DNA from: a virus
Lineage: Duplodnaviria; Heunggongvirae; Uroviricota; Caudoviricetes
Length of the DNA: 51,583 bases
Virus record (IMG/VR): IMGVR_UViG_2512047041_000005
Location: 1 to 51,583 of that record
Reading direction: 5' to 3' (one strand)
Shown here: positions 1 through 51,583 of the stretch, piece by piece
How positions within the stretch are numbered: position 1 is the stretch's first letter
Layout of the letters: every line of letters begins with the position of its first letter
Translations under genes and position numbers: made by a program
Notes under the pieces: generated by a model
What the model was told of the DNA's origin: nothing
The model's database searches: none
Seen by the model: only the letters and a program-made list of their open reading frames with translations

Positions 1-1143
1 CTATGCTGTTTTGATATCTACGATAATCCAGTCTTTACCACGATCATCATTGTATCGGTCGGTCATTTTTCTGGATTTATGGCCTAACAACTTTTGCGTA
101 TCCAGACCCTGTTCCCGATATAACCGTTCTGACAGAGATCGCTGCTCATGAAATGTGGGCGCAGTTCCTGGCTCCCATTTTATGCCACATTTTTCCCTGG
201 CCTTTTTAAAAGCCGTTGTAAGAGTATTTGCAGAAACCTGGTCTCCTCTGTTTGCTTGAGAGGTAGTGTGACGGTAATGGACCAGATATTTACTAACAAC
301 AGCATCCCTGCACTGAGATATAACTTCACGAAGGGTAATATTCAGAGCATCGCATTTCAGGCTAAGCGGAATAGCAAGTTTTGAACCGGTTTTTTCCTGA
401 GTAATGTGCAACATGTCGTCCCATATATCAGAGAATTTCAAATTGCAGATATCGCCTAAACGTTGTCCAGTAACAAGAGCAAGTAGCATGCCGCATTTTA
501 AATAGGGCTGCCGTCTGCTTACGCTTTCAAATATTGCCTGCCATTCGGGCAGTGATAATCTTTGGCGGTTTACTCGATTTCGCGGTTGTTTTGTTGCCTG
601 CGCTGGGTTAAATCCTGGCGGAACATGTCCTGCGTGTTGTGCTTCTTTGAAGACGTCGATCAACACCATTCTCACGACTTGCGCCATCCTGTTATGACCT
701 TCAGCCTTTACAGCATCAATTATTTCGGCAATATCAAGTGCGGTAATATCCTTGAGGTGTTGCATTCCACAATGCTCACGGAAAAGACGAATGGGTTTAC
801 CTTTTTGCCGATAGGAGTTGGGTTTTAGTTCATTATGTTGCAGCCTGTCCTCCTGGATAGAAATATATTTATCAAGCCATTCTGTCACCGTAATGTCTGA
901 GCGCCTGCCTTTCATTCTTTCTAGACGCTCATTGACGCTTAATATTTGTCGGGTACGTTGTTCAGCAATAATGGTATTTGCTTCAGTAGCAACTTGTTTT
1001 GCTTCATTCTCATCAGTTCCTAAGCTATGAAAACGACCGGATAGTGGATGTTTGTATTGCCAATATACCTTTCCGGTTCGCTTATCTAATTTGCAATATA
1101 AATTGGGTATAGAGATTTTGTGAGATCGGGGTCTAGCAGCCAT
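1..1143 (-). CDS. int: Lambdoid tyrosine integrase
   Basis: 380-aa ORF at the prophage left edge; C-terminal catalytic region (HEQRSLSERLY...LGHKSRKMTDRY) typical of lambda-family integrases; xis overlaps its start. Confidence 0.9.
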   Translation of the reverse strand: MAARPRSHKISIPNLYCKLDKRTGKVYWQYKHPLSGRFHSLGTDENEAKQVATEANTIIAEQRTRQILSVNERLERMKGRRSDITVTEWLDKYISIQEDRLQHNELKPNSYRQKGKPIRLFREHCGMQHLKDITALDIAEIIDAVKAEGHNRMAQVVRMVLIDVFKEAQHAGHVPPGFNPAQATKQPRNRVNRQRLSLPEWQAIFESVSRRQPYLKCGMLLALVTGQRLGDICNLKFSDIWDDMLHITQEKTGSKLAIPLSLKCDALNITLREVISQCRDAVVSKYLVHYRHTTSQANRGDQVSANTLTTAFKKAREKCGIKWEPGTAPTFHEQRSLSERLYREQGLDTQKLLGHKSRKMTDRYNDDRGKDWIIVDIKTA

Positions 1144-1369
1144 CAGCGATTATCCGTTGGAGTTTTGGGTTTGCGTTTATTGGGAGTTGCGGTTCTGCAA
1201 GCGTTCCTACAAAACGGGAATTTCGGTCAATCATCCAGTAGCGACCAACTTTTATAGCGGGTGGGGCCATCATTTTCCCTTGCGCGTATTTTTTCAGAAC
1301 TCGCTCACTTGGTGCTAAGTCCCCAAATTCTTCTTTAGCCCAGTCCTGTAAAGTGATTAGTCGAGACAT
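1133..1369 (-). CDS. xis: Excisionase-like protein
   Basis: 78-aa ORF overlapping int start by 11 nt, ATG preceded by GAGGAGGA; resembles excisionase-like proteins of lambdoid prophages. Confidence 0.7.
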   Translation of the reverse strand: MSRLITLQDWAKEEFGDLAPSERVLKKYAQGKMMAPPAIKVGRYWMIDRNSRFVGTLAEPQLPINANPKLQRIIADGC

Positions 1370-1508
1370 TTGTCCTCCTCTTAGCTGCTGAGGGAGTTTG
1401 TGACCGATATATCTGACATGATATTAAGCTCATGGCAGGTACATCTCTTGACTGGTCATAGAGATAAATTTAATGCTGAGAAATGCAGTATTGAATTTAT
1501 CAATTTTT

Positions 1509-1748
1509 CTATTTCCTGCGTATGGCACGTAACTTCTTAATGTGTTCTGCTGTATCGATCTCTTCGGCTATCCGATCTGCATCAGCTTTATTCACAGGTT
1601 CAAAGTCATGATTAAAGCGGAACATGCTGGCGATACATGTTCTGCCTTTTTGGATGTAGTGAACTTTGTTGTGGGTAGAACGCAGGATTTTGCAGGGAGT
1701 GCCGTGGTGGTCGACGTACCAGGTGTTAGGAAAAATGATTCTGAACAT
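1509..1748 (-). CDS. Hypothetical early-region protein
   Basis: 79-aa ORF in the xis-exo leftward operon; no recognisable motif. Confidence 0.45.
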   Translation of the reverse strand: MFRIIFPNTWYVDHHGTPCKILRSTHNKVHYIQKGRTCIASMFRFNHDFEPVNKADADRIAEEIDTAEHIKKLRAIRRK

Positions 1749-1795
1749 TTTTACACCTCAGTTGGACGATGTTGAAATTTGCTGCTTTGAGGCCA

Positions 1796-2014
1796 TTACA
1801 ATCCCCATTGTTTGTTCTTAAGTTCGATCTCCTCCTGGCAACTTGCACAAGTCCGACAACCCTGAACGGCCAGGCGTCTTCGCTCATCTATGGGATCGCC
1901 ACACTCACAACAATGAGTGGCAGATATAGCCTGGTGGTTCAGGCGGCGCATTTTTATTGCTGTGTTGCGCTGTAATTCTTCAATTTCTGATGCTGAATCA
2001 ATGATGTCTGCCAT
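1796..2014 (-). CDS. TraR/DksA-family C4 zinc-finger protein
   Basis: 72 aa with CCECG...C..C zinc-ribbon pattern typical of phage TraR-like proteins. Confidence 0.65.
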   Translation of the reverse strand: MADIIDSASEIEELQRNTAIKMRRLNHQAISATHCCECGDPIDERRRLAVQGCRTCASCQEEIELKNKQWGL

Positions 2015-2112
2015 CTTCCATTAATCCCTGAATTGTTGGTTAATACGCTTGAGGGTGAATGCGAATAATAGAAAAGGAGCCTGTAGCTCCCTGATGATTT
2101 TGCTTTTCATGT

Positions 2113-2328
2113 TCACCGTTCCTTAAAAACGCCGTTTAACATGCCGATCGCTAGGCTTAAATGAGTCGGTGTGAATCCCATCAGCGTTACCGTTTCGCGG
2201 TGCTTCTTCAGTACGCTACGGCAAATGTCATCGACGTTTTTATCCGGAAACTGCTGTCTGGCTTTTTTGATTTCACAATTAGCCTGACGGGCAATGCTGC
2301 GAAGGGCGTTATTATGTTCTATTGTCAT
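2113..2328 (-). CDS. Hypothetical protein (71 aa from internal ATG)
   Basis: Starts 8 nt downstream of the stop of the 250-aa ORF; the upstream part of the 117-aa track ORF overlaps that gene. Confidence 0.4.
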   Translation of the reverse strand: MTIEHNNALRSIARQANCEIKKARQQFPDKNVDDICRSVLKKHRETVTLMGFTPTHLSLAIGMLNGVFKER

Positions 2329-2335
2329 ATTGGCC

Positions 2336-3088
2336 TCACACTTCGAATGCCAGCTGAGGGGTAAAGACGTCCCGTTCAGCGTTGTAATTAAGTGAACTGG
2401 CACTGTTGAATGATTCAATGCGTTCCACAAGAACTTGCGTACGGGTTTCTTTACTTGCGGGAGCATATGGCGAACCTACCCAGGATTTGTCGATGCCTAT
2501 ATTTCTTGCGACGTTCGTGCTGTCTGCAGACGAAAGCGGTACATGAGTAAAAATGTCTTTATTTAACATCCGTAACCCATGAATCTTGGTGATTGGGTAG
2601 CCGTACTGATCTACAACATGACGTATAAGATCGCGTAGTTTAGCCCGACACGCTCTCGGTCGTTTTGCATCGTATTCCCCCATCGAGCCGATGCAGACGC
2701 GGGGAAACTCATGGCACAGACGAATAAATCGCTCATCTGGTTCGTTCATGTGCCACACCGGAGCACCAATAAATTTACCGTGAGGCCATGCCGCAATCAG
2801 GGCGTCATTCTCTTCACTGGTTCCGCCGATAACATCCGGGATAACCGCGAATGAGAAACGAGGGTGATTACCCCAGCGTTCAACAAATCTGTAATATTCA
2901 TTCCAGTCTACGGCCTTGTTTTTTGTCCAGAATGTGAATGCACCATTATCAAGAGCAAATGATTGGGTGACTTCGGAAGCCAGATCAATCTGAGCTGGAT
3001 TAGCAAAACTGATGAATGCGTGTCTGCCTTTCCAGGCTTTCAACGCACAGGTATCGGGAGTTATTGGACCACCGTGAAAATGAATCAT
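2336..3088 (-). CDS. Hypothetical 250-aa protein, possible TGT/DpdA-like enzyme (speculative)
   Basis: Translationally coupled to upstream ORF (ATGA overlap); contains D-N-G-A-F reminiscent of the D-S-G-G-F motif of tRNA-guanine transglycosylases; assignment unverified. Confidence 0.55.
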   Translation of the reverse strand: MIHFHGGPITPDTCALKAWKGRHAFISFANPAQIDLASEVTQSFALDNGAFTFWTKNKAVDWNEYYRFVERWGNHPRFSFAVIPDVIGGTSEENDALIAAWPHGKFIGAPVWHMNEPDERFIRLCHEFPRVCIGSMGEYDAKRPRACRAKLRDLIRHVVDQYGYPITKIHGLRMLNKDIFTHVPLSSADSTNVARNIGIDKSWVGSPYAPASKETRTQVLVERIESFNSASSLNYNAERDVFTPQLAFEV

Positions 3089-3243
3089 ACACTCTCCCGT
3101 TTATTATTTATCTCCTCAGCCAGTCGCTGGGCTTTCAGCGGATTTCGGATAACAGAAGGCCCGGGAAATACCCAGCCTCGCTTTGTAACGGAGTAGACGA
3201 AAGTGATCGCACCTACCCGGATATTATCGTGAGGATGCTTCAT
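3085..3243 (-). CDS. Small ORF (52 aa), lambda orf60a-like
   Basis: [19 protein letters not shown]...; ATGA overlaps with exo stop upstream and the 250-aa ORF downstream. Confidence 0.4.
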
Positions 3244-3920
3244 CGCCATTGCTCCCCAAATACAAAACCAATTTCAGCCAGTGCCTCGTCCATTTTTTCG
3301 ATGAACTCCGGCACCATCTCGTCAAAACTCGCCATGTACTTTTCATCCCGCTCAACCACGACATAATGCAGTCCTTCACGCTTCATACGCGGGTCATAGT
3401 TGGCAAAGTACCAGGCATCTTTTCGCGTCACCCACATGCTGTACTGCACCTGGGCCATGTAAGCTGACTTTATGGCCTCGAAACCACCGAGCCGGAACTT
3501 CATGAAATCCCGGGAGGTAAACGGGCATTTCAGTTCAAGGCCGTTGCCGTCACTGCATAAACCATCTGGAGAGCAGGCGGTACGCATACTTTCGTCGCGA
3601 TAGATGATCGGGGATTCAGTAACATTCACGCCGGAAGTGAACTCAAACAGGGCTCTGGCGTCGTTCTCGTACTGTTTTCCCCAGGCCAGCGCTTTAGCGT
3701 TAACTTCCGGAGCCACACCGGTGCAAACCTCAGCAAGCAGGGTGTGGAAGTAGGACATTTTCATGTCAGGCCACTTTTTTCCGGAGCGGGGTTTTGCTAT
3801 TACGTTATGAACTTCTGAAGCTGTGATGACGCCGAGCCGTAATTTGTACCACGCATCATCCCCCTGTTCGACAGCTCTCACGTCGATCCCGGTACGCTGC
3901 AGGATAATGTCCGGTGTCAT
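3240..3920 (-). CDS. exo: Lambda exonuclease (Red alpha)
   Basis: 226 aa, near-identical to lambda Exo as remembered ([24 protein letters not shown]...GFVFGEQWR). Confidence 0.95.
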
Positions 3921-4702
3921 GCTGCCACCTTCTGCTCTGCGGCTTTCTGTTTCAGGAATCCAAGAGCTTTTACTGCTTCGGCCTGTGTCAGTTCTGACGA
4001 TGCGCGAATGTCGCGGCGAAATATCTGGGAACAGAGCGGCAATAAGTCGTCATCCCATGTTTTGTCCAGGGCAATCAGCAGAGTGTTAATCTCCTGCATG
4101 GTTTCATCGTTAACCGGAGTGATGTCGCGTTCCGGCTGGCGTTCTGCAGTGTATGCGGTATTTTCGACAATGCGCTCGGCTTCATCCTTGTCATAGATAC
4201 CAGCAAATCCGAAGGCCAGGCGGGCACACTGAATCATGGCTTTATGCCGTAACATCCGTTTGGGATGCGACTGCCACGGGCCGGTGATTTCTCTGCCTTC
4301 GCGGGTTTTGCATGGTTCGCGGCGGCATTCATCCATCCACTCGGTAACGCAGATCGGATGATTGCGGTCTTTGCGGTAAATCCGGCATGTACATGATTCA
4401 TTGTCCTGCTCAAAGTCCATACCATCAAACTGCTGGTTTTCATTGATGATGCGGGACCAGCCATCAACGCCCACCACCGGAACAATGCCGTTCTGCTTAT
4501 CAGGGAAGGCGTAAATTTCTTTCGTCCACGGATTAAGGCCGTACTGGTTGGCGACGATCAACAATGCGATGAACTGCGCATCGCTGGCATCACCTTTAAA
4601 TGCCGTCTGGCGAAGAGTGGTGATCAGTTCCTGTGGGTCGACAGAATCCATGCCGACACGTTCAGCCAGCTTCCCTGCCAGCGTTGCGAGTGCTGTACTC
4701 AT
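3917..4702 (-). CDS. bet: Red beta single-strand annealing protein
   Basis: 261 aa, lambda Bet-like ([48 protein letters not shown]...). Confidence 0.95.
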
Positions 4703-4707
4703 CCGTT

Positions 4708-5004
4708 TTATACCTCTGAATCAATATCAGCCTGATGGTGAGCAATGGTTTCAACTATGTACCGGATGTGTTCTGCCATGCGCTCCTGAAACTCAACATC
4801 GTCATCAAACGCACGGGTAATGGCTTTTTTGCTGGCCCCGTGGCGTTGTAAATGATCGATGCATAGCGATTCAAACAGGTGCTGGGGCAGGCCTTTTTCC
4901 ATGTCGTCTGCCAGTTCTGCCTCTTTCTCTTCACGGGCGATCTGCTGGTAGTGACGCGCCCAGCTCTGAGCCTCAAGACGATCCTGAATGTAATAAGCGT
5001 TCAT
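4708..5004 (-). CDS. gam: Gam (RecBCD inhibitor), short form
   Basis: 98 aa [31 protein letters not shown]...; matches lambda GamS; upstream [13 protein letters not shown] is in another frame. Confidence 0.9.
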
Positions 5005-5079
5005 GGCTGAACTCCTGAAAATGGCTGTGAAAATATCGCCCGCGAAATGCCAGGCTGATTAGGAAAACAGGAAAGGGGG

Positions 5080-5223
5080 TTAGTGAATGCTTTTGCTTGA
5101 TCTCAGTTTCAGTATTAATATCCATTTTTTATAAGCGTCGACGGCCTCACGAAACATCTTTTCATCGCCAATAAAAGTGGCGATAGTGAATTTAGTCTGG
5201 ATAGCCATAATTGTTTGATCCAT
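5080..5223 (-). CDS. kil: Kil (host division inhibitor)
   Basis: 47 aa from internal ATG: [47 protein letters not shown], as lambda Kil. Confidence 0.8.
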
Positions 5224-5356
5224 TTTTTGGGACTCCTGGCTGATTGAGTATGTCGATAAGGCGTTTCCATCCGTCACGTAATTTACGGGTGATTCGTTCA
5301 AGTAAAGATTCGGAAGGGCAGCCAGCAACAGGCCACCCTGCAATGGCATATTGCAT
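5192..5356 (-). CDS. cIII: cIII (FtsH inhibitor)
   Basis: 54-codon ORF below the track's 60-aa cut-off: [54 protein letters not shown], overlapping kil start as in lambda. Confidence 0.7.
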   Translation of the reverse strand: MQYAIAGWPVAGCPSESLLERITRKLRDGWKRLIDILNQPGVPKNGSNNYGYPD

Positions 5357-5428
5357 GGTGTGCTCCTTATTTATACATAACGAAAAACGCCTCGAGTGAA
5401 GCGTAATTGGTATGCGGTAACGCCGCGC

Positions 5429-5797
5429 TCAGGCGGCCTTGATAGTCATATCATCTGAATCAAATATTCCTGATGTATCGATATCGGTAATTCTTATTCC
5501 TTCACTACCATCCATTGGAGGCCATCCTTCCTGACCATTTCCATCATTCCAGTCGAACTCACACACAACACCATATGCATTTAAGTCGCTTGAAATTGCT
5601 ATAAGCAGAGCATGTTGCGCCAGCATGATTAATACAGCATTTAATACAGAGCCGTGTTTATTGAGTCGGTATTCAGAGTCTGACCAGAAATTATTAATCT
5701 GGTGAAGTTTTTCCTCTGTCATTACGTCATGGTCAATTTCAATTTCTATTGATGCTTTCCAGTCGTAATCAATGATGTATTTTTTGATGTTTGACAT
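5429..5797 (-). CDS. ea10: Ea10-like protein
   Basis: 122 aa MSNIKKYIIDYDWKASIEIEIDHDVMTEEK...; position after cIII as in lambda. Confidence 0.8.
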   Translation of the reverse strand: MSNIKKYIIDYDWKASIEIEIDHDVMTEEKLHQINNFWSDSEYRLNKHGSVLNAVLIMLAQHALLIAISSDLNAYGVVCEFDWNDGNGQEGWPPMDGSEGIRITDIDTSGIFDSDDMTIKAA

Positions 5798-5917
5798 CTA
5801 TTCATATCCTCATAGATAAAAAATCGCCCTCACACTGGAGGGCAAAGAAGATTTCCAATAATCTGAACCGCCCCGGGAATCCTGGAGACTAAACTTCCTG
5901 AGAAAGAGGTAAACAGG

Positions 5918-6244
5918 ATGACTAAAAATACTCGTTTTTCCCCCGAAGTCCGTCAACGGGCAGTCCGTATGGTTCTGGAAAGTCAGAGCGAATATGACTC
6001 ACAATGGGCGACAATTTGTTCCATTGCTCCAAAGATTGGCTGTACGCCGGAGACTCTGCGTGTCTGGGTTCGCCAGCATGAGCGGGATACCGGGGGCGGT
6101 GATGGAGGGCTCACCACCGCTGAACGTCAGCGTCTGAAAGAGCTGGAACGTGAAAATCGTGAACTGCGCCGCAGTAACGATATCCTTCGCCAGGCTTCCG
6201 CTTATTTTGCGAAGGCGGAGTTCGACCGCCTCTGGAAAAAATGA
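5918..6244 (+). CDS. IS629 transposase OrfA
   Basis: 108 aa HTH/leucine-zipper OrfA ([50 protein letters not shown]...). Confidence 0.9.
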
Positions 6245-7131
6245 TGCCACTGCTGGATAAGCTGCGTGAGCAGTACGGGGTCGGACCGCTATGCAGCGAA
6301 CTGCATATTGCCCCGTCAACGTATTACCACTGTCAGCAACAGCGACATCATCCGGATAAACGCAGTGCCCGTGCGCAGCGCGATGACTGGCTGAAGAAAG
6401 AGATACAGCGCGTATACGATGAAAATCACAAGGTATACGGTGTGCGTAAAGTCTGGCGTCAGTTGTTACGGGAAGGTATCAGAGTGGCCAGATGCACTGT
6501 GGCACGTCTCATGGCGGTTATGGGACTTGCCGGTGTTCTCCGGGGTAAAAAGGTCCGTACGACCATCAGCCGGAAAGCCGTTGCCGCAGGCGACCGCGTA
6601 AACCGTCAGTTCGTGGCAGAACGACCTGACCAGCTGTGGGTGGCTGATTTTACTTACGTCAGCACATGGCGGGGCTTCGTCTATGTGGCGTTCATCATTG
6701 ATGTGTTTGCCGGATACATCGTGGGGTGGCGGGTCTCATCGTCCATGGAAACGACATTCGTGCTGGATGCACTGGAGCAGGCGTTATGGGCCCGTCGACC
6801 GTCCGGCACGGTCCATCACAGTGATAAAGGTTCTCAGTATGTATCGCTGGCCTACACACAGCGGCTTAAGGAAGCCGGATTACTGGCATCAACAGGAAGT
6901 ACAGGCGACTCGTATGACAACGCGATGGCGGAGAGCATCAATGGTCTTTACAAAGCGGAGGTAATACACCGTAAGAGCTGGAAAAACCGTGCAGAAGTGG
7001 AACTGGCCACACTCACGTGGGTGGACTGGTATAACAATCGACGATTGCTGGAAAGGCTGGGCCATACTCCTCCGGCAGAAGCAGAAAAAGCTTATTATGC
7101 TTCCATCGGAAACGATGATCTGGCAGCCTGA
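6241..7131 (+). CDS. IS629 transposase OrfB (DDE catalytic domain)
   Basis: 296 aa rve-type integrase core; overlaps orfA as in IS3-family frameshift pairs. Confidence 0.9.
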
Positions 7132-7173
7132 GTTCACAGATAAAACACTCTCCAGGAAACCCGGGGCGGTTCA

Positions 7174-7295
7174 AAATGATGGGTGATGGTTTCCTTTGGT
7201 GTTACTGCTGTAGGTTTGTTTCCAACAGTAAACGTCTGTTGAGCACATCCTGTAATAAGCATTGCCAGAGCGGCAGAAAACAACATTTTTTTCAT
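7174..7295 (-). pseudogene. bor: bor lipoprotein gene, 3'-truncated by IS629
   Basis: MKKMLFSAALAMLITGCAQQTFTVGNKPTAVTPKETITHHF then reading runs into the IS629 terminal repeat; lambda Bor-like signal peptide and lipobox. Confidence 0.75.
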
Positions 7296-7775
7296 CTTAT
7301 TATCCTGCATTGTTAAAAACGGCAGAATCCTATGTGACAACAATTAAACGATAGTTAAATGGATTGATGAAAATTAAAACTACACAGGTGGGCTCAGACT
7401 ATTGGAGGAAGTTGGGGACACTCAGAATCCTGTGGAATGAAATAAACCGGTCTATCCGTCCATTACCCTTTTAGCTGCGCTGTATCGTCGCCGTATTCCC
7501 GCATTAACCATGACCGTAGCCCGACGGGGAATTCCTTCTGCGTGAGTGTGCGGGAATAATTAAAAACGATGCACACCGGGTTTTTACCGCGTTAATGATT
7601 CGCGGGTTTATCCCGGTGCGATGGTGGAAGAAACAGGAAGCTGTATTACAGAAAGTGCTACTACTGTATCCCGATGCGATGTATGTAATGTGAGTCAGAT
7701 AATGGCACAGGATGTGGTGATGTGGCAGTCTGGAACACAGGATATATTGTCAGAATAAGACCCGTAGGAATAAAA

Positions 7776-8102
7776 ATGAAAAGACGCCTTTTACTACTTT
7801 TTCTGTTATCTGTCCTGGCAGTGGGATGCTCGCAGCAAAAAGCTGATGAGCCCCGGCAATTAGTGACGGTGTATCCACGATATCCGGAATATGCTGCAGC
7901 AAATTATATCAAGGGGCTGGTTGAGGTTAAGTTCGATATTGGTGCTGATGGGACTGTGACACGGATCGTTTTTCTCCGCTCAGAGCCTCATAATTTGTTT
8001 CGTGATGAAGTGGTGAAGGCCATGGCGAAATGGCGATTTGAAAAGAATCGCCCCTGTCAGGGAGTGAAGAGACAATTTATCTTTACGCCGTCACGTCCTT
8101 GA
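7776..8102 (+). CDS. Lipoprotein with TonB C-terminal-like domain
   Basis: MKRRLLLLFLLSVLAVGC lipobox; C-terminal YPEYAAANYIKGLVEVKFDIGADGTVT resembles TonB/TolA C-terminal fold. Confidence 0.5.
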   Translation: MKRRLLLLFLLSVLAVGCSQQKADEPRQLVTVYPRYPEYAAANYIKGLVEVKFDIGADGTVTRIVFLRSEPHNLFRDEVVKAMAKWRFEKNRPCQGVKRQFIFTPSRP

Positions 8103-8465
8103 TGCTTCCAGGTAGAGAGGGGCTGGAAGCAGGAGAAAAATGAAAGAGCCAGCGGTTATATTTTTGTCATGGCTGACGAGGAATGATGGAAGAAGGCGTT
8201 GTATGCCACACAACGCCTCACTGTTCATTTCTTCTTTTTCTCTGGTGGAACCCGATGAATAAGAGTTGCACTGGTTTCCGATGAGATGGCGATATACTCG
8301 GGCAAAGTATGCTGGCAGTTTTCCAACTGGTCAAAAATACCTGCTCTCGTCTGTTGCAATGCCTGCAGCATGCGGCGGCAATGCGCCTTGCTTTTACTAA
8401 CCATCTTTCCTTCCTCTATCAGTCGCTGCGTGAACTCATCATGGAATACCAGGTAAATGCGGATG

Positions 8466-8717
8466 TTATCGGTTTTGGCTACGCAGCATAGTACAAAACG
8501 GACAGGTGCATCCCGGGACGGGGGAGGCGTCACATGTCCCTGTGATGGTTGTTCCGGGTAATGTACTGTGTGGGGCATAAAAATGTCCGATAATTTTACT
8601 TTCTACCGCAGTTAGTTGATTCGTTGGTCCTGGTAGCACATTGGGCGAGGATTTAAATGCCAGGCAACTGAAGGATGATGTCGCAAGGGAGATAGCGAGA
8701 ATATTTCTGATTTTCAT
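8466..8717 (-). CDS. Small secreted cysteine-containing protein (83 aa)
   Basis: Signal peptide MKIRNILAISLATSSFSCLA; mature part has TGTCDASPVPGCTCPFC; overlaps an alternative ORF 8225-8578. Confidence 0.35.
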   Translation of the reverse strand: MKIRNILAISLATSSFSCLAFKSSPNVLPGPTNQLTAVESKIIGHFYAPHSTLPGTTITGTCDASPVPGCTCPFCTMLRSQNR

Positions 8718-8859
8718 TTGATGATGCCTCTGTGTGAAATGACGGTAAACGACGCACTTGTGCCGGCACATAATAGCAAGCACCATAATAGATCAGATTC
8801 GATTCTTGCTGTAAGTGATAATTATTCTCGTTTTCGGGTCCTTTCCGTCGATCCAACAG

Positions 8860-9052
8860 GTTACGGGGCGGCGACCTCGCGGTTTTTCACTATTTATGAA
8901 AATTTTTCAGGGAAAATCGTGTCGGTACTTCTCGAATATAACTTTTTGTTTTTTTAATATTGCATCCGTAAAGGTCCGACATGAAAGTGTCCGAAAATGC
9001 CTTTTTCTGGCGTTTTCATGTCGGGCCTTGTATTTGATAATGGGTTGTTTTC
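8860..9052 (+). other. Lambda-type cos site (cosN and cosB region)
   Basis: GGGGCGGCGACCTCGCGGTTTTTCACTATTTATGAAAATTTTT matches the lambda cohesive-end region as remembered; lies just upstream of Nu1. Confidence 0.7.
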
Positions 9053-9601
9053 ATGAAGGTTAATAAAAAGAGGCTTGCCGAAATTTTCAACGTGGACCCG
9101 CGGACGATTGAACGCTGGCAGTCTCAGGGACTCCCTTGCGCCTCCAAAGGTAGTAAGGGCATTGAATCTGTATTTGATACTGCCATGGCAATTCAGTGGT
9201 ATGCGCAGAGGGAAACTGATATCGAAAACGAAAAGCTCCGCAAAGAACTGGACGATTTGCGTGCGGCAGCGGAGTCAGATTTACAACCCGGCACCATTGA
9301 CTATGAACGCTACCGGCTCACAAAAGCGCAGGCAGATGCGCAGGAACTGAAAAATGCCCGTGAAGACGGAGTAGTGCTGGAAACTGAACTGTTTACCTTC
9401 ATTCTGCAACGTGTGGCACAGGAGATTTCGGGGATACTTGTGCGTGTGCCGTTGACATTACAGCGTAAATATCCGGACATTTCACCATCACACCTTGATG
9501 TGGTGAAAACTGAAATCGCGAAAGCCTCCAATGTTGCAGCTAAGGCCGGTGAAAACGTGGGCGGGTGGATCGATGATTTCAGACGCGCAGAAGGCAGCTA
9601 A
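9053..9601 (+). CDS. nu1: Terminase small subunit Nu1
   Basis: 182 aa [28 protein letters not shown]...; strong similarity to lambda Nu1. Confidence 0.9.
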
Positions 9602-9836
9602 TGCAGCCGGTGCGATAGCTACAGGGCTTTTATCTCTCATTATTCCTGTTCCACTGACGACAGTTCAGTGGGCCAATAAACATTATTACCTTCCTAAAGA
9701 GTCGTCTTATACCCCGGGGCGATGGGAAACACTGCCGTTTCAGGTTGGCATCATGAACTGTATGGGCAACGATCTGATTCGCACGGTTAACCTGATTAAA
9801 TCTGCCCGTGTTGGTTATACAAAGAGCGAGAGGTAA
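9573..9836 (+). pseudogene. A: Terminase large subunit A, N-terminal ~87-codon stub
   Basis: WANKHYYLPKESSYTPGRWETLPFQVGIMNCMGNDLIRTVNLIKSARVGY matches lambda gpA N-terminus, then stops; rest of A and all head/tail genes absent. Confidence 0.8.
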
Positions 9837-9838
9837 TT

Positions 9839-10270
9839 ATGCGTAAATTATGTGCTGTTATTCTGTCCGCAGTAGTCTGGCTGGTTGCCGCTGGTACGCC
9901 AGCGAGCGCAGCAGAGCATCAGTCCACACTAAGCGCCGGGTATCTTCAGACCCATACTGATATGCCAGGCAGTGATGACCTGAAGGGCATTAACGTGAAA
10001 TACCGTTATGAATTTACGGACACGCTGGGGCTGGTGACGTCATTCAGTTATGCCAATGCCAAAGATGAGCAAAAAACGCATTACAGCGATACCCGCTGGC
10101 ATGAAGATTCCGTGCGTAACCGCTGGTTCAGCATGATGGCGGGGCCATCTGTACGCGTGAATGAATGGTTCAGTGCTTATGCGATGGCAGGTGTGGCTTA
10201 CAGCCGTGTTTCGACGTTCTCCGGGGATTATCTCCGCGTAACTGACAACAAGGGGAAAACGCACGATGTG
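9839..10270 (+). pseudogene. lom: lom (Ail/Lom outer-membrane protein), 5' fragment
   Basis: Signal peptide and Lom-like beta-barrel N-terminal part; reading leaves Lom homology at about 10270 where the Mu-like element begins. Confidence 0.8.
10265..10270. repeat. Left copy of target-site duplication (ATGTGC)
   Basis: Same hexamer at 47651-47656; boundary is ambiguous by up to 3 nt because the element starts TGA. Confidence 0.5.
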
Positions 10271-10349
10271 CTGATGCGCCGCGCGATAAATGCACTCTAT
10301 CTTGTGCGATAAATGGCATCCACGCGGCGTTTCATTATTTGAAAAAGAA

Positions 10350-10922
10350 TTACATTTCAGGTTGCGTTATGACAGTCCCAACAGGGTGATAGCGGTAGAT
10401 CGTTGACAGTCCAATATCATAGATAATTGCCAGCCGCTTTCTGTCATACCCTTTCTGGAGCAATCTTGCGATCTGCTCATGCTGCTCCTTCGTCAGTTTC
10501 GGGCGACGTCCTCCAACTCTTCCTTGTGCTCGCGCAGCAGCCAGTCCTGCCAGCGTGCGCTCAACTATCAGTTCACGCTCCATTTCTGCCAGTGCACCCA
10601 TCATATGAAAAAAGAACCTTCCCATCGGAGTGCTGGTATCGATTGAATCCGTCAGACTGCGAAAATTGACACCTTTTGCGCGTAACTCTTCTGTGAGAGC
10701 AATGAGGTGTTTCATTCTTCTACCCAACCGATCCAGCTTCCAGACCACCAATGTATCCCCTCTTTTAAGGCACTTTAAAGCGCGTTTCAGGCCTGGTCGT
10801 TCCGACTTGGTTCCGCTCATTTTGTCCTCAAAAATCTGTTCACATCCTGCGCACATTAATGCATTGCGTTGCAAATCTGTGTTTTGGTCATTTGTTGACA
10901 CACGTATGTAGCCAATCAGCAT
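10350..10922 (-). CDS. Serine DNA invertase (Pin/Gin/Hin family)
   Basis: 190 aa from internal ATG: MLIGYIRVSTNDQNTDLQRNALMCAGCEQIFEDK..., close to e14 Pin / Mu Gin; C-terminal HTH. Confidence 0.9.
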   Translation of the reverse strand: MLIGYIRVSTNDQNTDLQRNALMCAGCEQIFEDKMSGTKSERPGLKRALKCLKRGDTLVVWKLDRLGRRMKHLIALTEELRAKGVNFRSLTDSIDTSTPMGRFFFHMMGALAEMERELIVERTLAGLAAARAQGRVGGRRPKLTKEQHEQIARLLQKGYDRKRLAIIYDIGLSTIYRYHPVGTVITQPEM

Positions 10923-10988
10923 TAAAAATACTCCCTTTTGAGTGGTTAAAGTACTGAGATAATGTGGGGAGGATTTGAGAGATAAACG

Positions 10989-11211
10989 TTGGTTTGGGGG
11001 AAGGCTCTGCATTGCCTGTTGGTGTACCGGTTCCGTGGCCCACCGCCACACCGCCAGAAGGCTGGTTAAAGTGCGACGGGCGCGCCTTTACAAAAGAACA
11101 ATATCCTGTTCTGGCCAGAGCCTACCCGACCCTCCGTCTTCCCGATTTACGCGGTGAGTTTATCCGTGGATGGGACGACGGGCGCAAGATTGACGAGGGG
11201 CGTAAGTTGCT
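10989..11211. repeat. Inverted repeat A (~222 bp) flanking the invertible fibre segment
   Basis: About 90 percent identical to the reverse complement of 12384-12605; encodes the shared fibre peptide GEGSALPVGVPVPWPTATPP...GWDDGRK. Confidence 0.8.
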
Positions 11212-11467
11212 TTCATGGCAGAAAGGTACACTGGTCGGCGGTCATGACGATAACGATTCTGCGCTTGATATCTCGTACATGAGTAACGGAAATAATATTG
11301 ACTATGGCGGCGATAAGGTGTTTGCGGGGAATTACCGTAGCGATTATTTGTGGTACGCAGTGCTGGGTGGAACAAACAGTCGCGCAAAAGCCGAATTAAA
11401 CGGAGCATTCTTTAACATAACCCGCCCCCGCAATATCGCGTTTAACTATATCGTGAGGGCGGCGTGA
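10994..11467 (+). CDS. Alternative tail-fibre C-terminal cassette (silent orientation)
   Basis: No ATG (track start is TTG, a Leu codon in the repeat); begins with the IR-encoded peptide and ends NIAFNYIVRAA like the expressed fibre; would fuse to the fibre after inversion. Confidence 0.6.
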   Translation: MGEGSALPVGVPVPWPTATPPEGWLKCDGRAFTKEQYPVLARAYPTLRLPDLRGEFIRGWDDGRKIDEGRKLLSWQKGTLVGGHDDNDSALDISYMSNGNNIDYGGDKVFAGNYRSDYLWYAVLGGTNSRAKAELNGAFFNITRPRNIAFNYIVRAA

Positions 11468-11473
11468 TACCGT

Positions 11474-12088
11474 TCAACTGGCAAGTGCCAGTGGCGCTTC
11501 CGGCCAGCTGATTTCAGGTGCCGTGCTGATATCCAGTGCGTTCAGCTCGTCGATATAATCCAGCACGGCGTTCAGTTTTGCCGTTTCTTCTGGTGTCAGA
11601 CTGCGACCAGCACGCAGTTTGAGGTTGATAAGATCGACGGACGCCATCGCCTGTTTCACCCGTTGCTGGCGTTGCTGTCTGGCAACCTCCAGTTCTGCGG
11701 CTCGCTGCCGTTCAGTATCGGTTACCCACGCCTCACCGTTCCAGGTATCCCATGGCGTGGCTGGCTGTTTTGTGGTGGTGTCCGCCGGGTAATCACCCGG
11801 TTGGGTAATCAGAACGGGGTTACCGTTCTCCGTGCTGTATACCGTCTCGCCGCGGTGATCAGGCACATGCTCCCACCCGTTCAGCGTGGCAGTCCGGCAA
11901 ACCACGTAACCCGAAATTGCCTCCGGCGGTGCATCGGCGCACGAATGTGCCGGAGTACCCACCCCAAGGGCGAGATACTCCACAGAGGATGAGGTGTATT
12001 CCCGGGTTTCCTCGTCATAGTGATATACAGTGATATCGCCCGCTACAGTGGCGATACCGTTTTCATCCAGAACTGCAGTGTTACTCAT
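11474..12088 (-). CDS. Tail-fibre assembly protein (Tfa/U-like chaperone)
   Basis: 204 aa directly downstream of the fibre gene; typical Tfa N-terminus MSNTAVLDENGIATVAGDITVYHYDEETREY. Confidence 0.8.
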   Translation of the reverse strand: MSNTAVLDENGIATVAGDITVYHYDEETREYTSSSVEYLALGVGTPAHSCADAPPEAISGYVVCRTATLNGWEHVPDHRGETVYSTENGNPVLITQPGDYPADTTTKQPATPWDTWNGEAWVTDTERQRAAELEVARQQRQQRVKQAMASVDLINLKLRAGRSLTPEETAKLNAVLDYIDELNALDISTAPEISWPEAPLALAS

Positions 12089-13425
12089 TAAACTGCCCTC
12101 ACAATGTAATTAAGTGCAATGCTACGGGGTCTGACAGTGATACCCTTCGCATACCCGCTTCTGATAGAGGTCAGAATAGTAGCCTGCATACCATTGTCTG
12201 ACATTGCCACGACAGGATCGCTGAATGTTGTCCCGTCCGGCATTTTAAAGCTGCCCTCACGAAGGTCTGTAATGGAATCTTCATTGTTGAATCCCATGCC
12301 GACTATCCCCGAGGTTCCCGTAGTGTCCTGGTTATAATAATCCAGCATTGCTGTTCTTAACAGCGTTGCCCCTTGTGCGGACAGCAACTTACGTCCTGTA
12401 TCAACTTTGCGCCCGTCGTCCCATCCACGGATAAACTCACCGCGTAAATCGGGAAGACGGAGGGTCGGGTAGGCTCTGGCCAGAACAGGATATTGTTCTT
12501 TTGTAAAGGCGCGCCCGTCGCACTTTAACCAGCCTGCTGGCGGTGTGGCAGTGGGCCACGGAACAGGTACACCAACGGGCAGCGCCGAGCCTTCCCCCAA
12601 ACCAAGGTAATTGAGGACATCTTTTATACTGCCCTTAGCGATAATAGCGCGACCAATAGCTGTAAGGGTTGCCAGCGCTGCTCGGTCTGCTCCGGTAAAA
12701 TAAGGCAACCGATCTGCTGCAGTGGCAAGTCCTGCCAGAGCAGTGAGCGTGGCATCTGCCGGTTGTTTTCCGTTTGCCAGATCGTATGCAGCCTTGACCG
12801 CTTTCGGTGTGGCGGCCAGTATTTCAGACGTGCTGTTGATGGCACTGCTCAATTGTACGGTGCCTTTTGCCGTCAGCGAGGCAGCAGGCACTCCCGTTAT
12901 CTGACTCCACGGGTGAGTGTGGCTGACGGGCGCCTTGCCGGCTGCAAGGTCGTATGCAGCCTTGACCGCCTTCGGCGTGGCAGCCTCAGTTTCTGATTGA
13001 CTGTCCGTGGCGCTGCTCAGTTGTACGGTGCCTTTTGCCGTCAGTGAAGCCGCAGGCACTCCCGTTATCTGACTCCACGGGTGAGTGTGGCTGGCAGGCG
13101 CCTTGCCGGCTGCCAGGTCGTATGCAGCCTTGACCGCTTTTGGTGTGGCGGCCAGCGTTTCAGAGGTGCTGTTGGTGGCACTGCTCAGTTGGGTGAACCC
13201 CTTAGCTGTCAGTGTCGCGTCCGGGTGGTTACGGGAACGTACGTGTTCAGCCAGTGACTGTGCGGCTTCCTCCGTTTTCTTCTTCAGCCATTTCGTCCTG
13301 TTTGCCAGTTGCCGGGGGGCTCGATTTGATATCCCGTCTGCACCACCCAGAACCGGATCTGATGTCTCCAGTTGATAGATATTTTCTTCCCACTTTTCTG
13401 TTTCATTCAGGTTTCCCATAATCAA
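12088..13425 (-). CDS. Tail fibre protein
   Basis: Collagen-like/ATPKAVKAAYDLA repeats (168-bp tandem units near 12900-13240), C-terminal NYIVRAV; probable ATG 6 nt inside the track ORF. Confidence 0.85.
   Translation of the reverse strand: MIMGNLNETEKWEENIYQLETSDPVLGGADGISNRAPRQLANRTKWLKKKTEEAAQSLAEHVRSRNHPDATLTAKGFTQLSSATNSTSETLAATPKAVKAAYDLAAGKAPASHTHPWSQITGVPAASLTAKGTVQLSSATDSQSETEAATPKAVKAAYDLAAGKAPVSHTHPWSQITGVPAASLTAKGTVQLSSAINSTSEILAATPKAVKAAYDLANGKQPADATLTALAGLATAADRLPYFTGADRAALATLTAIGRAIIAKGSIKDVLNYLGLGEGSALPVGVPVPWPTATPPAGWLKCDGRAFTKEQYPVLARAYPTLRLPDLRGEFIRGWDDGRKVDTGRKLLSAQGATLLRTAMLDYYNQDTTGTSGIVGMGFNNEDSITDLREGSFKMPDGTTFSDPVVAMSDNGMQATILTSIRSGYAKGITVRPRSIALNYIVRAV
12384..12605. 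repeat. Inverted repeat B, partner of 10989-11211
   Basis: Lies inside the expressed tail-fibre gene at the constant/variable boundary. Confidence 0.8.
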
Positions 13426-14000
13426 CTGCTCCCGTGGTTATAACTGCCATCATGGATGGCAGTATTGTTATAGCGAATGGCCACAGACTGATACTCCAGG
13501 CTGGCCAGATGGCAGCGGGCCGGTGCAAATGCAGCCAGCGTCTGACGCAGCATCGCGGCCTGATCGTTAGTAATGGGCTGTTTCAGAATAACGCGATAAA
13601 CTGCCCAGGCGGCTGCATCTCCATGAACAAACAGTCCGTTATAGCTGCGATTGCCGTCGTAACTGAGACGACCTGTGCCTTCAATCAGATCCACTTCACC
13701 AAAGCCAAAACGGCGGATAACTTCCCGGATTGACCACGGCGTCCCTTTATACCGGTGCAGTTCGATGGCTGCTTTTATAAGCATGCGGCGAACATCGTCC
13801 GATTCCGCCAGCTCCCAGCCATCGCCAGACAGTGAGAACTGCTCGCCCAGCCATGGCAGCGCGGAACTGTCGACGATATCGACGAGAAAGACCATCAGTA
13901 CGCTCAGGTCGATGTTATCCAGCCGTCCTGCCAGTCTTCCCAGCGTCCTGAGACTGATATCACCCTCAAGCGGTGGCGGGAGTTGTAATGGCTCAGTCAT
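13422..14000 (-). CDS. Baseplate protein (P2 gpI-like)
   Basis: 192 aa between the baseplate J-like and fibre genes. Confidence 0.65.
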   Translation of the reverse strand: MTEPLQLPPPLEGDISLRTLGRLAGRLDNIDLSVLMVFLVDIVDSSALPWLGEQFSLSGDGWELAESDDVRRMLIKAAIELHRYKGTPWSIREVIRRFGFGEVDLIEGTGRLSYDGNRSYNGLFVHGDAAAWAVYRVILKQPITNDQAAMLRQTLAAFAPARCHLASLEYQSVAIRYNNTAIHDGSYNHGSS

Positions 14001-15096
14001 CAGACACTCCAGTCATGTTAAGAGTGATTGCCGTACAGTTTGCCCATTCGTTTTCTGCCACCACCCGCAGTGCCGGTGTCACCAGTTCAACCTGGTACAC
14101 CCCGGAAACGGACAATGCACTGATAATCTGGCTGGGGACAATATCGCGCCCCAGCGTGGCGGCACGTGATGCCACCCAGTTCTGTATGGCGCTGTTAGCG
14201 GCATCTTTTACAGACCTGGCATCCTGATCACGATAGATCGTAATCCTGGCTTCAATGGTGTAATCCACCTTCACTGGTGTTTTAGCCCGCACTGTATCAG
14301 TGAGTGGCCTGACTTTCTCATCAGAGCAGAAACTCTCTACCAGCGTGAGAACACCGCCGTCCGGCAGACCGGTACTGAGCAGCGGATACAGATCTACGGT
14401 CCCGGGAACCGGGGAAAGCACAGCAACATCGACAATGTTGGGATGGGCCTGCATGGCATGAAAGCGGTATGCGCCACGGCTTCCGGCATTGGTGAATGAC
14501 TCCGGGGCCAGCCTGATACGCTCCCGGAGCCTGTCATCGTCTTCCTGTTCTGAACCGCCGGAACTGGCCGTCAGATTGCTCACCAGCAGGTCGACGTTAT
14601 CAATCTCATCGAGTAACTGACTGACCTGCGCAGGTTGCCAGCCGTTACCAGCGGTACCGGGTTCGGTACAGGTGGACGTGACATTGACCAGCAGCAATCC
14701 GGCCTTCAGTACCACATCTGTATCGGTGGCAAAAATAACGCTGTCGGAAGCGCTGACGCGGGTGCCTGCCGGGATCAGCACATCAATGGCCAGCGCCTCA
14801 TCTACGGAGAACTGGAGCGTGGTGGTGGCAGGCTGCGCGGCAAGACGGTATACACCAACCAGTTCACCGAGGTAATCAATCATCGGCTCACGGGCAAAGG
14901 CGACCAGATTCTGCTTTGCTGCCTCCTGTACCGCAACCCTGACCAGCATTTCGCGATAGGCCCACAGATCAATCAGCAGACGTTCTGCCTGTGCCGGGTA
15001 CAGCGTTTTGCCGGTATCCGCTTCATACTTCGCAATCATTTCTGCCGTGATTTTGTCGGCATCGCGTTCAATAAAATCGGGTTCTGTCAGCGCCAT
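13993..15096 (-). CDS. Baseplate J-like protein
   Basis: 367 aa; start overlaps the W-like stop (ATGGCGCTGA), canonical W/J arrangement. Confidence 0.8.
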   Translation of the reverse strand: MALTEPDFIERDADKITAEMIAKYEADTGKTLYPAQAERLLIDLWAYREMLVRVAVQEAAKQNLVAFAREPMIDYLGELVGVYRLAAQPATTTLQFSVDEALAIDVLIPAGTRVSASDSVIFATDTDVVLKAGLLLVNVTSTCTEPGTAGNGWQPAQVSQLLDEIDNVDLLVSNLTASSGGSEQEDDDRLRERIRLAPESFTNAGSRGAYRFHAMQAHPNIVDVAVLSPVPGTVDLYPLLSTGLPDGGVLTLVESFCSDEKVRPLTDTVRAKTPVKVDYTIEARITIYRDQDARSVKDAANSAIQNWVASRAATLGRDIVPSQIISALSVSGVYQVELVTPALRVVAENEWANCTAITLNMTGVSDD

Positions 15097-15434
15097 AGCA
15101 GCTCCTGAGTCCGGGTCTGTCCGTCTGAGCCTTTCCAGCTCACCCGGAGCGTAAGATGTTCGCCGTCGACGGCGGGTTTAACTGACATAAGCTGGCAGCG
15201 GGGCTCCCAGCGCCGGATGGCATCGACGGATTCGCGCACCACATGCGGAATGGCCCGGTCTACAGGCTAGTCGATATAAAGATGCAGATTGCTGCCGAAC
15301 TCCGGGCGATGCGGGTCGCTGCCGCGGGGAGTCCGCAGGATAATTTGAATCGCCTGCCGGATATCATCCAGCCCCCGGACAATTTCGCCGGGAGCCTGCA
15401 GGGCTGGTTGCCAGAATACTGAGGTTGTTTTCAT
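15087..15434 (-). pseudogene. Baseplate W-like (gp25 family) gene with in-frame amber codon
   Basis: 116 codons, ATG at about 15432-15434; reads ...FGSNLHLYID-TAG-PVDRAIPHVVRESVDAIRRWEPR...; TAG at about 15267-15269; no ORF of 60 aa or more in the track across this gap. Confidence 0.7.
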
Positions 15435-15488
15435 GGGGGCAGTATTGCCCCCGTGCGGGAACGCTGATATTAAAGGCGTTTAAAAAGC

Positions 15489-16085
15489 TCAGTGGGAGTG
15501 GTGGCTGGAGTTTTCGCCATCAGACAACATACTGCCCGTGGCATGGGCATTCCCTTTAATCTCGATATTGCCATGGATGGTCGCGGTAACACCTTCACCA
15601 CCAGAACCCGCCATGCCTCCTTCGTAAATCAGCTTACCCCTGACACGCAGATCTCCGGTAAGTTCGGTTTCCGGTGCGTCAATCGTGGCTTTCTGTGTTT
15701 TCAATACCACATCAGCACCACACTCAATGACAATATGCTCAATGCCGCCCCGGATGATCAGAGTGTGCGTCTTCCGGTTGTAGCTGTACTCTGCACCATC
15801 AGCAAACCGGGTTCCCCGGATATTTTTGTCACTGAACGGTGGTTTATCGACGTCTGAATACACCGCGCCCAGAATAACACCATCCTCGCCGTTGGCATCG
15901 AGCAGCACCTCAACCTGCTCCCCCACGTCAGGGAGCCAGTAATCTTTGTTATCCTGGGTATTGCGCTGCAGCACGTTAAGCCAGTTTGTGCGCAGGTTAT
16001 CGCATTCAGGCAGACGAACGCGGGCCTGAACCCTGTCGGCATCAACGGCACTGACCGTACCGACCTGACGAGTGACACCAGTCAT
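15489..16085 (-). CDS. Baseplate spike (P2 gpV-like)
   Basis: 198 aa, glycine-rich with histidine-rich C-terminus (SSHHSH) typical of spike apex. Confidence 0.75.
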   Translation of the reverse strand: MTGVTRQVGTVSAVDADRVQARVRLPECDNLRTNWLNVLQRNTQDNKDYWLPDVGEQVEVLLDANGEDGVILGAVYSDVDKPPFSDKNIRGTRFADGAEYSYNRKTHTLIIRGGIEHIVIECGADVVLKTQKATIDAPETELTGDLRVRGKLIYEGGMAGSGGEGVTATIHGNIEIKGNAHATGSMLSDGENSSHHSH

Positions 16086-17236
16086 TTTTTCTTCTCCTTA
16101 ATCACCGTCGATGTACTGCCATCCGGGTGATAAACCGTGAGTTTCTGAGTTTTTTGTTTTTTCCCTCTTGTGACTGGCCCCCGTGCCACTTCCAGCTCTG
16201 TGGTGTAGCCGCTGTTACGGTCAAACGCATGGCGGGCAGTGGTTATGAGCCATGGCCCGGATAACTGCCCAAAACCCACCAGTTCAATTTTGTTGCCTGC
16301 TGTCAGTTGAGGTGTTCCCGTCAGCGTCAGGGAGCCGTTCTGCTGGTATTCGTTATGTCTGGCCAGTGCTGAATCCGCTTTAATCCGGGCACTGTCCGGG
16401 TCGTTGACGCGGCTGTTAACTTTAAGTGAGTCAGCGCTGGTAACCTTACCACCTTTGAGCTTTTTGTCGCTTTCACGGGTACCACCATCAGCTTCGTAGA
16501 CGATCAGTTTTTTACTGCTGCTTTTCTGGTGTTTTACCTTTGCAGATTTATAGACCCGGTTGATGGTGTCACGCAGGGAAAAGCGGGCCACATCCTGCGG
16601 TTTTAACTGCCTGACCGGCTCCTGACTGCGCAGTGTGGCCAGATGAGAAAAAATCAGCTGGTCACTGACCACTTTCACTGCATAACCATACTCGCTGGCC
16701 AGCCGGCGCAGAAAACCCACGTCGGTTTCAGCATACTGGGTCACCCGGTCGATTCTGATGGACTCAATGCTGCCCACCAGTTTCAGCCGGTGCTTTCTGG
16801 CAATCCGCCCCGCAACAGCTGCCAGCGTGGTGTTCTCAAAACCACGACTGGTTTTAGTCCGCAGGGCACTGTTAACCGAGGTGGCCACCCCACGGATAGA
16901 AACAACGGAAGCGGGCGAACTCACTTCGATCTCGTCTATAGAGAACGTACCGCAGGACAGCAGCTTCTCGCCCTGATAGCCCATTTTCAGCGTCAGCGTG
17001 TCACCCTTGCCCGGATACCATTTATCCAGCCAGCGGCCATCGGTGTCGTCCAGCTCCACCTCAATGGTATCGGACTCATTTTTGATGTTATCGCTCCAGG
17101 TCACACGGGTGACATAAGGCGCGATATCAGAGGTGATGTTTTTCTGCAGATACCACAGAGTGAACACCGGTGTCAGCACATCGCTGACGCCGGTTAACGC
17201 TGATGTGACTTGCGCAGTGCTGTTTATCTCAGCCAT
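16082..17236 (-). CDS. Tail/baseplate hub protein (P2 gpD / Mu P-like)
   Basis: 384 aa in conserved position between the U/N-like and V-like genes. Confidence 0.7.
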   Translation of the reverse strand: MAEINSTAQVTSALTGVSDVLTPVFTLWYLQKNITSDIAPYVTRVTWSDNIKNESDTIEVELDDTDGRWLDKWYPGKGDTLTLKMGYQGEKLLSCGTFSIDEIEVSSPASVVSIRGVATSVNSALRTKTSRGFENTTLAAVAGRIARKHRLKLVGSIESIRIDRVTQYAETDVGFLRRLASEYGYAVKVVSDQLIFSHLATLRSQEPVRQLKPQDVARFSLRDTINRVYKSAKVKHQKSSSKKLIVYEADGGTRESDKKLKGGKVTSADSLKVNSRVNDPDSARIKADSALARHNEYQQNGSLTLTGTPQLTAGNKIELVGFGQLSGPWLITTARHAFDRNSGYTTELEVARGPVTRGKKQKTQKLTVYHPDGSTSTVIKEKKK

Positions 17237-17436
17237 GGGGCAATATCCTCTTCTGTACGGGCTTCTTCAGCCTCAATCACCGGGATCAGTAACAACAGCC
17301 CGGAGGGCAGCACCGGCGTGATGGCCACGTGCGGATTGGCGGCAATAATCCGGGGATAGCCCAGCGGGTCACCGTAGTACTGCCATGCCAGCGAATCCCA
17401 GCGCTCTCCGTCACGGGTAACATGTTCAAGAAACAT
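17224..17436 (-). CDS. Tail protein X-like (70 aa)
   Basis: Small ORF overlapping neighbours; ATG 3 nt inside the track ORF, which begins at GTG. Confidence 0.55.
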   Translation of the reverse strand: MFLEHVTRDGERWDSLAWQYYGDPLGYPRIIAANPHVAITPVLPSGLLLLIPVIEAEEARTEEDIAPWLR

Positions 17437-18320
17437 CACACACTCCTCGTCAGTATTCTGGCGGCCATTGCACTTAATCCCGGAGACATGCGGTTGAATG
17501 CTGTGCCGGCGGCGTTAAGCTGCCCGGAAACGGTATCCAGAGCACCTGCAATATTTCTTTTGTCCACACCACTCAGCGCAGACTGTGCCTGCTGTACATA
17601 CGTGGCTGCTTCGCTGGCTGTTCTGGCCAGACTGATGGCATCGGGCATGGATTCAGAGAGTGCGTTAAACGCCGGAACACTTTTCCCCAGAGCCCCGGAG
17701 ATATTACCCAGTCCGCTCATCAGCCCCGGCACACGGGTCAGTGCGACAACGGGGTTATCCTTCATTTTCTGTGTCACCCGAACGGCGCTGATAGTGGTCT
17801 GGAGTACAGACTGCGCCTGTTTCGCATAGTTGACGCCGTTGCGGATGAACTGCGCCACCCCTGAAGGTGAAGGAATGGCACCGGAGACCGCCCCGACACC
17901 CGGGAGCTTCGTGCGTATTGCCGGTGGTTGCAGAGGATTTTTCGGGTCACCGGTGTATTCCCGGAGAGACACGGTGGCACTGACAGCCAGCACGTTGCCG
18001 GTACTGTCAGTCTGCTCGCTGGTTGCAGTCACATCGGTAATCACGAACCAGCCGCGATAGTCACCGTTGCCGAAGACCAGCGCCAGTGCCTGATGGGCTT
18101 TCATGGCTGTTCGCAGTCTCGCCAGCTCCACATCGGGTACACAATAATGCTGATGGAAAACCAGAGTTATCTGGATTTCGTCCAGCCTGTCGCCGACGAA
18201 CTGCAGGCCAGGCTTACCCCCGATGCGGGCATGCTCCGCATAATCGACGCCGAACGTGGCCTCGAAGCCGTCCCAGTAGGTAATCAGCTCAAACTCAATA
18301 TCACCCAGTACGGCAAACAT
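17436..18320 (-). CDS. Tail protein (P2 gpU-like N-terminus / Mu N-like)
   Basis: 294 aa immediately downstream of the tape measure gene. Confidence 0.6.
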   Translation of the reverse strand: MFAVLGDIEFELITYWDGFEATFGVDYAEHARIGGKPGLQFVGDRLDEIQITLVFHQHYCVPDVELARLRTAMKAHQALALVFGNGDYRGWFVITDVTATSEQTDSTGNVLAVSATVSLREYTGDPKNPLQPPAIRTKLPGVGAVSGAIPSPSGVAQFIRNGVNYAKQAQSVLQTTISAVRVTQKMKDNPVVALTRVPGLMSGLGNISGALGKSVPAFNALSESMPDAISLARTASEAATYVQQAQSALSGVDKRNIAGALDTVSGQLNAAGTAFNRMSPGLSAMAARILTRSV

Positions 18321-21271
18321 CAGCGGTACTCCTTACGTTGTTTCTGAGCCAGCAGACGCTCCAGCATTTTTTCCAGCTCATGCAGACTCATATTCAGGGC
18401 ACCAGTCAGTCCTGCAGGCGCTGTGGTTTCCCTGCCATTGAGGAAAAACTGAGGATTAAAGCTGACCTGGATACCACCAGACGTTCCACCGCCGGTTGCA
18501 GCTGCACCACGGCCTGAATATCCGGCAGCCAGGATTTCAGGCGAGGGGATACGGGGAACATCCGGTGTCATCTCATTTGCCAGACGTTGCCCTGGTAAAA
18601 TCGATGCCCGGGTGGAGAGCGGAATAGCGGGCATGGAAGACAAACTATTGATTACGGCTCCGATCGCATTTTTAGCAGACGACATAAACCCATTGATATC
18701 GGGCAACGGCATACTGAAGCGAACACCTGAAGTGTTATCTCGTATTTCTGGCCCCTGAATGCTCACGGGCATTCTGGGGAGCAGTTCACTGGCCATTCGC
18801 TGCCCGGCCAGAGCTGCAAGCGGAGTGGTCCGCTGCAGGCCAATGGCGGCCCCCTGCGCGATATTGTCACCAAAGCCCATAAACACGCGGCTCGGCGAAT
18901 GAATGCCCAGCTTTTCGCTGAACCAGCCACTGATGCTGTCACCCATTCCGGTTACACTGGATTTGAGCGACTCCCATTTGTTTTTGATACCGTTAATCAG
19001 ACCATCGACAAGATGGCCACCGAAGTCGGTAAACTTTGCCGGCAGATCAACACCAAGATATTTCAGCGCAACTGCAAAGGCTTTATAGAGCAGACCTGCC
19101 GGCGACCAGTTAATCAGCAGCTTACCAGTTCCCGCGATACCGCCGTTAAAGGCTTCCTGAATGTCAGCCCAGCACTGTTTAAACCAGCTACTGATGCTGT
19201 CACCCATTCCGGTTACACTGGATTTGAGCGACCCCCATTTGTTTTTGATACCGTTAATCAGACCGTCGATAAGATGGCCACCGAAGTCGGTGAACTTTGC
19301 CGGCAGAGCAACGCCGAAATATTTCAGCGCAGCCGCAAAGGCTTTATAGAGCAGGCCTGCCGGCGACCAGTTAATCAGCAACTTACCAATTCCCACAATG
19401 CCGCCGTTAAAGGCTTCCTGAATGTCTGCCCAGCGCTGTTTAAACCAGCCACTGACTGCCCCCCAGTTGCGGTAGATAAGGTAAGCTGCTGCCGCGACAG
19501 CGGTGATAACGAGACCGATGGGATTCATCATCAGCGCACGTCCAATCCAGAGAACAGCACGTCCGGCGAGCATAATTCCGCGAACCAGCCCCCCGGAGAG
19601 CACGCCACTCAGTGTTCTGGCTCCTCTGGCGACGGCGCTAAATCCGGTCACCAGCCAGCGGAGCTTACCGCCTTGCCCCAGTGCGAGCGACAGACGAAGC
19701 CAGTTGGCCCGAAGTAAAACAGCATTTTTCCAGACACTTACAAAGGGGGAAATAAGGAGATTCAGCCCCAGTTTGAGACCAACAGTCGCTATCTTAATCG
19801 CAAGGAGCGCACTGATGAGCTTAAAAGCCCCACTGACAAATTGCGGGTGAGTCGCTACCCAGTGTTTTGCCCCCTGAATGAGTGGAAGCAGTTCCTGAGT
19901 CAAAGAAATAAAAGATGGAGCTAATTGATCGCCCAGCGTAATTGCCAGATCGCGACTGCTGACCATAAGTGTTTTAGTGGCTTCAAGGGGAGATTTCAGC
20001 CGCTGATCATAAGCACTGGCAAGCAAATCGTTATCCGCAGCCCTGAGAGCACCGGCACGGATCTCTCGATATCTGTCCATGTTGGCCAGCATCGGGCGGA
20101 TAAATGCCATGACCTGCATATCCGCGAACATATCGCCCAGACCAAAGTTTTTCGCCAGAGCCTGAAGTGCCTCATCTCTTGCCGTATCATTCTTTATTTT
20201 CATGGCTGATTTGAAGCCGGCCAGCGCTTCGGGGCTTTTGGCATTGAGGTAACGTTCTATAACACTCAACATCCCTTCAATCGGAGAGATCCCCGCAGCT
20301 TTATAACTCGCAATAGATCCCTGCAAATCAATACCCAGATCAGCAAACTGTTTCTGAGTATCGCGGGCAAAAATTTTGGTAAGAAAGTTTTTAAAATTAT
20401 TGGCTGCTTCGTCGGTGGAACCTGCACCGATTTTTGCTATCTGGAGACTGGCCCCGATTTCAGCAACAGCCTCTTTTCCACTGGCAATACCCGCCATCAT
20501 TGGGGCCAGGGACTGCATCCACTTGACCTGATCCGGGATTTCAAATGACCCCTGGTCACCGGCATAAGCCATAATATTCTGAACGGCACCAAAATCTCTG
20601 GCCGCACCTTTCAGGGAGTTTTGCCAGACTGCGGCCACTTTTGCCCAGTCCTGAGCAGACGTGCGTGTTGCCGTTGCCGCGCGGGCAATATCCGGCATCA
20701 GAAAACCGATATCTGACACATTATCAATATTGTCGCTGATGAGTGAACCCACCGCCTCCTGCAGCTCATCCTGATACTGATTGTATTTAAGCGCCCAGCC
20801 TTTTATCTGTCCGGCAAGTGCATCCCGCGTTTTATTGTCATATTTTGCGGTGATCGACATATCAATCATTTTGTCCTGAAAAAACATGGACTGCTGAACG
20901 GCAGGGGAAACCGTATGATAAACAGTCTGAGCCATGCCATACGCTTCAATCCCCTGACCATACAGCGCCATGCGGTTAGCTTTCAGCGCATCACTGGTAG
21001 CGGATGCCGCTGACAGACGGCGCTGCTGGCGCTCAATTTGCTCCATGGTGCGGCTTACCCGCAGCAGCTCGCTGTTGAGATGCTGCATCCGGGAAGAACC
21101 CAGTTGACCATAACGTTCTGTTGCACGGGTTAAAGCGTTCTGACGTTCCTGCAGGCGGCGTGAGGTATCGCTCAGGGAATCAAGCGCACGGCGGGTACCG
21201 CTCATTGCAGAACGGAATGTGCTGCCAATCATCCCGCCGATAACAACGCCGACTGAAAACTGTCCCGACAT
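18320..21271 (-). CDS. Tail tape measure protein
   Basis: 983 aa, helical and Gly/Ala-rich; internal 87-aa tandem duplication. Confidence 0.85.
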   Translation of the reverse strand: MSGQFSVGVVIGGMIGSTFRSAMSGTRRALDSLSDTSRRLQERQNALTRATERYGQLGSSRMQHLNSELLRVSRTMEQIERQQRRLSAASATSDALKANRMALYGQGIEAYGMAQTVYHTVSPAVQQSMFFQDKMIDMSITAKYDNKTRDALAGQIKGWALKYNQYQDELQEAVGSLISDNIDNVSDIGFLMPDIARAATATRTSAQDWAKVAAVWQNSLKGAARDFGAVQNIMAYAGDQGSFEIPDQVKWMQSLAPMMAGIASGKEAVAEIGASLQIAKIGAGSTDEAANNFKNFLTKIFARDTQKQFADLGIDLQGSIASYKAAGISPIEGMLSVIERYLNAKSPEALAGFKSAMKIKNDTARDEALQALAKNFGLGDMFADMQVMAFIRPMLANMDRYREIRAGALRAADNDLLASAYDQRLKSPLEATKTLMVSSRDLAITLGDQLAPSFISLTQELLPLIQGAKHWVATHPQFVSGAFKLISALLAIKIATVGLKLGLNLLISPFVSVWKNAVLLRANWLRLSLALGQGGKLRWLVTGFSAVARGARTLSGVLSGGLVRGIMLAGRAVLWIGRALMMNPIGLVITAVAAAAYLIYRNWGAVSGWFKQRWADIQEAFNGGIVGIGKLLINWSPAGLLYKAFAAALKYFGVALPAKFTDFGGHLIDGLINGIKNKWGSLKSSVTGMGDSISSWFKQCWADIQEAFNGGIAGTGKLLINWSPAGLLYKAFAVALKYLGVDLPAKFTDFGGHLVDGLINGIKNKWESLKSSVTGMGDSISGWFSEKLGIHSPSRVFMGFGDNIAQGAAIGLQRTTPLAALAGQRMASELLPRMPVSIQGPEIRDNTSGVRFSMPLPDINGFMSSAKNAIGAVINSLSSMPAIPLSTRASILPGQRLANEMTPDVPRIPSPEILAAGYSGRGAAATGGGTSGGIQVSFNPQFFLNGRETTAPAGLTGALNMSLHELEKMLERLLAQKQRKEYR
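18890..19450. repeat. 261-bp tandem repeat (about 2.2 copies) inside the tape measure gene
   Basis: ctgatgctgtcacccattccggttacactggatttgagcga recurs with 261-bp period; in-frame 87-aa protein repeat. Confidence 0.8.
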
Positions 21272-21346
21272 AGTGGTTAACCTCCGGGGAAGGTGAAAAG
21301 ACGTGAGGGGATAACGCAGAACAGCCGCTACTGGCGGCTGTCTGTA

Positions 21347-21604
21347 CTATGATTTGTCGCCGTACTCGCTTTTGATTTGCTCTTCAGCCTGCTCCAGCCA
21401 CATCTCCAGATCGTCAGTATCGAGGGCATCAATCTCCCCCGGCTGAAACCGGAACCATCTCGCCAGCAGCCCCTGCGCCTGCGTCAGCGCCCTGGTTGCT
21501 CTCACCCATCCCCGTGATGAGCTGAAATCGTTTCTGTAACTGCAGGTAATCAGCCAGATCCATATTGTCGAGATCTTCCGGGAGAAGACCAGTACTGCGG
21601 GCAA
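21347..21604 (-). CDS. Chaperone frameshift extension (E'-like), +1/-2 frame
   Basis: Open in the +1 frame relative to the chaperone and extends past its stop; acidic helical tail ...DTDDLEMWLEQAEEQIKSEYGDKS. Confidence 0.5.
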   Translation of the reverse strand: MPAVLVFSRKISTIWIWLITCSYRNDFSSSRGWVRATRALTQAQGLLARWFRFQPGEIDALDTDDLEMWLEQAEEQIKSEYGDKS

Positions 21605-21764
21605 TCAGCGGTTCGTCCCAGTCTGCCGGGTTTTTGCTGATTTTGCGCACCTGCTTCAGGTCTTTTACCGTCAGGCGTTTCAGTTCAACCAGCTCAATTC
21701 TGGTACCTGCAGCAGTGGTGAAGGGATAAGACAATTTAAAAGTATCGGATGGGGTCTGTGACAT
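21429..21764 (-). CDS. Tail assembly chaperone (E/G-like)
   Basis: 111 aa directly upstream of the tape measure gene with an overlapping extension ORF. Confidence 0.7.
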   Translation of the reverse strand: MSQTPSDTFKLSYPFTTAAGTRIELVELKRLTVKDLKQVRKISKNPADWDEPLIARSTGLLPEDLDNMDLADYLQLQKRFQLITGMGESNQGADAGAGAAGEMVPVSAGGD

Positions 21765-21840
21765 GATTGTGCTCCTGTGTAAGTTCAGGGCAGTATGTCG
21801 GGAGAAGCGCGTGACGGATATTAAAGGAGATTAAGAAGAA

Positions 21841-21854
21841 GGGGCCGGAGCCCC
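21841..21854 (-). terminator. GC-rich hairpin GGGGCCGGAGCCCC between tube-proximal ORF and chaperone
   Basis: Perfect 5-bp stem with 4-nt loop followed on the minus strand by a T-rich tract. Confidence 0.3.
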
Positions 21855-21960
21855 TGTGATGTCAGCAAGTGCGAAACCCCTTGCAGTTACGCAGGAAAGC
21901 GATGAGAAGCGTCTTTCCCTCAGATTTGTCGGTGCCGGAGAACCAGTGGTCGGGAGGCTC

Positions 21961-22143
21961 CTATGCTTCAATCAAATCCTCCAGTTTGCGGGCCTTTGAA
22001 CGTGTGCAGTCAATCGGGTCATTGGTTTTACGGGTATTAAAAAGGGTTTCCACCCCCGGAATATCAAGGAGGGTAAACCACGTACCATTTGACATGCCCA
22101 GTGCCGCACATCGTCCTCCTTTATCCGTCAGTTCAACACTCAC
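21961..22143 (-). CDS. Small hypothetical protein
   Basis: 60-aa ORF starting 3 nt after the tube gene stop. Confidence 0.3.
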   Translation of the reverse strand: MSVELTDKGGRCAALGMSNGTWFTLLDIPGVETLFNTRKTNDPIDCTRSKARKLEDLIEA

Positions 22144-22145
22144 CG

Positions 22146-22667
22146 TCAGCCCCCGATATTGATACGGTAGTCAGTCAGTTGATCAACACCTCCGACCCGG
22201 AAGATGTTGGCCAGATAGTCCAGTTGCAGCAGCTCTTCACCATCCAGTACCTGTCTGATATACGTGCAGGTGAAGCTACTGGAGAACTCGGCGTTCTCGT
22301 GCTGTTTGAACGTCCCCAGCGGGTTCTTCTTGAACATAATCGTCAGGAAGGTGACCAGCGGGATTTCGTCAATCAGCCCCTGCGAGCTGTAGCGCTGGAC
22401 GCTGGAACGACACTGCAGTGCCAGCGACCTGTACGGGTTCGCGGCAGACAGCATCGCATCGCGGTAAAAGCTGTTCCATTTGATTTCGCCTTCCAGTTTG
22501 TCAAAACCAGCCGGGAGTTCCACCTTACCCACCATCCCCAGCGCCTTGTGTTCCTGCATAATCATGGAGACATCGGGGAGTTTAACTTCCTCAGCCCGTC
22601 CCAGCAGGTTAGTACCATCCAGATAGATGTTGGCATTCGTGATGCGGTTTATCTCAATCTTTGACAT
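22146..22667 (-). CDS. Tail tube protein
   Basis: 173 aa immediately downstream of the sheath gene. Confidence 0.8.
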   Translation of the reverse strand: MSKIEINRITNANIYLDGTNLLGRAEEVKLPDVSMIMQEHKALGMVGKVELPAGFDKLEGEIKWNSFYRDAMLSAANPYRSLALQCRSSVQRYSSQGLIDEIPLVTFLTIMFKKNPLGTFKQHENAEFSSSFTCTYIRQVLDGEELLQLDYLANIFRVGGVDQLTDYRINIGG

Positions 22668-24094
22668 CAGTTGCCCCCTTTCAGGGTTAACAGGTATTCC
22701 GAGGTGATCTCAGTCTCAAACGTCAGTCGCTCCAGCGGCGGTGGTGGCGTATATTTGTAGCTCAGCAACAGGTGCCCGGCGGCCAGCTCCGTCTCCGGAT
22801 TGCGGGCCGGATCAAACCAGCAACGGAAGCCCAGTACCGCACCATCACCAGTCATTTTGCGACCGTAGGCGTTGACCGACTCCGTCAGTGCATCAATCAG
22901 CGCCTGAGTAATCGGCATGTCGATGTACTGCTGGCTGAAATAACGAATGGACTCGTTGATCACATCACCGGTGCGGCGAACGTTCTCAAAGTTACGCATA
23001 TGGGTGACCGTTGGCCATGCTGCCGTCCGGTTACCCCACAGACGAAGGCCGCTGCCGTAACTGCTGAATACCGTGGTGATCCCCTGTTCGTTAAGCAGGT
23101 TCACCTCACTCTGCGGGTCATCAATCATCGCGGACAGCTGGCGCTCCACGCCGGTGATCCCCAGAATCTCCTGATTGGAGGATGACCACCAGTAGCCCTT
23201 GTCCAGATCGACTCTGGCACGCAGACCTGCTGCACGCTGGCTGAGCGGCTCCAGACGCTCTGTGTTTGTCACCGGGTCATATACCTTCACATGCGGATAG
23301 CACAGACGGACGCGGTCGGAGCTGGTATTGAAGTTGATGGTGCCTTCCGGGCCACGACCTGCCAGAGCCTGTGCAAAGGTGGTACCGACAGGCGCATCAA
23401 TGTAGGTTACCGCGCCCAGCTTCTCTGCCATGGCGATAAGCTCAACTGCGACACTCTTCTGGGTGCAGAACACCGGCGCAATCAGAATTTTGGCGAAATA
23501 GCCGTACAGGTTGAAGCTGTCGTTAAGCAGCTTCATGCCGGTTCGGTTTCCGGCGCTGTTCACCCCGCCGATGATGTCCGCCGCAGTCACCTTCGACGGG
23601 TCCGCGTACTCATAGCTCACCTTCACGCTGCCACCGGCCTCAATAGCCTTGCCCAGGTTCGTGAGCACACCCGCCTGCGCATCAACACGGTAGTCCGTGT
23701 TCGCCGTGTGGGTGGTGCTGCCTTCACTGTTTTTCACCACCACATTAGCGACAACCGGATGCGCCAGTCTGGCCTGCCCTGTCGATTTGTCAAAGGTAAC
23801 CACCTCATCCTCGATCGCCGTTTTATGTTTCGCCGGGTCGAGGACGTTAATGACCAGAACGGTACCTGCACCATGGTCATAAATCGCATCCAGCGCCTGC
23901 GGAATGGTAAAGCCGGTGAACTGGCTGCCAAATGCCGCTGCGTCTTTCTCAGACAGGCACTGTACCAGCGTATTGACATCCCCCATCGGGGCGGTACCAA
24001 TCAGGCCAATAACGGCAGATTTCACCGTTTTAACCGGGCGGGCACCGTTTTCCACCTCAATGGTTTCGGGACCATGCAGATAGTTAGCTGCCAT
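22667..24094 (-). CDS. Contractile tail sheath protein
   Basis: 475 aa, Mu L / P2 FI-like. Confidence 0.85.
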   Translation of the reverse strand: MAANYLHGPETIEVENGARPVKTVKSAVIGLIGTAPMGDVNTLVQCLSEKDAAAFGSQFTGFTIPQALDAIYDHGAGTVLVINVLDPAKHKTAIEDEVVTFDKSTGQARLAHPVVANVVVKNSEGSTTHTANTDYRVDAQAGVLTNLGKAIEAGGSVKVSYEYADPSKVTAADIIGGVNSAGNRTGMKLLNDSFNLYGYFAKILIAPVFCTQKSVAVELIAMAEKLGAVTYIDAPVGTTFAQALAGRGPEGTINFNTSSDRVRLCYPHVKVYDPVTNTERLEPLSQRAAGLRARVDLDKGYWWSSSNQEILGITGVERQLSAMIDDPQSEVNLLNEQGITTVFSSYGSGLRLWGNRTAAWPTVTHMRNFENVRRTGDVINESIRYFSQQYIDMPITQALIDALTESVNAYGRKMTGDGAVLGFRCWFDPARNPETELAAGHLLLSYKYTPPPPLERLTFETEITSEYLLTLKGGN

Positions 24095-24335
24095 GGGTGT
24101 CCTCCGTTTTCACTTCGCTGTCACTGCTGCTTCTGCGCTTTGGTGACTGCACAGCCGGTGTGCCGGCGGGTTTAGTCTCTTCAGGTACCGGCGTCAGATG
24201 TTTCAGCGCCACCAGTACCTTCACGTAGTCATGCTCCTCCGGCAGGGAAACCGTCTTCCCCGGCCAGAGCAGGATTTCGGTTCCGTCCGACAGCGTGACG
24301 CCGCTGGCCGGGCCGGAATAGCGGTATTCTTTCAT
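24084..24335 (-). CDS. Hypothetical Mu-like structural protein
   Basis: 83 aa from ATG; position between the gp37-like and sheath genes. Confidence 0.45.
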   Translation of the reverse strand: MKEYRYSGPASGVTLSDGTEILLWPGKTVSLPEEHDYVKVLVALKHLTPVPEETKPAGTPAVQSPKRRSSSDSEVKTEDTHGS

Positions 24336-24799
24336 CACTCGCTTTCCTCATAGTTCACTTCGGTTAACAGCGGGCCGGACGGTAAATCGCTGTCTTCGAT
24401 AAAGACGCTTTCAGTCGCGAAGTCGAGGGCGTACTGCCACAGCCCCCTGACTTCACCGATAAACACCTCGCGGGTCAGCCAGATACGGCGGCGGCAGCCG
24501 GGCGGGGTGTGGCCACCGAGAATGCGGCGGACAGCATCCAGGACATTAATCGCCCCTTTTTTACCGTTGAGCTGGCGGAAGACCACCGTGACGCAGAGCT
24601 GGATAGTCTGAGACTGGATCACTGCACCGGTATCATCCGGCCTGTCAAAGCGCGAACCGGCATAGCTCAACAGCAACGCGCCAACCGGATGGTTCAGGCG
24701 ATATTCAGCCGGTTTCTCCGGGAAGTACTCCACCTGCAGTTGCGGCAGCTTCTCGCGTAACCGGGCCAGTACCGCATCAAGGACGGGCAGAACGTTCAT
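24335..24799 (-). CDS. Mu gp37-like head-tail connector region protein
   Basis: 154 aa, conserved position. Confidence 0.55.
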   Translation of the reverse strand: MNVLPVLDAVLARLREKLPQLQVEYFPEKPAEYRLNHPVGALLLSYAGSRFDRPDDTGAVIQSQTIQLCVTVVFRQLNGKKGAINVLDAVRRILGGHTPPGCRRRIWLTREVFIGEVRGLWQYALDFATESVFIEDSDLPSGPLLTEVNYEESE

Positions 24800-25245
24800 C
24801 AGTATTTCTCCAGTAAACCGTCACGACCGCCGAAAGTAGCCGGGCGACTGCGTACACGAAACTCGCTAGGCTCAGGCACATCTTTCTGAGTGGACGGCAG
24901 CCCCAGCGTGAGCCTGTTATCACGTAACTCCCTGAGTTGCCGCAGCGCTTCTTTGTGGTCATCCTTCACCGTATCCGGGAGGTCACCTTCCGGGCGGCGG
25001 GCGTAGAGCCGGTAACGGACCAGCGTGATGGCAATGTCCCGCAGAACAGTCGGTATCTCTGCCAGTGGCAGGATATAGCGTCCGCGCAGATGGGCATCAA
25101 TCAGCTCGTCGGCATAGCGGATACAGCTGTCCACCACACGGGTATTCACTGTTGCAGGTGAGTCGAAGTCCATCTCTTCACTGGTGAGCTCGATAAGCGT
25201 CCGCTCCGGCACCTGCGCAAGCAAATCCTCCAGGGTGCAGTACAT
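24799..25245 (-). CDS. Mu gp36-like protein
   Basis: 148 aa from internal ATG (MYCTLEDLLAQVPERTLIEL...); stop overlaps next start. Confidence 0.55.
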   Translation of the reverse strand: MYCTLEDLLAQVPERTLIELTSEEMDFDSPATVNTRVVDSCIRYADELIDAHLRGRYILPLAEIPTVLRDIAITLVRYRLYARRPEGDLPDTVKDDHKEALRQLRELRDNRLTLGLPSTQKDVPEPSEFRVRSRPATFGGRDGLLEKY

Positions 25246-25246
25246 G

Positions 25247-25585
25247 TCACACCCCGCGCAGGATACGAATGACGTCGCCTTCACCCCCGGCTTCATCAAG
25301 TGCAATACCACAGGATTTACCGTCGCCGGACTGCGGCACGGCTCTGGCCTGAGCATCTGACTGAACAGCCACACCACGGCTGACAGCGGCCCCGGCCTCG
25401 ACAGCAATAATGCCCAGAACGCTCACCGGCGTGCTGTCGCCGGTAACAGCATCCACTTCGGCAACCCCGAGCGCTGCGGCACCGGCTTTACAGGGGGTAT
25501 TATCTGCCCCGACAAAACGCTGCTGTGCCAGTGCTGCCCCTGCCGTTACGGTTGTGATCAGAATGACCTGCTGAGTGGTTCCCAT
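25247..25585 (-). CDS. Small capsid-associated protein
   Basis: 112 aa Ala/Gly/Val-rich ORF directly downstream of the major capsid gene. Confidence 0.5.
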   Translation of the reverse strand: MGTTQQVILITTVTAGAALAQQRFVGADNTPCKAGAAALGVAEVDAVTGDSTPVSVLGIIAVEAGAAVSRGVAVQSDAQARAVPQSGDGKSCGIALDEAGGEGDVIRILRGV

Positions 25586-25594
25586 AACGCCTCC

Positions 25595-26548
25595 TTATTT
25601 ACTGATACCGGTAATGAGATACCCGGCATCGCCACCAACCACGGCGACTTTGTAGATATCGGTATAACGGCAGTACTTCACCTTGCCACCGGCTCCGTCG
25701 TATTTGTCGGCAACAGGCATCCCCTTACGACGCAGGGTGTAGCCGAAGGACGGCTCGTTCTCGTCCGCGCTGTCCGCCCCCGGCTGCGGTTTGCCGACAT
25801 AGTGCAGCATCAGATTGTCTCCCCAGATATCCGCCGGCACGCTGTTCTTATCCATTGCCGCTTTCATGGACGGCAGGGAGACTGGGGCACCGATGACGAT
25901 CTCTTCGATCTGAAAGAGGTCCTGCAGGATTTCTGTGGTGATGCGCTTGCGTTCGTTGGCTCCGATGGCGGCCTGAATCGCCGGGTGGAACTTCAGCAGC
26001 GCCATCACGCCGGCCCCCATGGTCATCAGGTTAGGACGCAGCCCCGTGGCCGTACGGACCGCTTCCATACCGGCTTCAATCACCCCGATGGGGTCCCCCT
26101 TACCACCGGCCCAGCGATCACTGGCTGTCAGTTTTTTGACGTGCCCGGTACGGTAGACCTTTTCATCCTGAGCCAGACGGGCAGCGATAAGTTCACGGCG
26201 CAGGTTCACGCCATTCGTGGCGCGACGGATGGCCTTGCTCTCTTCGTTAAACATGGACTCCGCCTGCTCGCGATAGTCCACCGGCGCAGCCAGATCGTGT
26301 TCACCCAGCACCAGGTCCAGCGTGCCTGTTTTTTCACGGACCAGAACATTGCTGTCCGCCCCGACGGCACGCTCGGTGTCATATTCCACAAAGGCGGTTT
26401 TCCCGAAGGTCGGTACACGCACGCCTTCCTTGTCCGTCAGCACGACGGGGAAAATACGTTCGCCGATGAATGCGGCATTTTTATAGCCACGGGCGATACT
26501 GGTCAGTACCGGATCAACGACACGTTTACCTTTTAAGTAATCAGACAT
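25595..26548 (-). CDS. Major capsid protein (Mu T-like)
   Basis: 317 aa downstream of the protease/scaffold gene. Confidence 0.8.
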   Translation of the reverse strand: MSDYLKGKRVVDPVLTSIARGYKNAAFIGERIFPVVLTDKEGVRVPTFGKTAFVEYDTERAVGADSNVLVREKTGTLDLVLGEHDLAAPVDYREQAESMFNEESKAIRRATNGVNLRRELIAARLAQDEKVYRTGHVKKLTASDRWAGGKGDPIGVIEAGMEAVRTATGLRPNLMTMGAGVMALLKFHPAIQAAIGANERKRITTEILQDLFQIEEIVIGAPVSLPSMKAAMDKNSVPADIWGDNLMLHYVGKPQPGADSADENEPSFGYTLRRKGMPVADKYDGAGGKVKYCRYTDIYKVAVVGGDAGYLITGISK

Positions 26549-26562
26549 GCTCTCTCCTTAAA

Positions 26563-27678
26563 TTACAGGCAGCGTGCGACAGCAGCCTCATAGCTGATGC
26601 CTTCTTTTTTGGACAGGGCCACTGCTTTCTGATGCAGGGCCAGACGCTCAGGATCGGCTTCCGCAAACTCTGCCACATCCACCTTCACCGTGTCGCCGAC
26701 ACGCTCTTTTGTGGCCTGTTCGGCGAAATTCATCACCGGCTCCCCGTCGGAGAGCAATGAACGAAAGGCGGTGGCCAGCGGTGTGCGGCTTTCCCCCTCA
26801 GCAAACTCCACCGGCTTGTCGCCACCGGCGACGGCATCCAGCAGGGCAACCACCACGGAGGAGGCGCGGGGAGCCAGACGGCCCTCTGCGACCAGTTTTT
26901 CTGCAAAGGCCACATTGTCCTTATGCAGTTGCTCCTGTCTGACCTGTGCATCACGCGCATCGCGATCAGCAGCCTGCTGCTTCAGGCGGCGGTTCTCCTC
27001 CTGAAGGGCTTCAATCTCTTCTTTTGTCATCGATGATTCCTCGTTACTTGCGGAAGACGGCCCTGGGCCTGTCTCACTGAATTGTGCACCTGCTGCATCC
27101 TGCGACAGTGTGTCGCGGTACGCCTCTTCGCGCAGACTGTTGAGCTGCCATTCCGGCAGGACTTTTTCTGCCTCGTCCAGACTGAAGCGGGCGATCAGAA
27201 AATCGCGCAGCTTTCCCCACAGGGAGGCATTCGTGATGGCCTGCCAGTCGGCGAACTCCACCACACCTTCTTCCTGCTCACTGAAGGACACCTGTTTCAG
27301 CCCCTTGATGGAAGGTGGCTGTGCCCCGAGAAAGCCCACATGGCGAAGGTAGAGCACGCCGGGCTTCGGATTGGACGGTGAATCCGGGAGGTAGAAAGAG
27401 GCGGACACTTTTTTGAATCGTCCGTCGGTGACCATCTCAGCAAACTGCGGGTCCAGCTGGGCAGGCTCTGCCATCAGATCGACGCCGCTGAGCGACAGGG
27501 CTTTCACCCAGCCCCACGCCGGGTCTTCCGTTCTGGGATGACCAATCACGAGTGGTGCTTCATGGACGGACGGGTCATAGGCTTTCACGCAGGCGGCAAG
27601 ATCGTCTGGCGTGAACGGCAGTTTTTTGCCGTGCATATCGGTATGAGTACCGGCTTTAAAAATGTGAATGGCTGACAT
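26563..27678 (-). CDS. Head protease/scaffold protein (Mu I-like)
   Basis: 371 aa with N-terminal protease-like domain and coiled-coil, Ala/Glu-rich C-terminal half. Confidence 0.75.
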   Translation of the reverse strand: MSAIHIFKAGTHTDMHGKKLPFTPDDLAACVKAYDPSVHEAPLVIGHPRTEDPAWGWVKALSLSGVDLMAEPAQLDPQFAEMVTDGRFKKVSASFYLPDSPSNPKPGVLYLRHVGFLGAQPPSIKGLKQVSFSEQEEGVVEFADWQAITNASLWGKLRDFLIARFSLDEAEKVLPEWQLNSLREEAYRDTLSQDAAGAQFSETGPGPSSASNEESSMTKEEIEALQEENRRLKQQAADRDARDAQVRQEQLHKDNVAFAEKLVAEGRLAPRASSVVVALLDAVAGGDKPVEFAEGESRTPLATAFRSLLSDGEPVMNFAEQATKERVGDTVKVDVAEFAEADPERLALHQKAVALSKKEGISYEAAVARCL

Positions 27679-27814
27679 TTTGCTGTCCCGCGTTATGTTG
27701 TCGGAGACAGTTTGTGAGAAATGCAGGCCCGGCGATTTTAATCTGCTTTAGAAAACATCAGGGGAGAAGGACAGGGAAAGCAATGCGGTGAACCGGAGGC
27801 GGTTATAAAACAGA

Positions 27815-27850
27815 GGCTGTAAAGCCTTTATAAAGGTAATACAGCCCCTC
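27815..27850 (-). terminator. Nested palindrome GCTGTA-tta-CCTTTATAAAGG-ctt-TACAGC
   Basis: Long hairpin followed on the minus strand by CTCTGTTTT, in the 215-bp gap between the G-like and I-like genes. Confidence 0.35.
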
Positions 27851-27892
27851 ATTCTCTGGCAATGATAAATCACCCGCCTGAAGAGAGAAAAC

Positions 27893-28351
27893 TCAGCGAC
27901 GGGCCGCTGATTCAAGATGGCGGACAATGGTATCGAGGATGGGGATTACCACTTCAGGCTGTAGTTCTCCATCCCCCGTCACCGGCAGGAACGGGCGGGC
28001 CGGAAGTTCAACAGACTCATTACGCCCCGTTTTACCCCCGAACTGGTGAATGGCACCGTAAACAACGTTGGTCCCCACAACAGCCTGCCGGTCGTCATGG
28101 TCGGTTGATACTGACCCCATCAGACGCCCGGTATCCTGCAGTGTCTGCCCGTCACGTTCTTCCGCTGCCAGCGAGGGCATCCACCCCGGACGCCCCTCAT
28201 CAAGAAAGTTAAACTGTGTTTCCGCCAGCAGGGTTCCGGCGATTTTGCGCATCGCGGGCTCCAGGTCTGTGGCAGCAAGATCCAGCGCACGGAGGCTCCG
28301 GCGCAGGGATTTATCGTTAATGGTGATACTGACCAGGTTATCGGAAGCCAT
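27893..28351 (-). CDS. Virion morphogenesis protein (Mu G-like)
   Basis: 152 aa following the F-like gene. Confidence 0.65.
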   Translation of the reverse strand: MASDNLVSITINDKSLRRSLRALDLAATDLEPAMRKIAGTLLAETQFNFLDEGRPGWMPSLAAEERDGQTLQDTGRLMGSVSTDHDDRQAVVGTNVVYGAIHQFGGKTGRNESVELPARPFLPVTGDGELQPEVVIPILDTIVRHLESAARR

Positions 28352-28353
28352 TG

Positions 28354-29175
28354 TTATCCTCTCAGTTCCTGTTGTGCCAGTGGCTGAAGCGTACCCTGAT
28401 AGCGGGCCAGGTCGGGACGGTATGCTGCCCCCGGTGCATAAGACCAGCCGACGTCGGTGGTCACCTTCGGGGTGCCGGTATTAAAGGTGGCCACGTTCCG
28501 CATTTCGCCGGTTTTCTCTGAGACCAGTTTCAGTTCCTGGCCCATGGCAGAGCCGGAGCTGATAACCTTCAGGCCACGGGCACGTACATCCGCCGCACTC
28601 AGGGCAATCACACTACAGCGGCAGCGCCAGCCGTTCGGCGGGTAAAATGCCTGCCAGAACGGGTCATCCCAGCGCAGCACCAGACCATGCAGCGCCAGAT
28701 GGCTCCTGCGGGTATGGCTGTCGTTGATGCCGGTATACATCCAGTACGGCCTGTCGTCGACGTTTTCCATCTGTTCCGCCCAACGACCGGCGCTGTAGAG
28801 TACGGACATATTGGTGCGAAAGATGGTATCGAGCCGCCACGGACTGCCCTGCTGAATGGTGACCGGCTCACCCGTTACCGGGTCAGTCGTGTCACGTGGT
28901 CCCCACCATCCCTTACGCTTCAGCACCGGCTCCAGCTCCTGCCGGAACCAGCGATCGGTTTTTCCTTCATCGACAGCCTGCTGCAGTGCCCCGCGAATAT
29001 CTTCCAGGATATCCAGGCGGGTCACTTTAGCAACGGTAAAGGCGCGGGCATGGGCCTCCTGCCACATTTCTTCCCAGTCCCAGGTAATCTGATACCCTTT
29101 GGACTTCAGGTAGTTGATTGCCCGCTTCGGGGGAAGCGTCATGCAGTACGCCAGTTCAGCCGTTGTCACGCTCAT
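28354..29175 (-). CDS. Head morphogenesis protein (Mu F-like)
   Basis: 273 aa directly downstream of the portal gene. Confidence 0.75.
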   Translation of the reverse strand: MSVTTAELAYCMTLPPKRAINYLKSKGYQITWDWEEMWQEAHARAFTVAKVTRLDILEDIRGALQQAVDEGKTDRWFRQELEPVLKRKGWWGPRDTTDPVTGEPVTIQQGSPWRLDTIFRTNMSVLYSAGRWAEQMENVDDRPYWMYTGINDSHTRRSHLALHGLVLRWDDPFWQAFYPPNGWRCRCSVIALSAADVRARGLKVISSGSAMGQELKLVSEKTGEMRNVATFNTGTPKVTTDVGWSYAPGAAYRPDLARYQGTLQPLAQQELRG

Positions 29176-30652
29176 GCAGACGCCCCCAGATATTTGTCAC
29201 AAAGAGAATGCGGGCCAGCCGCTCCTGCAGATCGTCCGTGTTCATCTGAGGGTAGAGCTCCGCCAGTTCGCCCAGCAGCTCAGACGGGTTAACCCCATTT
29301 TCGACCCGCCTGAACAGAGGTGCCAGGACGGGTTCCAGCGTGCCATTTAACGCGCCTCCGTTCATCAGAATGTCCAGCGCGTCGTCAAGCTGCTGCTGAG
29401 CCTGAATATCAGCATCAATCGCCTCGGCAAATGACAGCGGCAGCATGTTATTCTGGCGTTCCGACGGTGGTGTCTCGTCAATATCGCCGTCCTGCAGTTG
29501 GTACTCACGCTTGAAGTACTGCGGGGTCAGACGCAGACCCGCCCGGGTGAGTTTTTCGTCGCGGGTGGCACGGGTGTCATCAATGGCCTCCTGTTCCCAC
29601 ATGGCCCAGACCGGACACGGCACATCGCCGAAGTTCAGGGTGACCACCGTTCTGATGACCTGATTCACTGCCGCCTGAATGATGTCCGCATCCGCATCGC
29701 GGATATCAGCCGTTACCTCCAGCCCGGCCTGTGCAGAGGCCTTGTTACTGTTCGCTTCCGTGGTCTGATTCTGACCGAGTAATGCAATGGAGATCTCACT
29801 GCGTGACAGTGTGATCAGCTCGCGAAATACCTCGCTGCTGTCTGCCTTGCCATCCGCTGCCCTGAGCTCAATACTGCTGTCATCGGGGATGGCGGCCACC
29901 GCGTCCTCCACCATCTGCTCCATGGAGTCCAGCAGTTTTTCAATCTCTGCATCATTTGCGCCCCTCGGGTGCTTACCGATCACCCACGGGGAGCCAAACT
30001 TTTCGGCAAAGCGGAGCCAGAATTTCATCCCGCCTTTCTTGAAGGCGACCGGCCAGAAGCACATGGACAGGTCCGGGAAACCGTAAGGATTGTCATACGA
30101 GGCATCCTGTGCCGGCACCACGAATTTTGACGGTGACAGCAGCTCACCCTCCACACCCGCATCACGCGCCCGGAAGCGCAGGCAGTTGTCCGTATCAAAC
30201 TGAAACCACTCAGGCGGTTTGCCGACAATATCCGTCACCGCCCACGACCTGACCGAACGGCCCCACATGATTTCACAGGGCTGATACCCGTAGAGCACGG
30301 CATCGCTCATTTCACCGATGATGCGGGACAGATCCAGATCGTCGAGCATGTCGCGGATGAAACGGAAGACCCGGGCAGAGGCGTGACCACGCTCCAGTCC
30401 ACGCTCCAGCGATTTGAGCGCTGCTTTACGTCTGCGGATACAGCCCCCGACCAGCGGGTCGGTGCGCAGTTCGCGGTAGATACGGATATCCCGTCCCTGA
30501 GCCTTGAGAATGGGATCAGGATTGGGCAGATACATGCCCAGTCCGTAAAAGTCGATCGCGCGGCTGCGGGAGGCAATCTGCGCGGTCAGTGATTTCTGAG
30601 GCTCAGAAAAAGCAACAAATTCATCGGGTGAAACCCAGATACCCCTCGCCAT
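29156..30652 (-). CDS. Portal protein
   Basis: 498 aa between terminase large subunit and F-like genes. Confidence 0.85.
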   Translation of the reverse strand: MARGIWVSPDEFVAFSEPQKSLTAQIASRSRAIDFYGLGMYLPNPDPILKAQGRDIRIYRELRTDPLVGGCIRRRKAALKSLERGLERGHASARVFRFIRDMLDDLDLSRIIGEMSDAVLYGYQPCEIMWGRSVRSWAVTDIVGKPPEWFQFDTDNCLRFRARDAGVEGELLSPSKFVVPAQDASYDNPYGFPDLSMCFWPVAFKKGGMKFWLRFAEKFGSPWVIGKHPRGANDAEIEKLLDSMEQMVEDAVAAIPDDSSIELRAADGKADSSEVFRELITLSRSEISIALLGQNQTTEANSNKASAQAGLEVTADIRDADADIIQAAVNQVIRTVVTLNFGDVPCPVWAMWEQEAIDDTRATRDEKLTRAGLRLTPQYFKREYQLQDGDIDETPPSERQNNMLPLSFAEAIDADIQAQQQLDDALDILMNGGALNGTLEPVLAPLFRRVENGVNPSELLGELAELYPQMNTDDLQERLARILFVTNIWGRLHERDNG

Positions 30653-32247
30653 CAGAATCCCTCCAGCATACGGGCCGCCTGACGACGACGGCGTGAGCTT
30701 GCCTTCACCGGCCCTTTGTTAATTTCACGGCTGGCGAAATACGCCAGCGCCAGTGCGATGGCTGAATCCCCGTGGCGTTTACCACCGTCAGCCTTTGCTT
30801 TTGAGCGTTGCTCCGGTACGCGGGGGACACCGTTCACCACCTGAACGGCCCGCAGGTCATCCAGTGTGTCTTCATCCTTTGGTAAGTCCACCAGGTTACC
30901 GTCTTCCAGTGCAGCTTTGACCGGAGGCATATGCTCCCGGTACCAGCCTTCGGTTGGCATCACCTGCTGAACCCGGCTGGAGCCGTAGCGCTGCATGGCG
31001 TATTCAGCCAGATAGGCACCATTACCACGGGCATCAAACGCTGCACCCAGCAGACCGGGCAGGCCATCCATCAGATACCAGGTGATTTGCTCCTGCTGTC
31101 TGAACGGCACGTTACGCAGCTCCAGTACGAATGGCACGCGTCGTACCAGGTTCTTCTCCTGCAGCAGGGGATAGTCCACCGACAAATCACCGCTACGGCC
31201 AAAGTCGCGCCCCAGGAAAGAGCGGGCATCAGTGGGGAGTGCCTCCAGCAAGGGTTTCAGATACTCATCAAGCCAGTCCTGCGTCTCGCGGAAGCGAACC
31301 TCATCAGACAGCAGTTCATAACCTTCCTTGCAGGTCAGACGCAATACCGGCGTATCAGCGGACATGCGGGACTCTATCAGGGCACGGGACAGCCAGGCAC
31401 CGCCACCGTTGGCCGGAATACAGTCAAGCTCTTCGGATGCGCCGGCACCGTAGAATTTGTACACCGATGCCATCCAGGCCTGCTCGGATGCCTCCGACCA
31501 TTCCTTCCCGGTGCGCAGACAGACGCGCCGGAACAGCCCCTCAGATACGGCTTCCCGGAAAGTGATGCGATGTATGCTGCCTCCCTGACGTCCGGCACGG
31601 ATATCCCCGATAAGCGTATTGAACGGATTGTCGTCACCGTCATGGGTGGAGATAACGCGTACCTTTCCCCCCCAGATAAGCATCGCCAGCGCCGCTTTCA
31701 GCAGTTCGTCCAGTTGCTCATGGAACGCCGCTTCGTCGATAACAATAATACCCTGACGGCCACGCAGGTTAGACGGGCGGCTGGAGAGCGCAACAATACG
31801 AAAGCCGGAGTCAGGAAATTTGATGGTGTAAGTCTTGATGTGTTTGTCGTCGTCGTCCTCTTCCCAGAATCCTTCTTCAATTTCACTGGCCGCATAGTTG
31901 AATGCCCGTGCCCACATCGCACACGCCTGAATGTATTCGACGGTCATGTCCTGGTTATAAGCGATGTAATACACATTCATCCCGCCTGCTGGCGCAGAAG
32001 AGGCGGCGGTCAGTACGTTATCGGATGCCTCAGCCCATGTAATACCGGTACGACGGCTCTTTTCTATCACCTTAAGCGGAGAGGTGTCTGCCACCCAGCG
32101 CTGCTGGTAAGGCAGCAGAACGGGAGGGGCATCCAGCGCCGAGGTATCAGGCAAAACGGGAGCAAGGTTATTCCTCCCGTCCATGGGACTCATCCCTTCG
32201 GGGCCGCCGCCAGCGGCGTTTAAAATCACTCCGGATGATTTTGTCAT
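30652..32247 (-). CDS. Terminase large subunit
   Basis: 531 aa with ATPase and nuclease regions; precedes portal. Confidence 0.85.
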   Translation of the reverse strand: MTKSSGVILNAAGGGPEGMSPMDGRNNLAPVLPDTSALDAPPVLLPYQQRWVADTSPLKVIEKSRRTGITWAEASDNVLTAASSAPAGGMNVYYIAYNQDMTVEYIQACAMWARAFNYAASEIEEGFWEEDDDDKHIKTYTIKFPDSGFRIVALSSRPSNLRGRQGIIVIDEAAFHEQLDELLKAALAMLIWGGKVRVISTHDGDDNPFNTLIGDIRAGRQGGSIHRITFREAVSEGLFRRVCLRTGKEWSEASEQAWMASVYKFYGAGASEELDCIPANGGGAWLSRALIESRMSADTPVLRLTCKEGYELLSDEVRFRETQDWLDEYLKPLLEALPTDARSFLGRDFGRSGDLSVDYPLLQEKNLVRRVPFVLELRNVPFRQQEQITWYLMDGLPGLLGAAFDARGNGAYLAEYAMQRYGSSRVQQVMPTEGWYREHMPPVKAALEDGNLVDLPKDEDTLDDLRAVQVVNGVPRVPEQRSKAKADGGKRHGDSAIALALAYFASREINKGPVKASSRRRRQAARMLEGF

Positions 32248-32339
32248 GTGGCAATCCCCAGAATCTCGCGACGAAGCGCCTGTACTGCGTCGCTTGACAG
32301 TCCCCCCTTACGGGCAATTTTCTCGGCGTTGCTGGCTGC

Positions 32340-32789
32340 CTACTGCGCTCTGGCCCGTACTTCAGACTGGAACTTTTTGAGGTTGACGGACGCGCGGGAC
32401 AGCGTAGCCACATTCTTCGCCACCTTCGACAGCAGGGCCACGCGTTCTTTAGGATCGACTTCGCCTTCTTCCGCCTCCTGCAACTGGACAATACTCTCGA
32501 ACAGCTCGGTCTGAATAAGGGCTATCACAGCCTCCGAACGCGCATCCTGATCGTCTGCTGCGCCTTCGGTCAGCATGCGGGCCGCTTCTGTTGCCGCACG
32601 GATAGCACCATAGCGGCGCTCAATCTTCTGTCCATAGCGATGGATAGCGGATTTGCTGATGACGTACCCCCGCTCACGCAGCAGGGACTCCAGCTCGTTA
32701 TACCCGCTGAAGCCGGATTCAGTCAGCGCCCGTTCAAGCCAGCGGCGCACGTCTTCCGGCAGCTTTTCTATTGTGCTGCGTCTGGCCAT
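32340..32789 (-). CDS. Terminase small subunit-like DNA-binding protein
   Basis: 149 aa basic/helical protein immediately upstream of the terminase large subunit. Confidence 0.55.
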   Translation of the reverse strand: MARRSTIEKLPEDVRRWLERALTESGFSGYNELESLLRERGYVISKSAIHRYGQKIERRYGAIRAATEAARMLTEGAADDQDARSEAVIALIQTELFESIVQLQEAEEGEVDPKERVALLSKVAKNVATLSRASVNLKKFQSEVRARAQ

Positions 32790-33100
32790 TATTCACTCCA
32801 GTACTTTTCCGGGCGGGCAATACCCGGACCACATTCCACGGTGTATTCCACCAGGTCTACGCCGAGGCGGGTCAGGTCAGCAAACCAGTCGCCAGAAGGT
32901 TTTTTCTCCAGATCAACCATTTTACGGTCAGCCAGATAATCCAGTTCGCGGCGCAGTTCCAGCGGTGTGGTGTCCGGGTAGATGGCACGGGACACATCCA
33001 GCAGCAGCGTCTCGCTGGCGGTGTAAGGGCGGGTCTTGTTCAGGGCAACCAGCAGACTCCAGCGCAGGGATTCGCGGCGTACCCGGGTAATATCGACCAT
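32789..33100 (-). CDS. Hypothetical protein
   Basis: 103 aa, tightly packed between lysis and packaging genes. Confidence 0.45.
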   Translation of the reverse strand: MVDITRVRRESLRWSLLVALNKTRPYTASETLLLDVSRAIYPDTTPLELRRELDYLADRKMVDLEKKPSGDWFADLTRLGVDLVEYTVECGPGIARPEKYWSE

Positions 33101-33426
33101 TATTGACCTCCGGTATTGCGGTACTGCTGTACCACTTCCAGTTTGTTATAAAGCGCGTCCAGTTTGGCCTCAATGACTGTCTGGCCACGGATATAATCCT
33201 CTCGACGGACATAATTCAGCGGTAAATCCGCTTTAAATCGCATAAATTCTTTTTCCAGCTCGCCCCAGTTGGAGGCGGATTGTTGCAGGGCCTGTTCAAG
33301 GGAGGCGAATCGTGCCGCCTGGCGTTCTTCTGTTTTACTGAACAACCATTTGGCGAGCCCTCCCACAAACCCCATGAAGGTGAGCAGAAAACTCACCACC
33401 GTCCAGAATTCAACCTGCAGTGTCAT
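33100..33426 (-). CDS. Membrane protein with coiled-coil
   Basis: N-terminal TM helix (WTVVSFLLTFMGFVGGLAKWLF) then helical region. Confidence 0.5.
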   Translation of the reverse strand: MTLQVEFWTVVSFLLTFMGFVGGLAKWLFSKTEERQAARFASLEQALQQSASNWGELEKEFMRFKADLPLNYVRREDYIRGQTVIEAKLDALYNKLEVVQQYRNTGGQ

Positions 33427-34073
33427 TTCTGTAATCCTTCCCGTTCATCCAGTAACGCGTTTATCTGGTTCCGCCAGCGACGACATTGTCCTGCGTTGTC
33501 GATGATGTTGGCGAGAACGTCACGCTGGGAGACACCCGAATCGCGTAACCGGGTGTCAGTGGTTTCAGGTTGCCCGGTCGCTGTGCCAGAGCGGGTGCCA
33601 GCGGCGGCAACTGAGTCTGAATGACCGGTGTCGACGGATGCGTTGTCATATCCGAGTGCGGCGTTGTACTGGCGCACGAAACCGCGAGTAAACACGCACT
33701 CAATGGGATGGCTCTTACCTTTTTCATCAATCCAGCGCTGTGTGACATCGTTAATTTGCCCCTGTAGTTGTTTATTCCGGCTCTCCAGTTGAGCAATCTG
33801 CTCAAGATAACCGGCTTCAGCCCGCTGCCCGGCGGCCACCTGCTCCTGATACCGTCTGGCCCAGGCCCGCAGCGCAGCATTCTCAAGCGTTGCCTGCTCC
33901 GTTTTGTACGCGTCAAATGCTGACTGCAACTGACTGAGCGCGGTATCACCGTCACGCTTTGCAGAGTCATGACCACTTCTGTATCCCATGGCATACAGGC
34001 CGACCAGAAAGGCATTGATAAGAATGGCCAGCAGAATGCCGCGCCACGGCAGCTTTTTAATCAGATGCCACAC
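33423..34073 (-). CDS. i-spanin (Rz-like), probable GTG start
   Basis: N-terminal TM (LPWRGILLAILINAFLVGLYAM) and long coiled-coil; GGGGAGG 8 nt upstream of GTG; overlaps endolysin end. Confidence 0.5.
   Translation of the reverse strand: MWHLIKKLPWRGILLAILINAFLVGLYAMGYRSGHDSAKRDGDTALSQLQSAFDAYKTEQATLENAALRAWARRYQEQVAAGQRAEAGYLEQIAQLESRNKQLQGQINDVTQRWIDEKGKSHPIECVFTRGFVRQYNAALGYDNASVDTGHSDSVAAAGTRSGTATGQPETTDTRLRDSGVSQRDVLANIIDNAGQCRRWRNQINALLDEREGLQK
33461..33727 (-). CDS. o-spanin (Rz1-like lipoprotein) embedded in i-spanin
   Basis: +1-frame ORF MKKVRAIPLSACLLAVSCAST with lipobox and proline-rich mature part. Confidence 0.5.
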   Translation of the reverse strand: MKKVRAIPLSACLLAVSCASTTPHSDMTTHPSTPVIQTQLPPLAPALAQRPGNLKPLTPGYAIRVSPSVTFSPTSSTTQDNVVAGGTR

Positions 34074-34797
34074 AACTGCTGCCTCCCCATGTGAGATATC
34101 GCGGTGCCAGTTCGCGCAGGATGCGCTGCGGATAATGGCGGTTCTCCCGCCAGCTGGCCGCATTGCGTCCGGCATTCACCGTGGCGACATGTCCGAACCA
34201 GCGGGTGCTGTCCAGACCTTTCTGTGATGCAAGCCGCCTGTCCCGTTGTACCCAGCCCAGACCACCGTTATAGCCCGACAGTGTCATGGCCATACGCTCG
34301 CAGTCACTGGCGGCGCTGACACGCTGCCACAGCCAGCGGTCATAGCTGACCAGCGCCCGGATAGCCCATGCCGGATTAAACGGCTCACGACTGCTCAGCA
34401 TCGGTATCAACTGGCTTATCCAGTCGGCAGTGGCAGGCATGAACTGCGCCAGTCCCTGAGCGCCAGCCGGCGAGATCGCATCAGGTCGCCAGCCGCTTTC
34501 CTGATGCAGTTGCGCGGCGAAATCGGCCACCGGCGCAGACAGTCCCCATTCAAGCCGGGCATTACGGATCACATCATCGCGATACTGCAGCGCAGCCTGC
34601 GGAGGTTGTGCTGCGCATGCCTGGCTGAAAAAGCCGCCACACCAGAGCAACATTGCGACAAAGAATACCCATGCCATATGAACCAGAAAGGTCCCGGCGC
34701 GGACTGACAGGCGTTCGGTTCTGATGAAGACCCGAAAGGCTTCGAAAGCCAGTTTCAGGGACATGCATACAATCCAGGTGATCTGCGGCCAGTTCAT
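34057..34797 (-). CDS. Endolysin, lytic transglycosylase with N-terminal signal-anchor
   Basis: SLT motif ESGWRPDAISPAGAQGLAQFMPATA; hydrophobic N-terminal segment suggests SAR-type export. Confidence 0.8.
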   Translation of the reverse strand: MNWPQITWIVCMSLKLAFEAFRVFIRTERLSVRAGTFLVHMAWVFFVAMLLWCGGFFSQACAAQPPQAALQYRDDVIRNARLEWGLSAPVADFAAQLHQESGWRPDAISPAGAQGLAQFMPATADWISQLIPMLSSREPFNPAWAIRALVSYDRWLWQRVSAASDCERMAMTLSGYNGGLGWVQRDRRLASQKGLDSTRWFGHVATVNAGRNAASWRENRHYPQRILRELAPRYLTWGGSSCVASD

Positions 34798-34799
34798 GA

Positions 34800-35150
34800 T
34801 TAAAGCCCCATCGCAACAGCCAGGCAGACCGCTGCAACAATCAGTGCACGGCGGATTAACGCAGCAGAAAACACCAGGTGAAGGCCGGTCTGTACCGGGA
34901 AACGCCCTTCAGCCATCAGCCTGTCGTCATGTTTCAGGTACTGACCGGGACGGGCTTTGGGGAAGAGCGAACGGTCAAGCCAGTAACCCAGCACTGCTGC
35001 CAGCGTGATGAGTGCCAGCTTGTAGATCACAACAGGCAGCTGCTGTGGTGAGACCAGAGCGATGGTGCCCAGCAACAGCACTGAGGTCAGCAGCCAGCCG
35101 CTGAGGCGAGGTTTTTTAACAGGGGGAATGAATTTTTTCAGGTTTTTCAT
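34800..35150 (-). CDS. Putative holin
   Basis: 116 aa from internal ATG with GGAG Shine-Dalgarno; three hydrophobic segments; directly upstream of endolysin. Confidence 0.5.
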   Translation of the reverse strand: MKNLKKFIPPVKKPRLSGWLLTSVLLLGTIALVSPQQLPVVIYKLALITLAAVLGYWLDRSLFPKARPGQYLKHDDRLMAEGRFPVQTGLHLVFSAALIRRALIVAAVCLAVAMGL

Positions 35151-35280
35151 GTGTGTCTCCTCGTTTGGTGGAGACAGCATCACAAATACAGGGCGCAAAG
35201 GATTTTAAAGCGCGTTAAGAGAGCCGGGGATACGGGATGTGCAGGATAAACGATGAATTATTCACAGAGGAGAATACGAT

Positions 35281-35757
35281 ATGACGCACACACTGAATCC
35301 GGTCATCACTGTCACTGTGTCCGGTCCTGTGGGCAGCGGTAAAAGTTACGTACTGGCGCGGATAGAAGAGATGGTGAAACAGGAACTCGGAAACAGCGTC
35401 ATTGTCGATGCTGCTGACGTGGAGAATGAGCGCCGTATGAATGGCGAAGATCTGACGACCTGGCAGAAGCCACGGGGTGGCACAGTGATCAGGCTAGAGG
35501 AATACACGGGACAGGGCCTGTTGTCATACGGCGAGGAGCGTATCTGTCGGACGAATGAGCTGCTGGATGTTATATGCCCCACGGGCCGGCAACCCTGGAT
35601 ACTGCCCGATGCACTGCATGCCACCATTGCGGCACTGATGACAGTTTACGATCAGGAGCTGCTCATGAAGGAGTTACGTAAACTCACCGGTCAGCCAACA
35701 GAATGTTGTTCGTCTCCGAAGTACGGCAAACAGGAAAACGCCCCGGATAATCCTTAA
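35281..35757 (+). CDS. Small P-loop NTPase of unknown function
   Basis: 158 aa, Walker A GPVGSGKS at residues 15-22, possible Walker B VIVDAAD; opposite strand to all neighbours. Confidence 0.6.
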   Translation: MTHTLNPVITVTVSGPVGSGKSYVLARIEEMVKQELGNSVIVDAADVENERRMNGEDLTTWQKPRGGTVIRLEEYTGQGLLSYGEERICRTNELLDVICPTGRQPWILPDALHATIAALMTVYDQELLMKELRKLTGQPTECCSSPKYGKQENAPDNP

Positions 35758-35776
35758 GATACCTCCTGAACAGAAA

Positions 35777-35792
35777 CAGCCCTGAAGGGCTG
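35777..35792 (-). terminator. Intrinsic terminator after the repressor operon
   Basis: Hairpin CAGCCC-TGAA-GGGCTG right after the stop of 35795-36382, followed on the minus strand by TTTCTGTT. Confidence 0.5.
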
Positions 35793-35794
35793 CA

Positions 35795-36382
35795 CTAAAA
35801 AAAGAAGTGTATTATTGCCCAAACAGCTATAACGATGATTCCCAGCCCAAGAGCCGATTCTAACTTATCTTTGGCAGTCATTTTTACTGTTGTAGCGGGC
35901 GCAGGTAAGTCTTGCTGCTGTGGATTTTCTGTTAGTTGTTTACGAGAAGAAACATCGCCCCTATTAGTTTGCTTCATGTTGATTACAGATGCGTTATGGG
36001 CATTATCAGCAGCAATTGACTGAAGTTTTACAAAAGTTTTTGAATCTGTTTTAGCCAGAAGTAACCTATTTCCCGTAAACATTGCCTTAAAAGTGATAGT
36101 TTTTTTCGTCTTGTCCGCCGCACCAAGCAAACCTCCAATGACCAACCCTGCACCACCAAAGATTAATCCACCAAGCAAACCTGCGCCTGCCGCCTTACCT
36201 ATACGGCTTTCCTCTTCACTATCCGCAAGTTCAATCGATAAAAGCTCTTCTTTCAGATTTAATACAATATTTTCAGGAAAGCCTTGTTTTGGTTTTTTGG
36301 CAAACACGATGGTACCGAACCCCATGCTTGCCCACCCTTTAGGAAAACTTCCTGCGATAACCTGAATCCCTGCCATGTTCAT
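35795..36382 (-). CDS. Membrane protein with glycine-zipper segment and C-terminal TM helix
   Basis: AAGAGLLGGLIFGGAGLVIGGLLGAA plus C-terminal LGLGIIVIAVWAIIHFFF; AT-rich; last gene of the repressor operon. Confidence 0.65.
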   Translation of the reverse strand: MNMAGIQVIAGSFPKGWASMGFGTIVFAKKPKQGFPENIVLNLKEELLSIELADSEEESRIGKAAGAGLLGGLIFGGAGLVIGGLLGAADKTKKTITFKAMFTGNRLLLAKTDSKTFVKLQSIAADNAHNASVINMKQTNRGDVSSRKQLTENPQQQDLPAPATTVKMTAKDKLESALGLGIIVIAVWAIIHFFF

Positions 36383-36466
36383 CACCTTTTACATTAAAAT
36401 TTCAGAACGCAGCATGATGCCGCCTTTGTCTTTTTTCTGATCCCATGGTAATTCAGCTGTTATTTT

Positions 36467-37453
36467 CTATTTAAGAATAAAACGGTATTTACTGTCAGGA
36501 GTGCTTTGCTGATCAAGTAGCAGTGAACGACATGGAGCAGTCAAAACCCGAGCATAACTACCATCAGGGCTTATGTTAATGTAACAAACCTTGCCCTTAA
36601 CACTATAATTTTCGGGGACGGATGCCTTTGCTGATACAGTAAATTTAAGGGTATGCCAGCCCGTTTTTTGCTTGTAGCTTGAAACCGAATGGAAATCATC
36701 TGAGTACTTATTTAACCCTGGAAACATGCTGCGCAGTGCGGGGATGGAATCTTCTATTATTTTATCGTTGGTTTTAATGTTAAAAACGCTGGTTTCAGTA
36801 GAAGCTACTGCTTTGGCATTTCCCCATTTACCAGCGAACACAATCATTCCCACGAAAAATATTGCTACAAGAACTAACACTCCCCCCAACACTACTACAT
36901 GAGGCTTCCGGCTTCTGGTTGGTACAGTTGCGACTGATTTTGCACCGCTTTCCGATGGAGGTGATAGAGTTTTACTCTCATCACGAATATTCAGCAGATC
37001 ATCAAAATAACCAAACACAGCCTGCAACTGCTCTTTGTCTAGGCCTTTAAGATGGGTTGTACCGAAATGCTTCAGACAGTATCTGTCACGGTCAAGACGA
37101 TACCCAGGGTCAGTAAGCGCCATTATTTTGCTGACCAGAAGATTACAGTCCTTCATATTCTGGATCTGTTGTGCATATCTCTGAAGGATCTCAACCGCAC
37201 CATGATAATCAGCCGCAGTCATTTCATTAACTGTTTTGGTATTAAGTTTCGTGTGGATCGTCATCCATAGCTCGCGCTTACTTTCCCCCAGATCAACCAA
37301 TTCATCCATCAATCTGTGTAAATCGCGTTTTTGCAGCAACGAAATTGGTTGCTGGGCCGAAGGAAGTATGTCAGCAGAATAGTTATGAATGGTAACATCA
37401 CCGCTGACAACGTTACCCACATCCCCGTTAACTGTTTGCTTCTCTTTACTCAT
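36467..37453 (-). CDS. Bitopic membrane protein (cytoplasmic N domain, one TM, periplasmic C domain)
   Basis: 328 aa; TM HVVVLGGVLVLVAIFFVGMIVFAG; start overlaps repressor stop by 4 nt. Confidence 0.7.
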   Translation of the reverse strand: MSKEKQTVNGDVGNVVSGDVTIHNYSADILPSAQQPISLLQKRDLHRLMDELVDLGESKRELWMTIHTKLNTKTVNEMTAADYHGAVEILQRYAQQIQNMKDCNLLVSKIMALTDPGYRLDRDRYCLKHFGTTHLKGLDKEQLQAVFGYFDDLLNIRDESKTLSPPSESGAKSVATVPTRSRKPHVVVLGGVLVLVAIFFVGMIVFAGKWGNAKAVASTETSVFNIKTNDKIIEDSIPALRSMFPGLNKYSDDFHSVSSYKQKTGWHTLKFTVSAKASVPENYSVKGKVCYINISPDGSYARVLTAPCRSLLLDQQSTPDSKYRFILK

Positions 37454-37911
37454 CTTCTCTTGGTATTTTTGTTCATTATTCCACCTGTTCCTATGGTTAC
37501 GTTACCTTTGATAACATTCCCCAGAACATCTCCATGAATAACCTGTTCCGCCCGTTCTCTGGAGGAGCCAGTAGTCAAGGCCGACAAAACTGAACCTTTG
37601 ACCTGTAATGGTGCCTGCCGGTAGTGCTGCAGTAACTCCATTTCATCACGTGATAAAGTTATACCTGATGACTCCCCGGTAAGAATGAACTGTACATTGG
37701 CCCCAATTCTTGCAAAGGCTGCAAGTAACTCACCTCCGGGAACAGCAACCCCTCGTTCATATTTCCCCCACATTTCTCTTGAAACGCCACAAAGGGCTGC
37801 TACTTCAGCCTGCTTGAGTGATAACCGCGAACGCTCAGCTTTGAACCGCGACGCGCAAAGAGAATCAAAATTCACATAAACCTCATTGACAATGAGAACA
37901 ATAGTTCTCAT
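37450..37911 (-). CDS. Prophage repressor, HTH_XRE family
   Basis: 153 aa with HTH (LSLKQAEVAALCGVSREMWGKYERG); divergent from the ner-like gene across a 50-bp gap. Confidence 0.7.
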   Translation of the reverse strand: MRTIVLIVNEVYVNFDSLCASRFKAERSRLSLKQAEVAALCGVSREMWGKYERGVAVPGGELLAAFARIGANVQFILTGESSGITLSRDEMELLQHYRQAPLQVKGSVLSALTTGSSRERAEQVIHGDVLGNVIKGNVTIGTGGIMNKNTKRR

Positions 37912-37961
37912 AATCTATCACATATAAAACAAACATCATTGCATCAACAAAGGAGACAACA
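37912..37961. promoter_or_regulatory. Divergent promoter/operator region
   Basis: 50-bp AT-rich intergenic region between divergent regulators; ner-like gene has AAGGAG Shine-Dalgarno. Confidence 0.4.
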
Positions 37962-38150
37962 ATGACTTCCGAACAAGTTAAAAATCTCTTCCGTCAGCGT
38001 GGTATCACGTTTACCCGCTGGGCCGAAGAACACGGCTACAGCCGCAATGAGGTCTATCGTGTTCTCAATGGACAGACCAAAGCTCGTTACGGCAAAGCCC
38101 ATGAAATTGCCGTAAAACTGGGATTAAAACCCACGTCAAATGCGGCATAA
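37962..38150 (+). CDS. Ner/Cro-like small DNA-binding protein
   Basis: 62 aa; first gene of the rightward early operon. Confidence 0.6.
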   Translation: MTSEQVKNLFRQRGITFTRWAEEHGYSRNEVYRVLNGQTKARYGKAHEIAVKLGLKPTSNAA

Positions 38151-38202
38151 ATTTTCCACATATGCAACAGGTTATCACATATTGCAAAAATGGAAATGTG
38201 AC

Positions 38203-38511
38203 ATGAGTAAAGTAAATATTTCCAGTTCTGGGACCCGCATCCTACGTGTACTCAAAGCTCTACGCGGTCATGCTCTGAACGGTGTTTCTAACGGTGAACT
38301 GGCATCAGCCCTGGGGGAGTCCCCGGCGAATATCAATCGAGCACTTAATACCCTTATTGAAGAGGGACTGGCCATGAAATTAGAGAACGGACGTTTCGCA
38401 CCGGGAATCCAGTTACTACAGATCGCCATGGCTCACAGTCACGAGATGGCGCGTGCACAGGATCGTATTAACGAAATCAACCAACGAGTTATTTCAGGTA
38501 GTCGTTTGTAA
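38203..38511 (+). CDS. Winged-helix DNA-binding protein
   Basis: HTH-like GVSNGELASALGESPANINRALNTLIEEGL; alternative start at 38140. Confidence 0.5.
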   Translation: MSKVNISSSGTRILRVLKALRGHALNGVSNGELASALGESPANINRALNTLIEEGLAMKLENGRFAPGIQLLQIAMAHSHEMARAQDRINEINQRVISGSRL

Positions 38512-38521
38512 GGAGTAATCA

Positions 38522-39436
38522 ATGGGACGCACCAAATCACCCGTTAACACTGAACTGAATGTTGAGGTTCCGCTGTCAGATAACATCAATGTCAATTTGA
38601 ACGCTATGACACAGCATCGCATGGAAATTATGCAGCAGTTTGGTGATGGACTGCCTTATGAACGTGATCGCATTGTTCACGAAGCACGTTTTTATATGGC
38701 GCAGAGTGCTGAATCTATGCTGGAAGCGGGTAAGCGGCTGATCATCTTAAAAGAAAATGAGCCACACGGTGATTTTACAAACATTTTAGAAAATGAACTC
38801 GGACTTGCACCACAAGTTGCTCGCCGCATGATGCAAGCCAGTATGAAGTTTTTGGGAGAAGGTGATGAGCCAACAAAACGCTCAACGTTGAGCGTTTTGG
38901 GGAAAGCCAAACTGTACGACCTGATGGTTCTGGATAATGAAGAACTTGATGAATTGGCCGACGGCGGCACAGTTGCCGGCCTGACGCTTGACGACGTTGA
39001 TCGCATGTCAGTACGTGAATTGCGTCAGGCCCTGCGCGAAGCGCGCGAAACCAACGCAGCACAACAGCGCGTACTCGCTGACAAAAATGAAAAAATAGAC
39101 TCACTCTCCACCAGACTGGAGAAGAAATCCCGTATTCAGCCGCCTGAGCCTGATGAAGAGGTTAAGAAGCTGCGGGCGGAAGTGACAGCATTAGCGGTTG
39201 AGGCGGAATCTGCTATCGCCGTTCGACTGTCCAGCGCTTTTGAGACGCTGTGCGCATATTGTGCTGAAAACATGATTGATACCCCCAGAGACTTCATGGC
39301 AGGCCTGGTCTGTCAACTGGAAAGCACAGCGCGTAGCCTGCGCTCCACATTTGACCTGCCGGATGAGCCAACAGGCAATGCCGCGCCTTCATGGCTGACT
39401 GAGCCGACGCCACAGATTAACGGGCTGGAGGCATAA
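38522..39436 (+). CDS. Hypothetical acidic coiled-coil protein
   Basis: 304 aa immediately upstream of the transposase gene; no recognised motif. Confidence 0.55.
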   Translation: MGRTKSPVNTELNVEVPLSDNINVNLNAMTQHRMEIMQQFGDGLPYERDRIVHEARFYMAQSAESMLEAGKRLIILKENEPHGDFTNILENELGLAPQVARRMMQASMKFLGEGDEPTKRSTLSVLGKAKLYDLMVLDNEELDELADGGTVAGLTLDDVDRMSVRELRQALREARETNAAQQRVLADKNEKIDSLSTRLEKKSRIQPPEPDEEVKKLRAEVTALAVEAESAIAVRLSSAFETLCAYCAENMIDTPRDFMAGLVCQLESTARSLRSTFDLPDEPTGNAAPSWLTEPTPQINGLEA

Positions 39437-39439
39437 CCA

Positions 39440-41209
39440 ATGAATGCTGCCCTGACTGAACGACTGGTTTATGTCGCCCGCGCGGCACGTGACGCGGGGC
39501 ATGGTAAACGCGGTGCAATATACGACGCTGCCTGTGCTGAACTTGGCATGTCCCGCGCCACTCTGCTGCGCAGGCTGAAGGAGGTCTCTGTGACTGATAA
39601 ACGCAAAAAACGCGCTGATGCCGGACGCAGCGCCCTGACCCGCGACGAAGCCGCGCTGATATCTGCCACACTGCGTGAGGCCACCCGCAAGAACGGTAAA
39701 CGCCTCTATTCCATCGCAGATGCAGTGGAAACCCTGCGGGCTAACGGCTTTATCACCGCAGGCAGAACAGATGAAACCACCGGTGAGTTTTTCCCGTTGT
39801 CTGAAGATGCCATCAGCCGTGCTCTGCGTAACTATGGCCTGCACCCGGAACAACTGGATGCTCCTGCACCGCATACCGAAGTGGCCAGTCTGCACCCCAA
39901 TCATGTCTGGCAGATTGACGCCTCACTCTGCACGCTTTACTACCTGAGCAATGGACATAAAGGGCTGCAGGTGATGGACAGCGCGAAGTTCTACAAGAAC
40001 AAGCCCGCTAACCTTGCCCGTATCGCCAGTGACCGCGTGTGGAGTTACGAGATTACCGACCATGCCAGCGGCTGGATTTACGTTGAGTATGTGACGGGCG
40101 CGGAATCAGGTGAGAACCTGTGTTCTGTGCTTATCAACGCCATGCAGGAGCGTGGCGGCGCAGACGTGCTGCACGGCGTGCCAAAAATACTCTATCTCGA
40201 CCCCGGCTCGGCAAACACCGCGGGTATGACGAAAAACATGTGCCGCTCACTGGGCATCGACCTGATAGCGCACAAGCCGCATAACGCCCGCGCCACCGGA
40301 CAGGTGGAAAAGGCGCGGGACATTATCGAACGCAAGCTGGAGCCGGGTCTGAAGTTCCGGCCGGTTCACAGTCTGGAAGAACTCAATGCGCTGGCCGCGA
40401 AATGGCGCAGCCACTTTAACGCCACGGCTGTTCACAGCCGCCACGGTAAAACCCGCACGGATATCTGGCTGAAGATTACTGCTGAGCAGCTGAAAAAAGC
40501 GCCTTCCGTTGAGGTATGTCGTGAACTGGCTGTGGCGGCACCAGAACTCCGCAAAGTCACGCCAAAACTTCGTGTCTCGTTCCGGGGCACTGAATTTGAC
40601 GTATCAACGGTACCGGGCGTACTGGTCGGTGAAAAACTGATGATTACCCGTAACCCGTGGCGCAGCGATGTGGCACAGGTGGTTCTGACCGGTGAGGACG
40701 GCCACGAGACGTTCTTCCTGGTCGAAGAAGTCAGAAAGAACGAGTTTGGCTTTGCTGAAGGCGCGGCGGTATTTGGCGAAAGTTACAAAGCCCTGCCGGA
40801 AACCCCGGCGCAGATGGCGGCAAAAGAAACCGAAGCGCTGGTCACCGGTACAGACAACGCCGCAGATGCAGCTGCCGCACGCAAGGCGAAGGCGCTGCCG
40901 TTCGGCGGGCGGCTTGACCCGTATAAACATATTGATGACGCCACACTTCCGGCCTATATGCCGAAGCGAGGTCAGGCCTCTGACGTACGCGGGTCGCGCA
41001 CTGAACAACGTCCCATGACTCATGTGGAGGCCGCGAAAGCCCTGCGCGATAAGTTCAGCGCCGACGGCCTTACCTGGACGCCGGAACATTACCGCCAGTT
41101 AACGGCACAGTATCCGGACGGCGTACCGGAAGCCGCACTGGATGAAGTCATGGCCACGCTGACCACGCCGGCCCGCAGCAGCGTTATCAGCATTGTTAAC
41201 GGCAACTGA
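39440..41209 (+). CDS. DDE transposase (rve-type core, not MuA-like)
   Basis: 589 aa, rve-like core (HPNHVWQIDASL...DPGSANTAGM...HNARATGQVEKA); followed by overlapping B-like ATPase. Confidence 0.8.
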   Translation: MNAALTERLVYVARAARDAGHGKRGAIYDAACAELGMSRATLLRRLKEVSVTDKRKKRADAGRSALTRDEAALISATLREATRKNGKRLYSIADAVETLRANGFITAGRTDETTGEFFPLSEDAISRALRNYGLHPEQLDAPAPHTEVASLHPNHVWQIDASLCTLYYLSNGHKGLQVMDSAKFYKNKPANLARIASDRVWSYEITDHASGWIYVEYVTGAESGENLCSVLINAMQERGGADVLHGVPKILYLDPGSANTAGMTKNMCRSLGIDLIAHKPHNARATGQVEKARDIIERKLEPGLKFRPVHSLEELNALAAKWRSHFNATAVHSRHGKTRTDIWLKITAEQLKKAPSVEVCRELAVAAPELRKVTPKLRVSFRGTEFDVSTVPGVLVGEKLMITRNPWRSDVAQVVLTGEDGHETFFLVEEVRKNEFGFAEGAAVFGESYKALPETPAQMAAKETEALVTGTDNAADAAAARKAKALPFGGRLDPYKHIDDATLPAYMPKRGQASDVRGSRTEQRPMTHVEAAKALRDKFSADGLTWTPEHYRQLTAQYPDGVPEAALDEVMATLTTPARSSVISIVNGN

Positions 41210-42386
41210 GGAGGGATACATGCTGGTACTGAAGCAGCAACTGAAAGAGGCCCGTATTCCACAGGCGGTGGTGGCGAGAGCTGTCGATGTTTCTGAGGCC
41301 ACGCTGGCCCAGATTGTGAATCATAACGCGTGGCCCCGCACCAGCCCCGGAGAAGTGCGCCGGCGTCTTGCGTCCTGGCTGGAAAGTCAGGGGATTGATA
41401 CAACGAAGAGTTTTGATGCTGTACAGGGCGCGGCCACGCCCCGTACAGCGGGTACCACAGATAAAACGAGCCTCAGTGAGGAAGAGAATATGTTACTCAA
41501 AAAACAGGTGTTATTTCCAGCAACCAAAAAAGCGTTTGGTCTTTTCCGTGACCCGTTCGCCGACGAAGCCATGCAGGGTTCTGATGATGTGTTCACCACT
41601 CCGGACATTCGCTACGTGCGTGAGGCGCTGTACCAGACAGCCCGTCATGGTGGGTTTATGGCCGTCATCGGTGAGTCCGGTGCGGGTAAATCCACGCTGC
41701 GCCGTGACCTGACTGAACGTATCAACCGCGAGAATGCGCCGGTGATTGTTATCGAGCCATACATCATCGCTATGGAAGACAACGATGTGAAAGGGAAAAC
41801 CCTGAAGGCAGCAGCGATTGCCGAAGCCATTATCAGTACCATCGCACCACTGGAAAGCATCAGACGCAGTCAGGACGCCCGCTTTCGCCAGCTGCATCGC
41901 GTCCTGAAAGACAGCAGCCAGGCGGGGTTCAGCCACGTTCTGGTGATTGAGGAGGCCCACAGTCTGCCCATTCCGACACTGAAACACCTCAAACGCTTTT
42001 TTGAGCTGGAGTCCGGTTTCAAAAAACTGCTGTCCATCGTGCTGATTGGCCAGCCGGAACTGGCGACAAAACTGTCTGAACGCAATATGGAAGTCCGTGA
42101 AGTCGTTCAGCGCTGTGAGGTGGTCGAACTTCTGCCTCTGGACAATAACCTTGAAGAGTTTCTGACGTTCAAACTGCAACGGGCCGGTAAACAACTGACG
42201 GACATTATGGACGCCAGCGCAGTGGATGCCATACGTGCCCGCCTGAGCAATCCGGGAAGTCATCGTAAAAATATGGTCAGCCTGCTGTATCCGCTGGTCG
42301 TCAGTAACCTGGTAATAGCCGCCATGAATCTGGCCGCTGAAATCGGGGTTCCACAGGTCAACGCTGACGTTGTCAAAGGGGTTTAA
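41193..42386 (+). CDS. Transposition ATPase (MuB/TniB-like AAA+)
   Basis: Walker A GESGAGKST, Walker B VLVIEEAH. Confidence 0.8.
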   Translation: MLTATEEGYMLVLKQQLKEARIPQAVVARAVDVSEATLAQIVNHNAWPRTSPGEVRRRLASWLESQGIDTTKSFDAVQGAATPRTAGTTDKTSLSEEENMLLKKQVLFPATKKAFGLFRDPFADEAMQGSDDVFTTPDIRYVREALYQTARHGGFMAVIGESGAGKSTLRRDLTERINRENAPVIVIEPYIIAMEDNDVKGKTLKAAAIAEAIISTIAPLESIRRSQDARFRQLHRVLKDSSQAGFSHVLVIEEAHSLPIPTLKHLKRFFELESGFKKLLSIVLIGQPELATKLSERNMEVREVVQRCEVVELLPLDNNLEEFLTFKLQRAGKQLTDIMDASAVDAIRARLSNPGSHRKNMVSLLYPLVVSNLVIAAMNLAAEIGVPQVNADVVKGV

Positions 42387-42388
42387 TA

Positions 42389-42658
42389 ATGAAATCCACC
42401 ACAGGTATCAACCAGCAAATCAGCAAAGTGCAGTCAGCCATTATGGCGCTTAAGGCGACGAACACGGATGTACAAAGCATCACCATCAGGGGTAACAAAC
42501 CTGTCATCCGCGTTTCCCGGAGTGCGCATTGCATGCGCATGCTTGAGCAGGGAAAGGCCTGTTATCTGTATACCGGACATGACCACAGGGGATATTTCCG
42601 TCAGGGCGTTTTCGAACTGCACGGCTGTCGCGTCGTGTGGCCGGAATCTTTGTGGTAA
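42389..42658 (+). CDS. Hypothetical early protein
   Basis: 89-aa ORF starting 3 nt after the B-like gene. Confidence 0.45.
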   Translation: MKSTTGINQQISKVQSAIMALKATNTDVQSITIRGNKPVIRVSRSAHCMRMLEQGKACYLYTGHDHRGYFRQGVFELHGCRVVWPESLW

Positions 42659-42685
42659 TCAGCACAACTGGAGAAATCATAAAAA

Positions 42686-43216
42686 ATGGCAAAAAGTACA
42701 AAAGGTGCAAAACGTATCAAGGCCGCAGCAGCACTCTGGGTGCCGGGGACACGTGAAGAGGTCATTGAGGGAATCAGACTACTCGGTGACGCACAACGTG
42801 AACTGGTCAGGGCTGAAACAGAAATGAATGACGCCATTGGCGATATCACCGCACGTTATGCCCCGCTCACCGAGAGCCTGAAAAAACGCATGGCCGAACT
42901 GCAGTCCGGTATTCAGACATGGTGTGAGGCACACCGTGATGAACTGACCGGCAACGGGAAGGTGAAGTTCGCTAACCTCACCACCGGCGAGGTGCAGTGG
43001 CGAAACCGTCCGCCATCAGTCAGTATCCGTGGGGCGGATAATGTTATTGAATTACTGAGACGTCTGGGGCTTGAGCGCTTTATTCGTGTAAAAGAGGAAA
43101 TAAATAAAGACGCTATCCTGAATGAAAAAGAGGCCGTGAAAAATATTCCCGGTATTTCCATTAAAAGCGACATTGAGGATTTTTCAATAATTCCTTTTGA
43201 GCAGGATGTGCAGTAA
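42686..43216 (+). CDS. Mu Gam-like host-nuclease inhibitor
   Basis: 176 aa; ...PPSVSIRGADNVIELLRRLGLERFIRVKEEINKDAIL...EDFSIIPFEQD closely matches Mu Gam as remembered. Confidence 0.85.
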   Translation: MAKSTKGAKRIKAAAALWVPGTREEVIEGIRLLGDAQRELVRAETEMNDAIGDITARYAPLTESLKKRMAELQSGIQTWCEAHRDELTGNGKVKFANLTTGEVQWRNRPPSVSIRGADNVIELLRRLGLERFIRVKEEINKDAILNEKEAVKNIPGISIKSDIEDFSIIPFEQDVQ

Positions 43217-43313
43217 ACACACCACGTTAATTATTTAATAAAAACATTTTCTTTTTTATTCCGGCGTCAGCGCCGCGGGCTTCTGCACGCCGGAAACAGA
43301 GGAGAATTAAATC

Positions 43314-43508
43314 ATGATATTTAAATGTATTCAGTGCGAGAGGGATATAACAGCCCTGCGTTTTCACAGCGCCATCGCCGTGATGTCCGGTAAATACCAC
43401 ATCCCTGCGGTACGCGTCACCCTGGTCTGCCCGTACTGCAGCCAGCATTTTTCGGCAGACGTGCCCGTCATGGAATTCTCCCGCCCTGACAGGGAGGACT
43501 CGCAATGA
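43314..43508 (+). CDS. Small zinc-ribbon protein
   Basis: 64 aa with two CxxC pairs. Confidence 0.45.
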   Translation: MIFKCIQCERDITALRFHSAIAVMSGKYHIPAVRVTLVCPYCSQHFSADVPVMEFSRPDREDSQ

Positions 43509-43777
43509 TTACCCCACAGGAAGCACGACAGCGCACCCGAACCCTTGTTGAACACTATGTCAACGAGTGTGAATGCCGCGACCTCACCGATGTGAAGCAC
43601 GTCCTGACCGCGCTAATCAGCATGACCGCTCAGGCCATTGTGGCGACCAACGGAAAGGCGGCTGCCCTGCAGGTACTGGTGAACACACTCACCCACACGG
43701 CAGAGCATGAGGTGCCGTACCGGATGGAAACCACTGCAGAAGGCGGCCTGCACATCACCGTCAGCCGGAAGCACTGA
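43505..43777 (+). CDS. Hypothetical early protein
   Basis: 90-aa ORF, ATGA-coupled to the previous gene. Confidence 0.45.
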   Translation: MITPQEARQRTRTLVEHYVNECECRDLTDVKHVLTALISMTAQAIVATNGKAAALQVLVNTLTHTAEHEVPYRMETTAEGGLHITVSRKH

Positions 43778-43786
43778 GGGCGCGGC

Positions 43787-44083
43787 ATGACACGGAACAC
43801 CATACTCACCCGCACCGCCCTCTACCGTCTGGCCCTGCAGCGTTTCGGGCCGGACGCACAGGCCCTGAAACTGACAGAAGAGGCCGCTGAACTGGCGGCC
43901 AGTGCTGCCCGCAATCTGAACGGACAGGGCAGCGAAAGTGACCTCGCGGCAGAGCTGGCAGACGTGGAAATCATGACAGAGCAATTGCGCCTTCAGGGGA
44001 TGGACCGGCTGATTGACTTCCACAAACAGAAAAAACTGGAACGTCTGGCTGCACGACTGGGCGTGATTTACACGAACGAGTAA
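43787..44083 (+). CDS. MazG-like nucleotide pyrophosphohydrolase (tentative)
   Basis: 98 aa with EEAAELA...AAELADVEIM acidic helix motifs typical of small MazG-family proteins. Confidence 0.45.
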   Translation: MTRNTILTRTALYRLALQRFGPDAQALKLTEEAAELAASAARNLNGQGSESDLAAELADVEIMTEQLRLQGMDRLIDFHKQKKLERLAARLGVIYTNE

Positions 44084-44097
44084 CCGGGAGGCATTCA

Positions 44098-44313
44098 ATG
44101 GCTGACATACTCAGGGAAATCACCGCATGGACACTGATTCTTACTGGCCTGGCGACATGCCTCAGTGCGGGGGCAGCCCTGGCTGCCCTGCTGATGCACA
44201 TAACAACACAGTGGTTATGGGAAAAGCTTAAAGCAGCATACAGCCTGAAAGAGCTGTCCGACGCTGTCCGGGCATGGAAACGGCAGAAAAATACCGGAGA
44301 TACAGAACAATGA
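44098..44313 (+). CDS. Small membrane protein
   Basis: 71 aa with one hydrophobic helix. Confidence 0.4.
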   Translation: MADILREITAWTLILTGLATCLSAGAALAALLMHITTQWLWEKLKAAYSLKELSDAVRAWKRQKNTGDTEQ

Positions 44314-44993
44314 CAGACCAGAATAAACACATTGAGAAACTGAAAAAGTTGCTGGCGCTGGCCGCATCCGGCAACCCGCACGAGGCCGCTCTGGCACTGC
44401 GCCGAGCCCGTAAACTGATGGATGTTCACGGCATCACACATTCCGACATTGCTATGAGTGATATTGATGAAACCATCAGTCATTACTGGCCGACAGGCAG
44501 TCTCCGTCCACCGCGCTACATGCTGGGCCTGATGAACATCATCCGCGAGGCATTTGGTGTTAACTCCATCATTCACCCCGGCACGCATCCGTCTGTGGGG
44601 TTCTACGGTAACCGGGAACGAGCGGCACTGGCTGCGTACACCTGGGAAGTGCTGGTCCGCCAACTGAAAAAGGCGCGTCAGCAGTATATCAGCGCACAGA
44701 ACAAAAGAATAAAAAACGCCACCCGTACCAGCCGTGGAAACCAGTTTGCTGAAGGCTGGGTACTGGCCGTTATCAGTGAAATACAGTCCTTTGCCCTGAC
44801 CGATGATGAGCGTGAACTGATGCAACAGTGGCTGGAACATAAATACCCGCAAACGCAAACCACCAGGGCGCGTAAACCGGGAAGAAGCCGCAATGGCGAC
44901 GCCTCGCGCTATGCGGGGTTTCGTGAAGGGCAGAACGTCAGACTGCACCGCCCGGTCAGTGGGCAGGAACAACAGAAACTGGAGGCCAGATGA
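44310..44993 (+). CDS. Hypothetical early protein (DUF2786-like, from memory)
   Basis: 227 aa from internal ATG overlapping previous stop; helical N-terminus HIEKLKKLLALAASGNPHEAALALRRARKLM. Confidence 0.55.
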   Translation: MTDQNKHIEKLKKLLALAASGNPHEAALALRRARKLMDVHGITHSDIAMSDIDETISHYWPTGSLRPPRYMLGLMNIIREAFGVNSIIHPGTHPSVGFYGNRERAALAAYTWEVLVRQLKKARQQYISAQNKRIKNATRTSRGNQFAEGWVLAVISEIQSFALTDDERELMQQWLEHKYPQTQTTRARKPGRSRNGDASRYAGFREGQNVRLHRPVSGQEQQKLEAR

Positions 44994-45101
44994 TTACGCT
45001 ATCAGGTAACAGCCGGAAATTAAAAGCCTGCCGAATATCTGCCAGATACCTTTTTGCCCGCGCCTTTTTTAAGAACGTCAGGCCGGGGATCACTGTAGTG
45101 G

Positions 45102-46352
<1,251 letters not shown>

Positions 46353-46470
46353 ACAATTGGTGTTATTGCCGGACGCGAACAGGTTGAAAAATACATGTCA
46401 GGTGCATGGTGGAATAACGACCCTGTCATTGCTGCCCGTAATATTCATATCAGTTGGGGGGATATTCAGA

Positions 46471-46686
46471 ATGACGGCTGAATCTGTTGTATGTGCCCTG
46501 TTCTGGTATTGTTTTGTCGGTTGGTGTACTGCTGAACTGCACCGCCGTTCAGGGTTTTATTCACGTTACAGTGGTGCCGGCTACTGGATTAGCTGGTCGG
46601 TGATGTTCCTGTGCTGGCCTGTGGCGCTTCCTTTATATGTCGATTATATCGGTGGCGCAGGTAAAAGGAGCAACGATGATGACTAA
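46471..46686 (+). CDS. Small membrane protein
   Basis: 71 aa, MTAESVVCALFWYCFVGWCTAEL...; upstream part of the track ORF lies inside the IS. Confidence 0.4.
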   Translation: MTAESVVCALFWYCFVGWCTAELHRRSGFYSRYSGAGYWISWSVMFLCWPVALPLYVDYIGGAGKRSNDDD

Positions 46687-47128
46687 ACAACGTCTTATCC
46701 AGCTCATTCATATTGCCCGTAATGAACTGGGTATGGATGAAGACACCTACCGCCAGATGTTACAGGGGCTGACCGGTAAAGCCTCAACCAAAGGAATGGA
46801 TACCACACAACTAAACTGCGTGCTGGAATCCATGAAAAGGAAAGGCTTTCGCGTTAAGCCTGCCGGAAAAGCCAGCTCCGGTTTACCGCTGGATAACCAT
46901 CCGCAGTCCAGGAAAATCCGTGCGCTATGGCTTGAAATGGCTGCTGCCGGCATTGTTCGTGACCGTTCAGAAAATGCATTAGCGCGGTGGATCAAGCGGG
47001 AAACGGGCATCAGCGCCCTGCGCTGGCTCAATACTGAACAGGCAAGCAGTGTTATTGAGAAACTGAAGAAGTGGCAGCACAGAGCTGCGGGAGTAAAACA
47101 TGAGCGACCTGAATCAGTTTCGAAGTAA
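46676..47128 (+). CDS. Mu GemA/gp16-like protein
   Basis: 150 aa from ATG overlapping previous stop; position before the mor-like gene. Confidence 0.65.
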   Translation: MMTKQRLIQLIHIARNELGMDEDTYRQMLQGLTGKASTKGMDTTQLNCVLESMKRKGFRVKPAGKASSGLPLDNHPQSRKIRALWLEMAAAGIVRDRSENALARWIKRETGISALRWLNTEQASSVIEKLKKWQHRAAGVKHERPESVSK

Positions 47129-47489
47129 AGGGCCGGAACTCCTGGTGGAACTGGCACAGCATACCTCTGAGACCGTTCGCGAGATTATTGATATTGAGCC
47201 CGCAATTGCCGACCAGATTGGTCAGGCCGTCGCGAACCGCATGATGCAGGTCTGGGGCGGGCAAAACGTTTATTTCCCGATGGGCATGGTATGGAAGGTC
47301 AGTCAGCGCGACCGGGAAATCTTCAGGGAGTTTAACGGACGTAACCACCATGAACTGGCCCGCAAATTTGGTGTTTCGCTTCAGTGGGTCTACAGCGTGG
47401 TTAAGCGGGTAAGAAAAGAAGAACTGGATCGGATGCAGGGCAAGCTATTTGCTGATGAACCCGATGTAGATACGGAGAAAAAAGAGTAA
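47100..47489 (+). CDS. Mor/C-family transcriptional activator
   Basis: 129 aa with C-terminal HTH (NHHELARKFGVSLQWVYSVVKRVRKEE); last gene before the element terminus. Confidence 0.7.
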   Translation: MSDLNQFRSKGPELLVELAQHTSETVREIIDIEPAIADQIGQAVANRMMQVWGGQNVYFPMGMVWKVSQRDREIFREFNGRNHHELARKFGVSLQWVYSVVKRVRKEELDRMQGKLFADEPDVDTEKKE

Positions 47490-47518
47490 TATCTGCAATC
47501 AGGCTGGAGCGAGTTCTG

Positions 47519-47822
<304 letters not shown>

Positions 47823-47881
47823 ATTAGCCAGGTAACACAGTGTTATGACAGCCCGCCGGTTCAGGCGGGCTTTTTTGTGGA

Positions 47882-50287
47882 GTGGATATGGCAGCAGTAA
47901 AAATCTCAGGTGTGCTGAAAGATGGTGCGGGAAAACCAATACAGAACTGCACTATTCAACTGAAGGCAAAGCGTAACAGCACCACGGTACTGGTGAACAC
48001 GGTGGCCTCTGAAAATCCGGATGAAGCCGGGCGTTACAGCATGGATGTTGAGTATGGCCAGTACAGCGTTATCCTGCTTGTTGAAGGTTTTCCGCCTTCA
48101 CATGCCGGAACCATTACCGTCTATGAAGGTTCCAGACCAGGTACGCTGAATGATTTTCTCGGTGCCATGACGGAAGATGATGTCATGCCGGAGGCATTGC
48201 GTCGTTTTGAGGAAATGGTGGAAGAAGCGGCACGCAACGCCGAAGCCGCCTCTCAGAGCGCAGCGGCGGCAAAGAAATCCGAAACTGCAGCGGCATCATC
48301 GAAGAACGCGGCGAAAACCTCAGAAACGAATGCAGCTAATAGTGCACAGGCGGCAGCGACCTCACAGACTGCATCAGAAAACTCCGCGACAGCAGCCAAA
48401 AAATCAGAAACCAACGCGAAAAATAGCGAGACAGCCGCAAAGACGAGCGAAACCAACGCAAAGTCCAGCCAGACGGCAGCGAAGACCAGCGAAACGAATG
48501 CCAAAGCCAGTGAAACTGCGGCAAAAAACAGCCAGGTTGCAGCAGCCCAAAGCGAGAGCGCGGCAGCCGGTTCTGCGACTTCAGCAGCTGGATCAGCAAC
48601 TGCTGCGGCTAACAGCCAGAAAGCTGCGAAGACGAGTGAAACTAACGCAAAGTCCAGCCAGACGGCAGCGAAGACCAGCGAAACGAATGCCAAAACCAGC
48701 GAAACTGCGGCGAAAAACAGTCAGGATGCAGCAGCCCAAAGCGAGAGTGCTGCAGCTGGTTCTGCAAGCGCGGCGGCTGCTTCTGCCACTGCATCAGCCA
48801 ACAGTCAAACAGCAGCAAAAACCAGTGAAACCAATGCAAAGACAAGCGAGACTGCAGCGGCGAACTCGGCGAAAGCATCGGCAGCAAGCCAGACAGCAGC
48901 TAAAGCAAGTGAAGACGCAGCCAGAGAGTATGCAAGCCAGGCAGCAGAGCCGTATAAATATGTCTTACAGCCGTTGCCTGATGTGTGGATACCGTTTAAC
49001 GATTCACTGGATATGATTACGGGCTTTTCGCCGTCATATAAAAAAATTGTTATTGGTGATGATGAAATAACGATGCCTGGCGACAAGGTTGTTAAGTTTA
49101 AACGCGCATCAACTGCCACATATATCAATAAATCAGGCGTATTTAGTGTTGCTAAAATTGATGAACCACGATTTGAAAAAGAAGGTTTATTGATTGAAGG
49201 ACAGCGCACTAACTATTTTGTTAAATCCAATACTCCCGCTGAATGGACGAGTACCAGCAATATCGATAAAACTAATAATGGTGTTGATGAATTTGGTTTT
49301 TCATATGCCAAAATGCGAACAAAAGATAATATGACAGGACAATCATCTGCACTTAGTCTGCATACATGCAGTGCATCCCGGGGGATTGATGTTAGTGGCG
49401 ATAATAAGTATTGCACTGTTTCATGCAGGGTTAAAGCTCCTGATGGTCTTCGTTGTCGTTTGCGTTTTGAAAAATACGATGGGTCGGTTTATACATTTTT
49501 AGGAGATGCTTATTTAACTTTCGGAACTCTGATAATAGAAAAAACTGGCGGAGCAGCCAATAGAATAGCAGCTACTGCAACTAAAGATCCGGTTACAGGG
49601 TGGATTTTCTATGAGGCAACTATAGAAGCTGTTGAAGGTGAAACCTTAATTGGCGCAATGATTCAGTATGCGCCGAAAAAAGGTGGTATAACTGAAGCGG
49701 GAGATTATATTTACCTTGCAACACCACAATTTGAAAACGGCGGATGTGCTTCATCTTTTGTTATTACGACAACTGCACCCGCAACCCGCTCCAGTGATAT
49801 GGTGACGATCCCAACTGAAAATAATATCTATAATAGACCGCTTACGTGTCTTGTCGAGGTTAATAGAAATTGGGGCGATATTCCTCCTAATGTAGCACCG
49901 CGTATTTTTGATTTTTCTGGTGTGCCACCTATTGAGTCAATTACATACGCTTTTAACACAACTGAGAAATATTACGGTCAGCTTTATATGCAAACTTATA
50001 AAGCGTCGACAAGTACTTACGTTTCTAGTGTGTTTGCTGGTCGAACTGATGTTCGAAAATTCATTGGTGGTTTTAATATTTATTCTGATGGTACTAAACG
50101 AGTAGTTTCTAACGGTGAGGCTACTAAAACTATGAAAACGGAGTGGACGGGCGTAAAAACACGGACCTTTATTCGAATTGGAGGTCAAGCCACATCGGGA
50201 ACTCGTCATCTATTCGGCCATTTGAGAAATCTTCGTCTCTGGCATAAAGTATTAACTGATGCGCAAATGGGGGAGAGTATTAAATGA
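47882..50287 (+). CDS. stf: Side tail fibre protein with divergent C-terminal module
   Basis: N-terminal ~120 aa nearly identical to lambda Stf; long Ala/Ser/Thr/Lys-rich repeat region; C-terminal part unrelated to lambda Stf and AT-richer. Confidence 0.9.
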   Translation: MDMAAVKISGVLKDGAGKPIQNCTIQLKAKRNSTTVLVNTVASENPDEAGRYSMDVEYGQYSVILLVEGFPPSHAGTITVYEGSRPGTLNDFLGAMTEDDVMPEALRRFEEMVEEAARNAEAASQSAAAAKKSETAAASSKNAAKTSETNAANSAQAAATSQTASENSATAAKKSETNAKNSETAAKTSETNAKSSQTAAKTSETNAKASETAAKNSQVAAAQSESAAAGSATSAAGSATAAANSQKAAKTSETNAKSSQTAAKTSETNAKTSETAAKNSQDAAAQSESAAAGSASAAAASATASANSQTAAKTSETNAKTSETAAANSAKASAASQTAAKASEDAAREYASQAAEPYKYVLQPLPDVWIPFNDSLDMITGFSPSYKKIVIGDDEITMPGDKVVKFKRASTATYINKSGVFSVAKIDEPRFEKEGLLIEGQRTNYFVKSNTPAEWTSTSNIDKTNNGVDEFGFSYAKMRTKDNMTGQSSALSLHTCSASRGIDVSGDNKYCTVSCRVKAPDGLRCRLRFEKYDGSVYTFLGDAYLTFGTLIIEKTGGAANRIAATATKDPVTGWIFYEATIEAVEGETLIGAMIQYAPKKGGITEAGDYIYLATPQFENGGCASSFVITTTAPATRSSDMVTIPTENNIYNRPLTCLVEVNRNWGDIPPNVAPRIFDFSGVPPIESITYAFNTTEKYYGQLYMQTYKASTSTYVSSVFAGRTDVRKFIGGFNIYSDGTKRVVSNGEATKTMKTEWTGVKTRTFIRIGGQATSGTRHLFGHLRNLRLWHKVLTDAQMGESIK
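48459..48840. repeat. 189-bp tandem repeat (about 2 copies) in stf
   Basis: gcaaagtccagccagacggcagcgaagaccagcgaaacgaatgccaaa recurs 189 bp apart; in-frame 63-aa units. Confidence 0.6.
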
Positions 50288-50565
50288 AAGATTTAACACT
50301 CAAATTTGCAGACAGGGCCGACTTTTCGGCCTTTATGGAGAGCATTGGCTATTATGATGACGAGTCGATGCAGGATGATATTCTTATTGACGTGATAGGT
50401 AATGTGTACAAAGAAACCGGAGAACTTACTGAAGATGGCGAGCCGGTATGTGTTAAGGAGGATGGATATTTTGTAAATGTGCGCATCATTAATGATTCGC
50501 AAATATCGTCATTATTCGATGAACACGCGGTTGCTGTTGAGCATCAACTCCGTAGCTGGATGTGA
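50284..50565 (+). CDS. Hypothetical protein
   Basis: 93 aa, ATGA-coupled to stf; acidic; occupies the position of tfa but is unlike Tfa. Confidence 0.5.
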   Translation: MKDLTLKFADRADFSAFMESIGYYDDESMQDDILIDVIGNVYKETGELTEDGEPVCVKEDGYFVNVRIINDSQISSLFDEHAVAVEHQLRSWM

Positions 50566-50574
50566 GGAAGAAAA

Positions 50575-51279
50575 ATGGCTACATCGACAGTAATTCCTGA
50601 TGACATCAAAACGCTAAAGGGAGATGTCAGTAAGGCAAAGGAAGATATTTCCTCAATTAACGTAAAAGTATCAACGCTTCAGACTGATATGGACAGTGCA
50701 AAGCAGGATATCAGTACCAGATACACAAAAACAGAAGTGGATAATAAGCTGAAAAACAAAGTGGAAGTGAACGATCTGGAAAGTGGTCGTTATGGCGGAG
50801 ATTTTTACCCGCTGACTGGTCGTGAAGCGTTTTATTTGTGGGGATTGGGCACGACTACAGCGGCGGCAAACCTTTATCTTAATCCTGACCCCGCAATTTC
50901 GTCTGTACTGCGGTCCACATCGTCTATCCGCTATAAACATTCAGTAGAGACGATAGATTCGGAGCACGCCGATCTCATTTTCAGGATGCGCCCTGTGTGG
51001 TACAGGTCGCAATGCGAAAATGACAGGCGCGATTGGGGATTCTATGGATTGATTGCCGAGGAAGTAGGAGAAATTGCCCCTCAGTTTGTTCACTGGCGAC
51101 CAGCCAACGAAGATGATGCACCGGAAACCATTTCCAGCAATGGCCTTGTTGCCGAAGGTGTAATGTACGAACGTCTGGTTGTTCCACTGATTCACCATAT
51201 CCAGAAGCTGACTGAAAGAGTTGATGAACTTGAGTCAGAATTAAAGTTGTTATCCGTTTCCCGAAGCGATATCGGATAA
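50575..51279 (+). CDS. Tail-fibre-like protein with C-terminal intramolecular chaperone-like domain
   Basis: N-terminal coiled-coil; C-terminal region resembles S74-type autoproteolytic chaperone domains (from memory). Confidence 0.55.
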   Translation: MATSTVIPDDIKTLKGDVSKAKEDISSINVKVSTLQTDMDSAKQDISTRYTKTEVDNKLKNKVEVNDLESGRYGGDFYPLTGREAFYLWGLGTTTAAANLYLNPDPAISSVLRSTSSIRYKHSVETIDSEHADLIFRMRPVWYRSQCENDRRDWGFYGLIAEEVGEIAPQFVHWRPANEDDAPETISSNGLVAEGVMYERLVVPLIHHIQKLTERVDELESELKLLSVSRSDIG

Positions 51280-51289
51280 AGGAGGCGTA

Positions 51290-51583
51290 ATGGATATAAC
51301 ACCTTTCCTTCATGCACTTTGTGCTGTGGCTGCGCAGGTACTGGTTGGTCTTTTTACCGGAAACTGGGCTTACGGAGCGATAGCCGGTTGTACGTTCTTC
51401 ATTGCGCGTGAACATACCCAGGCAGAATATCGCTGGATTGAAATGTTCGGGCATGGCAAGCGAATGAATATGCCGTGGTGGGGCGGTTTTGATCCGCGAG
51501 CTTGGGATGTGGCAAGCCTGATGGATTTTGCTGTGCCGGTGGTGGCGTGTCTGCTGGTCTGGCTGTTGGTTAATCGTGGGTGA
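51290..51583 (+). CDS. Small membrane protein
   Basis: 97 aa with two hydrophobic helices; ends with the window's last codon. Confidence 0.5.
   Translation: MDITPFLHALCAVAAQVLVGLFTGNWAYGAIAGCTFFIAREHTQAEYRWIEMFGHGKRMNMPWWGGFDPRAWDVASLMDFAVPVVACLLVWLLVNRG

Follow-up and report, generated by a model that had tools for sequence, protein, structure and literature searches.

The DNA analysed here, a viral stretch of 51,583 nucleotides referred to below as the window, starts with the left arm of a lambda-like prophage whose whole gene set lies on the minus strand. The following features were assigned in this early-left block.

1-1143, minus strand: int
1133-1369, minus strand: xis
1509-1748, minus strand: DUF4222 gene
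1796-2014, minus strand: DksA/TraR zinc-finger gene
2021-2116, minus strand: 31-aa ORF
2074-2092, minus strand: terminator-like hairpin with a T-run directly 3' of the 71-aa gene, a consensus match only
2113-2328, minus strand: gene of a 71-aa phrog_303 protein (4e-34), called by PGAP in E. coli IAI39
2317-3085, no strand assigned: 769-bp mosaic cassette, found in the window and in Shigella phage SfI, with an unrelated 277-bp segment in its place in phage 1H12
2336-3088, minus strand: 250-aa DpdA-family ORF of the DpdA-only clade, a putative 7-deazaguanine DNA transglycosylase, equal to SfI gp34
3085-3243, minus strand: gene of a 52-aa DUF1317 protein, homolog of lambda orf60a (Pfam PF07026, 1.5e-32)
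3240-3920, minus strand: exo, lambda exonuclease of the YqaJ family (profile matches and PGAP)
3917-4702, minus strand: bet, Red beta (PGAP and junction reading)
4708-5004, minus strand: gam
5918-7131, plus strand: IS3-family transposase gene in the place of lambda ral/N/pL

The junctions were read directly. ATGA overlaps join bet to exo, exo to the DUF1317 gene, and the DUF1317 gene to the 250-aa ORF. The exo TGA overlaps the DUF1317 ATG at 3243; an alternative start at 3249 that would give 54 residues is also open, and PGAP picks the 52-aa form. A GGGAGAG Shine-Dalgarno sequence lies upstream of the ATG of the 250-aa ORF. The stop codon of this ORF is overlapped by a GAGG Shine-Dalgarno sequence and followed by the 7 nt GGCCAAT and the ATG of the 71-aa gene, and the stop codon of the latter overlaps the start of the 31-aa ORF as GTGA. 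A chain of coupled genes running from exo to the 71-aa ORF, linked by ATGA overlaps or an 8-nt gap, had been described in the earlier note. The overlaps exist as described, the gap measures 7 nt instead of 8, and the chain extends further, through the ATGA of bet and exo and the GTGA of the 31-aa ORF.

The 52-, 250- and 71-aa ORFs are also PGAP calls in E. coli IAI39, which is 99.8% identical to the window over the first 25 kb. That these short ORFs are real genes is further indicated by their matches to Pfam DUF1317 (1.5e-32), phrog_887 (4e-99) and phrog_303 (4e-34), respectively. The 31-aa ORF at 2021-2116 contains the terminator-like hairpin. Because PGAP skips this ORF, which is annotated in SfI and 1H12, it may be no gene. 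The SfI annotation also gives a 117-aa version of the 71-aa gene (window 2113-2466), which overlaps the DpdA-like gene by 131 nt.

The lambdoid prophage is a remnant that has lost most of its late genes. The IS3 element isolates the ea10-cIII-kil-gam-bet-exo operon from the promoter and antiterminator that natively serve it, and with pL and N removed in this way, expression of the 250-aa gene at this locus is doubtful. One explanation of the locus is that the gene is a silent passenger in this genome, an intact cassette stranded in a degraded prophage and of no present use to the cell. The replacement of ral/N/pL by IS3, the loss of late genes and the presence of a Mu-like prophage inside lom favour this explanation, as does a consensus scan of the minus strand from 1300 to 7300, which gave no sigma-70-like site. 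However, the ORF is undamaged and exactly matches that of SfI, a functional phage, and read-through from IS3 or weak promoters beyond the consensus scan is possible. We consider the chances of this explanation to be about even; the intact gene in this remnant is probably a poorly expressed passenger. The explanation concerns the locus and is compatible with the enzymatic function proposed below.

The Mu-like transposable prophage is about 37 kb long and lies at approximately 10275-47650, between the N-terminal part of lom (9840-10274) and its C-terminal part (approximately 47650-47823). It encodes a transposase, a MuB-like ExeA protein, Mor, Mu Gam and Mu-type head and tail genes. The tail-fibre segment at 10986-12605 is inverted relative to E. 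coli IAI39 and lies beside an invertase gene at 10351-10923; it looks like an invertible region of the G-segment type in its other orientation. The early region of the Mu-like prophage also carries a 1258-bp IS3-family insertion with IS911-like orfA/orfB (45094-46351), which is missing from IAI39 and is not a copy of the element at 5918.

The surroundings of the 250-aa gene were compared with phage 1H12. Both flanks in 1H12 are 98% identical to those of the window, and the phage retains the DUF1317 gene and a 93-aa version of the 71-aa gene with a different N-terminus, with no DpdA between them. The joints fall at the DUF1317 stop/DpdA ATG and 11 nt inside the 71-aa ORF. The DpdA-like gene is thus a mosaic cassette with joints at gene boundaries, and since the second joint lies within the 71-aa ORF, the N-terminus of the 71-aa protein varies with the upstream cassette.

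The neighbours of the gene are poorly conserved among its close relatives. DUF1317 immediately precedes it in 20 of 68 assessable close loci and the 71-aa gene immediately follows it in 14 of 74; exo is no more than 1 kb away in 11 of 68, and 26 of 80 close loci have none of the neighbours seen in the window. DUF1317 and the 71-aa protein were considered as partners of DpdA and rejected, given these adjacencies, their occurrence without DpdA in 1H12 and the identity of DUF1317 as lambda orf60a. A functional tie to Red recombination was likewise rejected as unsupported; with exo close by in so few loci, the linkage is positional. The earlier note had described a translationally coupled gene chain and spoken of a Red-linked gene. 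Neither side idea is supported: exo overlaps orf60a in the same manner in lambda itself, so that the chain is generic packing of a lambda pL operon, and relatives do not consistently keep the link to Red, to DUF1317 or to the 71-aa gene, the 1H12 flanks existing without DpdA.

The DpdA-like gene itself is under strong purifying selection. The median dN/dS is 0.047 over 312 pairs, with differences mostly at third codon positions; these values come from all-against-all pairs, since dS was saturated between the window allele and the 80-91%-identical alleles. The gene was found at 99% or higher nucleotide identity in 99 of 5,426 complete E. coli genomes, where it is annotated as "hypothetical protein", and in 108 of 50,697 phage records. 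A copy 67.6% identical to the window protein occurs in GenBank OR850331.1, a 1719-bp record named "Staphylococcus phage SA 1298 Kay". It scores like the proteins of Salmonella P22-like phages, and the record probably bears a wrong label or stems from contamination.

With gp34 of Shigella phage SfI (YP_009147480) the 250-aa protein shares 100% identity. The two DNAs agree at 97.7% nucleotide identity across the whole DUF4222-to-ea10 block, and both have the same int-xis...exo-bet block. The difference lies in the host element, which is here a degraded prophage without pL/N. SfI YP_009147480 and HK106 YP_007151699 are both given as DpdAs of phages without pathway genes in Supplementary Data 1 of Hutinet et al. 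2019 (PMC6884629). That entry rests on bioinformatics, and the same authors regard it as difficult to predict whether such phages carry modified DNA (PMC6884629). With the identical SfI protein listed among the DpdAs since 2019, the assignment of the window protein is known and adds nothing new; the guess of the earlier note is correct.

Support for the assignment came from profile comparisons. The window protein matches phrog_887 ("queuine tRNA-ribosyltransferase") with an E value of 4e-99, and the validated DpdA of phage 9g matches the same PHROG with 2e-98. We did not rely on the PHROG label and checked the relationship directly against 9g DpdA, whose expression by itself in E. coli leads to preQ0 insertion into DNA, as demonstrated experimentally (PMC6884629). 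A family profile of 79 members, 29-51% identical to the window protein, was aligned to 9g DpdA by hhalign at 98.1% (E 8.5e-14), and to a DpdA1 profile of 9g DpdA and ten homologs at 99.1% (E 5.3e-19, 166 columns). Plain BLASTP found the relation to 9g DpdA with an E value of 3.6e-7.

Other database searches were empty. The 250-aa protein has no match in Pfam (E <= 1), in NCBIfam or in the PADLOC models for DpdA and Cap10 (E <= 10), a result that is uninformative because the validated 9g DpdA also misses the Pfam TGT family. Sequence searches of the PDB with the protein and two family profiles returned no TGT or DpdA, because the relationship is too remote for HMM-versus-sequence searching.

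The putative catalytic residues were located by alignment. Three segments of the gene are of particular relevance.

2927-2959, minus strand: FALDNGAFTFW motif, residues 44-54, with the D47 codon at 2948-2950
2834-2836, minus strand: D85 codon within IPDVI, aligned with 9g D114 at the base-recognition Asp position (SmDpdA D130)
2522-2581, minus strand: KIHGLRM...SADST, from H170 (2579-2581) to D189 (2522-2524), aligned with 9g KVHGF...SCDSS

The motif FALDNGAFTFW, from which a likeness to tRNA-guanine transglycosylases (TGTs) had been drawn, is indeed present. By itself it would amount to evidence at chance level; the full-length homology found later gives it meaning. D47 aligns with the Asp of LDSGAF in 9g DpdA, which is where the general acid/base is found (SmDpdA D95, TGT D102), and D189 occupies the position of the nucleophile (SmDpdA D256). 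In the whole alignment, D47, D85, H113, G134, H170 and D189 correspond to 9g D72, D114, H141, G162-163, H196 and D215, and the paired motifs of window protein and 9g DpdA are LDNGAF/LDSGAF, IPDVI/SVLDG, PVWH/PCFH, IGS/LGG, KIHGLRM/KVHGFGI and SADST/SCDSS. All six window residues are near-invariant in the 29-51%-identical relatives and are kept in 72-73 of 73 close alleles. They follow the same order, with similar spacing, as D95, D130, H181, G206 and D256 in Salmonella DpdA, an enzyme that has been crystallised and mutagenised, with D95 assigned as acid/base, D130 and H181 as base-recognition residues, and D256 as nucleophile (PMC10164549). Judged from the sequence, the window protein appears to possess the conserved catalytic Asp set for acid/base, nucleophilic and base-recognition functions. 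The roles given to D47, D85 and D189 are transferred through the alignment from the SmDpdA mutagenesis (PMC10164549).

The protein was compared with several known enzymes of this kind. With 9g DpdA (DpdA1) it shares its PHROG, the hhalign relationship at 98-99% and the common elements LD(S/N)GAF, P(C/V)(F/W)H, (L/I)G(G/S), K(V/I)HG and S(C/A)DS. Both proteins are without the Zn Cys cluster: the only cysteines of the window protein are at positions 14, 125, 132 and 147 and form no cluster, and its C-terminus extends about 60 residues past the nucleophile Asp. The two differ in that 9g DpdA, which is about 20% identical to the window protein, has 317 aa, an extra 40 residues at the N-terminus and a longer C-terminus. 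The bacterial DpdA of S. Montevideo (PDB 7ui4) is about 410 aa long with a structural Zn site and a large Ins8 insertion, and it needs the DpdB ATPase, whereas the window protein is without all of these. Membership in a bacterial Dpd system also finds no support at the locus, where the protein has no PADLOC DpdA match (E <= 10) and its neighbours are lambda early genes with no dpd island. Canonical Tgt (PF01702) has a CxCxxC...H zinc site in its C-terminal subdomain; the window protein is about 125 residues shorter, does not have this site and has no Pfam PF01702 match (E <= 1). For the DpdA of Pantoea phage MED16, HHpred gave 99.2% against the T. maritima TGT (PMC8306585). A sequence-profile link to canonical Tgt was not reproduced here, hhalign against E. 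coli Tgt and a Tgt profile giving a probability of 1.2%.

Cap10 of type IV CBASS (PDB 9ntn) differs from these enzymes in its target, as it acts on a protein-linked 7-amido-7-deazaguanine in a complex with CdnD and Cap9. The H170/D189 pair of the window protein resembles H226/D248 of Cap10. A TGT-fold enzyme with a target other than DNA might be considered, either one that transfers a protein-linked 7-amido-7-deazaguanine as Cap10 does, perhaps against type IV CBASS, or one that exchanges bases in host or phage tRNA. The window locus has neither an operon with a CD-NTase and a QueC-like Cap9 nor a match to the Cap10 model, and the identity to Cap10 is 11%. We regard such a target as improbable for this protein.

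The TIM barrel expected of a TGT-type enzyme, which the earlier note's suggestion implied, was borne out by structure prediction. The AlphaFold2 model (pLDDT 78.4, pTM 0.78) shows an alternating beta/alpha barrel pattern, with low confidence at residues 1-11 and 190-250, and is consistent with the TGT-like (beta/alpha)8 barrel of a phage DpdA. Against predicted viral structures, Foldseek returned 23 matches with E <= 1e-3, and all the named ones are phage "queuine tRNA-ribosyltransferase" proteins. Against the PDB the search was non-discriminating, with nothing below E 1e-3 and ArcTGT at rank 16. A TIM-barrel enzyme of unrelated kind, such as an aldolase or glycosidase, in which the D-x-G-x-F likeness is coincidental, is strongly disfavoured as the identity of the protein. 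In favour of this reading, dehydroquinase, tryptophan synthase alpha and transaldolases head the PDB matches (none below E 1e-3), and Pfam and NCBIfam are empty.

Inspection of the gene neighbourhoods connected the family to 7-deazaguanine metabolism. Homologs of folE, queD, queE, queC and yhhQ gave no tblastn match in the 51.6-kb window, and none of these genes was found in 80 close viral loci (78-100% identity, 10 kb on each side). This absence does not exclude membership in the family, because it is what defines the DpdA-only group; with no pathway genes in phage or window, the base must come from the queuosine pathway of the host. The family members that are joined to pathway genes are 36-43% identical to the window protein (E 1e-40 to 1e-47). 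In Pectobacterium phage PEAT2 an upstream YhhQ/Vut_1 gene overlaps the family gene, and in 24 contigs Vut_1 directly follows the family gene P0370 with a 4-nt overlap. The locus of P0334 (L092) has the order ERF, YqaJ exonuclease, one further gene, family gene, QueC (PF06508, 1.7e-47) and YhhQ. Among 80 sampled viral contigs of the sister clade, counted within 5 kb and on the same strand, 31 carry YhhQ (22, of which 18 directly adjacent), QueE (9) or QueD (3). YhhQ is a transporter of the precursors preQ0/preQ1 (PMC6884629). The linkage to YhhQ and Que genes connects the family with 7-deazaguanine bases by a line of evidence separate from homology.

Two further observations were made on these relatives. 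Among the distant members P0238 and P0249 and at L087:2840-3847, the DpdA-like domain is joined in one case with a D12 Dam-type DNA adenine methyltransferase and in one with a QueD/PTPS domain; these could be real fusions or read-throughs of gene calling. In L092:5588-9714 the family gene again stands just downstream of a recombination pair (ERF and YqaJ), comparable to bet-exo in the window; this recurring placement probably reflects a shared position in early operons.

Taken together, profile homology, the common PHROG, the fold, the conserved aligned residues, the family-level linkage to 7-deazaguanine genes and the published classification of SfI bear out the earlier suggestion of a TGT-like, DpdA-type protein, and the 250-aa protein is very probably a member of the phage DpdA family. 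We propose that it belongs to the DpdA-only gammaproteobacterial clade and has a pared-down TGT-like TIM barrel that lacks the zinc subdomain. If it works as the validated DpdAs do, the reaction would begin with an attack of D189 on C1' of a deoxyguanosine in duplex DNA, and guanine would be expelled with D47 as the acid. D47 would next deprotonate N9 of the 7-deazaguanine base and thereby allow the covalent intermediate to be resolved, and D85 and H113 would read the base edge. The inserted base would be host-made preQ0, and dPreQ0 or dADG would be the form recovered. The gene of intact lambdoid phages is part of the N-antiterminated pL early-left operon, a position from which the enzyme should act on replicating phage DNA during lytic growth. 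Its packing with exo, DUF1317 and the 71-aa gene is the usual operon architecture and not a functional module. Modification is expected at approximately 0.02-0.3% of G, presumably for anti-restriction or anti-defence. The observations made here concern homology, the class of fold, the conserved residues, gene linkage at the family level, selection and the structure of the cassette; the substrate, DNA as the target, the modification level and the biological role are inferred. We assign a probability of roughly 0.75 to the full functional statement, namely that the protein is a host-dependent DpdA that would place 7-deazaguanine in DNA at a low level during lytic growth, with a presumed anti-restriction or anti-defence purpose.

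The nearest relatives for which virion DNA has been measured are MED16 DpdA (39% identity, E 3e-47) and gp032 of Salmonella phage 7-11 (36% identity, E 1e-27). MED16 encodes dpdA only, its DNA contains dADG at about 0.13% of G, and the tested restriction enzymes were unaffected by it (PMC8306585). The dADG content of phage 7-11 DNA is 0.02% of G. Mycobacteriophage Orion, another DpdA-only phage, has no modification in its DNA. MED16 and 7-11 resemble the window protein in belonging to the same subfamily, in having DpdA only and in needing host precursors. They differ in being lytic or other phage types with measured virion DNA; our literature search found no paper testing a lambdoid or P22-like member. 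The trace-only modification in DpdA-only phages, combined with the unblocked restriction of MED16 DNA, makes a protective role doubtful.

MED16 and 7-11 carry the amido form dADG and not dPreQ0, and no known DpdC-like hydratase is encoded in them. Cap10, the best structural match, binds a 7-amido-7-deazaguanine conjugate. It is possible, by analogy, that an amido-specific pocket is common to Cap10 and the DpdA-only phage proteins.

A more speculative role for the DpdA-only clade of temperate enterobacterial phages, which we regard as unlikely, is that the enzymes provide no bulk anti-restriction and instead would set rare, probably site-specific 7-amido- or 7-cyano-7-deazaguanine marks made from host queuosine precursors, or would act on a non-DNA target like that of Cap10. 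The purpose of such marks might be the evasion of a particular defence or an epigenetic signal during early replication and recombination.

No new kind of system is revealed by this locus. The RefSeq/PGAP label "hypothetical protein" in the 99 E. coli genomes can be improved to phage DpdA family. The DpdA-only group in temperate phages is large, with 76 phages in 2019 and thousands of prophage copies now.

What the first reader, a model, noticed from the sequence alone, without database searches (positions are those of the whole stretch)
5798..7295. IS629-associated deletion joins ea10 to a truncated bor and removes the lambdoid core
IS629 (5864-7173) has no matching target duplication (flanks atc and aaa). 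To its left is ea10, the last retained pL-operon gene; to its right bor is cut after codon 41 and runs into the IS end. Everything that lies between ea10 and bor in lambda (ral, N, immunity, replication, Q, lysis) is absent, as expected for an IS-mediated deletion or recombination between two IS copies. The Red operon, kil and cIII are intact but have lost pL and N, so any expression needs another promoter.
Basis: partly seen in the sequence, partly recalled or inferred. Interest (0 to 1): 0.5.

Follow-up and report, generated by a model that had tools for sequence, protein, structure and literature searches.

The report
IS629-anchored deletion in a defective prophage
A 1.3-kb insertion sequence (IS629 type) sits on the scar of a deletion that removed the control, replication and lysis genes of a phage-21-like prophage in the E. 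coli IAI39 clone; this is real, but it is an ordinary example of how insertion sequences dismantle prophages.

Summary
A complete 1310-bp IS629/IS1203-type element lies at 5864-7173. Its flanks are atc and aaa, so there is no target duplication. It joins the ea10 end of the leftward early (pL) operon to the first 41 codons of bor/iss.

Compared with an intact prophage at the same icd site (strain PMV-1), 12,485 bp are missing. Compared with phage 21, 7,994 bp are missing: ral, N, nutL, pL, cI, cro, cII, O, P, ren, nin, Q, pR', S, R, Rz and the 3' part of bor. Nothing resembling these genes is found elsewhere in the window.

New evidence:
- Four of 5,426 complete E. coli genomes share the ea10|IS junction but have three different right-hand junctions (window 7174, 39206, 47572). 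This is a nested deletion series anchored on the IS right end.
- A different IS629 variant sits at the same nucleotide in an unrelated prophage (strain N63), again without a duplication.
- Two Stx phages carry simple insertions, with duplications, 4 and 28 bp away.

Most likely mechanism: a nearby re-insertion of the IS, then recombination between the two copies. The rival is a direct transposase-made deletion.

The Red genes are intact but lack pL and N, and a terminator lies upstream of them. This is a known kind of event; interest is low.

The parts
3240..5004 (-). Red module: exo 3240-3920 (226 aa), bet 3917-4702 (261 aa), gam 4708-5004 (98-aa form). All are intact.
   Evidence: ORFs. bet matches TIGR01913 at 166 bits, and exo matches the lambda-exonuclease family model TIGR03033 below its curated cut-off (54.4 bits against 68.05). 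RefSeq annotates them as intact in the near-identical IAI39 and in N32, AF57 and PMV-1. Phage 21 Gam is also 297 nt.
5080..5369 (-). kil (5080-5223), cIII (5192-5356) and the cIII mRNA thermoregulator (5311-5369).
   Evidence: ORFs. RefSeq annotation. Rfam RF01804, 88.5 bits.
5429..5797 (-). ea10 (DUF2528, 122 aa), the last gene of the leftward early operon that is retained.
   Evidence: It corresponds to phage 21 gene CPT_21_48, annotated as similar to lambda Ea10.
5824..5845 (-). Intrinsic terminator between the IS and ea10: an 8-bp GC-rich stem followed by U6. It is the terminator annotated in phage 21 at 33198-33227.
   Evidence: Scan. Fold of -12.9 kcal/mol, z = -3.5. Phage 21 annotation.
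5861..5863 (.). Left flank 'atc'. The left junction lies between 5863 and 5864 and corresponds to PMV-1 L006 7515/7516 and phage 21 33245/33246.
   Evidence: This junction is present in exactly 4 of 5,426 complete genomes and in one metagenome contig.
5864..7173 (+). Complete IS629/IS1203-type insertion sequence (IS3 family), 1310 bp. Inverted repeats 5864-5888 and 7149-7173; orfA 5918-6244; orfB 6241-7131; ALIL frameshift pseudoknot 6199-6315.
   Evidence: It is 96.3% identical, without gaps, to an O157:H7 copy annotated IS1203. It is 100% identical over 795 bp to a copy that PGAP (NCBI's annotation pipeline) names IS629 family.
7174..7295 (-). Truncated bor/iss: codons 1-40 plus 2 nt of codon 41. 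The open frame continues into the IS to a stop at 7134. The right flank 'aaa' is 7174-7176.
   Evidence: RefSeq marks iss as a pseudogene missing its C-terminus. The right junction corresponds to PMV-1 L006 20001 and phage 21 41240.
7296..9825 (+). Retained right arm of the phage-21-type prophage: region upstream of bor, TonB-C-domain gene (7722/7776-8102), cos (about 8865/8866), small terminase gp1/Nu1 (9053-9601), and the first ~84 codons of large terminase gp2/A (9573-9825). It is 100% identical to PMV-1 throughout, and to phage 21 up to cos (8865).
39206..39206 (.). Position of the IS right-hand junction in clone-mate N32. There, window 7174-39205 is additionally missing, and the junction lies inside the DUF3102 gene of the Mu-like prophage.
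47572..47572 (.). Position of the IS right-hand junction in clone-mate AF57. There, window 7174-47571 is missing, and only the last 79 bp of the Mu-like prophage remain.

Best explanation
What is shown: this is the remnant of a phage-21-type lambdoid prophage integrated at icd in the E. coli IAI39 clone. That clone carries about 26 to 40 or more copies of this IS629-type element. One copy lies 18 bp beyond the terminator upstream of ea10, in the spacer where ral follows in intact relatives. It now abuts codon 41 of bor. The 8-12.5 kb between these points is gone; that stretch held ral, N, nutL, pL, the immunity genes, O, P, the nin genes, Q, pR' and the lysis genes.

What is inferred about mechanism: the IS right end is complete to the last base at every variant junction, so transposase chemistry made each junction, not random breakage. 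The most likely route has two steps.
1. The anchored copy spawned a second copy nearby, in the same orientation, in bor. The later events in N32 and AF57 would have involved copies in the Mu-like prophage.
2. Homologous recombination between the two 1.3-kb direct repeats removed one copy and everything between them. This leaves one IS carrying the left flank of the first copy and the right flank of the second, and hence no matching duplication.

Consequence, inferred: the prophage cannot be induced, replicate or lyse. int, xis, exo, bet, gam, kil, cIII and ea10 remain intact but have lost their promoter (pL) and antiterminator (N with nutL), and they sit behind an intrinsic terminator, so they are expected to be silent. 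The only plausible upstream source of leftward transcripts is the bor promoter, reading antisense through the IS.
For: - The anatomy and the deletion are shown.
- All four TSD-less junctions keep the exact end ...GGTTCA: window/IAI39/AR_0013 at bor, N32 at 39206, AF57 at 47572, and N63 at a tail-fibre gene.
- The series is nested: the left junction is identical in four genomes, while the right junction is shared only by IAI39 and AR_0013. N32 and AF57 differ from the window by only 0-2 substitutions in each shared block of 4-12 kb (about 2-4 per genome), so the deletions happened recently within one clone.
- Nearby re-insertion is seen directly. AR_0013 has a second copy about 550 bp to the right (near window 7730), with the duplication gac, and it carries the same private five-substitution patch as its anchored copy. 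AF57 has another copy 4.4 kb to the left, with the duplication acc.
- Both surviving nearby copies are inverted relative to the anchor. That is what one expects if same-orientation copies are quickly removed by recombination.
- Copy-out-paste-in elements of the IS3 family regenerate the donor site, and adjacent deletions are not a standard product of that pathway (review, bioRxiv 10.1101/2023.06.07.543989).
- IS629 sites without duplications, and IS629-linked deletions in prophages, are common in O157 (PMC3271280; PMC9943667).
Against: - No genome or metagenome contig shows either intermediate. The simple ea10-side insertion with an atc duplication was not found. An IS in bor at this position was not found. 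No state with two direct copies was seen.
- Three separate two-step events are less economical than three one-step events from a single active IS end.
- The orientation argument rests on only two nearby copies.
- The IS copies in the clone are nearly identical, so a recombinant IS cannot be recognised.
- Which junction (ea10 side or bor side) was the original insertion cannot be proven for the first deletion.
Confidence: 0.5

Rival explanations
1. One-step, transposase-made adjacent deletion. The right end of the anchored IS attacked a target in the same chromosome arm and the intervening DNA was lost. The attacking species could be a tandem IS dimer junction, as described for IS911 and IS30, or a misdirected ('sloppy') strand transfer, as proposed for IS629. 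No second copy ever existed.
For: - One left junction is paired with three different right junctions, each at the exact IS end.
- N63 shows the same polarity: left junction kept, right side deleted.
- No two-copy intermediate was found.
- Models of this kind have been proposed for IS629-associated deletions.
Against: - The IS3-family copy-out-paste-in pathway regenerates the donor, and the review notes that such deletions would need an additional type of reaction.
- No tandem dimer was seen in any of the genomes examined.
- The apparent polarity could instead reflect selection: loss of the lysis and immunity core is tolerated, and the same left junction is simply inherited.
Confidence: 0.35
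2. The two arms come from two different prophages (tandem or neighbouring), each carrying an IS copy. Recombination between those copies fused them, so this is not an internal deletion of one prophage.
For: The arms differ in their similarity to the same references. The left arm is 97.4-98.5% identical to phage 21 and PMV-1, while the right arm is 100% identical.
Against: - Both arms are in the order and orientation of a single phage-21-type genome, and they sit at the phage-21 attachment site with the usual right-end tail-fibre genes.
- Free phages PhiR57_1 and ev017 show the same pattern (98.7% left arm, 100% right arm) within one genome, so ordinary lambdoid mosaicism explains it.
- No second int or att site is present in the window.
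Confidence: 0.05
3. The deletion was unrelated to the IS (illegitimate recombination), and the IS later inserted exactly at the scar. Alternatively, the deletion was made by the IS-excision enhancer (IEE) through microhomology end-joining.
For: IEE-linked deletions from a few bases to more than 40 kb next to IS629 are documented. An IS-free deletion scar does exist 2.6 kb away, at 9825/9826.
Against: - A later simple insertion would leave a 3-4 bp duplication. Five of six sister copies have one and this copy has none.
- Three different right junctions, all exactly at the IS end, cannot be coincidental insertions at scars.
- IEE events excise the IS. Here the IS is complete and both ends are intact.
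- Whether this clone carries iee was not tested.
Confidence: 0.03

Closest known systems
IS629 copies without target duplication, and IS629-associated deletions, in prophages of E. coli O157:H7 (Rump et al. 2011, PMC3271280; Ooka et al. 2009 and Kusumoto et al. 2011 as cited in PMC9943667)
   Same: - The IS type is the same: 96.3% identical, 1310 bp.
- The habitat is the same: 62% of O157 copies lie in prophages.
- The duplications are 3-4 bp, and more than half of O157 sites (26 of 47) lack one.
- Deletions adjacent to the IS are a recognised source of strain differences.
   Different: - The host here is an extraintestinal pathogenic clone (IAI39 lineage), not EHEC.
- The IS variant is a distinct isoform.
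- The IS is retained at every junction, whereas IEE-type events remove it.
- A natural nested series of three deletions from one anchored copy is documented here.
Cryptic lambdoid prophages of E. coli K-12 (e14 at icd; Rac with its silent recET; DLP12, Qin). This comparison rests on established knowledge and was not tested here.
   Same: - These are defective lambdoid remnants that have lost their core functions.
- e14 and phage 21 use the same icd attachment site.
- Rac keeps a recombination module that is silent for lack of a promoter, as inferred here for exo-bet-gam.
   Different: - This remnant is very young: both arms are 97-100% identical to free phages.
- The deletion end-points are marked by an IS.
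- A 37-kb Mu-like prophage is nested in its lom gene.
Phage 21 (OL657228.1) and the intact prophage at icd in strain PMV-1 (NC_022370.1)
   Same: The integration site, gene order, ea10-side terminator, bor, TonB-like gene, cos and gp1/gp2 terminase are the same. The right arm is 100% identical and the left arm 97.4-98.5%.
   Different: The window lacks phage 21 coordinates 33246-41239 (PMV-1 L006 7516-20000). It also lacks the head and tail genes between terminase codon ~84 and lom.
Adjacent deletions from tandem IS dimers (IS911, IS30) and the 'sloppy strand transfer' model for IS629 (review, bioRxiv 10.1101/2023.06.07.543989)
   Same: Deletion is one-sided, an exact IS end is retained, and there is no target duplication.
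   Different: No dimer or active junction was observed. The standard IS3-family pathway does not yield this product by itself.

Membership tests
IS629 / IS1203 (IS3 family) | Length about 1.3 kb with imperfect terminal inverted repeats that begin TG and end CA | tested here: met
   The element is 1310 bp. The 25-bp inverted repeats are 5864-5888 and 7149-7173.
IS629 / IS1203 (IS3 family) | Two overlapping frames (orfA, orfB) joined by a programmed -1 frameshift, with a DDE transposase | tested here: met
   orfA is 5918-6244 and orfB is 6241-7131. NCBIfam transpos_IS3 scores 314.6 bits against a cut-off of 160. The Rfam ALIL pseudoknot scores 120 bits. RefSeq annotates a programmed frameshift.
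IS629 / IS1203 (IS3 family) | Close nucleotide identity to named IS629/IS1203 copies | tested here: met
   It is 96.3% identical over 1310 bp, without gaps, to an O157:H7 copy annotated IS1203. It is 100% identical over 795 bp to a copy annotated IS629 family. The ISfinder reference sequence itself was not available.
IS629 / IS1203 (IS3 family) | A 3-4 bp target duplication at a simple insertion | tested here: not met
   This copy has atc on one side and aaa on the other. Sister copies show gac, acc, atc, atgc and gac. The failure marks a rearrangement at this copy; it does not mean a different family.
IS-associated deletion (IS-IS recombination or adjacent deletion) | The flanks are non-adjacent segments of one collinear reference, in the same order and orientation | tested here: met
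   Window 3096-5863 matches PMV-1 L006 4748-7515, and window 7174-9825 matches L006 20001-22652. The same holds against phage 21.
IS-associated deletion (IS-IS recombination or adjacent deletion) | The IS is complete, with exact ends at the novel junction | tested here: met
   There are 0-5 mismatches between anchored copies, and the ends are intact at all four junction types.
IS-associated deletion (IS-IS recombination or adjacent deletion) | A parental state is observed (simple insertion, or two direct copies) | tested here: not met
   Searches with chimeric junction queries found none in 5,426 complete E. coli genomes, and the ea10-side simple-insertion junction was also absent from metagenome contigs. 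Absence from a sample is weak evidence.
IEE-mediated IS excision or deletion | The IS is removed, the junction shows microhomology, and iee is present in the genome | tested here: not met
   The IS is retained intact. Whether iee is present in this clone could not be tested with these tools.
Phage-21-type lambdoid prophage | Integrase next to icd; phage-21 cos, gp1 and gp2; lambda-type Red, kil, cIII and ea10 genes | tested here: met
   icd is adjacent to int in IAI39, N32, AF57 and PMV-1. Window 7174-8865 is 100% identical to phage 21 41240-42931, and the terminase region matches phage 21 records at 98.5-99.9%.
Phage-21-type lambdoid prophage | Functional immunity, replication, late-control, lysis and morphogenesis modules | tested here: not met
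   All are absent. The head and tail genes are also absent, between 9825 and lom.

The most novel reading that the evidence does not exclude
The roughly 30-bp spacer just beyond the ea10-side terminator of lambdoid leftward early operons may be a preferred landing site for IS629-type elements. Once an element is there, its right end may repeatedly generate one-sided deletions. This would be a reproducible short route from an inducible lambdoid prophage to a core-less, non-lytic remnant that keeps int, xis and the Red genes.

Four apparently independent insertions support this:
- the IAI39 clone;
- N63, at the same nucleotide and in the same orientation, but with an IS isoform only 96.3% identical and in a P22-like prophage at argW;
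- Stx2 phage Stx2_131033, 4 bp away, inverted, with the duplication gaa;
- phage PA45, 28 bp away, with the duplication acg.

Both copies at position 0 lack a duplication and have lost the DNA on their right-hand side.
Probability: 0.35. Interest if true: 0.35.

Novelty: new member of a known kind. Interest (0 to 1): 0.2.

Why it matters
The finding gives an exact, base-level account of how one prophage of a well-known uropathogenic reference strain was disabled. Comparison of near-identical clone-mates also catches an insertion sequence removing 12, 32 and 40 kb in steps from one fixed end.

This makes a useful natural data set for the unsettled question of how IS3-family elements, which copy themselves out without cutting the donor, produce deletions next to themselves.

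It also flags an intact but promoterless Red recombination module in clinical strains. Such a module could matter if it were reactivated or rescued by a superinfecting phage: De Paepe et al. 2014 (PMC3945230) showed that temperate phages recombine with defective prophages.

None of this overturns current understanding.

Tried and rejected
1. I looked for the ancestral simple insertion (IS right end + atc + native downstream sequence). It was absent from 5,426 complete E. coli genomes and from metagenome contigs. All apparent full-length hits were two separate pieces.
2. I looked for a second-copy parent, meaning native bor 3' part + aaa + IS left end. It was also absent.
3. I scanned metagenome contigs and the species-representative genome collection for the left junction. 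One metagenome contig turned up, but it ends inside the IS repeat and so says nothing about the right side. The genome collection gave nothing.
4. I first suspected that the Mu-like prophage had an inverted early region. I dropped this because divergent early and late arms around a central repressor fit BcepMu-type transposable phages. That comparison is from memory and was not tested.
5. I considered whether the window is IAI39 itself. It is not exactly: it differs by a few substitutions, one indel and a flipped invertible segment.
6. I tried to read Ooka et al. 2009 (PMC2765283), but it is not held.
7. A tblastx search returned nothing because the program is not installed. I replaced it with tblastn of translated segments.
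8. A consensus promoter scan found no leftward sigma-70-like site in 5300-7800. By eye there is a weak candidate upstream of bor (TTGTCA, 17 nt, TTTAAC), which I treat as speculative.
9. The presence of iee in this clone could not be tested.

Full report
**What is at the coordinates**

Positions 5864-7173 hold a complete 1310-bp insertion sequence.
- It starts TGAACCGCCCCGGG and ends CCCGGGGCGGTTCA.
- It has 25-bp terminal inverted repeats.
- It has two overlapping frames, 5918-6244 and 6241-7131. Both hit the NCBIfam IS3-transposase model; orfB scores 314.6 bits against a cut-off of 160.
- It carries the ALIL frameshift pseudoknot at 6199-6315.
- It is 96.3% identical, without gaps, to an O157:H7 copy annotated IS1203. 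It is 100% identical over 795 bp to a truncated copy annotated as IS629 family.

It is therefore an IS629/IS1203 isoform. The three bases on either side are atc and aaa, so there is no target duplication.

To the left lies ea10 (5429-5797, minus strand), followed by cIII, kil, gam, bet, exo, xis and int. To the right lie the first 41 codons of bor/iss (7295 down to 7174, minus strand). The third base of codon 41 is supplied by the last base of the IS, and the frame runs on for 12 codons into the IS.

**Where the window comes from**

The junction region is 100% identical to E. coli IAI39 (NC_011750.1) and 99.8% identical to AR_0013. Over its whole length the window differs from IAI39 by a few substitutions, one 1-bp indel and a flipped invertible segment. 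It therefore comes from a very close clone-mate.

The element is a lambdoid prophage integrated next to icd. Its right arm, from bor through the TonB-like gene to cos, is 100% identical to phage 21. The terminase genes beyond cos match phage 21 records at 98.5-99.9%. The left arm is 97.4-98.7% identical to phage 21 and related phages. Phage 21, not lambda, is the proper reference.

**What is missing**

Strain PMV-1 carries an apparently complete prophage of this type at the same site. The window matches it up to L006 7515 and again from L006 20001, so 12,485 bp are absent.

In the well-annotated phage 21 genome the gap is 33246-41239, or 7,994 bp. It contains the following:
- ral, N, nutL, pL and the OL operators;
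- cI, the OR operators, cro, nutR and cII;
- O with the origin, P, ren and ninB to ninH;
- Q, pR' and two tRNAs;
- the holin, endolysin and spanins;
- bor codons 42-97.

No translated segment of the missing PMV-1 DNA has a match anywhere in the 51.6-kb window.

**Does the missing duplication mean anything?**

Five of six other copies of this same IS in the fetched genomes have clean 3-4 bp duplications. So do two IS629 insertions in Stx phages a few bases away. A simple insertion here should therefore have left a duplication.

IS629 copies without a duplication are nonetheless common. Rump et al. found matching duplications at only 21 of 47 sites in O157:H7, and 62% of copies lay in prophages (PMC3271280). 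De Paepe et al. had already classed all IAI39 prophages as defective because of IS insertions (PMC3945230). This kind of event is well known.

**New evidence on how it arose**

A 140-bp probe across the left junction finds it, intact and identical, in exactly four of 5,426 complete genomes: IAI39, AR_0013, N32 and AF57. The right junction is found only in IAI39 and AR_0013.
- In N32 the same IS, with the same left flank, abuts window position 39206, inside a gene of the Mu-like prophage. Window 7174-39205 is additionally missing there.
- In AF57 the IS abuts position 47572, and window 7174-47571 is missing.
- These genomes differ from the window by only 0-2 substitutions in each shared block of 4-12 kb (about 2-4 per genome).

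This is a recent nested deletion series inside one clone. It is anchored on the IS right end, and the IS terminus is exact at every junction. Such exactness implies that transposase made each junction.

**Which mechanism**

Two routes fit the data.

Route (a) has two steps. A second copy lands nearby in the same orientation, and homologous recombination between the two copies then removes the interval.

Route (b) is a direct intramolecular reaction of the IS end, through a tandem-dimer junction or a misdirected strand transfer.

I favour (a), with confidence of about 0.5 against 0.35 for (b), for four reasons:
1. IS3-family elements copy themselves out and regenerate the donor. A specialist review notes that adjacent deletions need some extra reaction.
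2. Nearby re-insertion is seen directly. AR_0013 has a second copy about 550 bp away that carries the same private five-substitution patch as its anchored copy. AF57 has one 4.4 kb away. Both have duplications.
3. Both surviving neighbours are inverted, as expected if same-orientation neighbours are quickly recombined away.
4. The clone carries roughly 26 to 40 or more copies, so new insertions are frequent.

Against (a), no intermediate was found in any collection. Three two-step events are also less economical than three one-step events.

Other readings fare poorly. An unrelated deletion followed by a coincidental insertion is excluded by the absent duplication and the three exact junctions. 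IEE-type excision does not fit because the IS is retained. A fusion of two different prophages is unlikely, because free phages show the same pattern of arm identities.

**Consequences for the retained genes**

exo, bet, gam (the 98-aa form, as in phage 21 and PMV-1), kil, cIII (with its RNA thermoregulator) and ea10 are intact. Their promoter, antiterminator and nut site are gone.

A strong intrinsic terminator is also retained between the IS and ea10. It is at 5824-5845 on the minus strand, folds at -12.9 kcal/mol and is followed by U6. Phage 21 has the same terminator annotated.

No leftward consensus promoter was found in or near the IS. The nearest upstream unit in the right orientation is bor, whose promoter region is retained. 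Its transcripts would have to cross the whole IS antisense and then the terminator. I infer that the module is silent; this was not tested.

**A possible insertion hot spot**

Strain N63 carries a different IS629 isoform (96.3% identical, 49 scattered differences) at the same nucleotide and in the same orientation. It sits beside the homologous terminator of an unrelated P22-like prophage at argW. It too has no duplication, and a truncated tail-fibre gene lies on its right.

Stx2 phage Stx2_131033 has an inverted copy 4 bp away (duplication gaa). Phage PA45 has a copy 28 bp away (duplication acg). That makes four apparently independent insertions within 29 bp, which suggests a regional preference. 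Rump et al. saw no sequence-specific target. A shared ancient insertion cannot be fully excluded for N63.

**Verdict**

This is a new, well-documented member of a known kind of event. Interest is low (0.2). The nested series and the candidate hot spot are modest additions.

Noticed in passing
window 9825/9826: There is a second deletion scar with no IS. Large terminase gp2/A stops matching PMV-1 after about 84 codons (…ggttatacaaaga|gcgagaggtaattATG) and runs straight into the start of lom. All head genes and most tail genes are missing.
   Followed up: partly
window 10272-47650: A 37.4-kb Mu-like transposable prophage is inserted in lom. It encodes an rve transposase, an AAA+ MuB-like protein, Mor, a divergent HTH repressor, P2-type baseplate and tail genes, and a Gin/Pin-type invertase. 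Its ends are TGAT...ATCA, in matching inverted repeats. An apparent 6-bp duplication, atgtgc, flanks it (10266-10271 and 47651-47656). RefSeq marks its gp25/W-like baseplate gene as having an internal stop in IAI39.
   Followed up: partly
window 10986-12605: The tail-fibre segment next to the invertase gene (10350-11051, minus strand) is in the opposite orientation in IAI39 and AR_0013, at 99.9% identity. This behaves as an active G-segment-like switch.
   Followed up: partly
window 46161-46283 (minus strand): A full-length match to the Hfq-binding small RNA isrC (Rfam RF01387, 145 bits) lies inside the early region of the Mu-like prophage.
   Followed up: no
L010 (strain N63) 9061-10370: An IS629 isoform, 96.3% identical to the window's copy, sits at the same nucleotide beside the homologous terminator of a P22-like prophage at argW. 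It has no duplication (atc / taa), and a truncated tail-fibre gene lies on its right. This is a parallel loss of a prophage core.
   Followed up: yes
L012 (Stx2_131033) 2575-3884; L013 (phage PA45) 2599-3908: These are simple IS629 insertions, with 3-bp duplications (gaa, acg), 4 bp and 28 bp from the window's insertion point. Together they suggest a local hot spot between the terminator and ral.
   Followed up: partly
L005 (AR_0013) 14332-15641 and 12465-13774: A second, inverted IS copy lies about 550 bp right of the anchored one (insertion point near window 7730, about 40 bp upstream of the TonB-like CDS start). It shares the anchored copy's private five-substitution patch (IS positions 165-243). 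This points to nearby transposition from the anchor, or to gene conversion between the copies.
   Followed up: yes
L001 (IAI39) 2990-4299: Another identical IS copy, with the duplication gac, splits an STM2901-family gene just outside the prophage in IAI39 only. The gene is intact in N32 and AR_0013. The probes count about 40 IS copies in IAI39, against 26-34 in its relatives.
   Followed up: partly
window 8865/8866 and 9053-9601: The phage-21 cos site and an intact small terminase subunit are retained, although the large subunit is truncated. In principle a phage-21-type helper could still act on this cos.
   Followed up: no
L004 (strain CEA106S) 14446-15755: An IS copy inside cII of another lambdoid prophage also lacks a duplication (aca / gta). 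The same prophage has copies splitting gam (duplication atgc) and a gene near xis (duplication atc).
   Followed up: no
window 7174-9825 versus 3096-5863: The right arm is 100% identical to PMV-1 (and to phage 21 as far as cos, 8865), while the left arm is only 97.4-98.5% identical. Free phages PhiR57_1 and ev017 show the same split, so this is ordinary mosaicism rather than a sign of two prophages.
   Followed up: partly

Follow-up and report, generated by a model that had tools for sequence, protein, structure and literature searches.

The interval between the remnant of the serum-resistance gene bor and cos of a degraded lambdoid prophage carries two independent cargo genes, ORF A and gene B, both of which, by their selection patterns and export signals, are genuine genes for exported envelope proteins. 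The combined reading that we put forward tentatively, as a little short of an even chance, is that ORF A would be a decoy for TonB boxes and that gene B would encode a secreted four-cysteine protein of a zinc-linked family. The window analysed was the whole stretch of 51,583 nucleotides of the IMG/VR record IMGVR_UViG_2512047041_000005, to which all positions refer. Phage 21 is a classical model phage, yet the functions of both genes of this cassette are predictions, and our literature search found no paper mentioning either protein.

The bor-cos interval

In a sequence comparison, the interval 7344-8865 matched the right end of coliphage 21 with 100% identity, and the match of the window in E. 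coli IAI39 was 99.9% identical; by these matches, the host element is a phage-21-type lambdoid prophage, in a degraded copy matching that of E. coli IAI39. On one side, the interval is bordered by the bor/iss remnant (7173..7295, minus strand), which consists of the N-terminal 41 codons in the ORF list and is annotated by RefSeq in IAI39 as a pseudogene ('iss, incomplete'). The gene was truncated by an IS3-family element, and the intact iss of Nissle 1917 aligns with the remnant. On the other side lie cosQ and cosN (8836..8877, plus strand; cosQ, 8836-8842), mapped from the curated phage 21 record [Genbank: OL657228.1] and the sequence; in the mapping from that record, the right end of phage 21 is 8865 and the cohesive end GGGCGGCGACCT begins at 8866. 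The flanks of the interval are common to lambda-like phages, and their inserts differ. The comparison with the bor-to-cos regions of other lambdoid phages that the earlier note had proposed thus gave the same flanks with different inserts, and by this comparison the interval is a slot for variable cargo, set between conserved modules of the phage. A moron is expected to occupy a variable slot and to be dispensable for phage growth; here the slot is variable and the two genes are separable. Because ORF A was found without gene B, and gene B without ORF A, in other genomes, the two genes are, as far as their distribution tells, independent accessory modules. In the iss regions of ColV plasmids, only about 230 bp upstream of iss are retained (7344-7575), and neither ORF A nor gene B is present there. 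The spacer between ORF A and gene B (8103-8465) is carried by 1223 of the 5426 complete E. coli genomes, all copies being at least 95% identical; the cassette thus occurs in about 22% of the complete E. coli genomes, among them those of Nissle 1917, APEC O18 and IAI39.

ORF A encodes a putatively lipid-anchored TonB C-terminal domain

ORF A (7776..8102, plus strand) encodes a predicted 108-amino-acid lipoprotein precursor with a lipobox, as the earlier note had claimed. With a dN/dS of 0.12 against the Stx-phage variant, ORF A is a genuine gene under purifying selection, not a chance ORF. Its N-terminus reads MKRRLLLLFLLSVLAVGC followed by SQQ, and has the form of an outer-membrane lipoprotein signal (MKRR-LLLLFLLSVLAVG-C-S, basic then hydrophobic, with a match to the lipobox pattern [LVI][ASTVI][GAS]C and no Asp at +2). 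The lipobox L-x-x-G-C with Ser, Ala or Thr at +2 is retained even in the variants of 67-71% identity, which read LSVGC-A and LVMGC-T/S.

The mature protein (91 amino acids) is essentially a TonB C-terminal domain. The match to Pfam TonB_C (PF03544) had an E-value of 7.3e-13 (49.2 bits; cut-off, 24.6) and that to the NCBIfam model tonB_Cterm an E-value of 1.8e-12, and the TonB chains in PDB (1u07, 2gsk in complex with BtuB, and 2grx in complex with FhuA) were matched at about 1e-14. ORF A aligned with residues 150-230 of E. coli TonB without gaps at 40% identity, retaining the YP motif, the last strand and the aromatic residues F180, F202, W213, Y215 (F in ORF A) and F230 (TonB numbering); TonB residues Q160 and R166, which contact the TonB box or FhuA, are both replaced by Y. 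The domain is thus the same as that of E. coli TonB (PDB 1U07 and 1XX3; complexes 2GSK with BtuB and 2GRX with FhuA). As to the rest of the protein, TonB has a transmembrane helix with His20, a proline-rich spacer and a link to ExbB/ExbD, whereas ORF A is predicted to be lipid-anchored and is phage-borne: the position aligned with His20 is Val or Met and lies in a cleavable lipoprotein signal peptide, the proline-rich spacer (approximately residues 23-148 of TonB) has no counterpart, and the full-length TonB equivalog models gave only 45-69 bits against cut-offs of 265-448. The label 'TonB-C-like' in the earlier note is therefore right about the domain and understates it, since ORF A has the complete TonB C-terminal domain minus the energy-coupling parts. 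With no membrane anchor, and with both His20 and the proline-rich spacer missing, ORF A is predicted to be unable to transduce energy.

Proposed action of ORF A

ORF A most likely serves as an outer-membrane-tethered decoy for TonB boxes; we infer both the membrane location and the decoy action from the protein sequence. The product would be made as a lipoprotein in which a tether of about 10 residues is followed by the complete TonB C-terminal domain, and, without the His20-bearing transmembrane helix or the proline-rich rod, it would not be energised by ExbB/ExbD. Tethered beside TonB-dependent transporters, it would bind their TonB boxes by strand pairing in the manner of TonB, compete with the host TonB, and so damp the TonB-dependent entry of phages, colicins and siderophores; its role would then be exclusion or protection at the periplasmic face. 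The pairing of the TonB box with the TonB C-terminal domain is the established coupling step (PMC5413942), and when the periplasmic domain of TonB is overexpressed, TonB-dependent import of iron is inhibited (Howard et al. 2001, as cited in PMC9841981). The TonB fragments engineered for the periplasm in that study (Howard, Herrmann, Stratilo & Braun 2001, J Bacteriol 183:5885) resemble ORF A in being an energy-uncoupled TonB C-terminal region; they were reportedly soluble, overexpressed laboratory constructs, whereas ORF A is natural, selected and putatively lipid-tethered.

The format of ORF A also has parallels among phage proteins. Cor (of phi80, N15 and HK022) is a phage exclusion lipoprotein that acts on FhuA in the same way as Llp of phage T5. 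Llp is described as a small phage outer-membrane lipoprotein which inactivates the TonB-dependent FhuA from the periplasmic side, a format like that of ORF A. However, neither Llp nor Cor has a sequence relationship to ORF A, the family of which matches TonB_C alone, and both are specific to one receptor, whereas a decoy that mimics TonB and occupies TonB boxes would affect many transporters. The engineered TonB fragments mentioned above reportedly also inhibited infection by phi80 and killing by colicin M. On the other side of the balance, the expected price of a constitutive TonB antagonist is a loss of iron uptake by the host, which counts against the decoy model, as do the replacements of Q160 and R166. 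ORF A is read in the direction of the late operon, and no convincing promoter for it alone was seen; it may therefore belong to the late genes, made only in lytic growth, rather than being a moron expressed in the lysogen. For both genes, the role of lysogenic-conversion factor suggested in the earlier note is conjecture.

Binding of the TonB C-terminal domain to peptidoglycan has been reported, and by analogy a tethering role for ORF A is possible. Under such an explanation, ORF A would be an envelope-stabilising or serum-resistance factor, the domain of which ties the outer membrane to peptidoglycan as Pal or Lpp does, without engaging TonB boxes. This would suit an outer-membrane-type lipoprotein with a short tether that adjoins bor/iss, as well as the reported peptidoglycan binding, but what is conserved in ORF A, namely its aromatic cluster and last strand, is what pairs with the TonB box, and the Stx-phage copies have ORF A without bor; we therefore regard it as quite unlikely. 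Far less probable is that ORF A is a spanin-like component of the lysis cassette. The PHROG family phrog_1267 ('Rz-like spanin') covers the full length of ORF A at 5e-43, ORF A lies downstream of S-R-Rz/Rz1 on the same strand, and o-spanins are likewise outer-membrane lipoproteins; however, the i-spanin/o-spanin pair of phage 21 (Rz/Rz1) is complete without ORF A, and ORF A has a globular TonB_C domain in contrast to the short proline-rich o-spanins. ORF A does not have the features of an Rz1-type o-spanin, the assignment comes from the PHROG label alone, and this label is most likely a propagated annotation. That ORF A is a decaying, functionless fragment of a captured tonB, as the name 'partial tonB-like' in older annotations and the resemblance of its N-terminus (RR-x5-LLSV) to that of TonB might suggest, is hardly credible in view of its dN/dS, the two lineages of about 70% identity in which the frame of 108 codons, the lipobox and the full domain are intact, and its presence in viable phages.

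As a putatively lipid-anchored, energy-dead TonB domain, ORF A offers a ready test of phage manipulation of TonB-dependent uptake from the periplasmic side, and it bears on resistance to phages and colicins, on iron and vitamin uptake, and on susceptibility to siderophore-antibiotics in extraintestinal pathogens and a probiotic strain. If ORF A does block many TonB-dependent transporters at once through their TonB boxes, this would be a new mechanism of superinfection exclusion and colicin protection, present in about a fifth of the complete E. coli genomes.

Gene B is a real gene

The earlier note had also described an 83-amino-acid secreted protein with clustered cysteines, and such a gene is indeed found at 8466..8717 on the minus strand, with a signal peptide and four Cys within 14 residues. 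Gene B encodes the precursor of a secreted protein of about 63 amino acids, with cleavage predicted between A20 and F21; the product begins with MKIRNILAISLATSSFSCLA, followed after the cleavage site by FKSS, and ends with TGTCDASPVPGCTCPFCTMLRSQNR. The dN/dS values against four other lineages were 0.10-0.20. In nine of the ten pairwise comparisons, 43-57 differences were at third positions of codons, versus 10-28 at first and 11-24 at second positions; for the closest pair, the numbers were 26, 10 and 13, respectively. Full-length relatives were found down to 27% identity in at least six genera, and the DNA homology around gene B stops at the ORF ends. Because of the dN/dS values, the full-length distant relatives and the homology confined to the ORF, gene B is, on comparative grounds, a real gene under purifying selection.

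Note that gene B is annotated neither in RefSeq nor in the curated phage 21 record. The doubt raised in the earlier note about the gene B call was correct in that an overlapping ORF exists (8225..8578, minus strand, 117 amino acids, overlapping the 3' third of gene B); it does not threaten gene B, as this frame has stops or no counterpart in relatives. The frame is interrupted by stops in the Salmonella and Citrobacter homologues, and the homology ends at the gene B stop codon, so that the 117-amino-acid ORF was rejected. The earlier note had named conservation of the overlapping frame as a result that would undo the call, and conservation does not side with that frame. A second ORF, of 60 amino acids (8309..8491, plus strand), is the one listed by RefSeq (WP_000881610.1) and the phage 21 record. 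Comparison lends it no support: the 1223 E. coli copies of 8103-8465 are all at least 95% identical, too alike to show selection, and its PHROG family contains near-identical members only. Because it shares just 26 nt with gene B, it does not exclude gene B. It is thus most improbable that one of these two ORFs is the true coding sequence and gene B spurious: RefSeq and the curated record list the 60-amino-acid ORF and omit gene B, and PHROG families exist for both ORFs, but both are seen only in copies at least 95% identical, whereas purifying selection has kept gene B at full length in at least six genera, with homology that stops at its own borders. The case illustrates how a preference of ab initio callers for overlapping ORFs can leave a conserved family of small secreted proteins unannotated.

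The gene B family and the zinc lead

The relatives of gene B comprise 22 close homologues and 30 clusters among 1.84 billion representatives; the family is confined to Enterobacterales, and every member is annotated as 'hypothetical'. The motif C-x8-C-x-C-x2-C is invariant. Across the 22 sequences (down to 27% identity), A20-F21, G69, C70, C72 and C75 are invariant, together with a fourth Cys, which was listed as C62 and which we take as the cysteine of GTC, C61 by manual count. The n-h-c signal (MK-IRNILAISLATSSFS-CLA before F21), with A20 and F21 invariant in the 22 sequences, is that of a signal peptidase I substrate. Gene B was also considered as a lipoprotein gene, since SSFSC conforms to the lipobox of PROSITE; this was rejected, as distant members lack Cys18 and the cleavage pair A20-F21 is invariant. 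No Pfam or NCBIfam match at E <=1 was obtained with the 22 members, and gene B had no match in PHROG, PADLOC or a profile search of the PDB sequences; the PADLOC anti-phage defence models matched none of ORF A, gene B and the 60-amino-acid ORF. Two AlphaFold runs gave models too poor for a fold search (pLDDT of 50.4 and 58.7), and therefore no fold is assigned. The gene B product would be exported by Sec and cut after Ala20 to yield a periplasmic protein of about 6.6 kDa, in which the four C-terminal Cys would form two disulfides or a metal site. Cysteine thiols in the periplasm are normally oxidised, which argues for disulfides over a metal site.

Gene B has the orientation of bor, and in three Salmonella subspecies the gene immediately downstream of it is a bor homologue. 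Bor/Iss is a cargo neighbour in the same slot and an envelope protein, with which gene B shares orientation and the Salmonella synteny; however, Bor (PF06291) is an unrelated lipoprotein family, whereas gene B has a signal peptidase I site. A scan of the genome collection for gene B contexts returned three loci. The neighbours of gene B relatives include ZnuA/ABC-3 genes, ALAD and amidohydrolase paralogues, a FUR-family gene with CobW, and a P-type ATPase. In the promoters of gene B relatives, the Zur consensus was matched at 17 of 23 positions in Klebsiella and Buttiauxella, 16 in Citrobacter and 15 in Serratia; the null rates of the scan were 0.2% for at least 17/23 and 0.8% for at least 16/23, and the consensus recovered the K-12 znuA-znuC operator as a positive control. 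In 10 kb of the Klebsiella locus, the only two matches of at least 17 were the promoter of the gene B homologue and that of the ZnuA-type transporter operon. These matches suggest that some of the chromosomal members are Zur-controlled and have a role in zinc limitation. No Zur box was found in the window (the best match in 7344-8900 was 13/23) or in other phage-borne or island copies of gene B. Since the phage-borne copies have no Zur box, the evidence for the zinc link comes from distant relatives and the consensus scan. Phages have apparently captured gene B next to bor, under a control unlike that of its chromosomal relatives. The periplasmic proteins of the Zur regulon, ZnuA and ZinT, resemble the gene B family in the Zur-box-like operators and zinc-related neighbours of its chromosomal members; they have no homology to gene B, which is far smaller and has four Cys as candidate ligands instead of His/Asp/Glu, and for the phage copy the operator is absent and zinc binding is a candidate property. 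The relatives with Zur-box-like sites point to a possible role in nutritional immunity.

The main alternative is that gene B is a disulfide-knotted effector unrelated to metals, for instance an exclusion factor, a toxin-like pre-pro-peptide, or an inhibitor of an enzyme (such as lysozyme or a protease) of the host or a competitor; the Zur-like sites would be incidental. A Sec signal combined with a cluster of Cys at the C-terminus would fit such an effector, as would the lack of a Zur box in the phage and island copies and the setting in Salmonella, where gene B is flanked by a PPC-domain gene and bor within an island rich in virulence genes, near those for an omptin, a SPATE autotransporter and an NEL effector. 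However, gene B showed no similarity to enterotoxins, microcins, inhibitors or defence proteins, a double-glycine leader is absent, export or immunity genes were not found near it, and metal-homeostasis genes adjoin its homologues in several unrelated lineages; we consider this alternative unlikely. The identities of heat-stable enterotoxin and class II microcin were each rejected, as there is no family match, the leader is of the Sec type, and the gene is solitary in most contexts. A bolder form of the reading that we put forward, with ORF A as a broad 'anti-TonB' factor (superinfection exclusion and colicin protection), gene B as the founding member of a four-cysteine family for zinc limitation, and the RNA element described below as new in the late transcripts of lambdoid phages, including lambda, is rather unlikely.

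Regulatory signals and a conserved RNA element

Between the convergent ORF A and gene B lies a perfect 9-bp hairpin (8194..8218; AGGCGTTGT, 7 nt, ACAACGCCT), which was read by eye; a T-rich run on the plus strand begins 8 nt later. The hairpin was not flagged in the terminator scan, and it is a possible two-way terminator. The consensus promoter scan gave four promoter-like sites versus 2.8 expected; they were weak and none was well placed, and the terminator-like sites were likewise weak. An extended -10 sequence (TGcTATTAT, 8770-8778, minus strand) was read by eye. An A/T-rich motif resembling a Fur box (8811..8835) abuts cosQ. Its 15/19 match at 8817-8835 is the sole match of at least 15 in the window, precedes gene B by about 100 nt, and is retained in divergent prophages. 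Control of gene B by Fur was considered and rejected: HK629, a lambda-type phage without gene B, has GTAGATGATAATCATTATC (16/19 by manual count) in the same place. Because HK629 has the better match without gene B, the motif is no evidence for the regulation of gene B, and by this comparison it is a cos-adjacent element unspecific to gene B.

Upstream of ORF A, a conserved non-coding element (7482..7632, plus strand; conserved tail to approximately 7632) is a candidate RNA structure. It is more conserved than the coding sequence of ORF A and is present in 432 phage records, including lambda/HK629. Two ORFs in this region were rejected as genes, namely a 37-amino-acid ORF on the minus strand (7463-7576), where 1-nt indels occur between lineages, and a 45-amino-acid ORF on the plus strand (7621-7758), which has just 21 codons in the Stx-type copies. 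A search of Rfam with 7100-9100 gave nothing credible at E <=1, and the sRNAs AgvB, AsxR, Esr41 and Pas were rejected as the identity of the element, as they are located elsewhere in prophages. The candidate helices are P1 (7482-7488/7566-7572), P2 (7494-7504/7548-7558) and P3 (7574-7579/7613-7618, around a variable insert). In an alignment of 42 non-redundant copies, 99.3% of the cells were paired; the plus strand had 127 G.U cells and 8 mismatches, versus 135 mismatches on the minus strand, and RNAalifold gave -22.4 kcal/mol for the plus strand versus -9.4 for the minus strand. The segment 7482-7618 is thus apparently a structured plus-strand RNA, as a candidate defined by this strand bias in pairing.

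Prophage setting of the bor-to-cos interval

The window represents a degraded prophage of the lambdoid type. Its positions 7144-9060, together with the bor/iss-truncating IS3 element therein, are 99.9% identical to Escherichia coli IAI39, and 7344-8865 matches the coliphage 21 right end (OL657228.1) at 100% identity and viable phages such as ev017, Perceval, and PhiR57_1 at 99.9-100%. From the curated phage 21 record, cosQ was mapped to 8836-8842 and the right chromosome end to 8865; therefore, the segment carrying ORF A (7776-8102, plus strand, 108 aa) and gene B (8466-8717, minus strand, 83 aa) spans exactly the bor-to-cos interval. Of 5426 complete E. coli genomes, 1223 contain the central spacer (8103-8465), every copy being at least 95% identical. 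The comparison with the bor-to-cos regions of other lambdoid prophages, which the earlier note had proposed, was performed, and the two flanks were common to lambda-like phages with differing inserts (for example, YlcI/YnfO genes). ORF A and gene B are separable: gene B adjoins Nu1 without ORF A in other E. coli prophages, and ORF A is followed by an unrelated 66-aa ORF in Stx-type phages. Neither was present in the ColV-plasmid iss regions.

The IS3-family element in bor/iss (5918-7131) has an ALIL programmed-frameshift pseudoknot at 6199-6315 and connects the late-region remnant with the early-left genes cIII, kil, gam, and bet; the rearrangement of this prophage is therefore extensive. At 9531-10320, a truncated large terminase gene is fused to a partial Ail/Lom gene (both pieces are pseudogenes in IAI39 according to RefSeq), and next come recombinase/invertase and tail-fibre genes. 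Rfam matches above the gathering score were the isrC Hfq-binding sRNA (46161-46283, minus strand, 145 bits) and the lambda cIII thermoregulator (5311-5369, minus strand, 88.5 bits).

ORF A, a predicted lipoprotein of the TonB family

The observation of a 108-aa predicted lipoprotein with a TonB C-terminal-like domain was borne out. The N-terminus, MKRRLLLLFLLSVLAVGC-S, runs from a basic through a hydrophobic segment to a lipobox, and residues 33-99 match Pfam TonB_C (7.3e-13); the NCBIfam full-length TonB models match only with their last approximately 80 positions, with scores far under the cut-offs. ORF A was aligned without gaps with E. coli TonB 150-230 in the structures 1u07, 1xx3, 2gsk, and 2grx (approximately 1e-14; 40% identity). 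The YP motif is kept, as are the aromatic residues F180, F202, W213, and F230 and, with Phe in place of Tyr, Y215. Nothing equivalent to TonB residues approximately 23-148 is present, and the His20 position is not conserved; the YP motif, the aromatic residues, and His20 are the residues that carry weight in the general TonB literature. A second lineage, from Stx-type and related phages, is 67-71% identical, likewise has 108 aa, and retains the lipobox with Thr or Ser at the +2 position. Between the two lineages, dN/dS was 0.12 and the differences at codon positions 1, 2, and 3 were 20, 17, and 52; therefore, ORF A is a selected gene and not a decaying tonB fragment. ORF A is a TonB-family variant, already annotated though unstudied. 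Its signal peptide residues 3-16 (RRLLLLFLLSVLAV) align with TonB 7-20, the start of the membrane anchor (RRFPWPTLLSVCIH), which hints at derivation from tonB by internal deletion, a chance likeness between hydrophobic segments being possible.

The PHROGs label of the family (phrog_1267), "Rz-like spanin" in the category lysis, is contradicted by the domain content and by the separate Rz/Rz1 pair of phage 21; it is probably a propagated mislabel, which will lead to wrong annotation in phage genomes.

The C-terminal part of TonB pairs with TonB boxes (PMC5413942), and over-expression of the periplasmic TonB domain inhibits TonB-dependent iron import (Howard et al. 2001, as cited in PMC9841981). 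ORF A has the TonB-box-pairing part and none of the energy-delivering parts, and the lipid anchor is predicted to keep it at the outer membrane. In the simplest reading, it would be a natural, tethered counterpart of the periplasmic inhibitor, reducing TonB-dependent phage and colicin entry at some cost in nutrient uptake. We consider such an inhibitor possible but somewhat short of probable, the main rival being a peptidoglycan-tethering role. Given its place on the late strand, ORF A may, like Llp of T5, be active in lytic growth rather than in the lysogen.

Gene B, an overlooked gene

The opposite-strand gene of the earlier note, with its predicted secreted product, was also confirmed. Its 83-aa product has 22 close homologues. 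When 1.84 billion representatives were searched exhaustively with a profile, 30 clusters were obtained, nearly all of 79-86 aa; the few long matches have only a short Cys motif in common. The named members (Escherichia, Salmonella, Klebsiella, Citrobacter, Enterobacter, Serratia, Pantoea, and Buttiauxella) are all annotated "hypothetical". Across the 22 sequences (down to 27% identity), the invariant residues listed by the tool were A20-F21, G69, C70, C72, C75, and C62 (the last taken as the GTC-motif cysteine, C61 by our own count), and G60, P66, L78, and R79 were almost invariant. A-x-A|F constitutes a site for signal peptidase I. The E. coli sequence owes its lipobox-like look to Cys18, which is missing in distant members, and the lipobox reading was rejected. 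The mature product (approximately 63 aa, 6.6 kDa, pI 8.5) contains a C-x8-C-x-C-x2-C motif. No match was found in Pfam, NCBIfam, PHROG, PADLOC, or PDB sequences, and AlphaFold gave low-confidence models with two short helices. The product is most likely periplasmic, where it would be stabilised by two disulfides or bind a metal through the four cysteines.

The earlier note held this second call uncertain on account of an overlapping ORF (117 aa, 8225-8578, minus strand), a doubt that is now removed. Pairwise dN/dS was 0.10-0.20; in 9 of 10 comparisons, 43-57 differences fell on the third position versus 10-28 on the first and 11-24 on the second, and the closest pair had 26 versus 10 and 13. 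Outside E. coli, DNA homology starts 8 nt before the ATG and stops at the stop codon, and the 117-aa (+1) frame is interrupted by stops in Salmonella and Citrobacter and lacks a conserved extension; thus, the gene B frame is the coding frame. Gene B is genuine, belongs to an unnamed family, and has been overlooked: it is left out by RefSeq and the curated phage 21 record, which both annotate a plus-strand ORF (8309-8491) instead. This ORF and two further plus-strand ORFs of the phage 21 record (7621-7758 and 8140-8262) had no comparative support. The interpretation in the earlier note is partly supported, with ORF A and gene B as putative lysogenic-conversion factors.

The rare variants P0003 and P0006 have approximately 15 residues in the +1 frame (…PEQPSQGHVTPP…) before the normal C-terminal motif, which could be a compensated frameshift pair or a sequencing error. 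Two eukaryote-like proteins (P0041 and P0043) that are long, of low complexity, and ubiquitin-like at the N-terminus repeat P-[IL]-P-G-C-N-C-P-K-C-T-x-L-R-N 4-5 times; this short motif is also that of the gene B C-terminus (PGCxCPxCxxLR).

Genomic contexts and operator-like motifs

Gene B of Salmonella salamae, diarizonae, and arizonae is located 200-460 bp upstream of a bor homologue in the same orientation, in an island with an omptin, a SPATE autotransporter, and a NEL effector; in other settings, family members occur singly on the chromosome. At 8811-8835, directly left of cosQ on the gene B side, is a Fur-box-like motif (15/19). Lambda-type HK629 has no gene B, yet has a closer match at the same place (L021 3385-3405; GTAGATGATAATCATTATC, 16/19 by our own count). 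The motif is kept with or without gene B; therefore, it was treated as a part of the cos-left region, with packaging or genuine Fur binding as candidate roles.

More informative is the Zur lead. The promoter regions of chromosomal relatives contain TGTTAT-N3-ATAACA palindromes (loci L147, 4890-4912 and 9373-9395, one of this pair lying before a neighbouring ZnuA-type transporter operon; L143, 1332-1354; L012, approximately 5956-5983; L144, approximately 4958-4980). Against what we take to be the gammaproteobacterial Zur consensus, to which the K-12 znuA-znuC operator scored 21/23 by script and 20/23 by our own count, they scored 17/23 (Klebsiella and Buttiauxella), 16/23 (Citrobacter), and 15/23 (Serratia), the chance rates per 200 nt for 17, 16, and 15 being 0.2%, 0.8%, and 3.2%. 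In the 10-kb Klebsiella locus, at least 17 matches were reached only in the promoters of the gene B relative and of the adjacent ZnuA-type transporter operon. The relatives also lie near paralogues of ALAD and amidohydrolase, near a FUR-family gene paired with CobW, and near a FecIR/TonB-dependent-receptor cluster and a P-type ATPase. The consensus scan found no Zur-like box in the window or the other mobile gene B copies. Judged from the relatives only, a link of gene B to zinc limitation is a tentative and rather doubtful proposal. In Salmonella diarizonae (L141 5337-5359), the palindrome CAAATGATAAAAATTATCATTTC between the gene B and bor homologues looks like a putative Fur or Zur operator before bor.

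Conserved non-coding element preceding ORF A

An element at approximately 7482-7632 (plus strand) is approximately 90% conserved between phage lineages versus approximately 71% for ORF A. It occurs in 432 phage records, lambda itself and lambda-type phages included; in the latter, its place is between bor and lambdap78. It was located at L021 1801-1910 in HK629 and at L019 2496-2675 in JLK-2012. Single-base indels exclude a coding role, and no Rfam match was found. A three-helix structure was 99.3% paired in 42 non-redundant copies, with compensatory changes in 3 pairs. On the plus strand, each one-sided change yielded G.U, with 127 G.U cells and 8 mismatches versus 135 mismatches on the minus strand; prediction of the structure on the plus strand biases this count, and the sequences are close relatives. 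RNAalifold gave -22.4 kcal/mol (plus) versus -9.4 (minus). We regard the plus-strand RNA structure as a candidate and a lead. Many copies start with a 10-codon mini-ORF (ATG CGC xGT ATC GTC GCC GTA TTC CCG CAT TAA), of which the 3' half is the left arm of helix P2; in the window, CTG replaces its ATG.

Follow-up and report, generated by a model that had tools for sequence, protein, structure and literature searches.

The locus at positions 8,860 to 10,312 of the window (the whole stretch of 51,583 nucleotides analysed here, IMG/VR record IMGVR_UViG_2512047041_000005) carries a cos site and a small terminase gene next to a large terminase gene that is cut short directly in front of lom. This arrangement raises the question of how a packaging end came to stand without the genes that would use it, and whether a helper phage could still use it. 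The reading that we consider highly probable is that of a decaying phage-21-type lambdoid prophage, located at icd in E. coli of the IAI39 lineage, whose packaging end was left after a deletion.

Initiation of packaging needs cosN and cosB, and proper termination needs cosQ, the termination element, together with cosN at the downstream cos (PMC4669245). The corresponding part of the window contained the following features.

7174..8865, plus strand: right-end phage-21-type segment with part of bor/iss, a TonB-C-like moron, a small ORF and the run-up to cos
8836..8842, plus strand: cosQ, GGGTCCT, identical in the alignment to phage 21 positions 42902-42908, where cosQ is annotated
8866..8877: cosN, the 12-nt cohesive-end sequence GGGCGGCGACCT, equal to phage 21 positions 1-12
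8915..9030, plus strand: cosB of the phage 21 type, from a base-for-base alignment to the annotated cosB of phage 21 (OL657228), with the subsites R3 (8915-8930), IHF site I1 (8939-8951), R2 (8971-8986, inverted) and R1 (9014-9030)

The right-end segment was 100% identical to phage 21 positions 41240-42931, and the same result was obtained with an intact phage-21-type prophage of E. coli O18; its left neighbour in the window is an IS3-family element. With up to one mismatch allowed, GGGCGGCGACCT was found in the window at 8866-8877 only. Together with the cosQ heptamer about 25-30 bp upstream, this 12-nt cosN has the layout of a lambda/21-type cos. The predicted cosB comprises three TerS-binding R sites, the second of them inverted, with the IHF site between R3 and R2, and this order agrees with the published description (PMC4669245). 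Over the whole region, the window copies the joined right and left ends of phage 21 virion DNA base for base (alignment to OL657228). The sole difference in cosB was a run of seven T residues at 8949-8955 in place of eight. The run comprises seven, eight or nine T residues within the same bacterial lineage, and seven also in the intact O18 prophage, and the variation was treated as homopolymer noise. The locus had originally been described as a lambda-type cos. A complete cos is indeed present, and all its terminase- and IHF-binding elements were found by alignment, but its specificity is that of phage 21 and not of lambda, as it is the cosB of phage 21 to which it aligns. Lambda and 21 have cosQ and cosN in common, but discriminate more than 1000-fold through cosB and TerS (PMC4669245); a helper would therefore need 21 specificity.

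Downstream of cos, the two terminase genes were identified as follows.

9053..9601, plus strand: gene 1, TerS (Nu1 homologue), 182 aa, intact, with 0 mismatches to phage 21 gene 1
9573..9836, plus strand: gene 2 stub (TerL, gpA homologue), a pseudogene of 84 authentic codons followed by Ser-Glu-Arg and TAA at 9834-9836

The product of gene 1 is identical to gp1 of phage 21, and it corresponds to RefSeq WP_000867568.1, the protein also encoded by the intact O18 prophage. It matched Pfam Phage_Nu1 (PF07471) over positions 1-163 of 164 (E=1.9e-81), and the match covers both the N-terminal winged helix-turn-helix and the C-terminal TerL-binding part. The predicted intactness of Nu1 was thus confirmed by DNA identity as well as by the full-length domain match.

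The start of gene 2 at 9573 lies within the last part of gene 1, an overlap that phage 21 has too, and the first 253 nt of gene 2 showed 0 mismatches to phage 21 gene 2. The homology stops at 9825, after codon 84, and the terminal Ser-Glu-Arg and stop are derived from the lom leader. What had been predicted as the first ~87 codons of A followed by a stop are accordingly 84 authentic and three foreign codons (S-E-R) in front of the TAA. A divergent gene of full length can be ruled out for the stub, which has 87 aa where the phage 21 protein has 642, matches GpA_ATPase at no more than positions 2-43 of 247, and is labelled in RefSeq (IAI39) as an incomplete large terminase. A homologue of phage 21 positions 962-2637, which encode the TerL nuclease domain and the portal-binding end, was absent from the entire window. 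The stub ends at K84, directly after the P-loop-like motif 76-KSARVGYT-83, in the numbering of lambda gpA, with which the 21 protein agrees here. Without the remaining ATPase, the nuclease and the portal-binding end, the stub cannot cut or translocate DNA. The ATG of lom is located at 9839, 2 nt after the stop and not 3 nt as first counted. The adjacency of stub and lom start, expressed originally as a fusion, was therefore borne out, but not a fused protein, as the stop codon lies between them. A PDB sequence search with the stub gave no match. The promoter scan upstream of gene 1 returned 4 sites compared to 5.2 expected in shuffled sequences, which does not support a promoter of its own, and Rfam gave no match in 8860-10312.

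The end of the homology in gene 2 marks the junction of the deletion.

9825..9826: deletion junction between gene 2 nt 253 (left parent) and the J-lom spacer, 13 nt upstream of the lom ATG (right parent)
9839..10271, plus strand: 5' part of lom, codons 1-144 of 199, 99.3-99.8% identical to lom of phage 2G7b and strain N32

On the left side, window positions 7174-9825 (2,652 bp) were 100% identical to the intact O18 phage-21-type prophage at icd and 99.9-100% identical to phage 21, with divergence setting in directly after 9825. Identity over such a length with an intact prophage is far beyond chance. On the right side, the J-lom spacer and lom matched phage 2G7b and the N32 prophage at 99.3-99.8%. 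The junction was mapped by a three-way comparison of O18 gene 2 with the J-lom spacers of N32 and 2G7b. The window reads ...TATACAAAGA|GCGAGAGGTAATTATG, the left parent ...TATACAAAGA|TGTTGC, and the right parent ...GCAGAAAA|GCGAGAGG. At 9825/9826 the parents have at most 1 nt in common, so the crossover was illegitimate and not a homologous recombination. The Shine-Dalgarno sequence of lom, GAGAGG, was kept to the right of the junction. Two other origins of the junction were considered and rejected: an adjacent deletion mediated by Mu, as the junction is 446 bp away from the Mu-like end and contains no Mu sequence, and an IS-mediated event, as there is no IS at 9825/9826.

Mapping of the whole phage 21 genome onto the window showed that positions 27611-33250, 41240-42931, 1-961 and 19217 onward are kept. 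No homologue of positions 962 to about 19200 (W to J) was found anywhere in the window. A separate loss comprises positions 33251-41239 (ral, N, cI, cro, cII, O, P, nin, Q, S, R, Rz and part of bor), and the IS3-family element at window positions 5863-7173 stands in their place. The absence of W through J had been taken as a sign of a second deletion, and the phage 21 map indeed separates an IS-linked block from the loss of gene 2 through J. Alignment to lambda-like genomes, as the original prediction had proposed, set the endpoints of the latter at 9825|9826 by means of phage 21, O18, N32 and 2G7b. Its size would amount to about 18,215 + 54 ≈ 18.3 kb, with O18 used for the head-tail block and N32 for the spacer. 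Both the right-hand parent and the size of 18.3 kb are inferred from the sequences of other lambdoid phages (2G7b, N32), because phage 21 and the O18 prophage have no lom.

That the remnant cannot package itself, as had been proposed, is in line with these losses, since nothing of TerL remains after residue 84, and the portal along with every head and tail gene is gone. As Q, the late promoter, TerL and the capsid are all missing, the remnant is inert alone and can neither express nor use its packaging module.

The lom gene itself is interrupted by a second phage.

10272..47650: Mu-like transposable prophage, 37,379 bp, inserted in lom
47651..47823, plus strand: 3' part of lom, of which the first 6 nt are the duplicated target copy, with a 100% match to 2G7b lom

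The 5' ORF of lom matched Pfam Ail_Lom (PF06316) over positions 1-147 of 199. An uninterrupted Ail/Lom barrel of ~199 aa was not found, as the 37,379-bp insertion lies 433 nt into lom. Joining 9839-10271 to 47657-47823 restores a Lom of 199 aa, of which 198 residues match 2G7b Lom. The insertion is flanked by a 6-bp target duplication, ATGTGC, at 10266-10271 and 47651-47656. Both termini read TGAT-N9-GATAAATG in inverted orientation. The terminus was set by means of three insertions of this element into unrelated genes, at unrelated chromosomal positions of other E. coli genomes, and TGATGCGCCGCGCGATAAATG was common to all compared insertions. The end of lom had been placed at 10312; however, lom homology stops at 10271, where the Mu-like prophage begins. 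The ORF end at 10312 is thus a read-through from the interrupted lom into the Mu-like end.

The gene content of the insertion (transposase, MuB-like protein, Mor, Gam, homologues of Mu F, Mu G and the portal, and an invertase) is that of a Mu-like phage. The recombinase at 10350-10922, with Resolvase and HTH_7 matches, is the Gin/Pin-type invertase of this phage and lies outside the lambdoid remnant. The Mu-like prophage looks complete, and the sit iron/manganese uptake genes are located further on.

To the left of the remnant lies icd, and to its right are sitABCD and an icd fragment, precisely the setting of phage 21 and O18. In the RefSeq annotation of IAI39, the left part reads icd, int, xis, exo, bet, gam, kil, cIII, ea10 and the IS3-family element. 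It is followed by a truncated iss/bor, the TonB-C-like gene, a small ORF, the terminase small subunit, the incomplete large terminase, an incomplete Ail/Lom, the recombinase and ~37 kb of Mu-type genes. On the right, Ail/Lom without its N-terminus, stf, sitDCBA and the icd fragment complete the order. Judged from gene order and sequence, this is the phage 21 layout with gaps and one large insertion. From att to att, the composite element comprises ~57 kb, or ~19 kb without the Mu-like insert.

A full-length match to the ~1.7 kb around the locus was obtained at 99.9% in IAI39 (NC_011750) and in AR_0013. The window corresponds to neither of the two but to a very close third relative. In comparison to IAI39, its invertible tail-fibre segment is flipped, one more IS3 is present, the tail-fibre repeats are shorter by 769 bp, and there are a few point differences; in AR_0013, a further IS copy separates iss' from the tonB-like gene. 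A comparison with 5,426 complete E. coli genomes found the gene 2/lom and lom/Mu junctions in IAI39 and AR_0013 only. In the index of public assemblies, 61 blocks contain the exact 87-aa stub. In the ten further loci read, all from draft or metagenomic assemblies, the gene 2/lom junction was identical throughout, and the exact lom/Mu junction string was present in nine and not found in the tenth (L017). Every genome with the deletion also had the Mu-like insertion and vice versa, so that either order of the two events is compatible with the data. An Rz-like gene is still present upstream in one metagenomic contig (L020), and this single short contig hints at a later date for the IS-linked loss.

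According to the preferred reading, one illegitimate recombination would have joined gene 2 nt 253 to the point 13 nt upstream of lom. It would have removed ~18.3 kb that comprised the remainder of gene 2, W, the portal gene, and the head and tail genes up to and including J. The cos site and gene 1 lie directly left of the breakpoint and would for this reason have survived by position. In independent events, the IS3-family element would have replaced the immunity, replication, Q and lysis block, and a Mu-like phage would have transposed into lom.

An origin of the junction in a recombination between two lambdoid genomes, one of the 21 type at icd and one carrying lom and stf, would make the right arm foreign. 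In favour of it, neither phage 21 nor the intact O18 prophage carries a lom gene between J and stf, the lom-stf segment is closest (96-99%) to the unrelated phage 2G7b and to the Qin-locus prophage of strain N32, and stf of the window is only 73-83% identical to that of phage 21. However, lambdoid phages are mosaic, and a lom-carrying ancestor of the 21 type would be unremarkable. Moreover, the crossover took place without homology and was thus no homologous exchange, and both ends of the element are of the phage 21 type (the icd-int side, and 307 bp upstream of sitD with 97% identity). We regard this origin as unlikely, and it would in any case lead to the same outcome, the loss of gene 2 through J.

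Use of the orphan cos by a helper, offered originally as speculation, would be the sole and passive activity left to the remnant, and it is limited by the mechanism of packaging. A 21-specific terminase from a superinfecting or co-resident phage could bind cosB, nick cosN and package rightward into the Mu-like prophage, which begins 1.4 kb from cos in the packaging direction and has its far end 38.8 kb from cosN. Helper terminase packages a passive or repressed chromosomal prophage only between two tandem cos sites (PMC4669245). No second cosN was found in the 42.7 kb to the end of the window, and the IAI39 sequence that continues from there had none up to about 50 kb either. Packaging begun here cannot terminate properly, because there is no downstream cosQ-cosN. 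The lambda head accepts about 75-105% of 48.5 kb, roughly 51 kb at the upper limit, and one-ended packaging has classically been described for single-cos lambda prophages. Given the missing downstream cos and the size of the element, ~57 kb, a 21-type helper could at best start such one-ended packaging. The numbers of places in IAI39 were equal for a lom-only query and a cos-to-lom query, so this genome seems to be without a second copy of a 21-type cos and gene 1. In-situ packaging of ~38.8 kb with the Mu-like prophage into lambda-size heads, begun by a 21-type helper as a cos-driven analogue of lateral transduction, or a decoy function of TerS and the TerS-binding N-terminus of TerL against the terminase of 21-type phages, is very unlikely.

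A related proposal is that the kept module is under selection, either because TerS and the TerL N-terminus would act as a decoy against 21-type phages, or because cos would be a handle that mobilises the Mu-like prophage or sit. Gene 1 and every cos subsite are intact in sequence, and remnants that keep Nu1 recur independently in DLP12 and Qin of K-12. Potential helpers are common: with one best place reported per genome, 856 of 5,426 complete E. coli genomes had a place covering at least 80% of the 21-type cos-gene 1-gene 2 query, and isolated phages with at least 99.7% identity in this region exist. There is also a precedent in O157, where a defective prophage without its own terminase was packaged, most likely by the terminase of another prophage (PMC2669165). 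On the other hand, zero substitutions over 2.65 kb relative to the intact prophage point to a recent event, so the intactness of gene 1 needs no selection; the same lack of divergence would be compatible with gene 1 being functional. The late promoter and Q are deleted, and the promoter-like sites upstream do not exceed the number expected. The absence of a second cos within about 50 kb, the size of the composite element relative to the head limit, and the apparent lack of another 21-type cos and gene 1 in IAI39 speak against the proposal as well. Furthermore, IS positions and other structure vary between the window, IAI39 and AR_0013, which gives the appearance of ongoing decay. Selection for the kept module is therefore highly improbable in our estimation. 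An assembly artefact or a collapsed repeat at the gene 2/lom junction has a practically negligible probability, as IAI39 and AR_0013, both finished independently, and the 10 further assemblies all have the same junction, and such identity across independent assemblies makes it an inherited, clonal marker.

A decaying prophage of the phage 21 type also fits the comparison with known systems. With phage 21 itself (OL657228, M81255, X02501), the window prophage has in common the icd integration site, the sitABCD cargo, and cosQ, cosN, cosB, gene 1 and the first 253 nt of gene 2, which are identical except for one T. In contrast to phage 21, gene 2 of the window is cut after codon 84, positions 962-~19200 and 33251-41239 are gone, and the ancestor carried lom.

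The closest parallels in kind are the K-12 remnants of the DLP12 and Qin type, with which the locus agrees in that Nu1 is kept, TerL is truncated, W through J are absent and genes of the tail-fibre end are kept. In DLP12 (nohD-aaaD'-tfaD'), a Nu1 homologue and an N-terminal TerL stub remain, and the head and tail genes are deleted up to the tail-fibre end. However, the homology of aaaD', with about 71% identity, ends at about codon 103 in comparison to 84 here, and aaaD' passes directly into tfaD', the module is only ~68-71% identical to the 21 type, and the right endpoint lies in tfa and not upstream of lom, which makes it an independent event. In Qin (nohA-stfQ-tfaQ-pinQ), a Nu1 homologue is likewise kept with all head and tail genes gone, and the junction runs into the side-tail-fibre region beside the Pin invertase. 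Unlike the present locus, Qin has no annotated A stub, and its invertase is lambdoid, whereas that of the window belongs to the Mu-like prophage.

In O157 Sakai, defective lambdoid prophages use the terminase of another prophage through a near-identical cos (PMC2669165). Sp4 (Asadulghani et al. 2009, PMC2669165) resembles the window remnant as a defective lambdoid prophage without a working terminase of its own. It differs in that it excises, amplifies and is of packageable size, whereas the window remnant has no replication module and, with the Mu-like insert, measures ~57 kb; in addition, IAI39 appears to be without a co-resident 21-type terminase. A likeness to cos-type PICIs, which rely on helper terminase and capsids, exists insofar as the remnant is a chromosomal element with a lambda-like cos. 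An assignment as PICI or satellite was rejected, as there is no primase or replication module, no packaging-redirection gene and no capsid-matched size. The remnant has the Int and Xis of phage 21 and neither O nor P, and its gene content is collinear with phage 21.

The locus is a case of ordinary prophage decay, the pattern of which is already known, and RefSeq already annotates the terminase small subunit, the incomplete large subunit and the incomplete Lom. Its importance beyond correct annotation is thus small. The comparison provides base-level decay endpoints for the phage-21-type prophage of the IAI39 lineage (the 18.3-kb deletion, the IS-linked 8-kb loss and the Mu-like insertion in lom), and a third independent E. 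coli example, after DLP12 and Qin, of cos/Nu1 being kept while head and tail genes were lost. If orphan cos sites of this kind were cut by common 21-type phages, one-ended packaging or double-strand breaks could start from them as defined points of entry into the chromosome. Rfam matches in the window were located only inside the two IS elements (ALIL pseudoknot and isrC) and at the cIII thermoregulator.

Phage 21 positions 33251-41239 (OL657228 numbering) are absent from the prophage; this stretch carries the immunity, replication and lysis genes as well as Q and part of bor/iss, and the gap coincides exactly with an IS3-family element. This element and the other features discussed here are as follows.

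1-1143, minus strand: integrase, 380 aa, intact in the window, 98.7% identity to phage 21 Int
5311-5369, minus strand: lambda cIII thermoregulator element (Rfam, 88.5 bits), lying upstream of cIII, which is retained
5863-7173: IS3-family element at the gap, with an Rfam ALIL pseudoknot at 6199-6315
8949-8955: T-run of cosB, between IHF site I1 and R2
10272-47650: Mu-like transposable prophage, 37,379 bp, within lom and flanked by a 6-bp duplication of its target (ATGTGC)
10350-10922: Gin/Pin-type invertase, adjoining the invertible tail-fibre segment of the Mu-like prophage
45094-46351: IS3-like insertion, 1,258 bp with a 3-bp duplication, in the Mu-like early region

Either an IS-mediated adjacent deletion or recombination between two IS copies could account for the loss at 5863-7173. 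In IAI39, a complete E. coli genome sharing the gene 2/lom and lom/Mu junctions, an identical copy of the element was found near icd, outside the prophage. In AR_0013, the other complete genome with these junctions, an additional copy separates iss' from the tonB-like gene.

In one metagenomic locus, L020 (ENA ERZ27269078, contig k141_23070), the gene 2/lom and lom/Mu junctions are identical to those of the window. An Rz-like lysis gene (positions 433-891, 84% identity to phage 21 Rz) is kept upstream of these junctions. The head-tail deletion at the gene 2/lom junction may therefore have preceded, or been independent of, the IS-linked event that removed the lysis region.

The early-left arm of the prophage, from xis to ea10, looks undamaged. 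The integrase is likewise intact in AR_0013, while that of IAI39 has a mutated stop codon (A vs. C at window position 1) and is called a pseudogene in RefSeq. In cosB, the T-run comprises seven residues in the window and in the intact O18 prophage, eight in phage 21 and IAI39, and nine in one draft genome. This difference, which shifts the R3-R2 spacing by 1 bp, reflects either homopolymer variation or sequencing error.

In the Mu-like prophage, the early genes (transposase, MuB-like, Gam, and Mor) are transcribed towards one end and the late genes point away from them. The gene order differs from that of Mu and resembles that of BcepMu. Other E. coli genomes carry an identical right terminus at unrelated positions in the chromosome. 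According to the IAI39 annotation, three genes of the Mu-like prophage contain internal stops. The segment beside the invertase (10989-12608), comprising the tail-fibre C-terminus and tfa, is flipped in the window compared to IAI39, which suggests that it is still switching within the lineage. Tandem repeats occur in the tail-fibre gene (12380-13191), and IAI39 contains 769 bp more of this repeat than the window. The IS3-like insertion is missing in IAI39; within it, a match to the Rfam isrC sRNA model was detected (46161-46283, minus strand, 145 bits).

Follow-up and report, generated by a model that had tools for sequence, protein, structure and literature searches.

Site-specific DNA inversion by serine invertases of the Din family (Gin/Cin/Pin/Hin/Min) has long been known to exchange the C-terminal part of phage tail fibres. 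In the G segment of Mu (Gin) and the C segment of P1 (Cin), two convergent Sv-U units are inverted, each tip having a tfa gene of its own, and the 5′ end of the invertase gene contains a recombinational enhancer; the Mu switch stands at the end of a transposable phage, and in P1 the crossover sites occupy the outer ends of long inverted repeats that lie inside the segment. The P segment of e14 in E. coli K-12, served by PinE, also provides a separate tfa gene for either orientation (tfaP and tfaE). For the Min system of plasmid p15B, Sandmeier et al. (1990–92) reportedly described six sites, 240 isomers, and psi-win, and in carotovoricin Er a Din-type invertase is said (Nguyen et al., 2001) to flip a short segment holding only alternative fibre C-termini. 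The R64-type shufflon follows the same logic, its C-terminal cassettes being shuffled onto one constant gene (pilV), but depends on Rci, a tyrosine recombinase, and on 19-bp sfx sites. A region of pMCR_SCKP-LL83 (MF510496) has been published as 99% identical to p15B min, and the feature table of this p15B-min-like region gives one tfaE among seven small ORFs and a 573-bp pin (PMC5786510, PMC6906374). In EPEC E2348/69, three inverted repeats and three alternative C-termini give four PCR-confirmed variants through inversions of ~1.8 and 2.2 kb (PMC4272514), and reversible switching of the ‘Entero_P88’ prophage of ST131 has been confirmed by PCR and XmnI digest (bioRxiv 10.1101/2022.05.07.487787). 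Neither of the latter two reports describes 26-bp sites or the chaperone arrangement.

The locus described here, contained in a window of 51,583 nucleotides (the whole stretch of DNA analyzed), is with high probability a Din-family site-specific inversion switch that E. coli CE10 carries in a BcepMu-like transposable prophage. Within a modular family of the Gin/Cin/Pin/Min kind, it represents the smallest form, with two cassettes. The carrier prophage (~37 kb), at whose end the switch is located, is inserted in lom of a lambdoid prophage. On the minus strand, 10350..10922 encodes a 190-aa serine DNA invertase with the Pfam domains Resolvase (E = 8e-51) and HTH_7 (E = 1e-12) and with Ser9 (in YIRVSTNDQ) aligned with that of Gin and Cin, as expected of a small serine recombinase and in contrast to the shufflon enzyme Rci. 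It is closest to the enzyme encoded in the p15B-min-like region of pMCR_SCKP-LL83 (84% identity), compared with 73.2% for PinE of e14, 72.6% for Gin, and 71.5% for Cin, and its gene is transcribed away from the invertible segment. Nucleotides 19–90 of the gene (10833..10904, minus strand) align with the annotated P1 cin enhancer, with identities of 75% (cin) and 89% (Min-like gene); the third-codon positions are 83% identical in this stretch versus 50% in the remaining invertase gene. By this homology, 10833..10904 is a putative recombinational enhancer that may function in a Fis-dependent manner.

The fibre ORF (12088–13425, minus strand) currently carries tip A as its C-terminal fusion. It consists of a constant 5′ part (12606..13425, minus strand) with three 168-nt Phage_fiber_2 repeats at 12767–13270, a collar-domain coding part that forms the right repeat arm (12380..12608, minus strand), and the variable tip A (12088..12381, minus strand; 97 aa plus stop), which ends with RPRSIALNYIVRAV. 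The silent cassette B lies on the plus strand, with its collar-domain coding part in the left repeat arm (10986..11214) followed by the variable tip B (11213..11467; 84 aa plus stop, ending with RPRNIAFNYIVRAA), which is silent in CE10 and has no tfa behind it. The tfa gene (11474..12088, minus strand) encodes 204 aa with a Pfam Caudo_TAP domain (E = 3.5e-28), and its start codon overlaps the stop codon of tip A. As originally predicted, the invertase gene adjoins inverted repeats encoding the same peptide (GEGSALPVGVPVPWPTATPP...) in both arms; the extents given for them (~222 bp, 10989–11211 and 12384–12605) were too short, the arms being 229 nt long and 93% complementary, including a 129-bp identical stretch. 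No second inverted repeat longer than 22 nt was found within 9–15 kb. The repeated peptide is a Pfam ‘phage tail collar’ domain, homologous to the collar of T4 gp37 (PDB 2XGF, E = 4e-14), and the tips of CE10 are collar-type and, unlike those of Mu and P1, not homologous to Sv.

Two inverted 26-bp crossover sites, both with a central AA, bound an invertible segment of 1615 bp (10990..12604) that comprises the two repeat arms, the two tips, and tfa. The invertase-proximal site (10977..11002; minus strand, TTCCCCCAAACC AA CGTTTATCTCTC) has its central dinucleotide at 10989–10990, and the fibre-internal site (12592..12617; TTCCCCCAAACC AA GGTAATTGAGGA), which codes for ..NYLGLGEG.., at 12604–12605. 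Both share TTCYYYYAAACC-AA-(G/C)GT with the cixL/R, gixL/R, and e14 sites, as these stand in the annotated records of P1, Mu, and K-12; the proximal site is nearly identical in e14 (TTCTCCCAAACCAACGTTTATGAAAA) and CE10 (TTCCCCCAAACCAACGTTTATCTCTC). Among 120 cassettes from 42 related loci, 119 agreed with CE10 in the central dinucleotide and had GGTTT(G/A)GG(G/A)GAA as the inner half-site, and the site was also found upstream of cassettes whose collars were only ~75–80% identical. Unlike in the Min-type systems, no third crossover site was found in the window.

The inversion expected from these sites has occurred in nature. Flipping 10990–12604 in silico joined the fibre gene to tip B in frame and gave, over 10977–12617, exactly the sequence of E. 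coli AR_0013 and IAI39 (0 mismatches); in these two strains tip B is fused to the fibre gene, and both predicted flip junctions are present in AR_0013 at 100% identity. In blastn, 10986–12605 aligned in reverse at 99.9% identity with collinear flanks. The two strains have this prophage at an identical chromosomal position, sharing the IS3/iss/Nu1/lom context and having flanks at least 99.4% identical, which shows that the switch flipped in nature at the 26-bp sites. Thus, an exchange of the fibre C-terminal domain by inversion, as originally predicted, is borne out; the opposite orientation, whose detection had been proposed as a check, is seen in these sequenced genomes, and for the ST131 relative reversible switching has been published from PCR. 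AR_0013 and IAI39 may trace to one single inversion event.

The natural isomers limit the exchange to 10989–11007, within the 26-bp site on the outer margin of the repeat, and the seven polymorphisms of the repeat, located from 11008 to 11058, all move along with the segment. Long arms and a 129-bp identical stretch would in principle suffice for RecA-dependent homologous recombination to flip the segment, the invertase then being irrelevant or dead. The exchange, however, took place in the outermost 19 bp, outside the polymorphisms and the long identical stretch, at sites that match those of cix, gix, and e14 and that recur before nearly every cassette even where the collars diverge; moreover, the invertase ORF is undamaged, and many genomes have it at 100% identity. 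RecA-dependent flipping is hence very improbable. The mapping also bears on the dyad AGAACA-ATATCC-TGTTCT, which had been guessed to be the crossover site: it exists at 11095–11112 but merely codes for KEQYPVL of the collar, and crossover there is incompatible with seven polymorphisms moving with the segment. Mapping by the natural isomers, another check that had been proposed, points instead to the 26-bp sites at the outer ends of the repeats. The 229-bp inverted repeat is accordingly a duplicated collar coding sequence riding inside the segment, not the recombination substrate.

We propose that the 190-aa invertase pairs the inverted sites 10977–11002 and 12592–12617, most likely using host Fis and an enhancer within the initial 90 nt of its gene, cleaves at the central AA/TT dinucleotide, and rotates the 1615-bp segment. 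Crossover falls within the ..LGLGEG.. codons just upstream of the collar domain, so that the constant shaft is joined in frame to one ‘collar + tip’ cassette per orientation. CE10 is thus in the fibre-A state and AR_0013 and IAI39 in the fibre-B state. Presumably, fibre-A and fibre-B differ in receptor specificity, and inversion would thereby change the host range.

A single tfa sets the locus apart from Mu, P1, and e14, in which two ‘variable fibre part + tfa’ units are present: the Tfa profile matched only 11474–12088 across the whole 51.6-kb window, in agreement with the prediction of one tfa linked to the current tip A. The contrast drawn with Mu and P1 is correct as to architecture, but the arrangement is not unusual, being standard in the p15B Min-type family and in related E. 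coli prophages. Relatives have two to nine cassettes with a single tfa, and three sites in L002 and L003 and up to nine in Min-type plasmids; other Mu-like prophages have three cassettes and p15B Min-type P1-like plasmids up to nine, one tfa being fused to one cassette. One tfa is the family norm and not a local defect, and its conservation in relatives and Min-type plasmids argues against CE10 having lost a second copy recently. The reading as a novel switch of the Mu/P1 kind that lacks one chaperone gene and exchanges strands at the dyad could draw on the presence of the dyad, on the single tfa, and on the second, partial tfa in L006 and L018; given the mapped exchange and the single-tfa layout kept in relatives with two to nine cassettes and in Min-type plasmids, this reading is very improbable.

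The CE10 locus takes its place beside the Min-type systems, exemplified by pMCR_SCKP-LL83, with which it shares the closest invertase, the 26-bp sites, the central dinucleotide, the direction of invertase transcription, and cassettes made of a collar domain and a 70–95-aa tip ending with RPRNIAFNYIVRA, one tfa being fused to one of them. Min-type plasmids and Mu-like prophages also have tip types 2, 5, 6, 8, and 9 in common. Unlike the Min-type systems, CE10 has two sites and two cassettes, hence two states instead of hundreds; its carrier is a Mu-like transposable prophage and not a P1-like plasmid; its Tfa is only 57% identical; and no truncated second invertase gene (psi-win), as present in L033–L044 and L051, was found in the window. 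With Mu and P1 it shares the recombinase family (72–73% identity), the site consensus, a putative enhancer near the start of the invertase gene, and the exchange of the C-terminal fibre part, in addition to the placement at the end of a transposable phage seen in Mu and the repeats inside the segment with sites at their outer ends seen in P1. The ST131 locus next to aroA (L008) has collar cassettes too, and its invertase is 100% identical. The EPEC E2348/69 locus is likened to CE10 by its published description, and carotovoricin Er, a tailocin and not a phage, likewise by description and not by sequence.

Query matches were found in 883 of 5426 complete E. coli genomes, and 544 plasmids match the Min-like region of the relative L042. 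A widespread E. coli prophage switch is now placed in the Min branch of the Gin/Cin/Pin family with its crossover sites located, and the same tip cassettes circulate among Mu-like chromosomal prophages and P1-like plasmids; the locus itself is largely ordinary and matters modestly. Among one-genome-per-species contigs, the invertase scan gave five loci, of which only L011 has collar cassettes beside the invertase, with no tfa within the stretch examined. A homology search with tip B alone gave 14 short fragments only, with no context. Assemblies and annotations of the region are often broken, the CE10 fibre gene being split into pseudo-fragments, and the PhiKM record stops within the repeat.

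The CE10 prophage appears to be defective: its gp25/W-like and DUF3486 genes contain internal stops, and IS3 has inserted into the early region; the stop in W is also present in AR_0013. The switch may consequently be without phenotype in CE10, and a missing phenotype is quite possible and compatible with a functional switch. These lesions could further be taken to mean that the switch is an inert fossil, which no longer flips or flips without effect. In CE10, however, every component of the switch is intact, from the invertase and tfa to the two sites and the two cassettes, and the same defective prophage occurs at the same site in opposite orientation in other strains, which indicates that flipping went on after acquisition of the prophage. 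An inert fossil is thus improbable.

Linkage of tfa to particular tips is strict in the 42 loci: tfa directly follows tip types 0, 1, and 14 in 33 of 33 cases, and the other 12 of the 15 types are never linked to it. Tips lacking tfa, such as B, might accordingly fold without Tfa, which would serve only the tip to which it is fused. Also in favour of such folding are the antisense orientation of tfa in 12 of 16 sequenced isomers expressing an unlinked tip, the purifying selection on unlinked tips (pN/pS of 0.1–0.33 from non-independent pairs), and the collar-type fibre genes without tfa within 5 kb in the multi-fibre phages L085, L091, and L099. For tip B, pN/pS was 0.76, the highest among the unlinked tips, though based on few changes and non-independent pairs; this value would fit relaxed constraint. 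Against Tfa-free folding, the same kinds of tips are linked to tfa elsewhere, namely, a B-like tip (73%) in L058, type 11 (98%) in L093, type 4 in L095, and type 2 in L064. Furthermore, linked and unlinked tips fall into the same sequence classes, types 0, 14, and 6 grouping together and an HxH motif being common to type 1 and types 4, 9, 11, and 12, and no co-variation of Tfa with the linked tip is seen, the first 85 aa of Tfa being ~51% identical (up to 94%) where the linked tips are less than 25% identical. We therefore regard Tfa-free folding of such tips, with Tfa restricted to its fused tip, as rather unlikely.

Tfa looks generic because B-like tips stand directly before tfa in other elements. 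In single-collar IMG/VR loci with no invertase detected, a Tfa of the same family follows 25 of 28 collar-type fibres at a distance of 0 or −3. Two of the three exceptions are uninformative. Most likely, the Tfa of the Min-type fibre-switch family is generic and docks on the conserved collar or the C-terminal RPRNIAFNYIVRA frame, not on the variable head, and it is reasonably probable that one such copy could serve every tip. ‘One chaperone for many tips’ thereby becomes a testable question; if Tfa is generic and active in trans, the system would offer a compact scaffold for host-range engineering of phages and tailocins by swapping ~80-aa cassettes. The Tfa sequence gave no significant match to solved structures. 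A tip-specific N-terminal domain of Tfa was also considered, for which a three-variant alignment, with differences along the entire protein, is uninformative by itself.

After the flip, which AR_0013 and IAI39 display, tfa remains linked to tip A and lies antisense to the fibre gene; owing to the two-cassette form, the B state always places tfa antisense to the late operon. Expression of tfa from an orientation-independent promoter is a possible, if tentative, solution for this state. A scan of either isomer detected no sigma-70-like tfa promoter, and it is a weak test because the invertase promoter was also missed. It is somewhat doubtful that the B state goes without the chaperone and is poorly infectious or non-infectious, and that tip B folds without Tfa is less likely again. 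One speculative extension, itself doubtful, is that the orientation of tfa constitutes a hidden second layer of the switch, with only the isomers having tfa in sense orientation giving fully fibred, infectious particles; the flip to tip B in CE10 would then be an infectivity ON/OFF switch, not a change of host range. Alternatively, collar-type tips that elsewhere are always paired with Tfa may be able to fold alone. Of the induced P1-like phages vB_EcoM-673R5 and 813R1, whose records are rich in frameshifts, 813R1 has its tfa antisense to the fibre gene.

The locus lies in Escherichia coli O7:K1 CE10 (NC_017646.1, 1294756–1297956), which is 100% identical to window 10300–13500, and every sequence feature named in the original prediction was found to be present. 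The invertase ORF (10350–10922, minus strand) encodes a 190-residue resolvase/invertase with a C-terminal HTH, and the two inverted repeat arms (10986–11214 and 12380–12608; 229 nt with 93% complementarity) form the strongest repeat in 9–15 kb, where the next best inverted pair measures only 22 nt. Both arms encode a "phage tail collar" domain (GEGSALPVGVPVPWPTATPP...). In the fibre ORF (12088–13425, minus strand; 445 aa), the collar is followed by the 97-residue tip that is now expressed (tip A), and in the plus-strand cassette ORF (10994–11467) by the silent 84-residue tip B. The tail-fibre assembly gene tfa (11474–12088, minus strand; Caudo_TAP) overlaps with its start the stop codon of tip A, and a Tfa profile built from relatives detected no second tfa in the window. 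The constant part of the fibre gene contains three tandem 168-nt repeats (Phage_fiber_2; 12767–13270), with whose copy number the fibre length changes (445 aa in CE10, 533 aa in the related locus L003, and 686 aa in strain IAI39); since the copy number differs by strain, the shaft length varies independently of the tip switch. In the RefSeq/PGAP annotation, the uninterrupted fibre ORF (NC_017646.1, 1296544–1297881) is split into one short CDS and three "incomplete" pseudo-fragments, an annotation artefact from the repeats and the invertible cassette.

Computational inversion of the segment 10990–12604, with the breaks at the central dinucleotide, placed tip B in frame with the fibre. The two junctions created in this way were used as queries against 5,426 complete E. 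coli genomes. Both predicted junctions were found over their full length at 100% identity in strain AR_0013, as was the invertase-side junction in IAI39, and the prophages of both strains share the IS3/iss/Nu1/lom context of CE10. Compared position by position over 10977–12617, the two strains showed 0 mismatches with the flipped CE10 sequence, in contrast to 887 mismatches with the native one; by blastn, 10986–12605 was reversed at 99.9% identity, with flanks collinear at ≥99.4%. Moreover, the arm-to-arm differences (11008, 11011, 11012, 11017, 11029, 11044, and 11058) all travel with the segment, and the exchange is therefore confined to 10989–11007, inside a 26-bp site. This position argues against a RecA-mediated exchange between the repeats as the cause of the flip, which would be expected in their 129-bp identical core. 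It also excludes as the crossover site the dyad AGAACA-ATATCC-TGTTCT, which had been guessed to serve in that role and does lie at 11095–11112. Reversible switching, verified by PCR and XmnI digestion, has been reported in a preprint for ST131 isolates, in an "Entero_P88" prophage beside aroA (bioRxiv 10.1101/2022.05.07.487787), and Goldberg et al. described an EPEC three-repeat prophage locus with four co-existing variants (PMC4272514). The ST131 aroA locus has an invertase 100% identical to that of CE10 and the same collar cassettes.

A site motif of the Gin/Cin/Pin type was found at the outer ends of the repeat. The invertase-side site (10977–11002) reads TTCCCCCAAACC-AA-CGTTTATCTCTC on the minus strand, and the fibre-gene site (12592–12617) reads TTCCCCCAAACC-AA-GGTAATTGAGGA. 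The sites compared were taken from annotated public records: cixL (TTCTCTTAAACC-AA-GGTTTAGGATTG) and cixR (TTCTCTTAAACC-AA-GGTATTGGATAA) of P1, the Mu site (TTCCTGTAAACC-GA-GGTTTTGGATAA), and the two e14 sites (TTCTCCCAAACC-AA-CGTTTATGAAAA and TTCTCCCAAACC-AA-GGTTTTCGAGAG). Judged by their sequences, the CE10 sites plainly match those of P1, Mu, and e14, and they are placed as in P1, at the outer borders of long repeats.

Knowledge of Din-family fibre switches goes back to the 1980s, and that of Min-type switches with multiple cassettes to 1990–92. Together with the switching reported for ST131, these earlier systems assign the CE10 locus to a known kind; what the present analysis adds is the exact crossover sites, proof from natural genomes that the segment has inverted within the lineage of CE10, a connection of Mu-like prophages with Min-type plasmids by the cassettes common to both, and a sharper, testable form of the chaperone question. 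The CE10 invertase is 72.6, 71.5, and 73.2% identical to Gin, Cin, and PinE, respectively, and shares 84% identity with that of plasmid pMCR_SCKP-LL83, for whose invertible region an identity of 99% to p15B min has been published. A stretch homologous to the P1 enhancer occupies nt 19–90 of the invertase gene (window 10833–10904), in which synonymous positions are 83% identical to those of the Min-like gene, as against 50% in the rest of the gene; this extra conservation would fit a conserved DNA element, though it is not proof of one. An invertase 100% identical to that of CE10, with a collar cassette, also occurs in a 1268-bp contig labelled Moraxella osloensis (CAXORL010000041.1), probably through E. 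coli contamination of that assembly.

The invertase, collar, tips, tfa, and fibre N-terminus were mapped on 50 related loci, and 120 cassettes were extracted from 42 of them. The modular cassette consists of the site, the collar, and a tip of 70–95 residues ending in RPRN(I/V)AFNYIVRA; the central dinucleotide and inner half-site are common to all but one of the 120. Mu-like prophages have 2–3 cassettes per locus, and P1-like plasmids (57–97 kb) up to 9, beside a truncated second invertase gene. In these plasmid loci (L033–L044 and L051; for example, L042, 7908–8084), a fragment with the first 59 invertase residues (59% identical) adjoins the full invertase gene on the opposite strand; it would fit the truncated psi-win gene known from p15B. 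No such fragment is present in the CE10 window. Tip types 2, 5, 6, 8, and 9 (at least 80% identity) were found both in Mu-like chromosomal prophages (L002, L003, L017, and L022) and in P1-like plasmid prophages (L033–L043 and L051), and cassettes evidently move between unrelated phage backbones. The CE10 locus is the minimal, two-site member of the Min-type family on a Mu-like phage. The Min system itself has multiple overlapping segments and a P1-like carrier with the psi-win fragment, whereas CE10 has neither; we therefore class the locus as a Min-type switch within the Din family and do not call it "the Min system".

Among solved structures, the collar has homologues in the tip collar of T4 gp37 (PDB 2XGF, E = 4e-14) and in the collar of a short tail fibre, and the shaft repeats match Mu S. 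Several tips have an HxH motif directly after the collar, presumably akin to the metal-binding needle motif of the T4 gp37 structure. The conserved RPRNIAFNYIVRA at the C-terminus probably folds back against the collar, and the tips would then be interchangeable insertions.

The single tfa of the original prediction is real, but it is not unusual, since one tfa is the rule in the Min-type family. One full-length tfa per locus was found in loci of this kind with two exceptions, and the published feature table of pMCR_SCKP-LL83 has the same layout. The exceptions are L018, with a second, near-full tfa (aa 1–168, 85% identical), and L006 (FDAARGOS_1258), with two partial copies only; in both, the second copy is inverted relative to the first and has its own A-type tip. 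This second unit (L018, 1941–2944; L006, 4807–5417) may have arisen by a real rearrangement, in the form of an inverted duplication, or by chimeric assembly of the two isomers in the culture. In all 33 occurrences, tfa was fused to tip type 0 (A), 1, or 14, and in none to any of the 12 remaining types. In the loci where both tfa and the cassette in use could be seen, the linked tip, directly before tfa, was expressed in 10 loci and an unlinked one in the others, with tfa either in sense further downstream (4 loci) or antisense (12 loci). With at least three cassettes, as in L002, two successive inversions can join an unlinked tip to the fibre while A-tfa is kept in sense; with two, as in CE10, tfa is always antisense in the B state. 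Unlinked tip types with enough divergence gave pN/pS values of 0.1–0.33, and tip B gave 0.76, on few changes; by this measure, the unlinked tips are not decaying.

A set of 79 further viral contigs with fibres of the same C-terminal frame included 28 single-collar loci in whose fetched stretches no invertase was detected. A Tfa of the CE10 family followed the fibre at a distance of 0 or −3 in 25 of the 28, and two of the three exceptions were uninformative. Tips that are unlinked in switch loci resemble linked tips elsewhere: type 11 shares 98% identity with a tip linked to tfa in the viral locus L093, and the identities of types 4 and 2 with linked tips are 74 and 71%, respectively. In the five-cassette element L058, the tfa-linked cassette has a B-like tip (73% identical); the L058 and Min-like Tfa proteins share 83% identity, yet the tips to which they are linked are unrelated. 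Among 77 unique tip/Tfa pairs, the first 85 Tfa residues were about 51% (up to 94%) identical where the tips were <25% identical, and the correlation between tip and Tfa identities was weak (Spearman 0.19). Moreover, a single tfa accompanies several collar-type fibre genes in some phages. These comparisons suggest that Tfa is probably generic, with the conserved collar or the C-terminal frame as its target, and could serve every cassette. For the B state, three accounts come close to one another, each of them less likely than not. Slightly ahead is a supply of Tfa from an unrecognised orientation-independent promoter, although a promoter scan, which is a weak test, found no sigma-70-like tfa promoter in either isomer; next comes a B state that is chaperone-less and poorly infectious, and then a tip B that folds independently of Tfa.

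According to the record annotation, the switch sits at the end of a Mu-like (BcepMu-type) transposable prophage of ~37.4 kb (window ~10274–47650), which contains genes for a DDE transposase, a MuB-like ATPase, Gam, GemA, Mor, head proteins, and a P2/Mu-type contractile tail. Its tail module has a near-identical counterpart in Escherichia phage PhiKM, classified as Bcepmuvirus. The prophage interrupts lom of a lambdoid prophage (halves at ~9839–10273 and 47650–47823), and ATGTGCTGA is present at both junctions (10265–10273 and 47651–47659; ends approximate), which, if a target duplication, would be longer than the 5 bp of Mu. In other strains, the neighbour of the same invertase end is aroA, rfaH, or a permease gene, a variety to be expected from a phage that transposes. 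The CE10 prophage has internal stops in two late genes, W/gp25-like (window ~15087–15434) and DUF3486 (record 1316700–1317245), and an IS3 insertion in its early region (record 1329558–1330735); it is therefore probably defective and has probably lost the capacity to form infectious particles. The W stop is common to AR_0013, and yet the switch has flipped within the lineage. The lambdoid flank is itself a mosaic remnant, with an IS3-family element and truncated forms of iss and of a terminase large-subunit gene (window 6241–7131; record 1290374–1291587). The PhiKM "partial genome" (PQ738613.1; L007, 5002–5124) breaks inside the collar repeat and then joins early genes, probably an assembly break due to the invertible region.

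Follow-up and report, generated by a model that had tools for sequence, protein, structure and literature searches.

A natural amber mutation in the baseplate gene gpW of a BcepMu-like prophage from a small Escherichia coli lineage

The baseplate gene gpW of the BcepMu-like transposable prophage carried in the 51,583-nt stretch of DNA analysed here (the window) is interrupted at codon 56 by an amber TAG codon (15269-15267, minus strand). The stop is genuine: a nonsense mutation (Trp to stop) that has been inherited within one small Escherichia coli lineage. The gene is already flagged in RefSeq as "pseudogene, internal stop" both in strain IAI39 and in AR_0013. Two further amber codons are found in the same prophage, and the lesions very probably represent ordinary decay by mutation in a resident prophage that has ceased to be under selection for making virions.

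The interrupted gpW gene and its intact alleles

The gpW gene occupies 15087..15434 on the minus strand, and translation of this frame from 15434 gives 116 codons with a single internal stop (MKTTSVFW...NLHLYID, stop, PVDRAIPHVV...ELLWR, stop). The terminal TGA (15089-15087) overlaps the start of a baseplate J-like gene, whose ATG (15096-15094) lies 10 nt inside the end of gpW. An in-frame amber in a 116-codon frame ending at such an overlap was what the original prediction had proposed, together with the remark that no ORF in the mechanical ORF list crosses the stop; all of this was confirmed, the list giving only two separate pieces, 15267..15434 (55 aa) and 15087..15242 (51 aa, with a GTG start). 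When the stop was replaced, one Pfam GPW_gp25 (PF04965) match was obtained across the TAG, covering residues 21-98 and scoring 48.7 bits, where the curated gathering cut-off is 27.2 bits. Comparison of gpW with the intact alleles of JJ1886 and PhiKM revealed only one different base, at gene nucleotide 167. Because the match spans the stop and the intact alleles differ by that single base, the frame is not a chance open frame. The same two observations bear out the further claims that both halves are protein-like and lie in the same frame, that the gene belongs to the gp25/gpW family of baseplate genes, and that the interruption is a nonsense mutation rather than a frameshift. Judged by its broken reading frame, gpW is a pseudogene of the GPW/gp25 family and not a functional member of it.

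The gp25/gpW proteins are baseplate wedge and sheath-initiator subunits. The gpW sequence was assigned to PHROG_43, baseplate wedge subunit (E 3.9e-34), and matches among proteins of known structure were the R-pyocin sheath initiator PA0617 (6u5b, E 1.2e-10) and T4 gp25 (5iw9/5iv5, E about 4.5e-4), as well as Afp9 and Pvc9. The aligned portions of PA0617 and T4 gp25 reach well beyond residue 56 of gpW. Truncation removes residues 56-115, among them the segment W76-E77-P78-R79, which is invariant in the family alignment. Residue 56 itself varies across the family, being W in E. coli and in Klebsiella KP12, Y in Salmonella and M in BcepMu; the equivalent residue in P2 gpW we take to be Q.

The gene stands where a baseplate gene of this family would be expected, between the intact spike (gpV-like) gene upstream (15489..16085, minus strand; Pfam Phage_base_V) and the J-like gene (13993..15096, minus strand; Pfam Baseplate_J, 232 bits), beyond which is an intact tail protein I-like gene (13422..14000, minus strand; Pfam Tail_P2_I, 87 bits). 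An AGGAG (15106-15102) of its own precedes the ATG of the J-like gene by 5 nt, so that translation of J need not be coupled to that of W, and some polarity of the gpW stop on the downstream genes is possible. The next in-frame start after the stop is the GTG at 15242, which has no Shine-Dalgarno sequence upstream; reinitiation there was judged irrelevant, since the product would be no more than a C-terminal piece of 51 aa. A G+C-rich hairpin with a stem of 7 bp, GGGGGCA-ATAC-TGCCCCC (15435-15452, minus strand, read by eye), abuts the gpW ATG within the 54-nt spacer between V and W. It is not followed by a run of T, and there is no obvious Shine-Dalgarno sequence at normal spacing before the gpW ATG; the hairpin may be a translational control or mRNA-stability element.

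At codon 56 the intact alleles of JJ1886 (ST131), Escherichia phage PhiKM, ECA64 and AH20I049 all have TGG. Because the intact copies carry TGG, the lesion is a change from TGG to TAG, that is, G>A at window position 15268. The CAG to TAG origin put forward in the original prediction was thus ruled out, TGG being found in every intact allele examined, although the comparison with W homologues in related prophages that had been recommended there did establish that the TAG is derived. The 521 bases around gpW match 635 of 5,426 complete E. coli genomes, about 580 of them at 99% identity or above, and only IAI39 and AR_0013 at 100%. A probe of 41 nt with the variant base in the middle, and hence within every possible 28-mer seed, found the TAG allele in the same two of the 5,426 genomes, equivalent to 2 of the 635 that have the gene, while a 55-nt gpW probe returned 583 records with exactly one mismatch. 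The possibility that resequencing would yield a sense codon has effectively been answered, TAG being present in the window and in two independent complete genomes.

The prophage, its insertion site and the sister ambers

The whole prophage extends from 10272 to 47650, with its late genes on the minus strand, and was delimited from its ends, a 6-bp duplication and its gene content. Its termini, TGAT...ATCA, are flanked by the duplication ATGTGC, and it interrupts lom in a lambdoid prophage remnant adjoining icd. Removal of the element together with one ATGTGC copy joins the two parts of lom (9839-10271 and 47651-47823, plus strand) in frame. Insertion by transposition is indicated by the 6-bp duplication, by the TGAT...ATCA termini and by the occupation of a different site in ECA64. 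The gene content, taken from the RefSeq annotation of the identical IAI39 prophage, is of Mu type (transposase, MuB-like ATPase, Gam, gp16 and Mor) and includes Mu gp27/28/29-like head genes and a P2-like contractile tail. This combination of Mu-type replication and regulation genes with a P2-like tail module is that of Bcepmuvirus, to which the closest phage record, PhiKM (PQ738613), is also classified; nucleotide identity to BcepMu itself is about 70% over V-W.

Two lesions in the prophage besides that in gpW were overlooked in the original prediction, which was right about the gpW amber and to that extent incomplete. Three "internal stop" pseudogenes are annotated by RefSeq in the IAI39 prophage; the window has the same three, and the stop is TAG in each. 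The small terminase gene terS (32244..32789, minus strand; Pfam Phage_Mu_Gp27, that is, Mu gp27/DUF3486; RefSeq "internal stop") has its amber at codon 150 (32342-32340, minus strand), where CAG has become TAG (Q150), which truncates the product by 32 residues. A probe for this allele matches IAI39 and AR_0013 only. The third amber is at codon 61 (21963-21961, minus strand; TGG to TAG, W61) of hyp94, a gene of 93 aa and of unknown function (phrog_1239) located between the tail tube and tail chaperone genes (21862..22143, minus strand). The hyp94 amber allele occurs also in ECA64, a dairy isolate from France, and hyp94 may be dispensable, since the amber is shared with that otherwise intact prophage at a different site. 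The ancestral sense codons of all three ambers were read from PhiKM; comparison of 22 late genes with those of PhiKM gave 26 synonymous, 16 nonsynonymous and three nonsense codons, and no indels in these genes.

The window copy additionally carries, in the early region, an IS3-family insertion sequence of 1,258 bp (45094..46351) flanked by a 3-bp duplication, CAC. Its ends are TGTAGTGG...CCACTACA, and it interrupts a small early prophage gene. This element is absent from IAI39 and ECA64; at the matching place AR_0013 has a group II intron as well as an IS3-family fragment. Decay is evident in the lambdoid remnant too: its large terminase gene is truncated, and an IS3-family element lies close to iss, which is also truncated. 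In strain N32 (NZ_CM165895.1, 2173240-2192790) the counterparts of window positions 1-7177 and 40000-51583 are only about 0.8 kb apart, and N32 seems to have lost about 32 kb, comprising the entire Mu-like late region and part of the lambdoid remnant, while keeping the early region.

The tail-fibre region is also variable. A 1,620-bp segment (10986-12605) is inverted in the window with respect to IAI39, AR_0013 and ECA64, and adjoins a gene for a Gin/Cin-type recombinase (about 10350-10922, minus strand); it looks like an invertible host-range switch resembling the Mu G segment, caught in the other orientation. With the segment oriented as in the window, a fibre assembly gene (11474-12088) comes after the fibre ORF (12088-13425) and points the same way. 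The fibre gene contains tandem repeats (12383-13191) with a unit of about 168 bp (...ATPKAVKAAYDLAAGKAP.SHTHPWSQITGVPAASLTAKGTVQLSSA...), and the fibre is 445 aa long in the window, 586 aa in ECA64 and 686 aa in IAI39, so that repeat copy number appears to differ between strains.

Order of events and alternative explanations

The prophage of ECA64 is near-identical, with 10 differences in 32,126 bp, and it is inserted at a different chromosomal site (lptF/ytfJ) with terS and gpW both intact. It follows that the terS and gpW ambers postdate the insertion into lom; and, since ECA64 has the hyp94 amber at its own site, that the phage was still mobile when carrying it. With substitutions polarised by means of AH20I049 and PhiKM, the branch leading to the common ancestor of the window, AR_0013 and IAI39 copies has exactly three substitutions in 32 kb, namely terS Q150am, hyp94 A55E and gpW W56am, two of the three being ambers. 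Between the ECA64 copy and the copy to which the two stops have been added there are five substitutions in 32 kb, these three on the IAI39-clade branch included. On the coding strand the branch changes are C>T, C>A and G>A, with no common signature, and hypermutation by a single process was rejected.

Later changes are few. The window has two nonsynonymous and two synonymous private changes, as does IAI39, and a single missense change, in the MuB-like gene, is common to the window and AR_0013. If a cluster of changes in the fibre is set aside, AR_0013 has two private missense changes and a TTA>TGA stop. This stop affects codon 39 of a hypothetical gene close to the repressor region (equivalent to window position 36261, where the window has a sense codon); this is a fourth nonsense event in the prophage lineage. 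With the AR_0013 fibre cluster left out, the private changes that followed the branch number about seven nonsynonymous or nonsense to four synonymous, and from their type they look unconstrained and roughly neutral; for the deeper divergence from PhiKM the figures are 26 synonymous to 16 nonsynonymous.

The concentration of stops on the clade branch raises the question of whether host-level selection for the loss of virion production favoured them, rather than their being neutral. A random substitution in the block would create a stop with a probability of 0.031 under a uniform model, 0.024 if only transitions are considered and 0.043 for G:C>A:T changes, and the unconditional probability of at least two stops among the three branch changes, both in virion genes, is then 0.002-0.005; the private TGA in another prophage gene of AR_0013 points the same way. 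However, the gpW lesion was picked for being a stop, and for that reason the conditional value was used: given one stop, the probability of at least one further stop among the other two changes rises to 0.05-0.085. The counts are, besides, very small. The excess of stops on the branch is therefore suggestive at most, and two stops out of three are indistinguishable from chance once the selection of the finding has been allowed for. Nor is it easy to see what the host would gain, because the genes for transposition and lysis (transposase, MuB-like, holin, transglycosylase and spanin) look intact in sequence, and stops in virion genes would leave an induced cell unprotected. Host selection of the nonsense mutations is accordingly thought unlikely; and the broader proposition that the clustering of stops is not due to chance, whether through selection in the lysogen against virion assembly or through a past natural amber-suppressing host in which TAG was tolerated, is regarded as decidedly unlikely.

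It is very improbable that the ambers are suppressed by a suppressor tRNA of the host lineage, such that the prophage, despite its three ambers, would still yield full-length proteins and functional virions. Each of the internal stops is TAG, the phage with the hyp94 TAG has evidently moved between hosts, as shown by its other site in ECA64, and several amino acids are tolerated at residue 56 across the family, all of which would be in keeping with suppression. Yet TAG accounts for 44% of all reachable nonsense substitutions in the block, and for 67% of those reachable via transitions, so three TAG out of three (P = 0.08-0.30) is not unusual, and the all-amber pattern was rejected as a sign of anything special; hyp94, with no known function, may simply be dispensable; and no tRNA gene was found in the 51,583-nt window. 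To search for suppressors, 41-nt probes bearing a CTA anticodon were built from MG1655 glnV/X, tyrT/V, tyrU, serU, trpT and leuX, the tRNA genes one step from a CUA anticodon. The concatenated probes match 159 genomes. Among the matches listed (60 of the 159) nearly all are K-12 laboratory derivatives or recipients that match the Gln probe, including C600, DH5alpha, DH1 and J53, while the Tyr probes match OV2, so that laboratory supE/supF strains were detected as the expected positive control. The search was then repeated with the addition of a 55-nt gpW-TAG tag, so that IAI39 and AR_0013 ranked first, and each of these gave one matching place, which was the gpW tag itself. Canonical single-step CTA-anticodon alleles of Gln, Tyr, Ser, Trp and Leu tRNAs are thus absent from IAI39 and AR_0013, the two genomes tested, with probes of a kind that would miss a divergent tRNA or an unusual suppressor. 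A search of the literature on natural amber suppressors produced nothing usable. The original prediction had been that the tail is probably defective unless the host carries an amber suppressor: the defect is supported as a prediction, and the canonical suppressor that might have relieved it is missing from both strains.

That the gpW stop is a conserved functional site of readthrough or recoding, and not a lesion, is extremely improbable. E. coli is not known to possess machinery for pyrrolysine. The stop is a derived state, restricted to a single small clade (2 of the 635 genomes that have gpW), and it is not conserved across species, the corresponding residue being W in Klebsiella, Y in Salmonella and M in BcepMu. 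There are reports of bacterial in-frame stops maintained by purifying selection (PMC7918605), but in the same study (Belinky et al. 2021) such stops were commonest in mobilome genes, where the excess was put down to pseudogenes, as many of them were suggested to be.

Sequencing or assembly error in a gene that is really intact can be as good as dismissed: a single-base difference from hundreds of otherwise identical alleles would fit an error, but three independent sequences (the window, IAI39 and AR_0013) have the same base, the last two were assembled independently and each shows other differences from the window at private prophage sites, and the other two prophage ambers are distributed in the same way. 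Outside the prophage core the window further differs from these genomes in its IS content and in the orientation of the fibre segment.

Consequences and comparison with known systems

On the favoured reading, decay of the resident prophage proceeded as follows. After insertion of the phage into lom of the resident lambdoid remnant, a spontaneous G>A transition turned Trp56 (TGG) of gpW into an amber codon in the ancestor of the small lineage to which IAI39, AR_0013 and the window's strain belong, and the mutation was then inherited vertically. The 55-residue product lacks the C-terminal half of the fold, the invariant WEPR included, and should be unable to nucleate assembly of the baseplate wedge and sheath, with the result that no tails would be made. 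With terS truncated too, packaging is probably impaired, and no infectious particles would be expected; the terS amber beside that in gpW means that the predicted defect covers packaging as well as the tail. The phenotype envisaged is that of an inducible, possibly still lytic element giving no infectious particles, and we infer both it and the loss of gpW function from the sequence. Basal readthrough of UAG could give traces of full-length gpW, and since W, Y, M and Q all occur at residue 56 in the family, gpW read through with a different amino acid there might be functional.

In practice, the tail, and probably also DNA packaging, should be scored as non-functional in the IAI39-type lineage, and it would be wrong to list the prophage among intact, inducible phages or to regard it as a source of tailocin-like particles. 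The gpW lesion has little significance past correct annotation. The pair formed by ECA64 and the IAI39 clade is a clean, polarised example of the first steps in prophage decay, and might be used as a natural control in work on how prophages are inactivated.

The closest systems are PhiKM and the ST131 prophages of JJ1886 and EC958, which share 98.5-99.7% nucleotide identity with the window prophage over most of the genome and have the same gene order. They are likewise Mu-type elements with a short target duplication, and they differ in that terS, hyp94 and gpW are open, whereas the window copy has the ambers and the IS3-family insertion. With the family of P2 gpW, T4 gp25 and PA0617, gpW has in common the V-W-J-I order of the surrounding baseplate genes and the conserved TP.GS...GS and WEPR segments; unlike these proteins its frame is broken at codon 56, leaving 55 N-terminal residues only, and P2 gpW presumably has Gln at residue 56 where the intact E. 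coli alleles have Trp. The classical amber mutants of phages, studied with supE/supF hosts, are alike in having TAG codons in essential late genes; the prophage ambers, in contrast, are natural, IAI39 and AR_0013 are without the canonical suppressor alleles, and nothing points to conditional expression. Finally, the prophages of IAI39 had already been placed among the defective prophages of E. coli by De Paepe et al. 2014 (PMC3945230), and the present element resembles these as a vertically inherited prophage with inactivating lesions. In IAI39 its 32-kb core can be aligned gap-free with the near-intact copy of ECA64, and this core contains no transposase gene in the RefSeq annotation, so that the three point nonsense mutations are the lesions seen in the IAI39 prophage.
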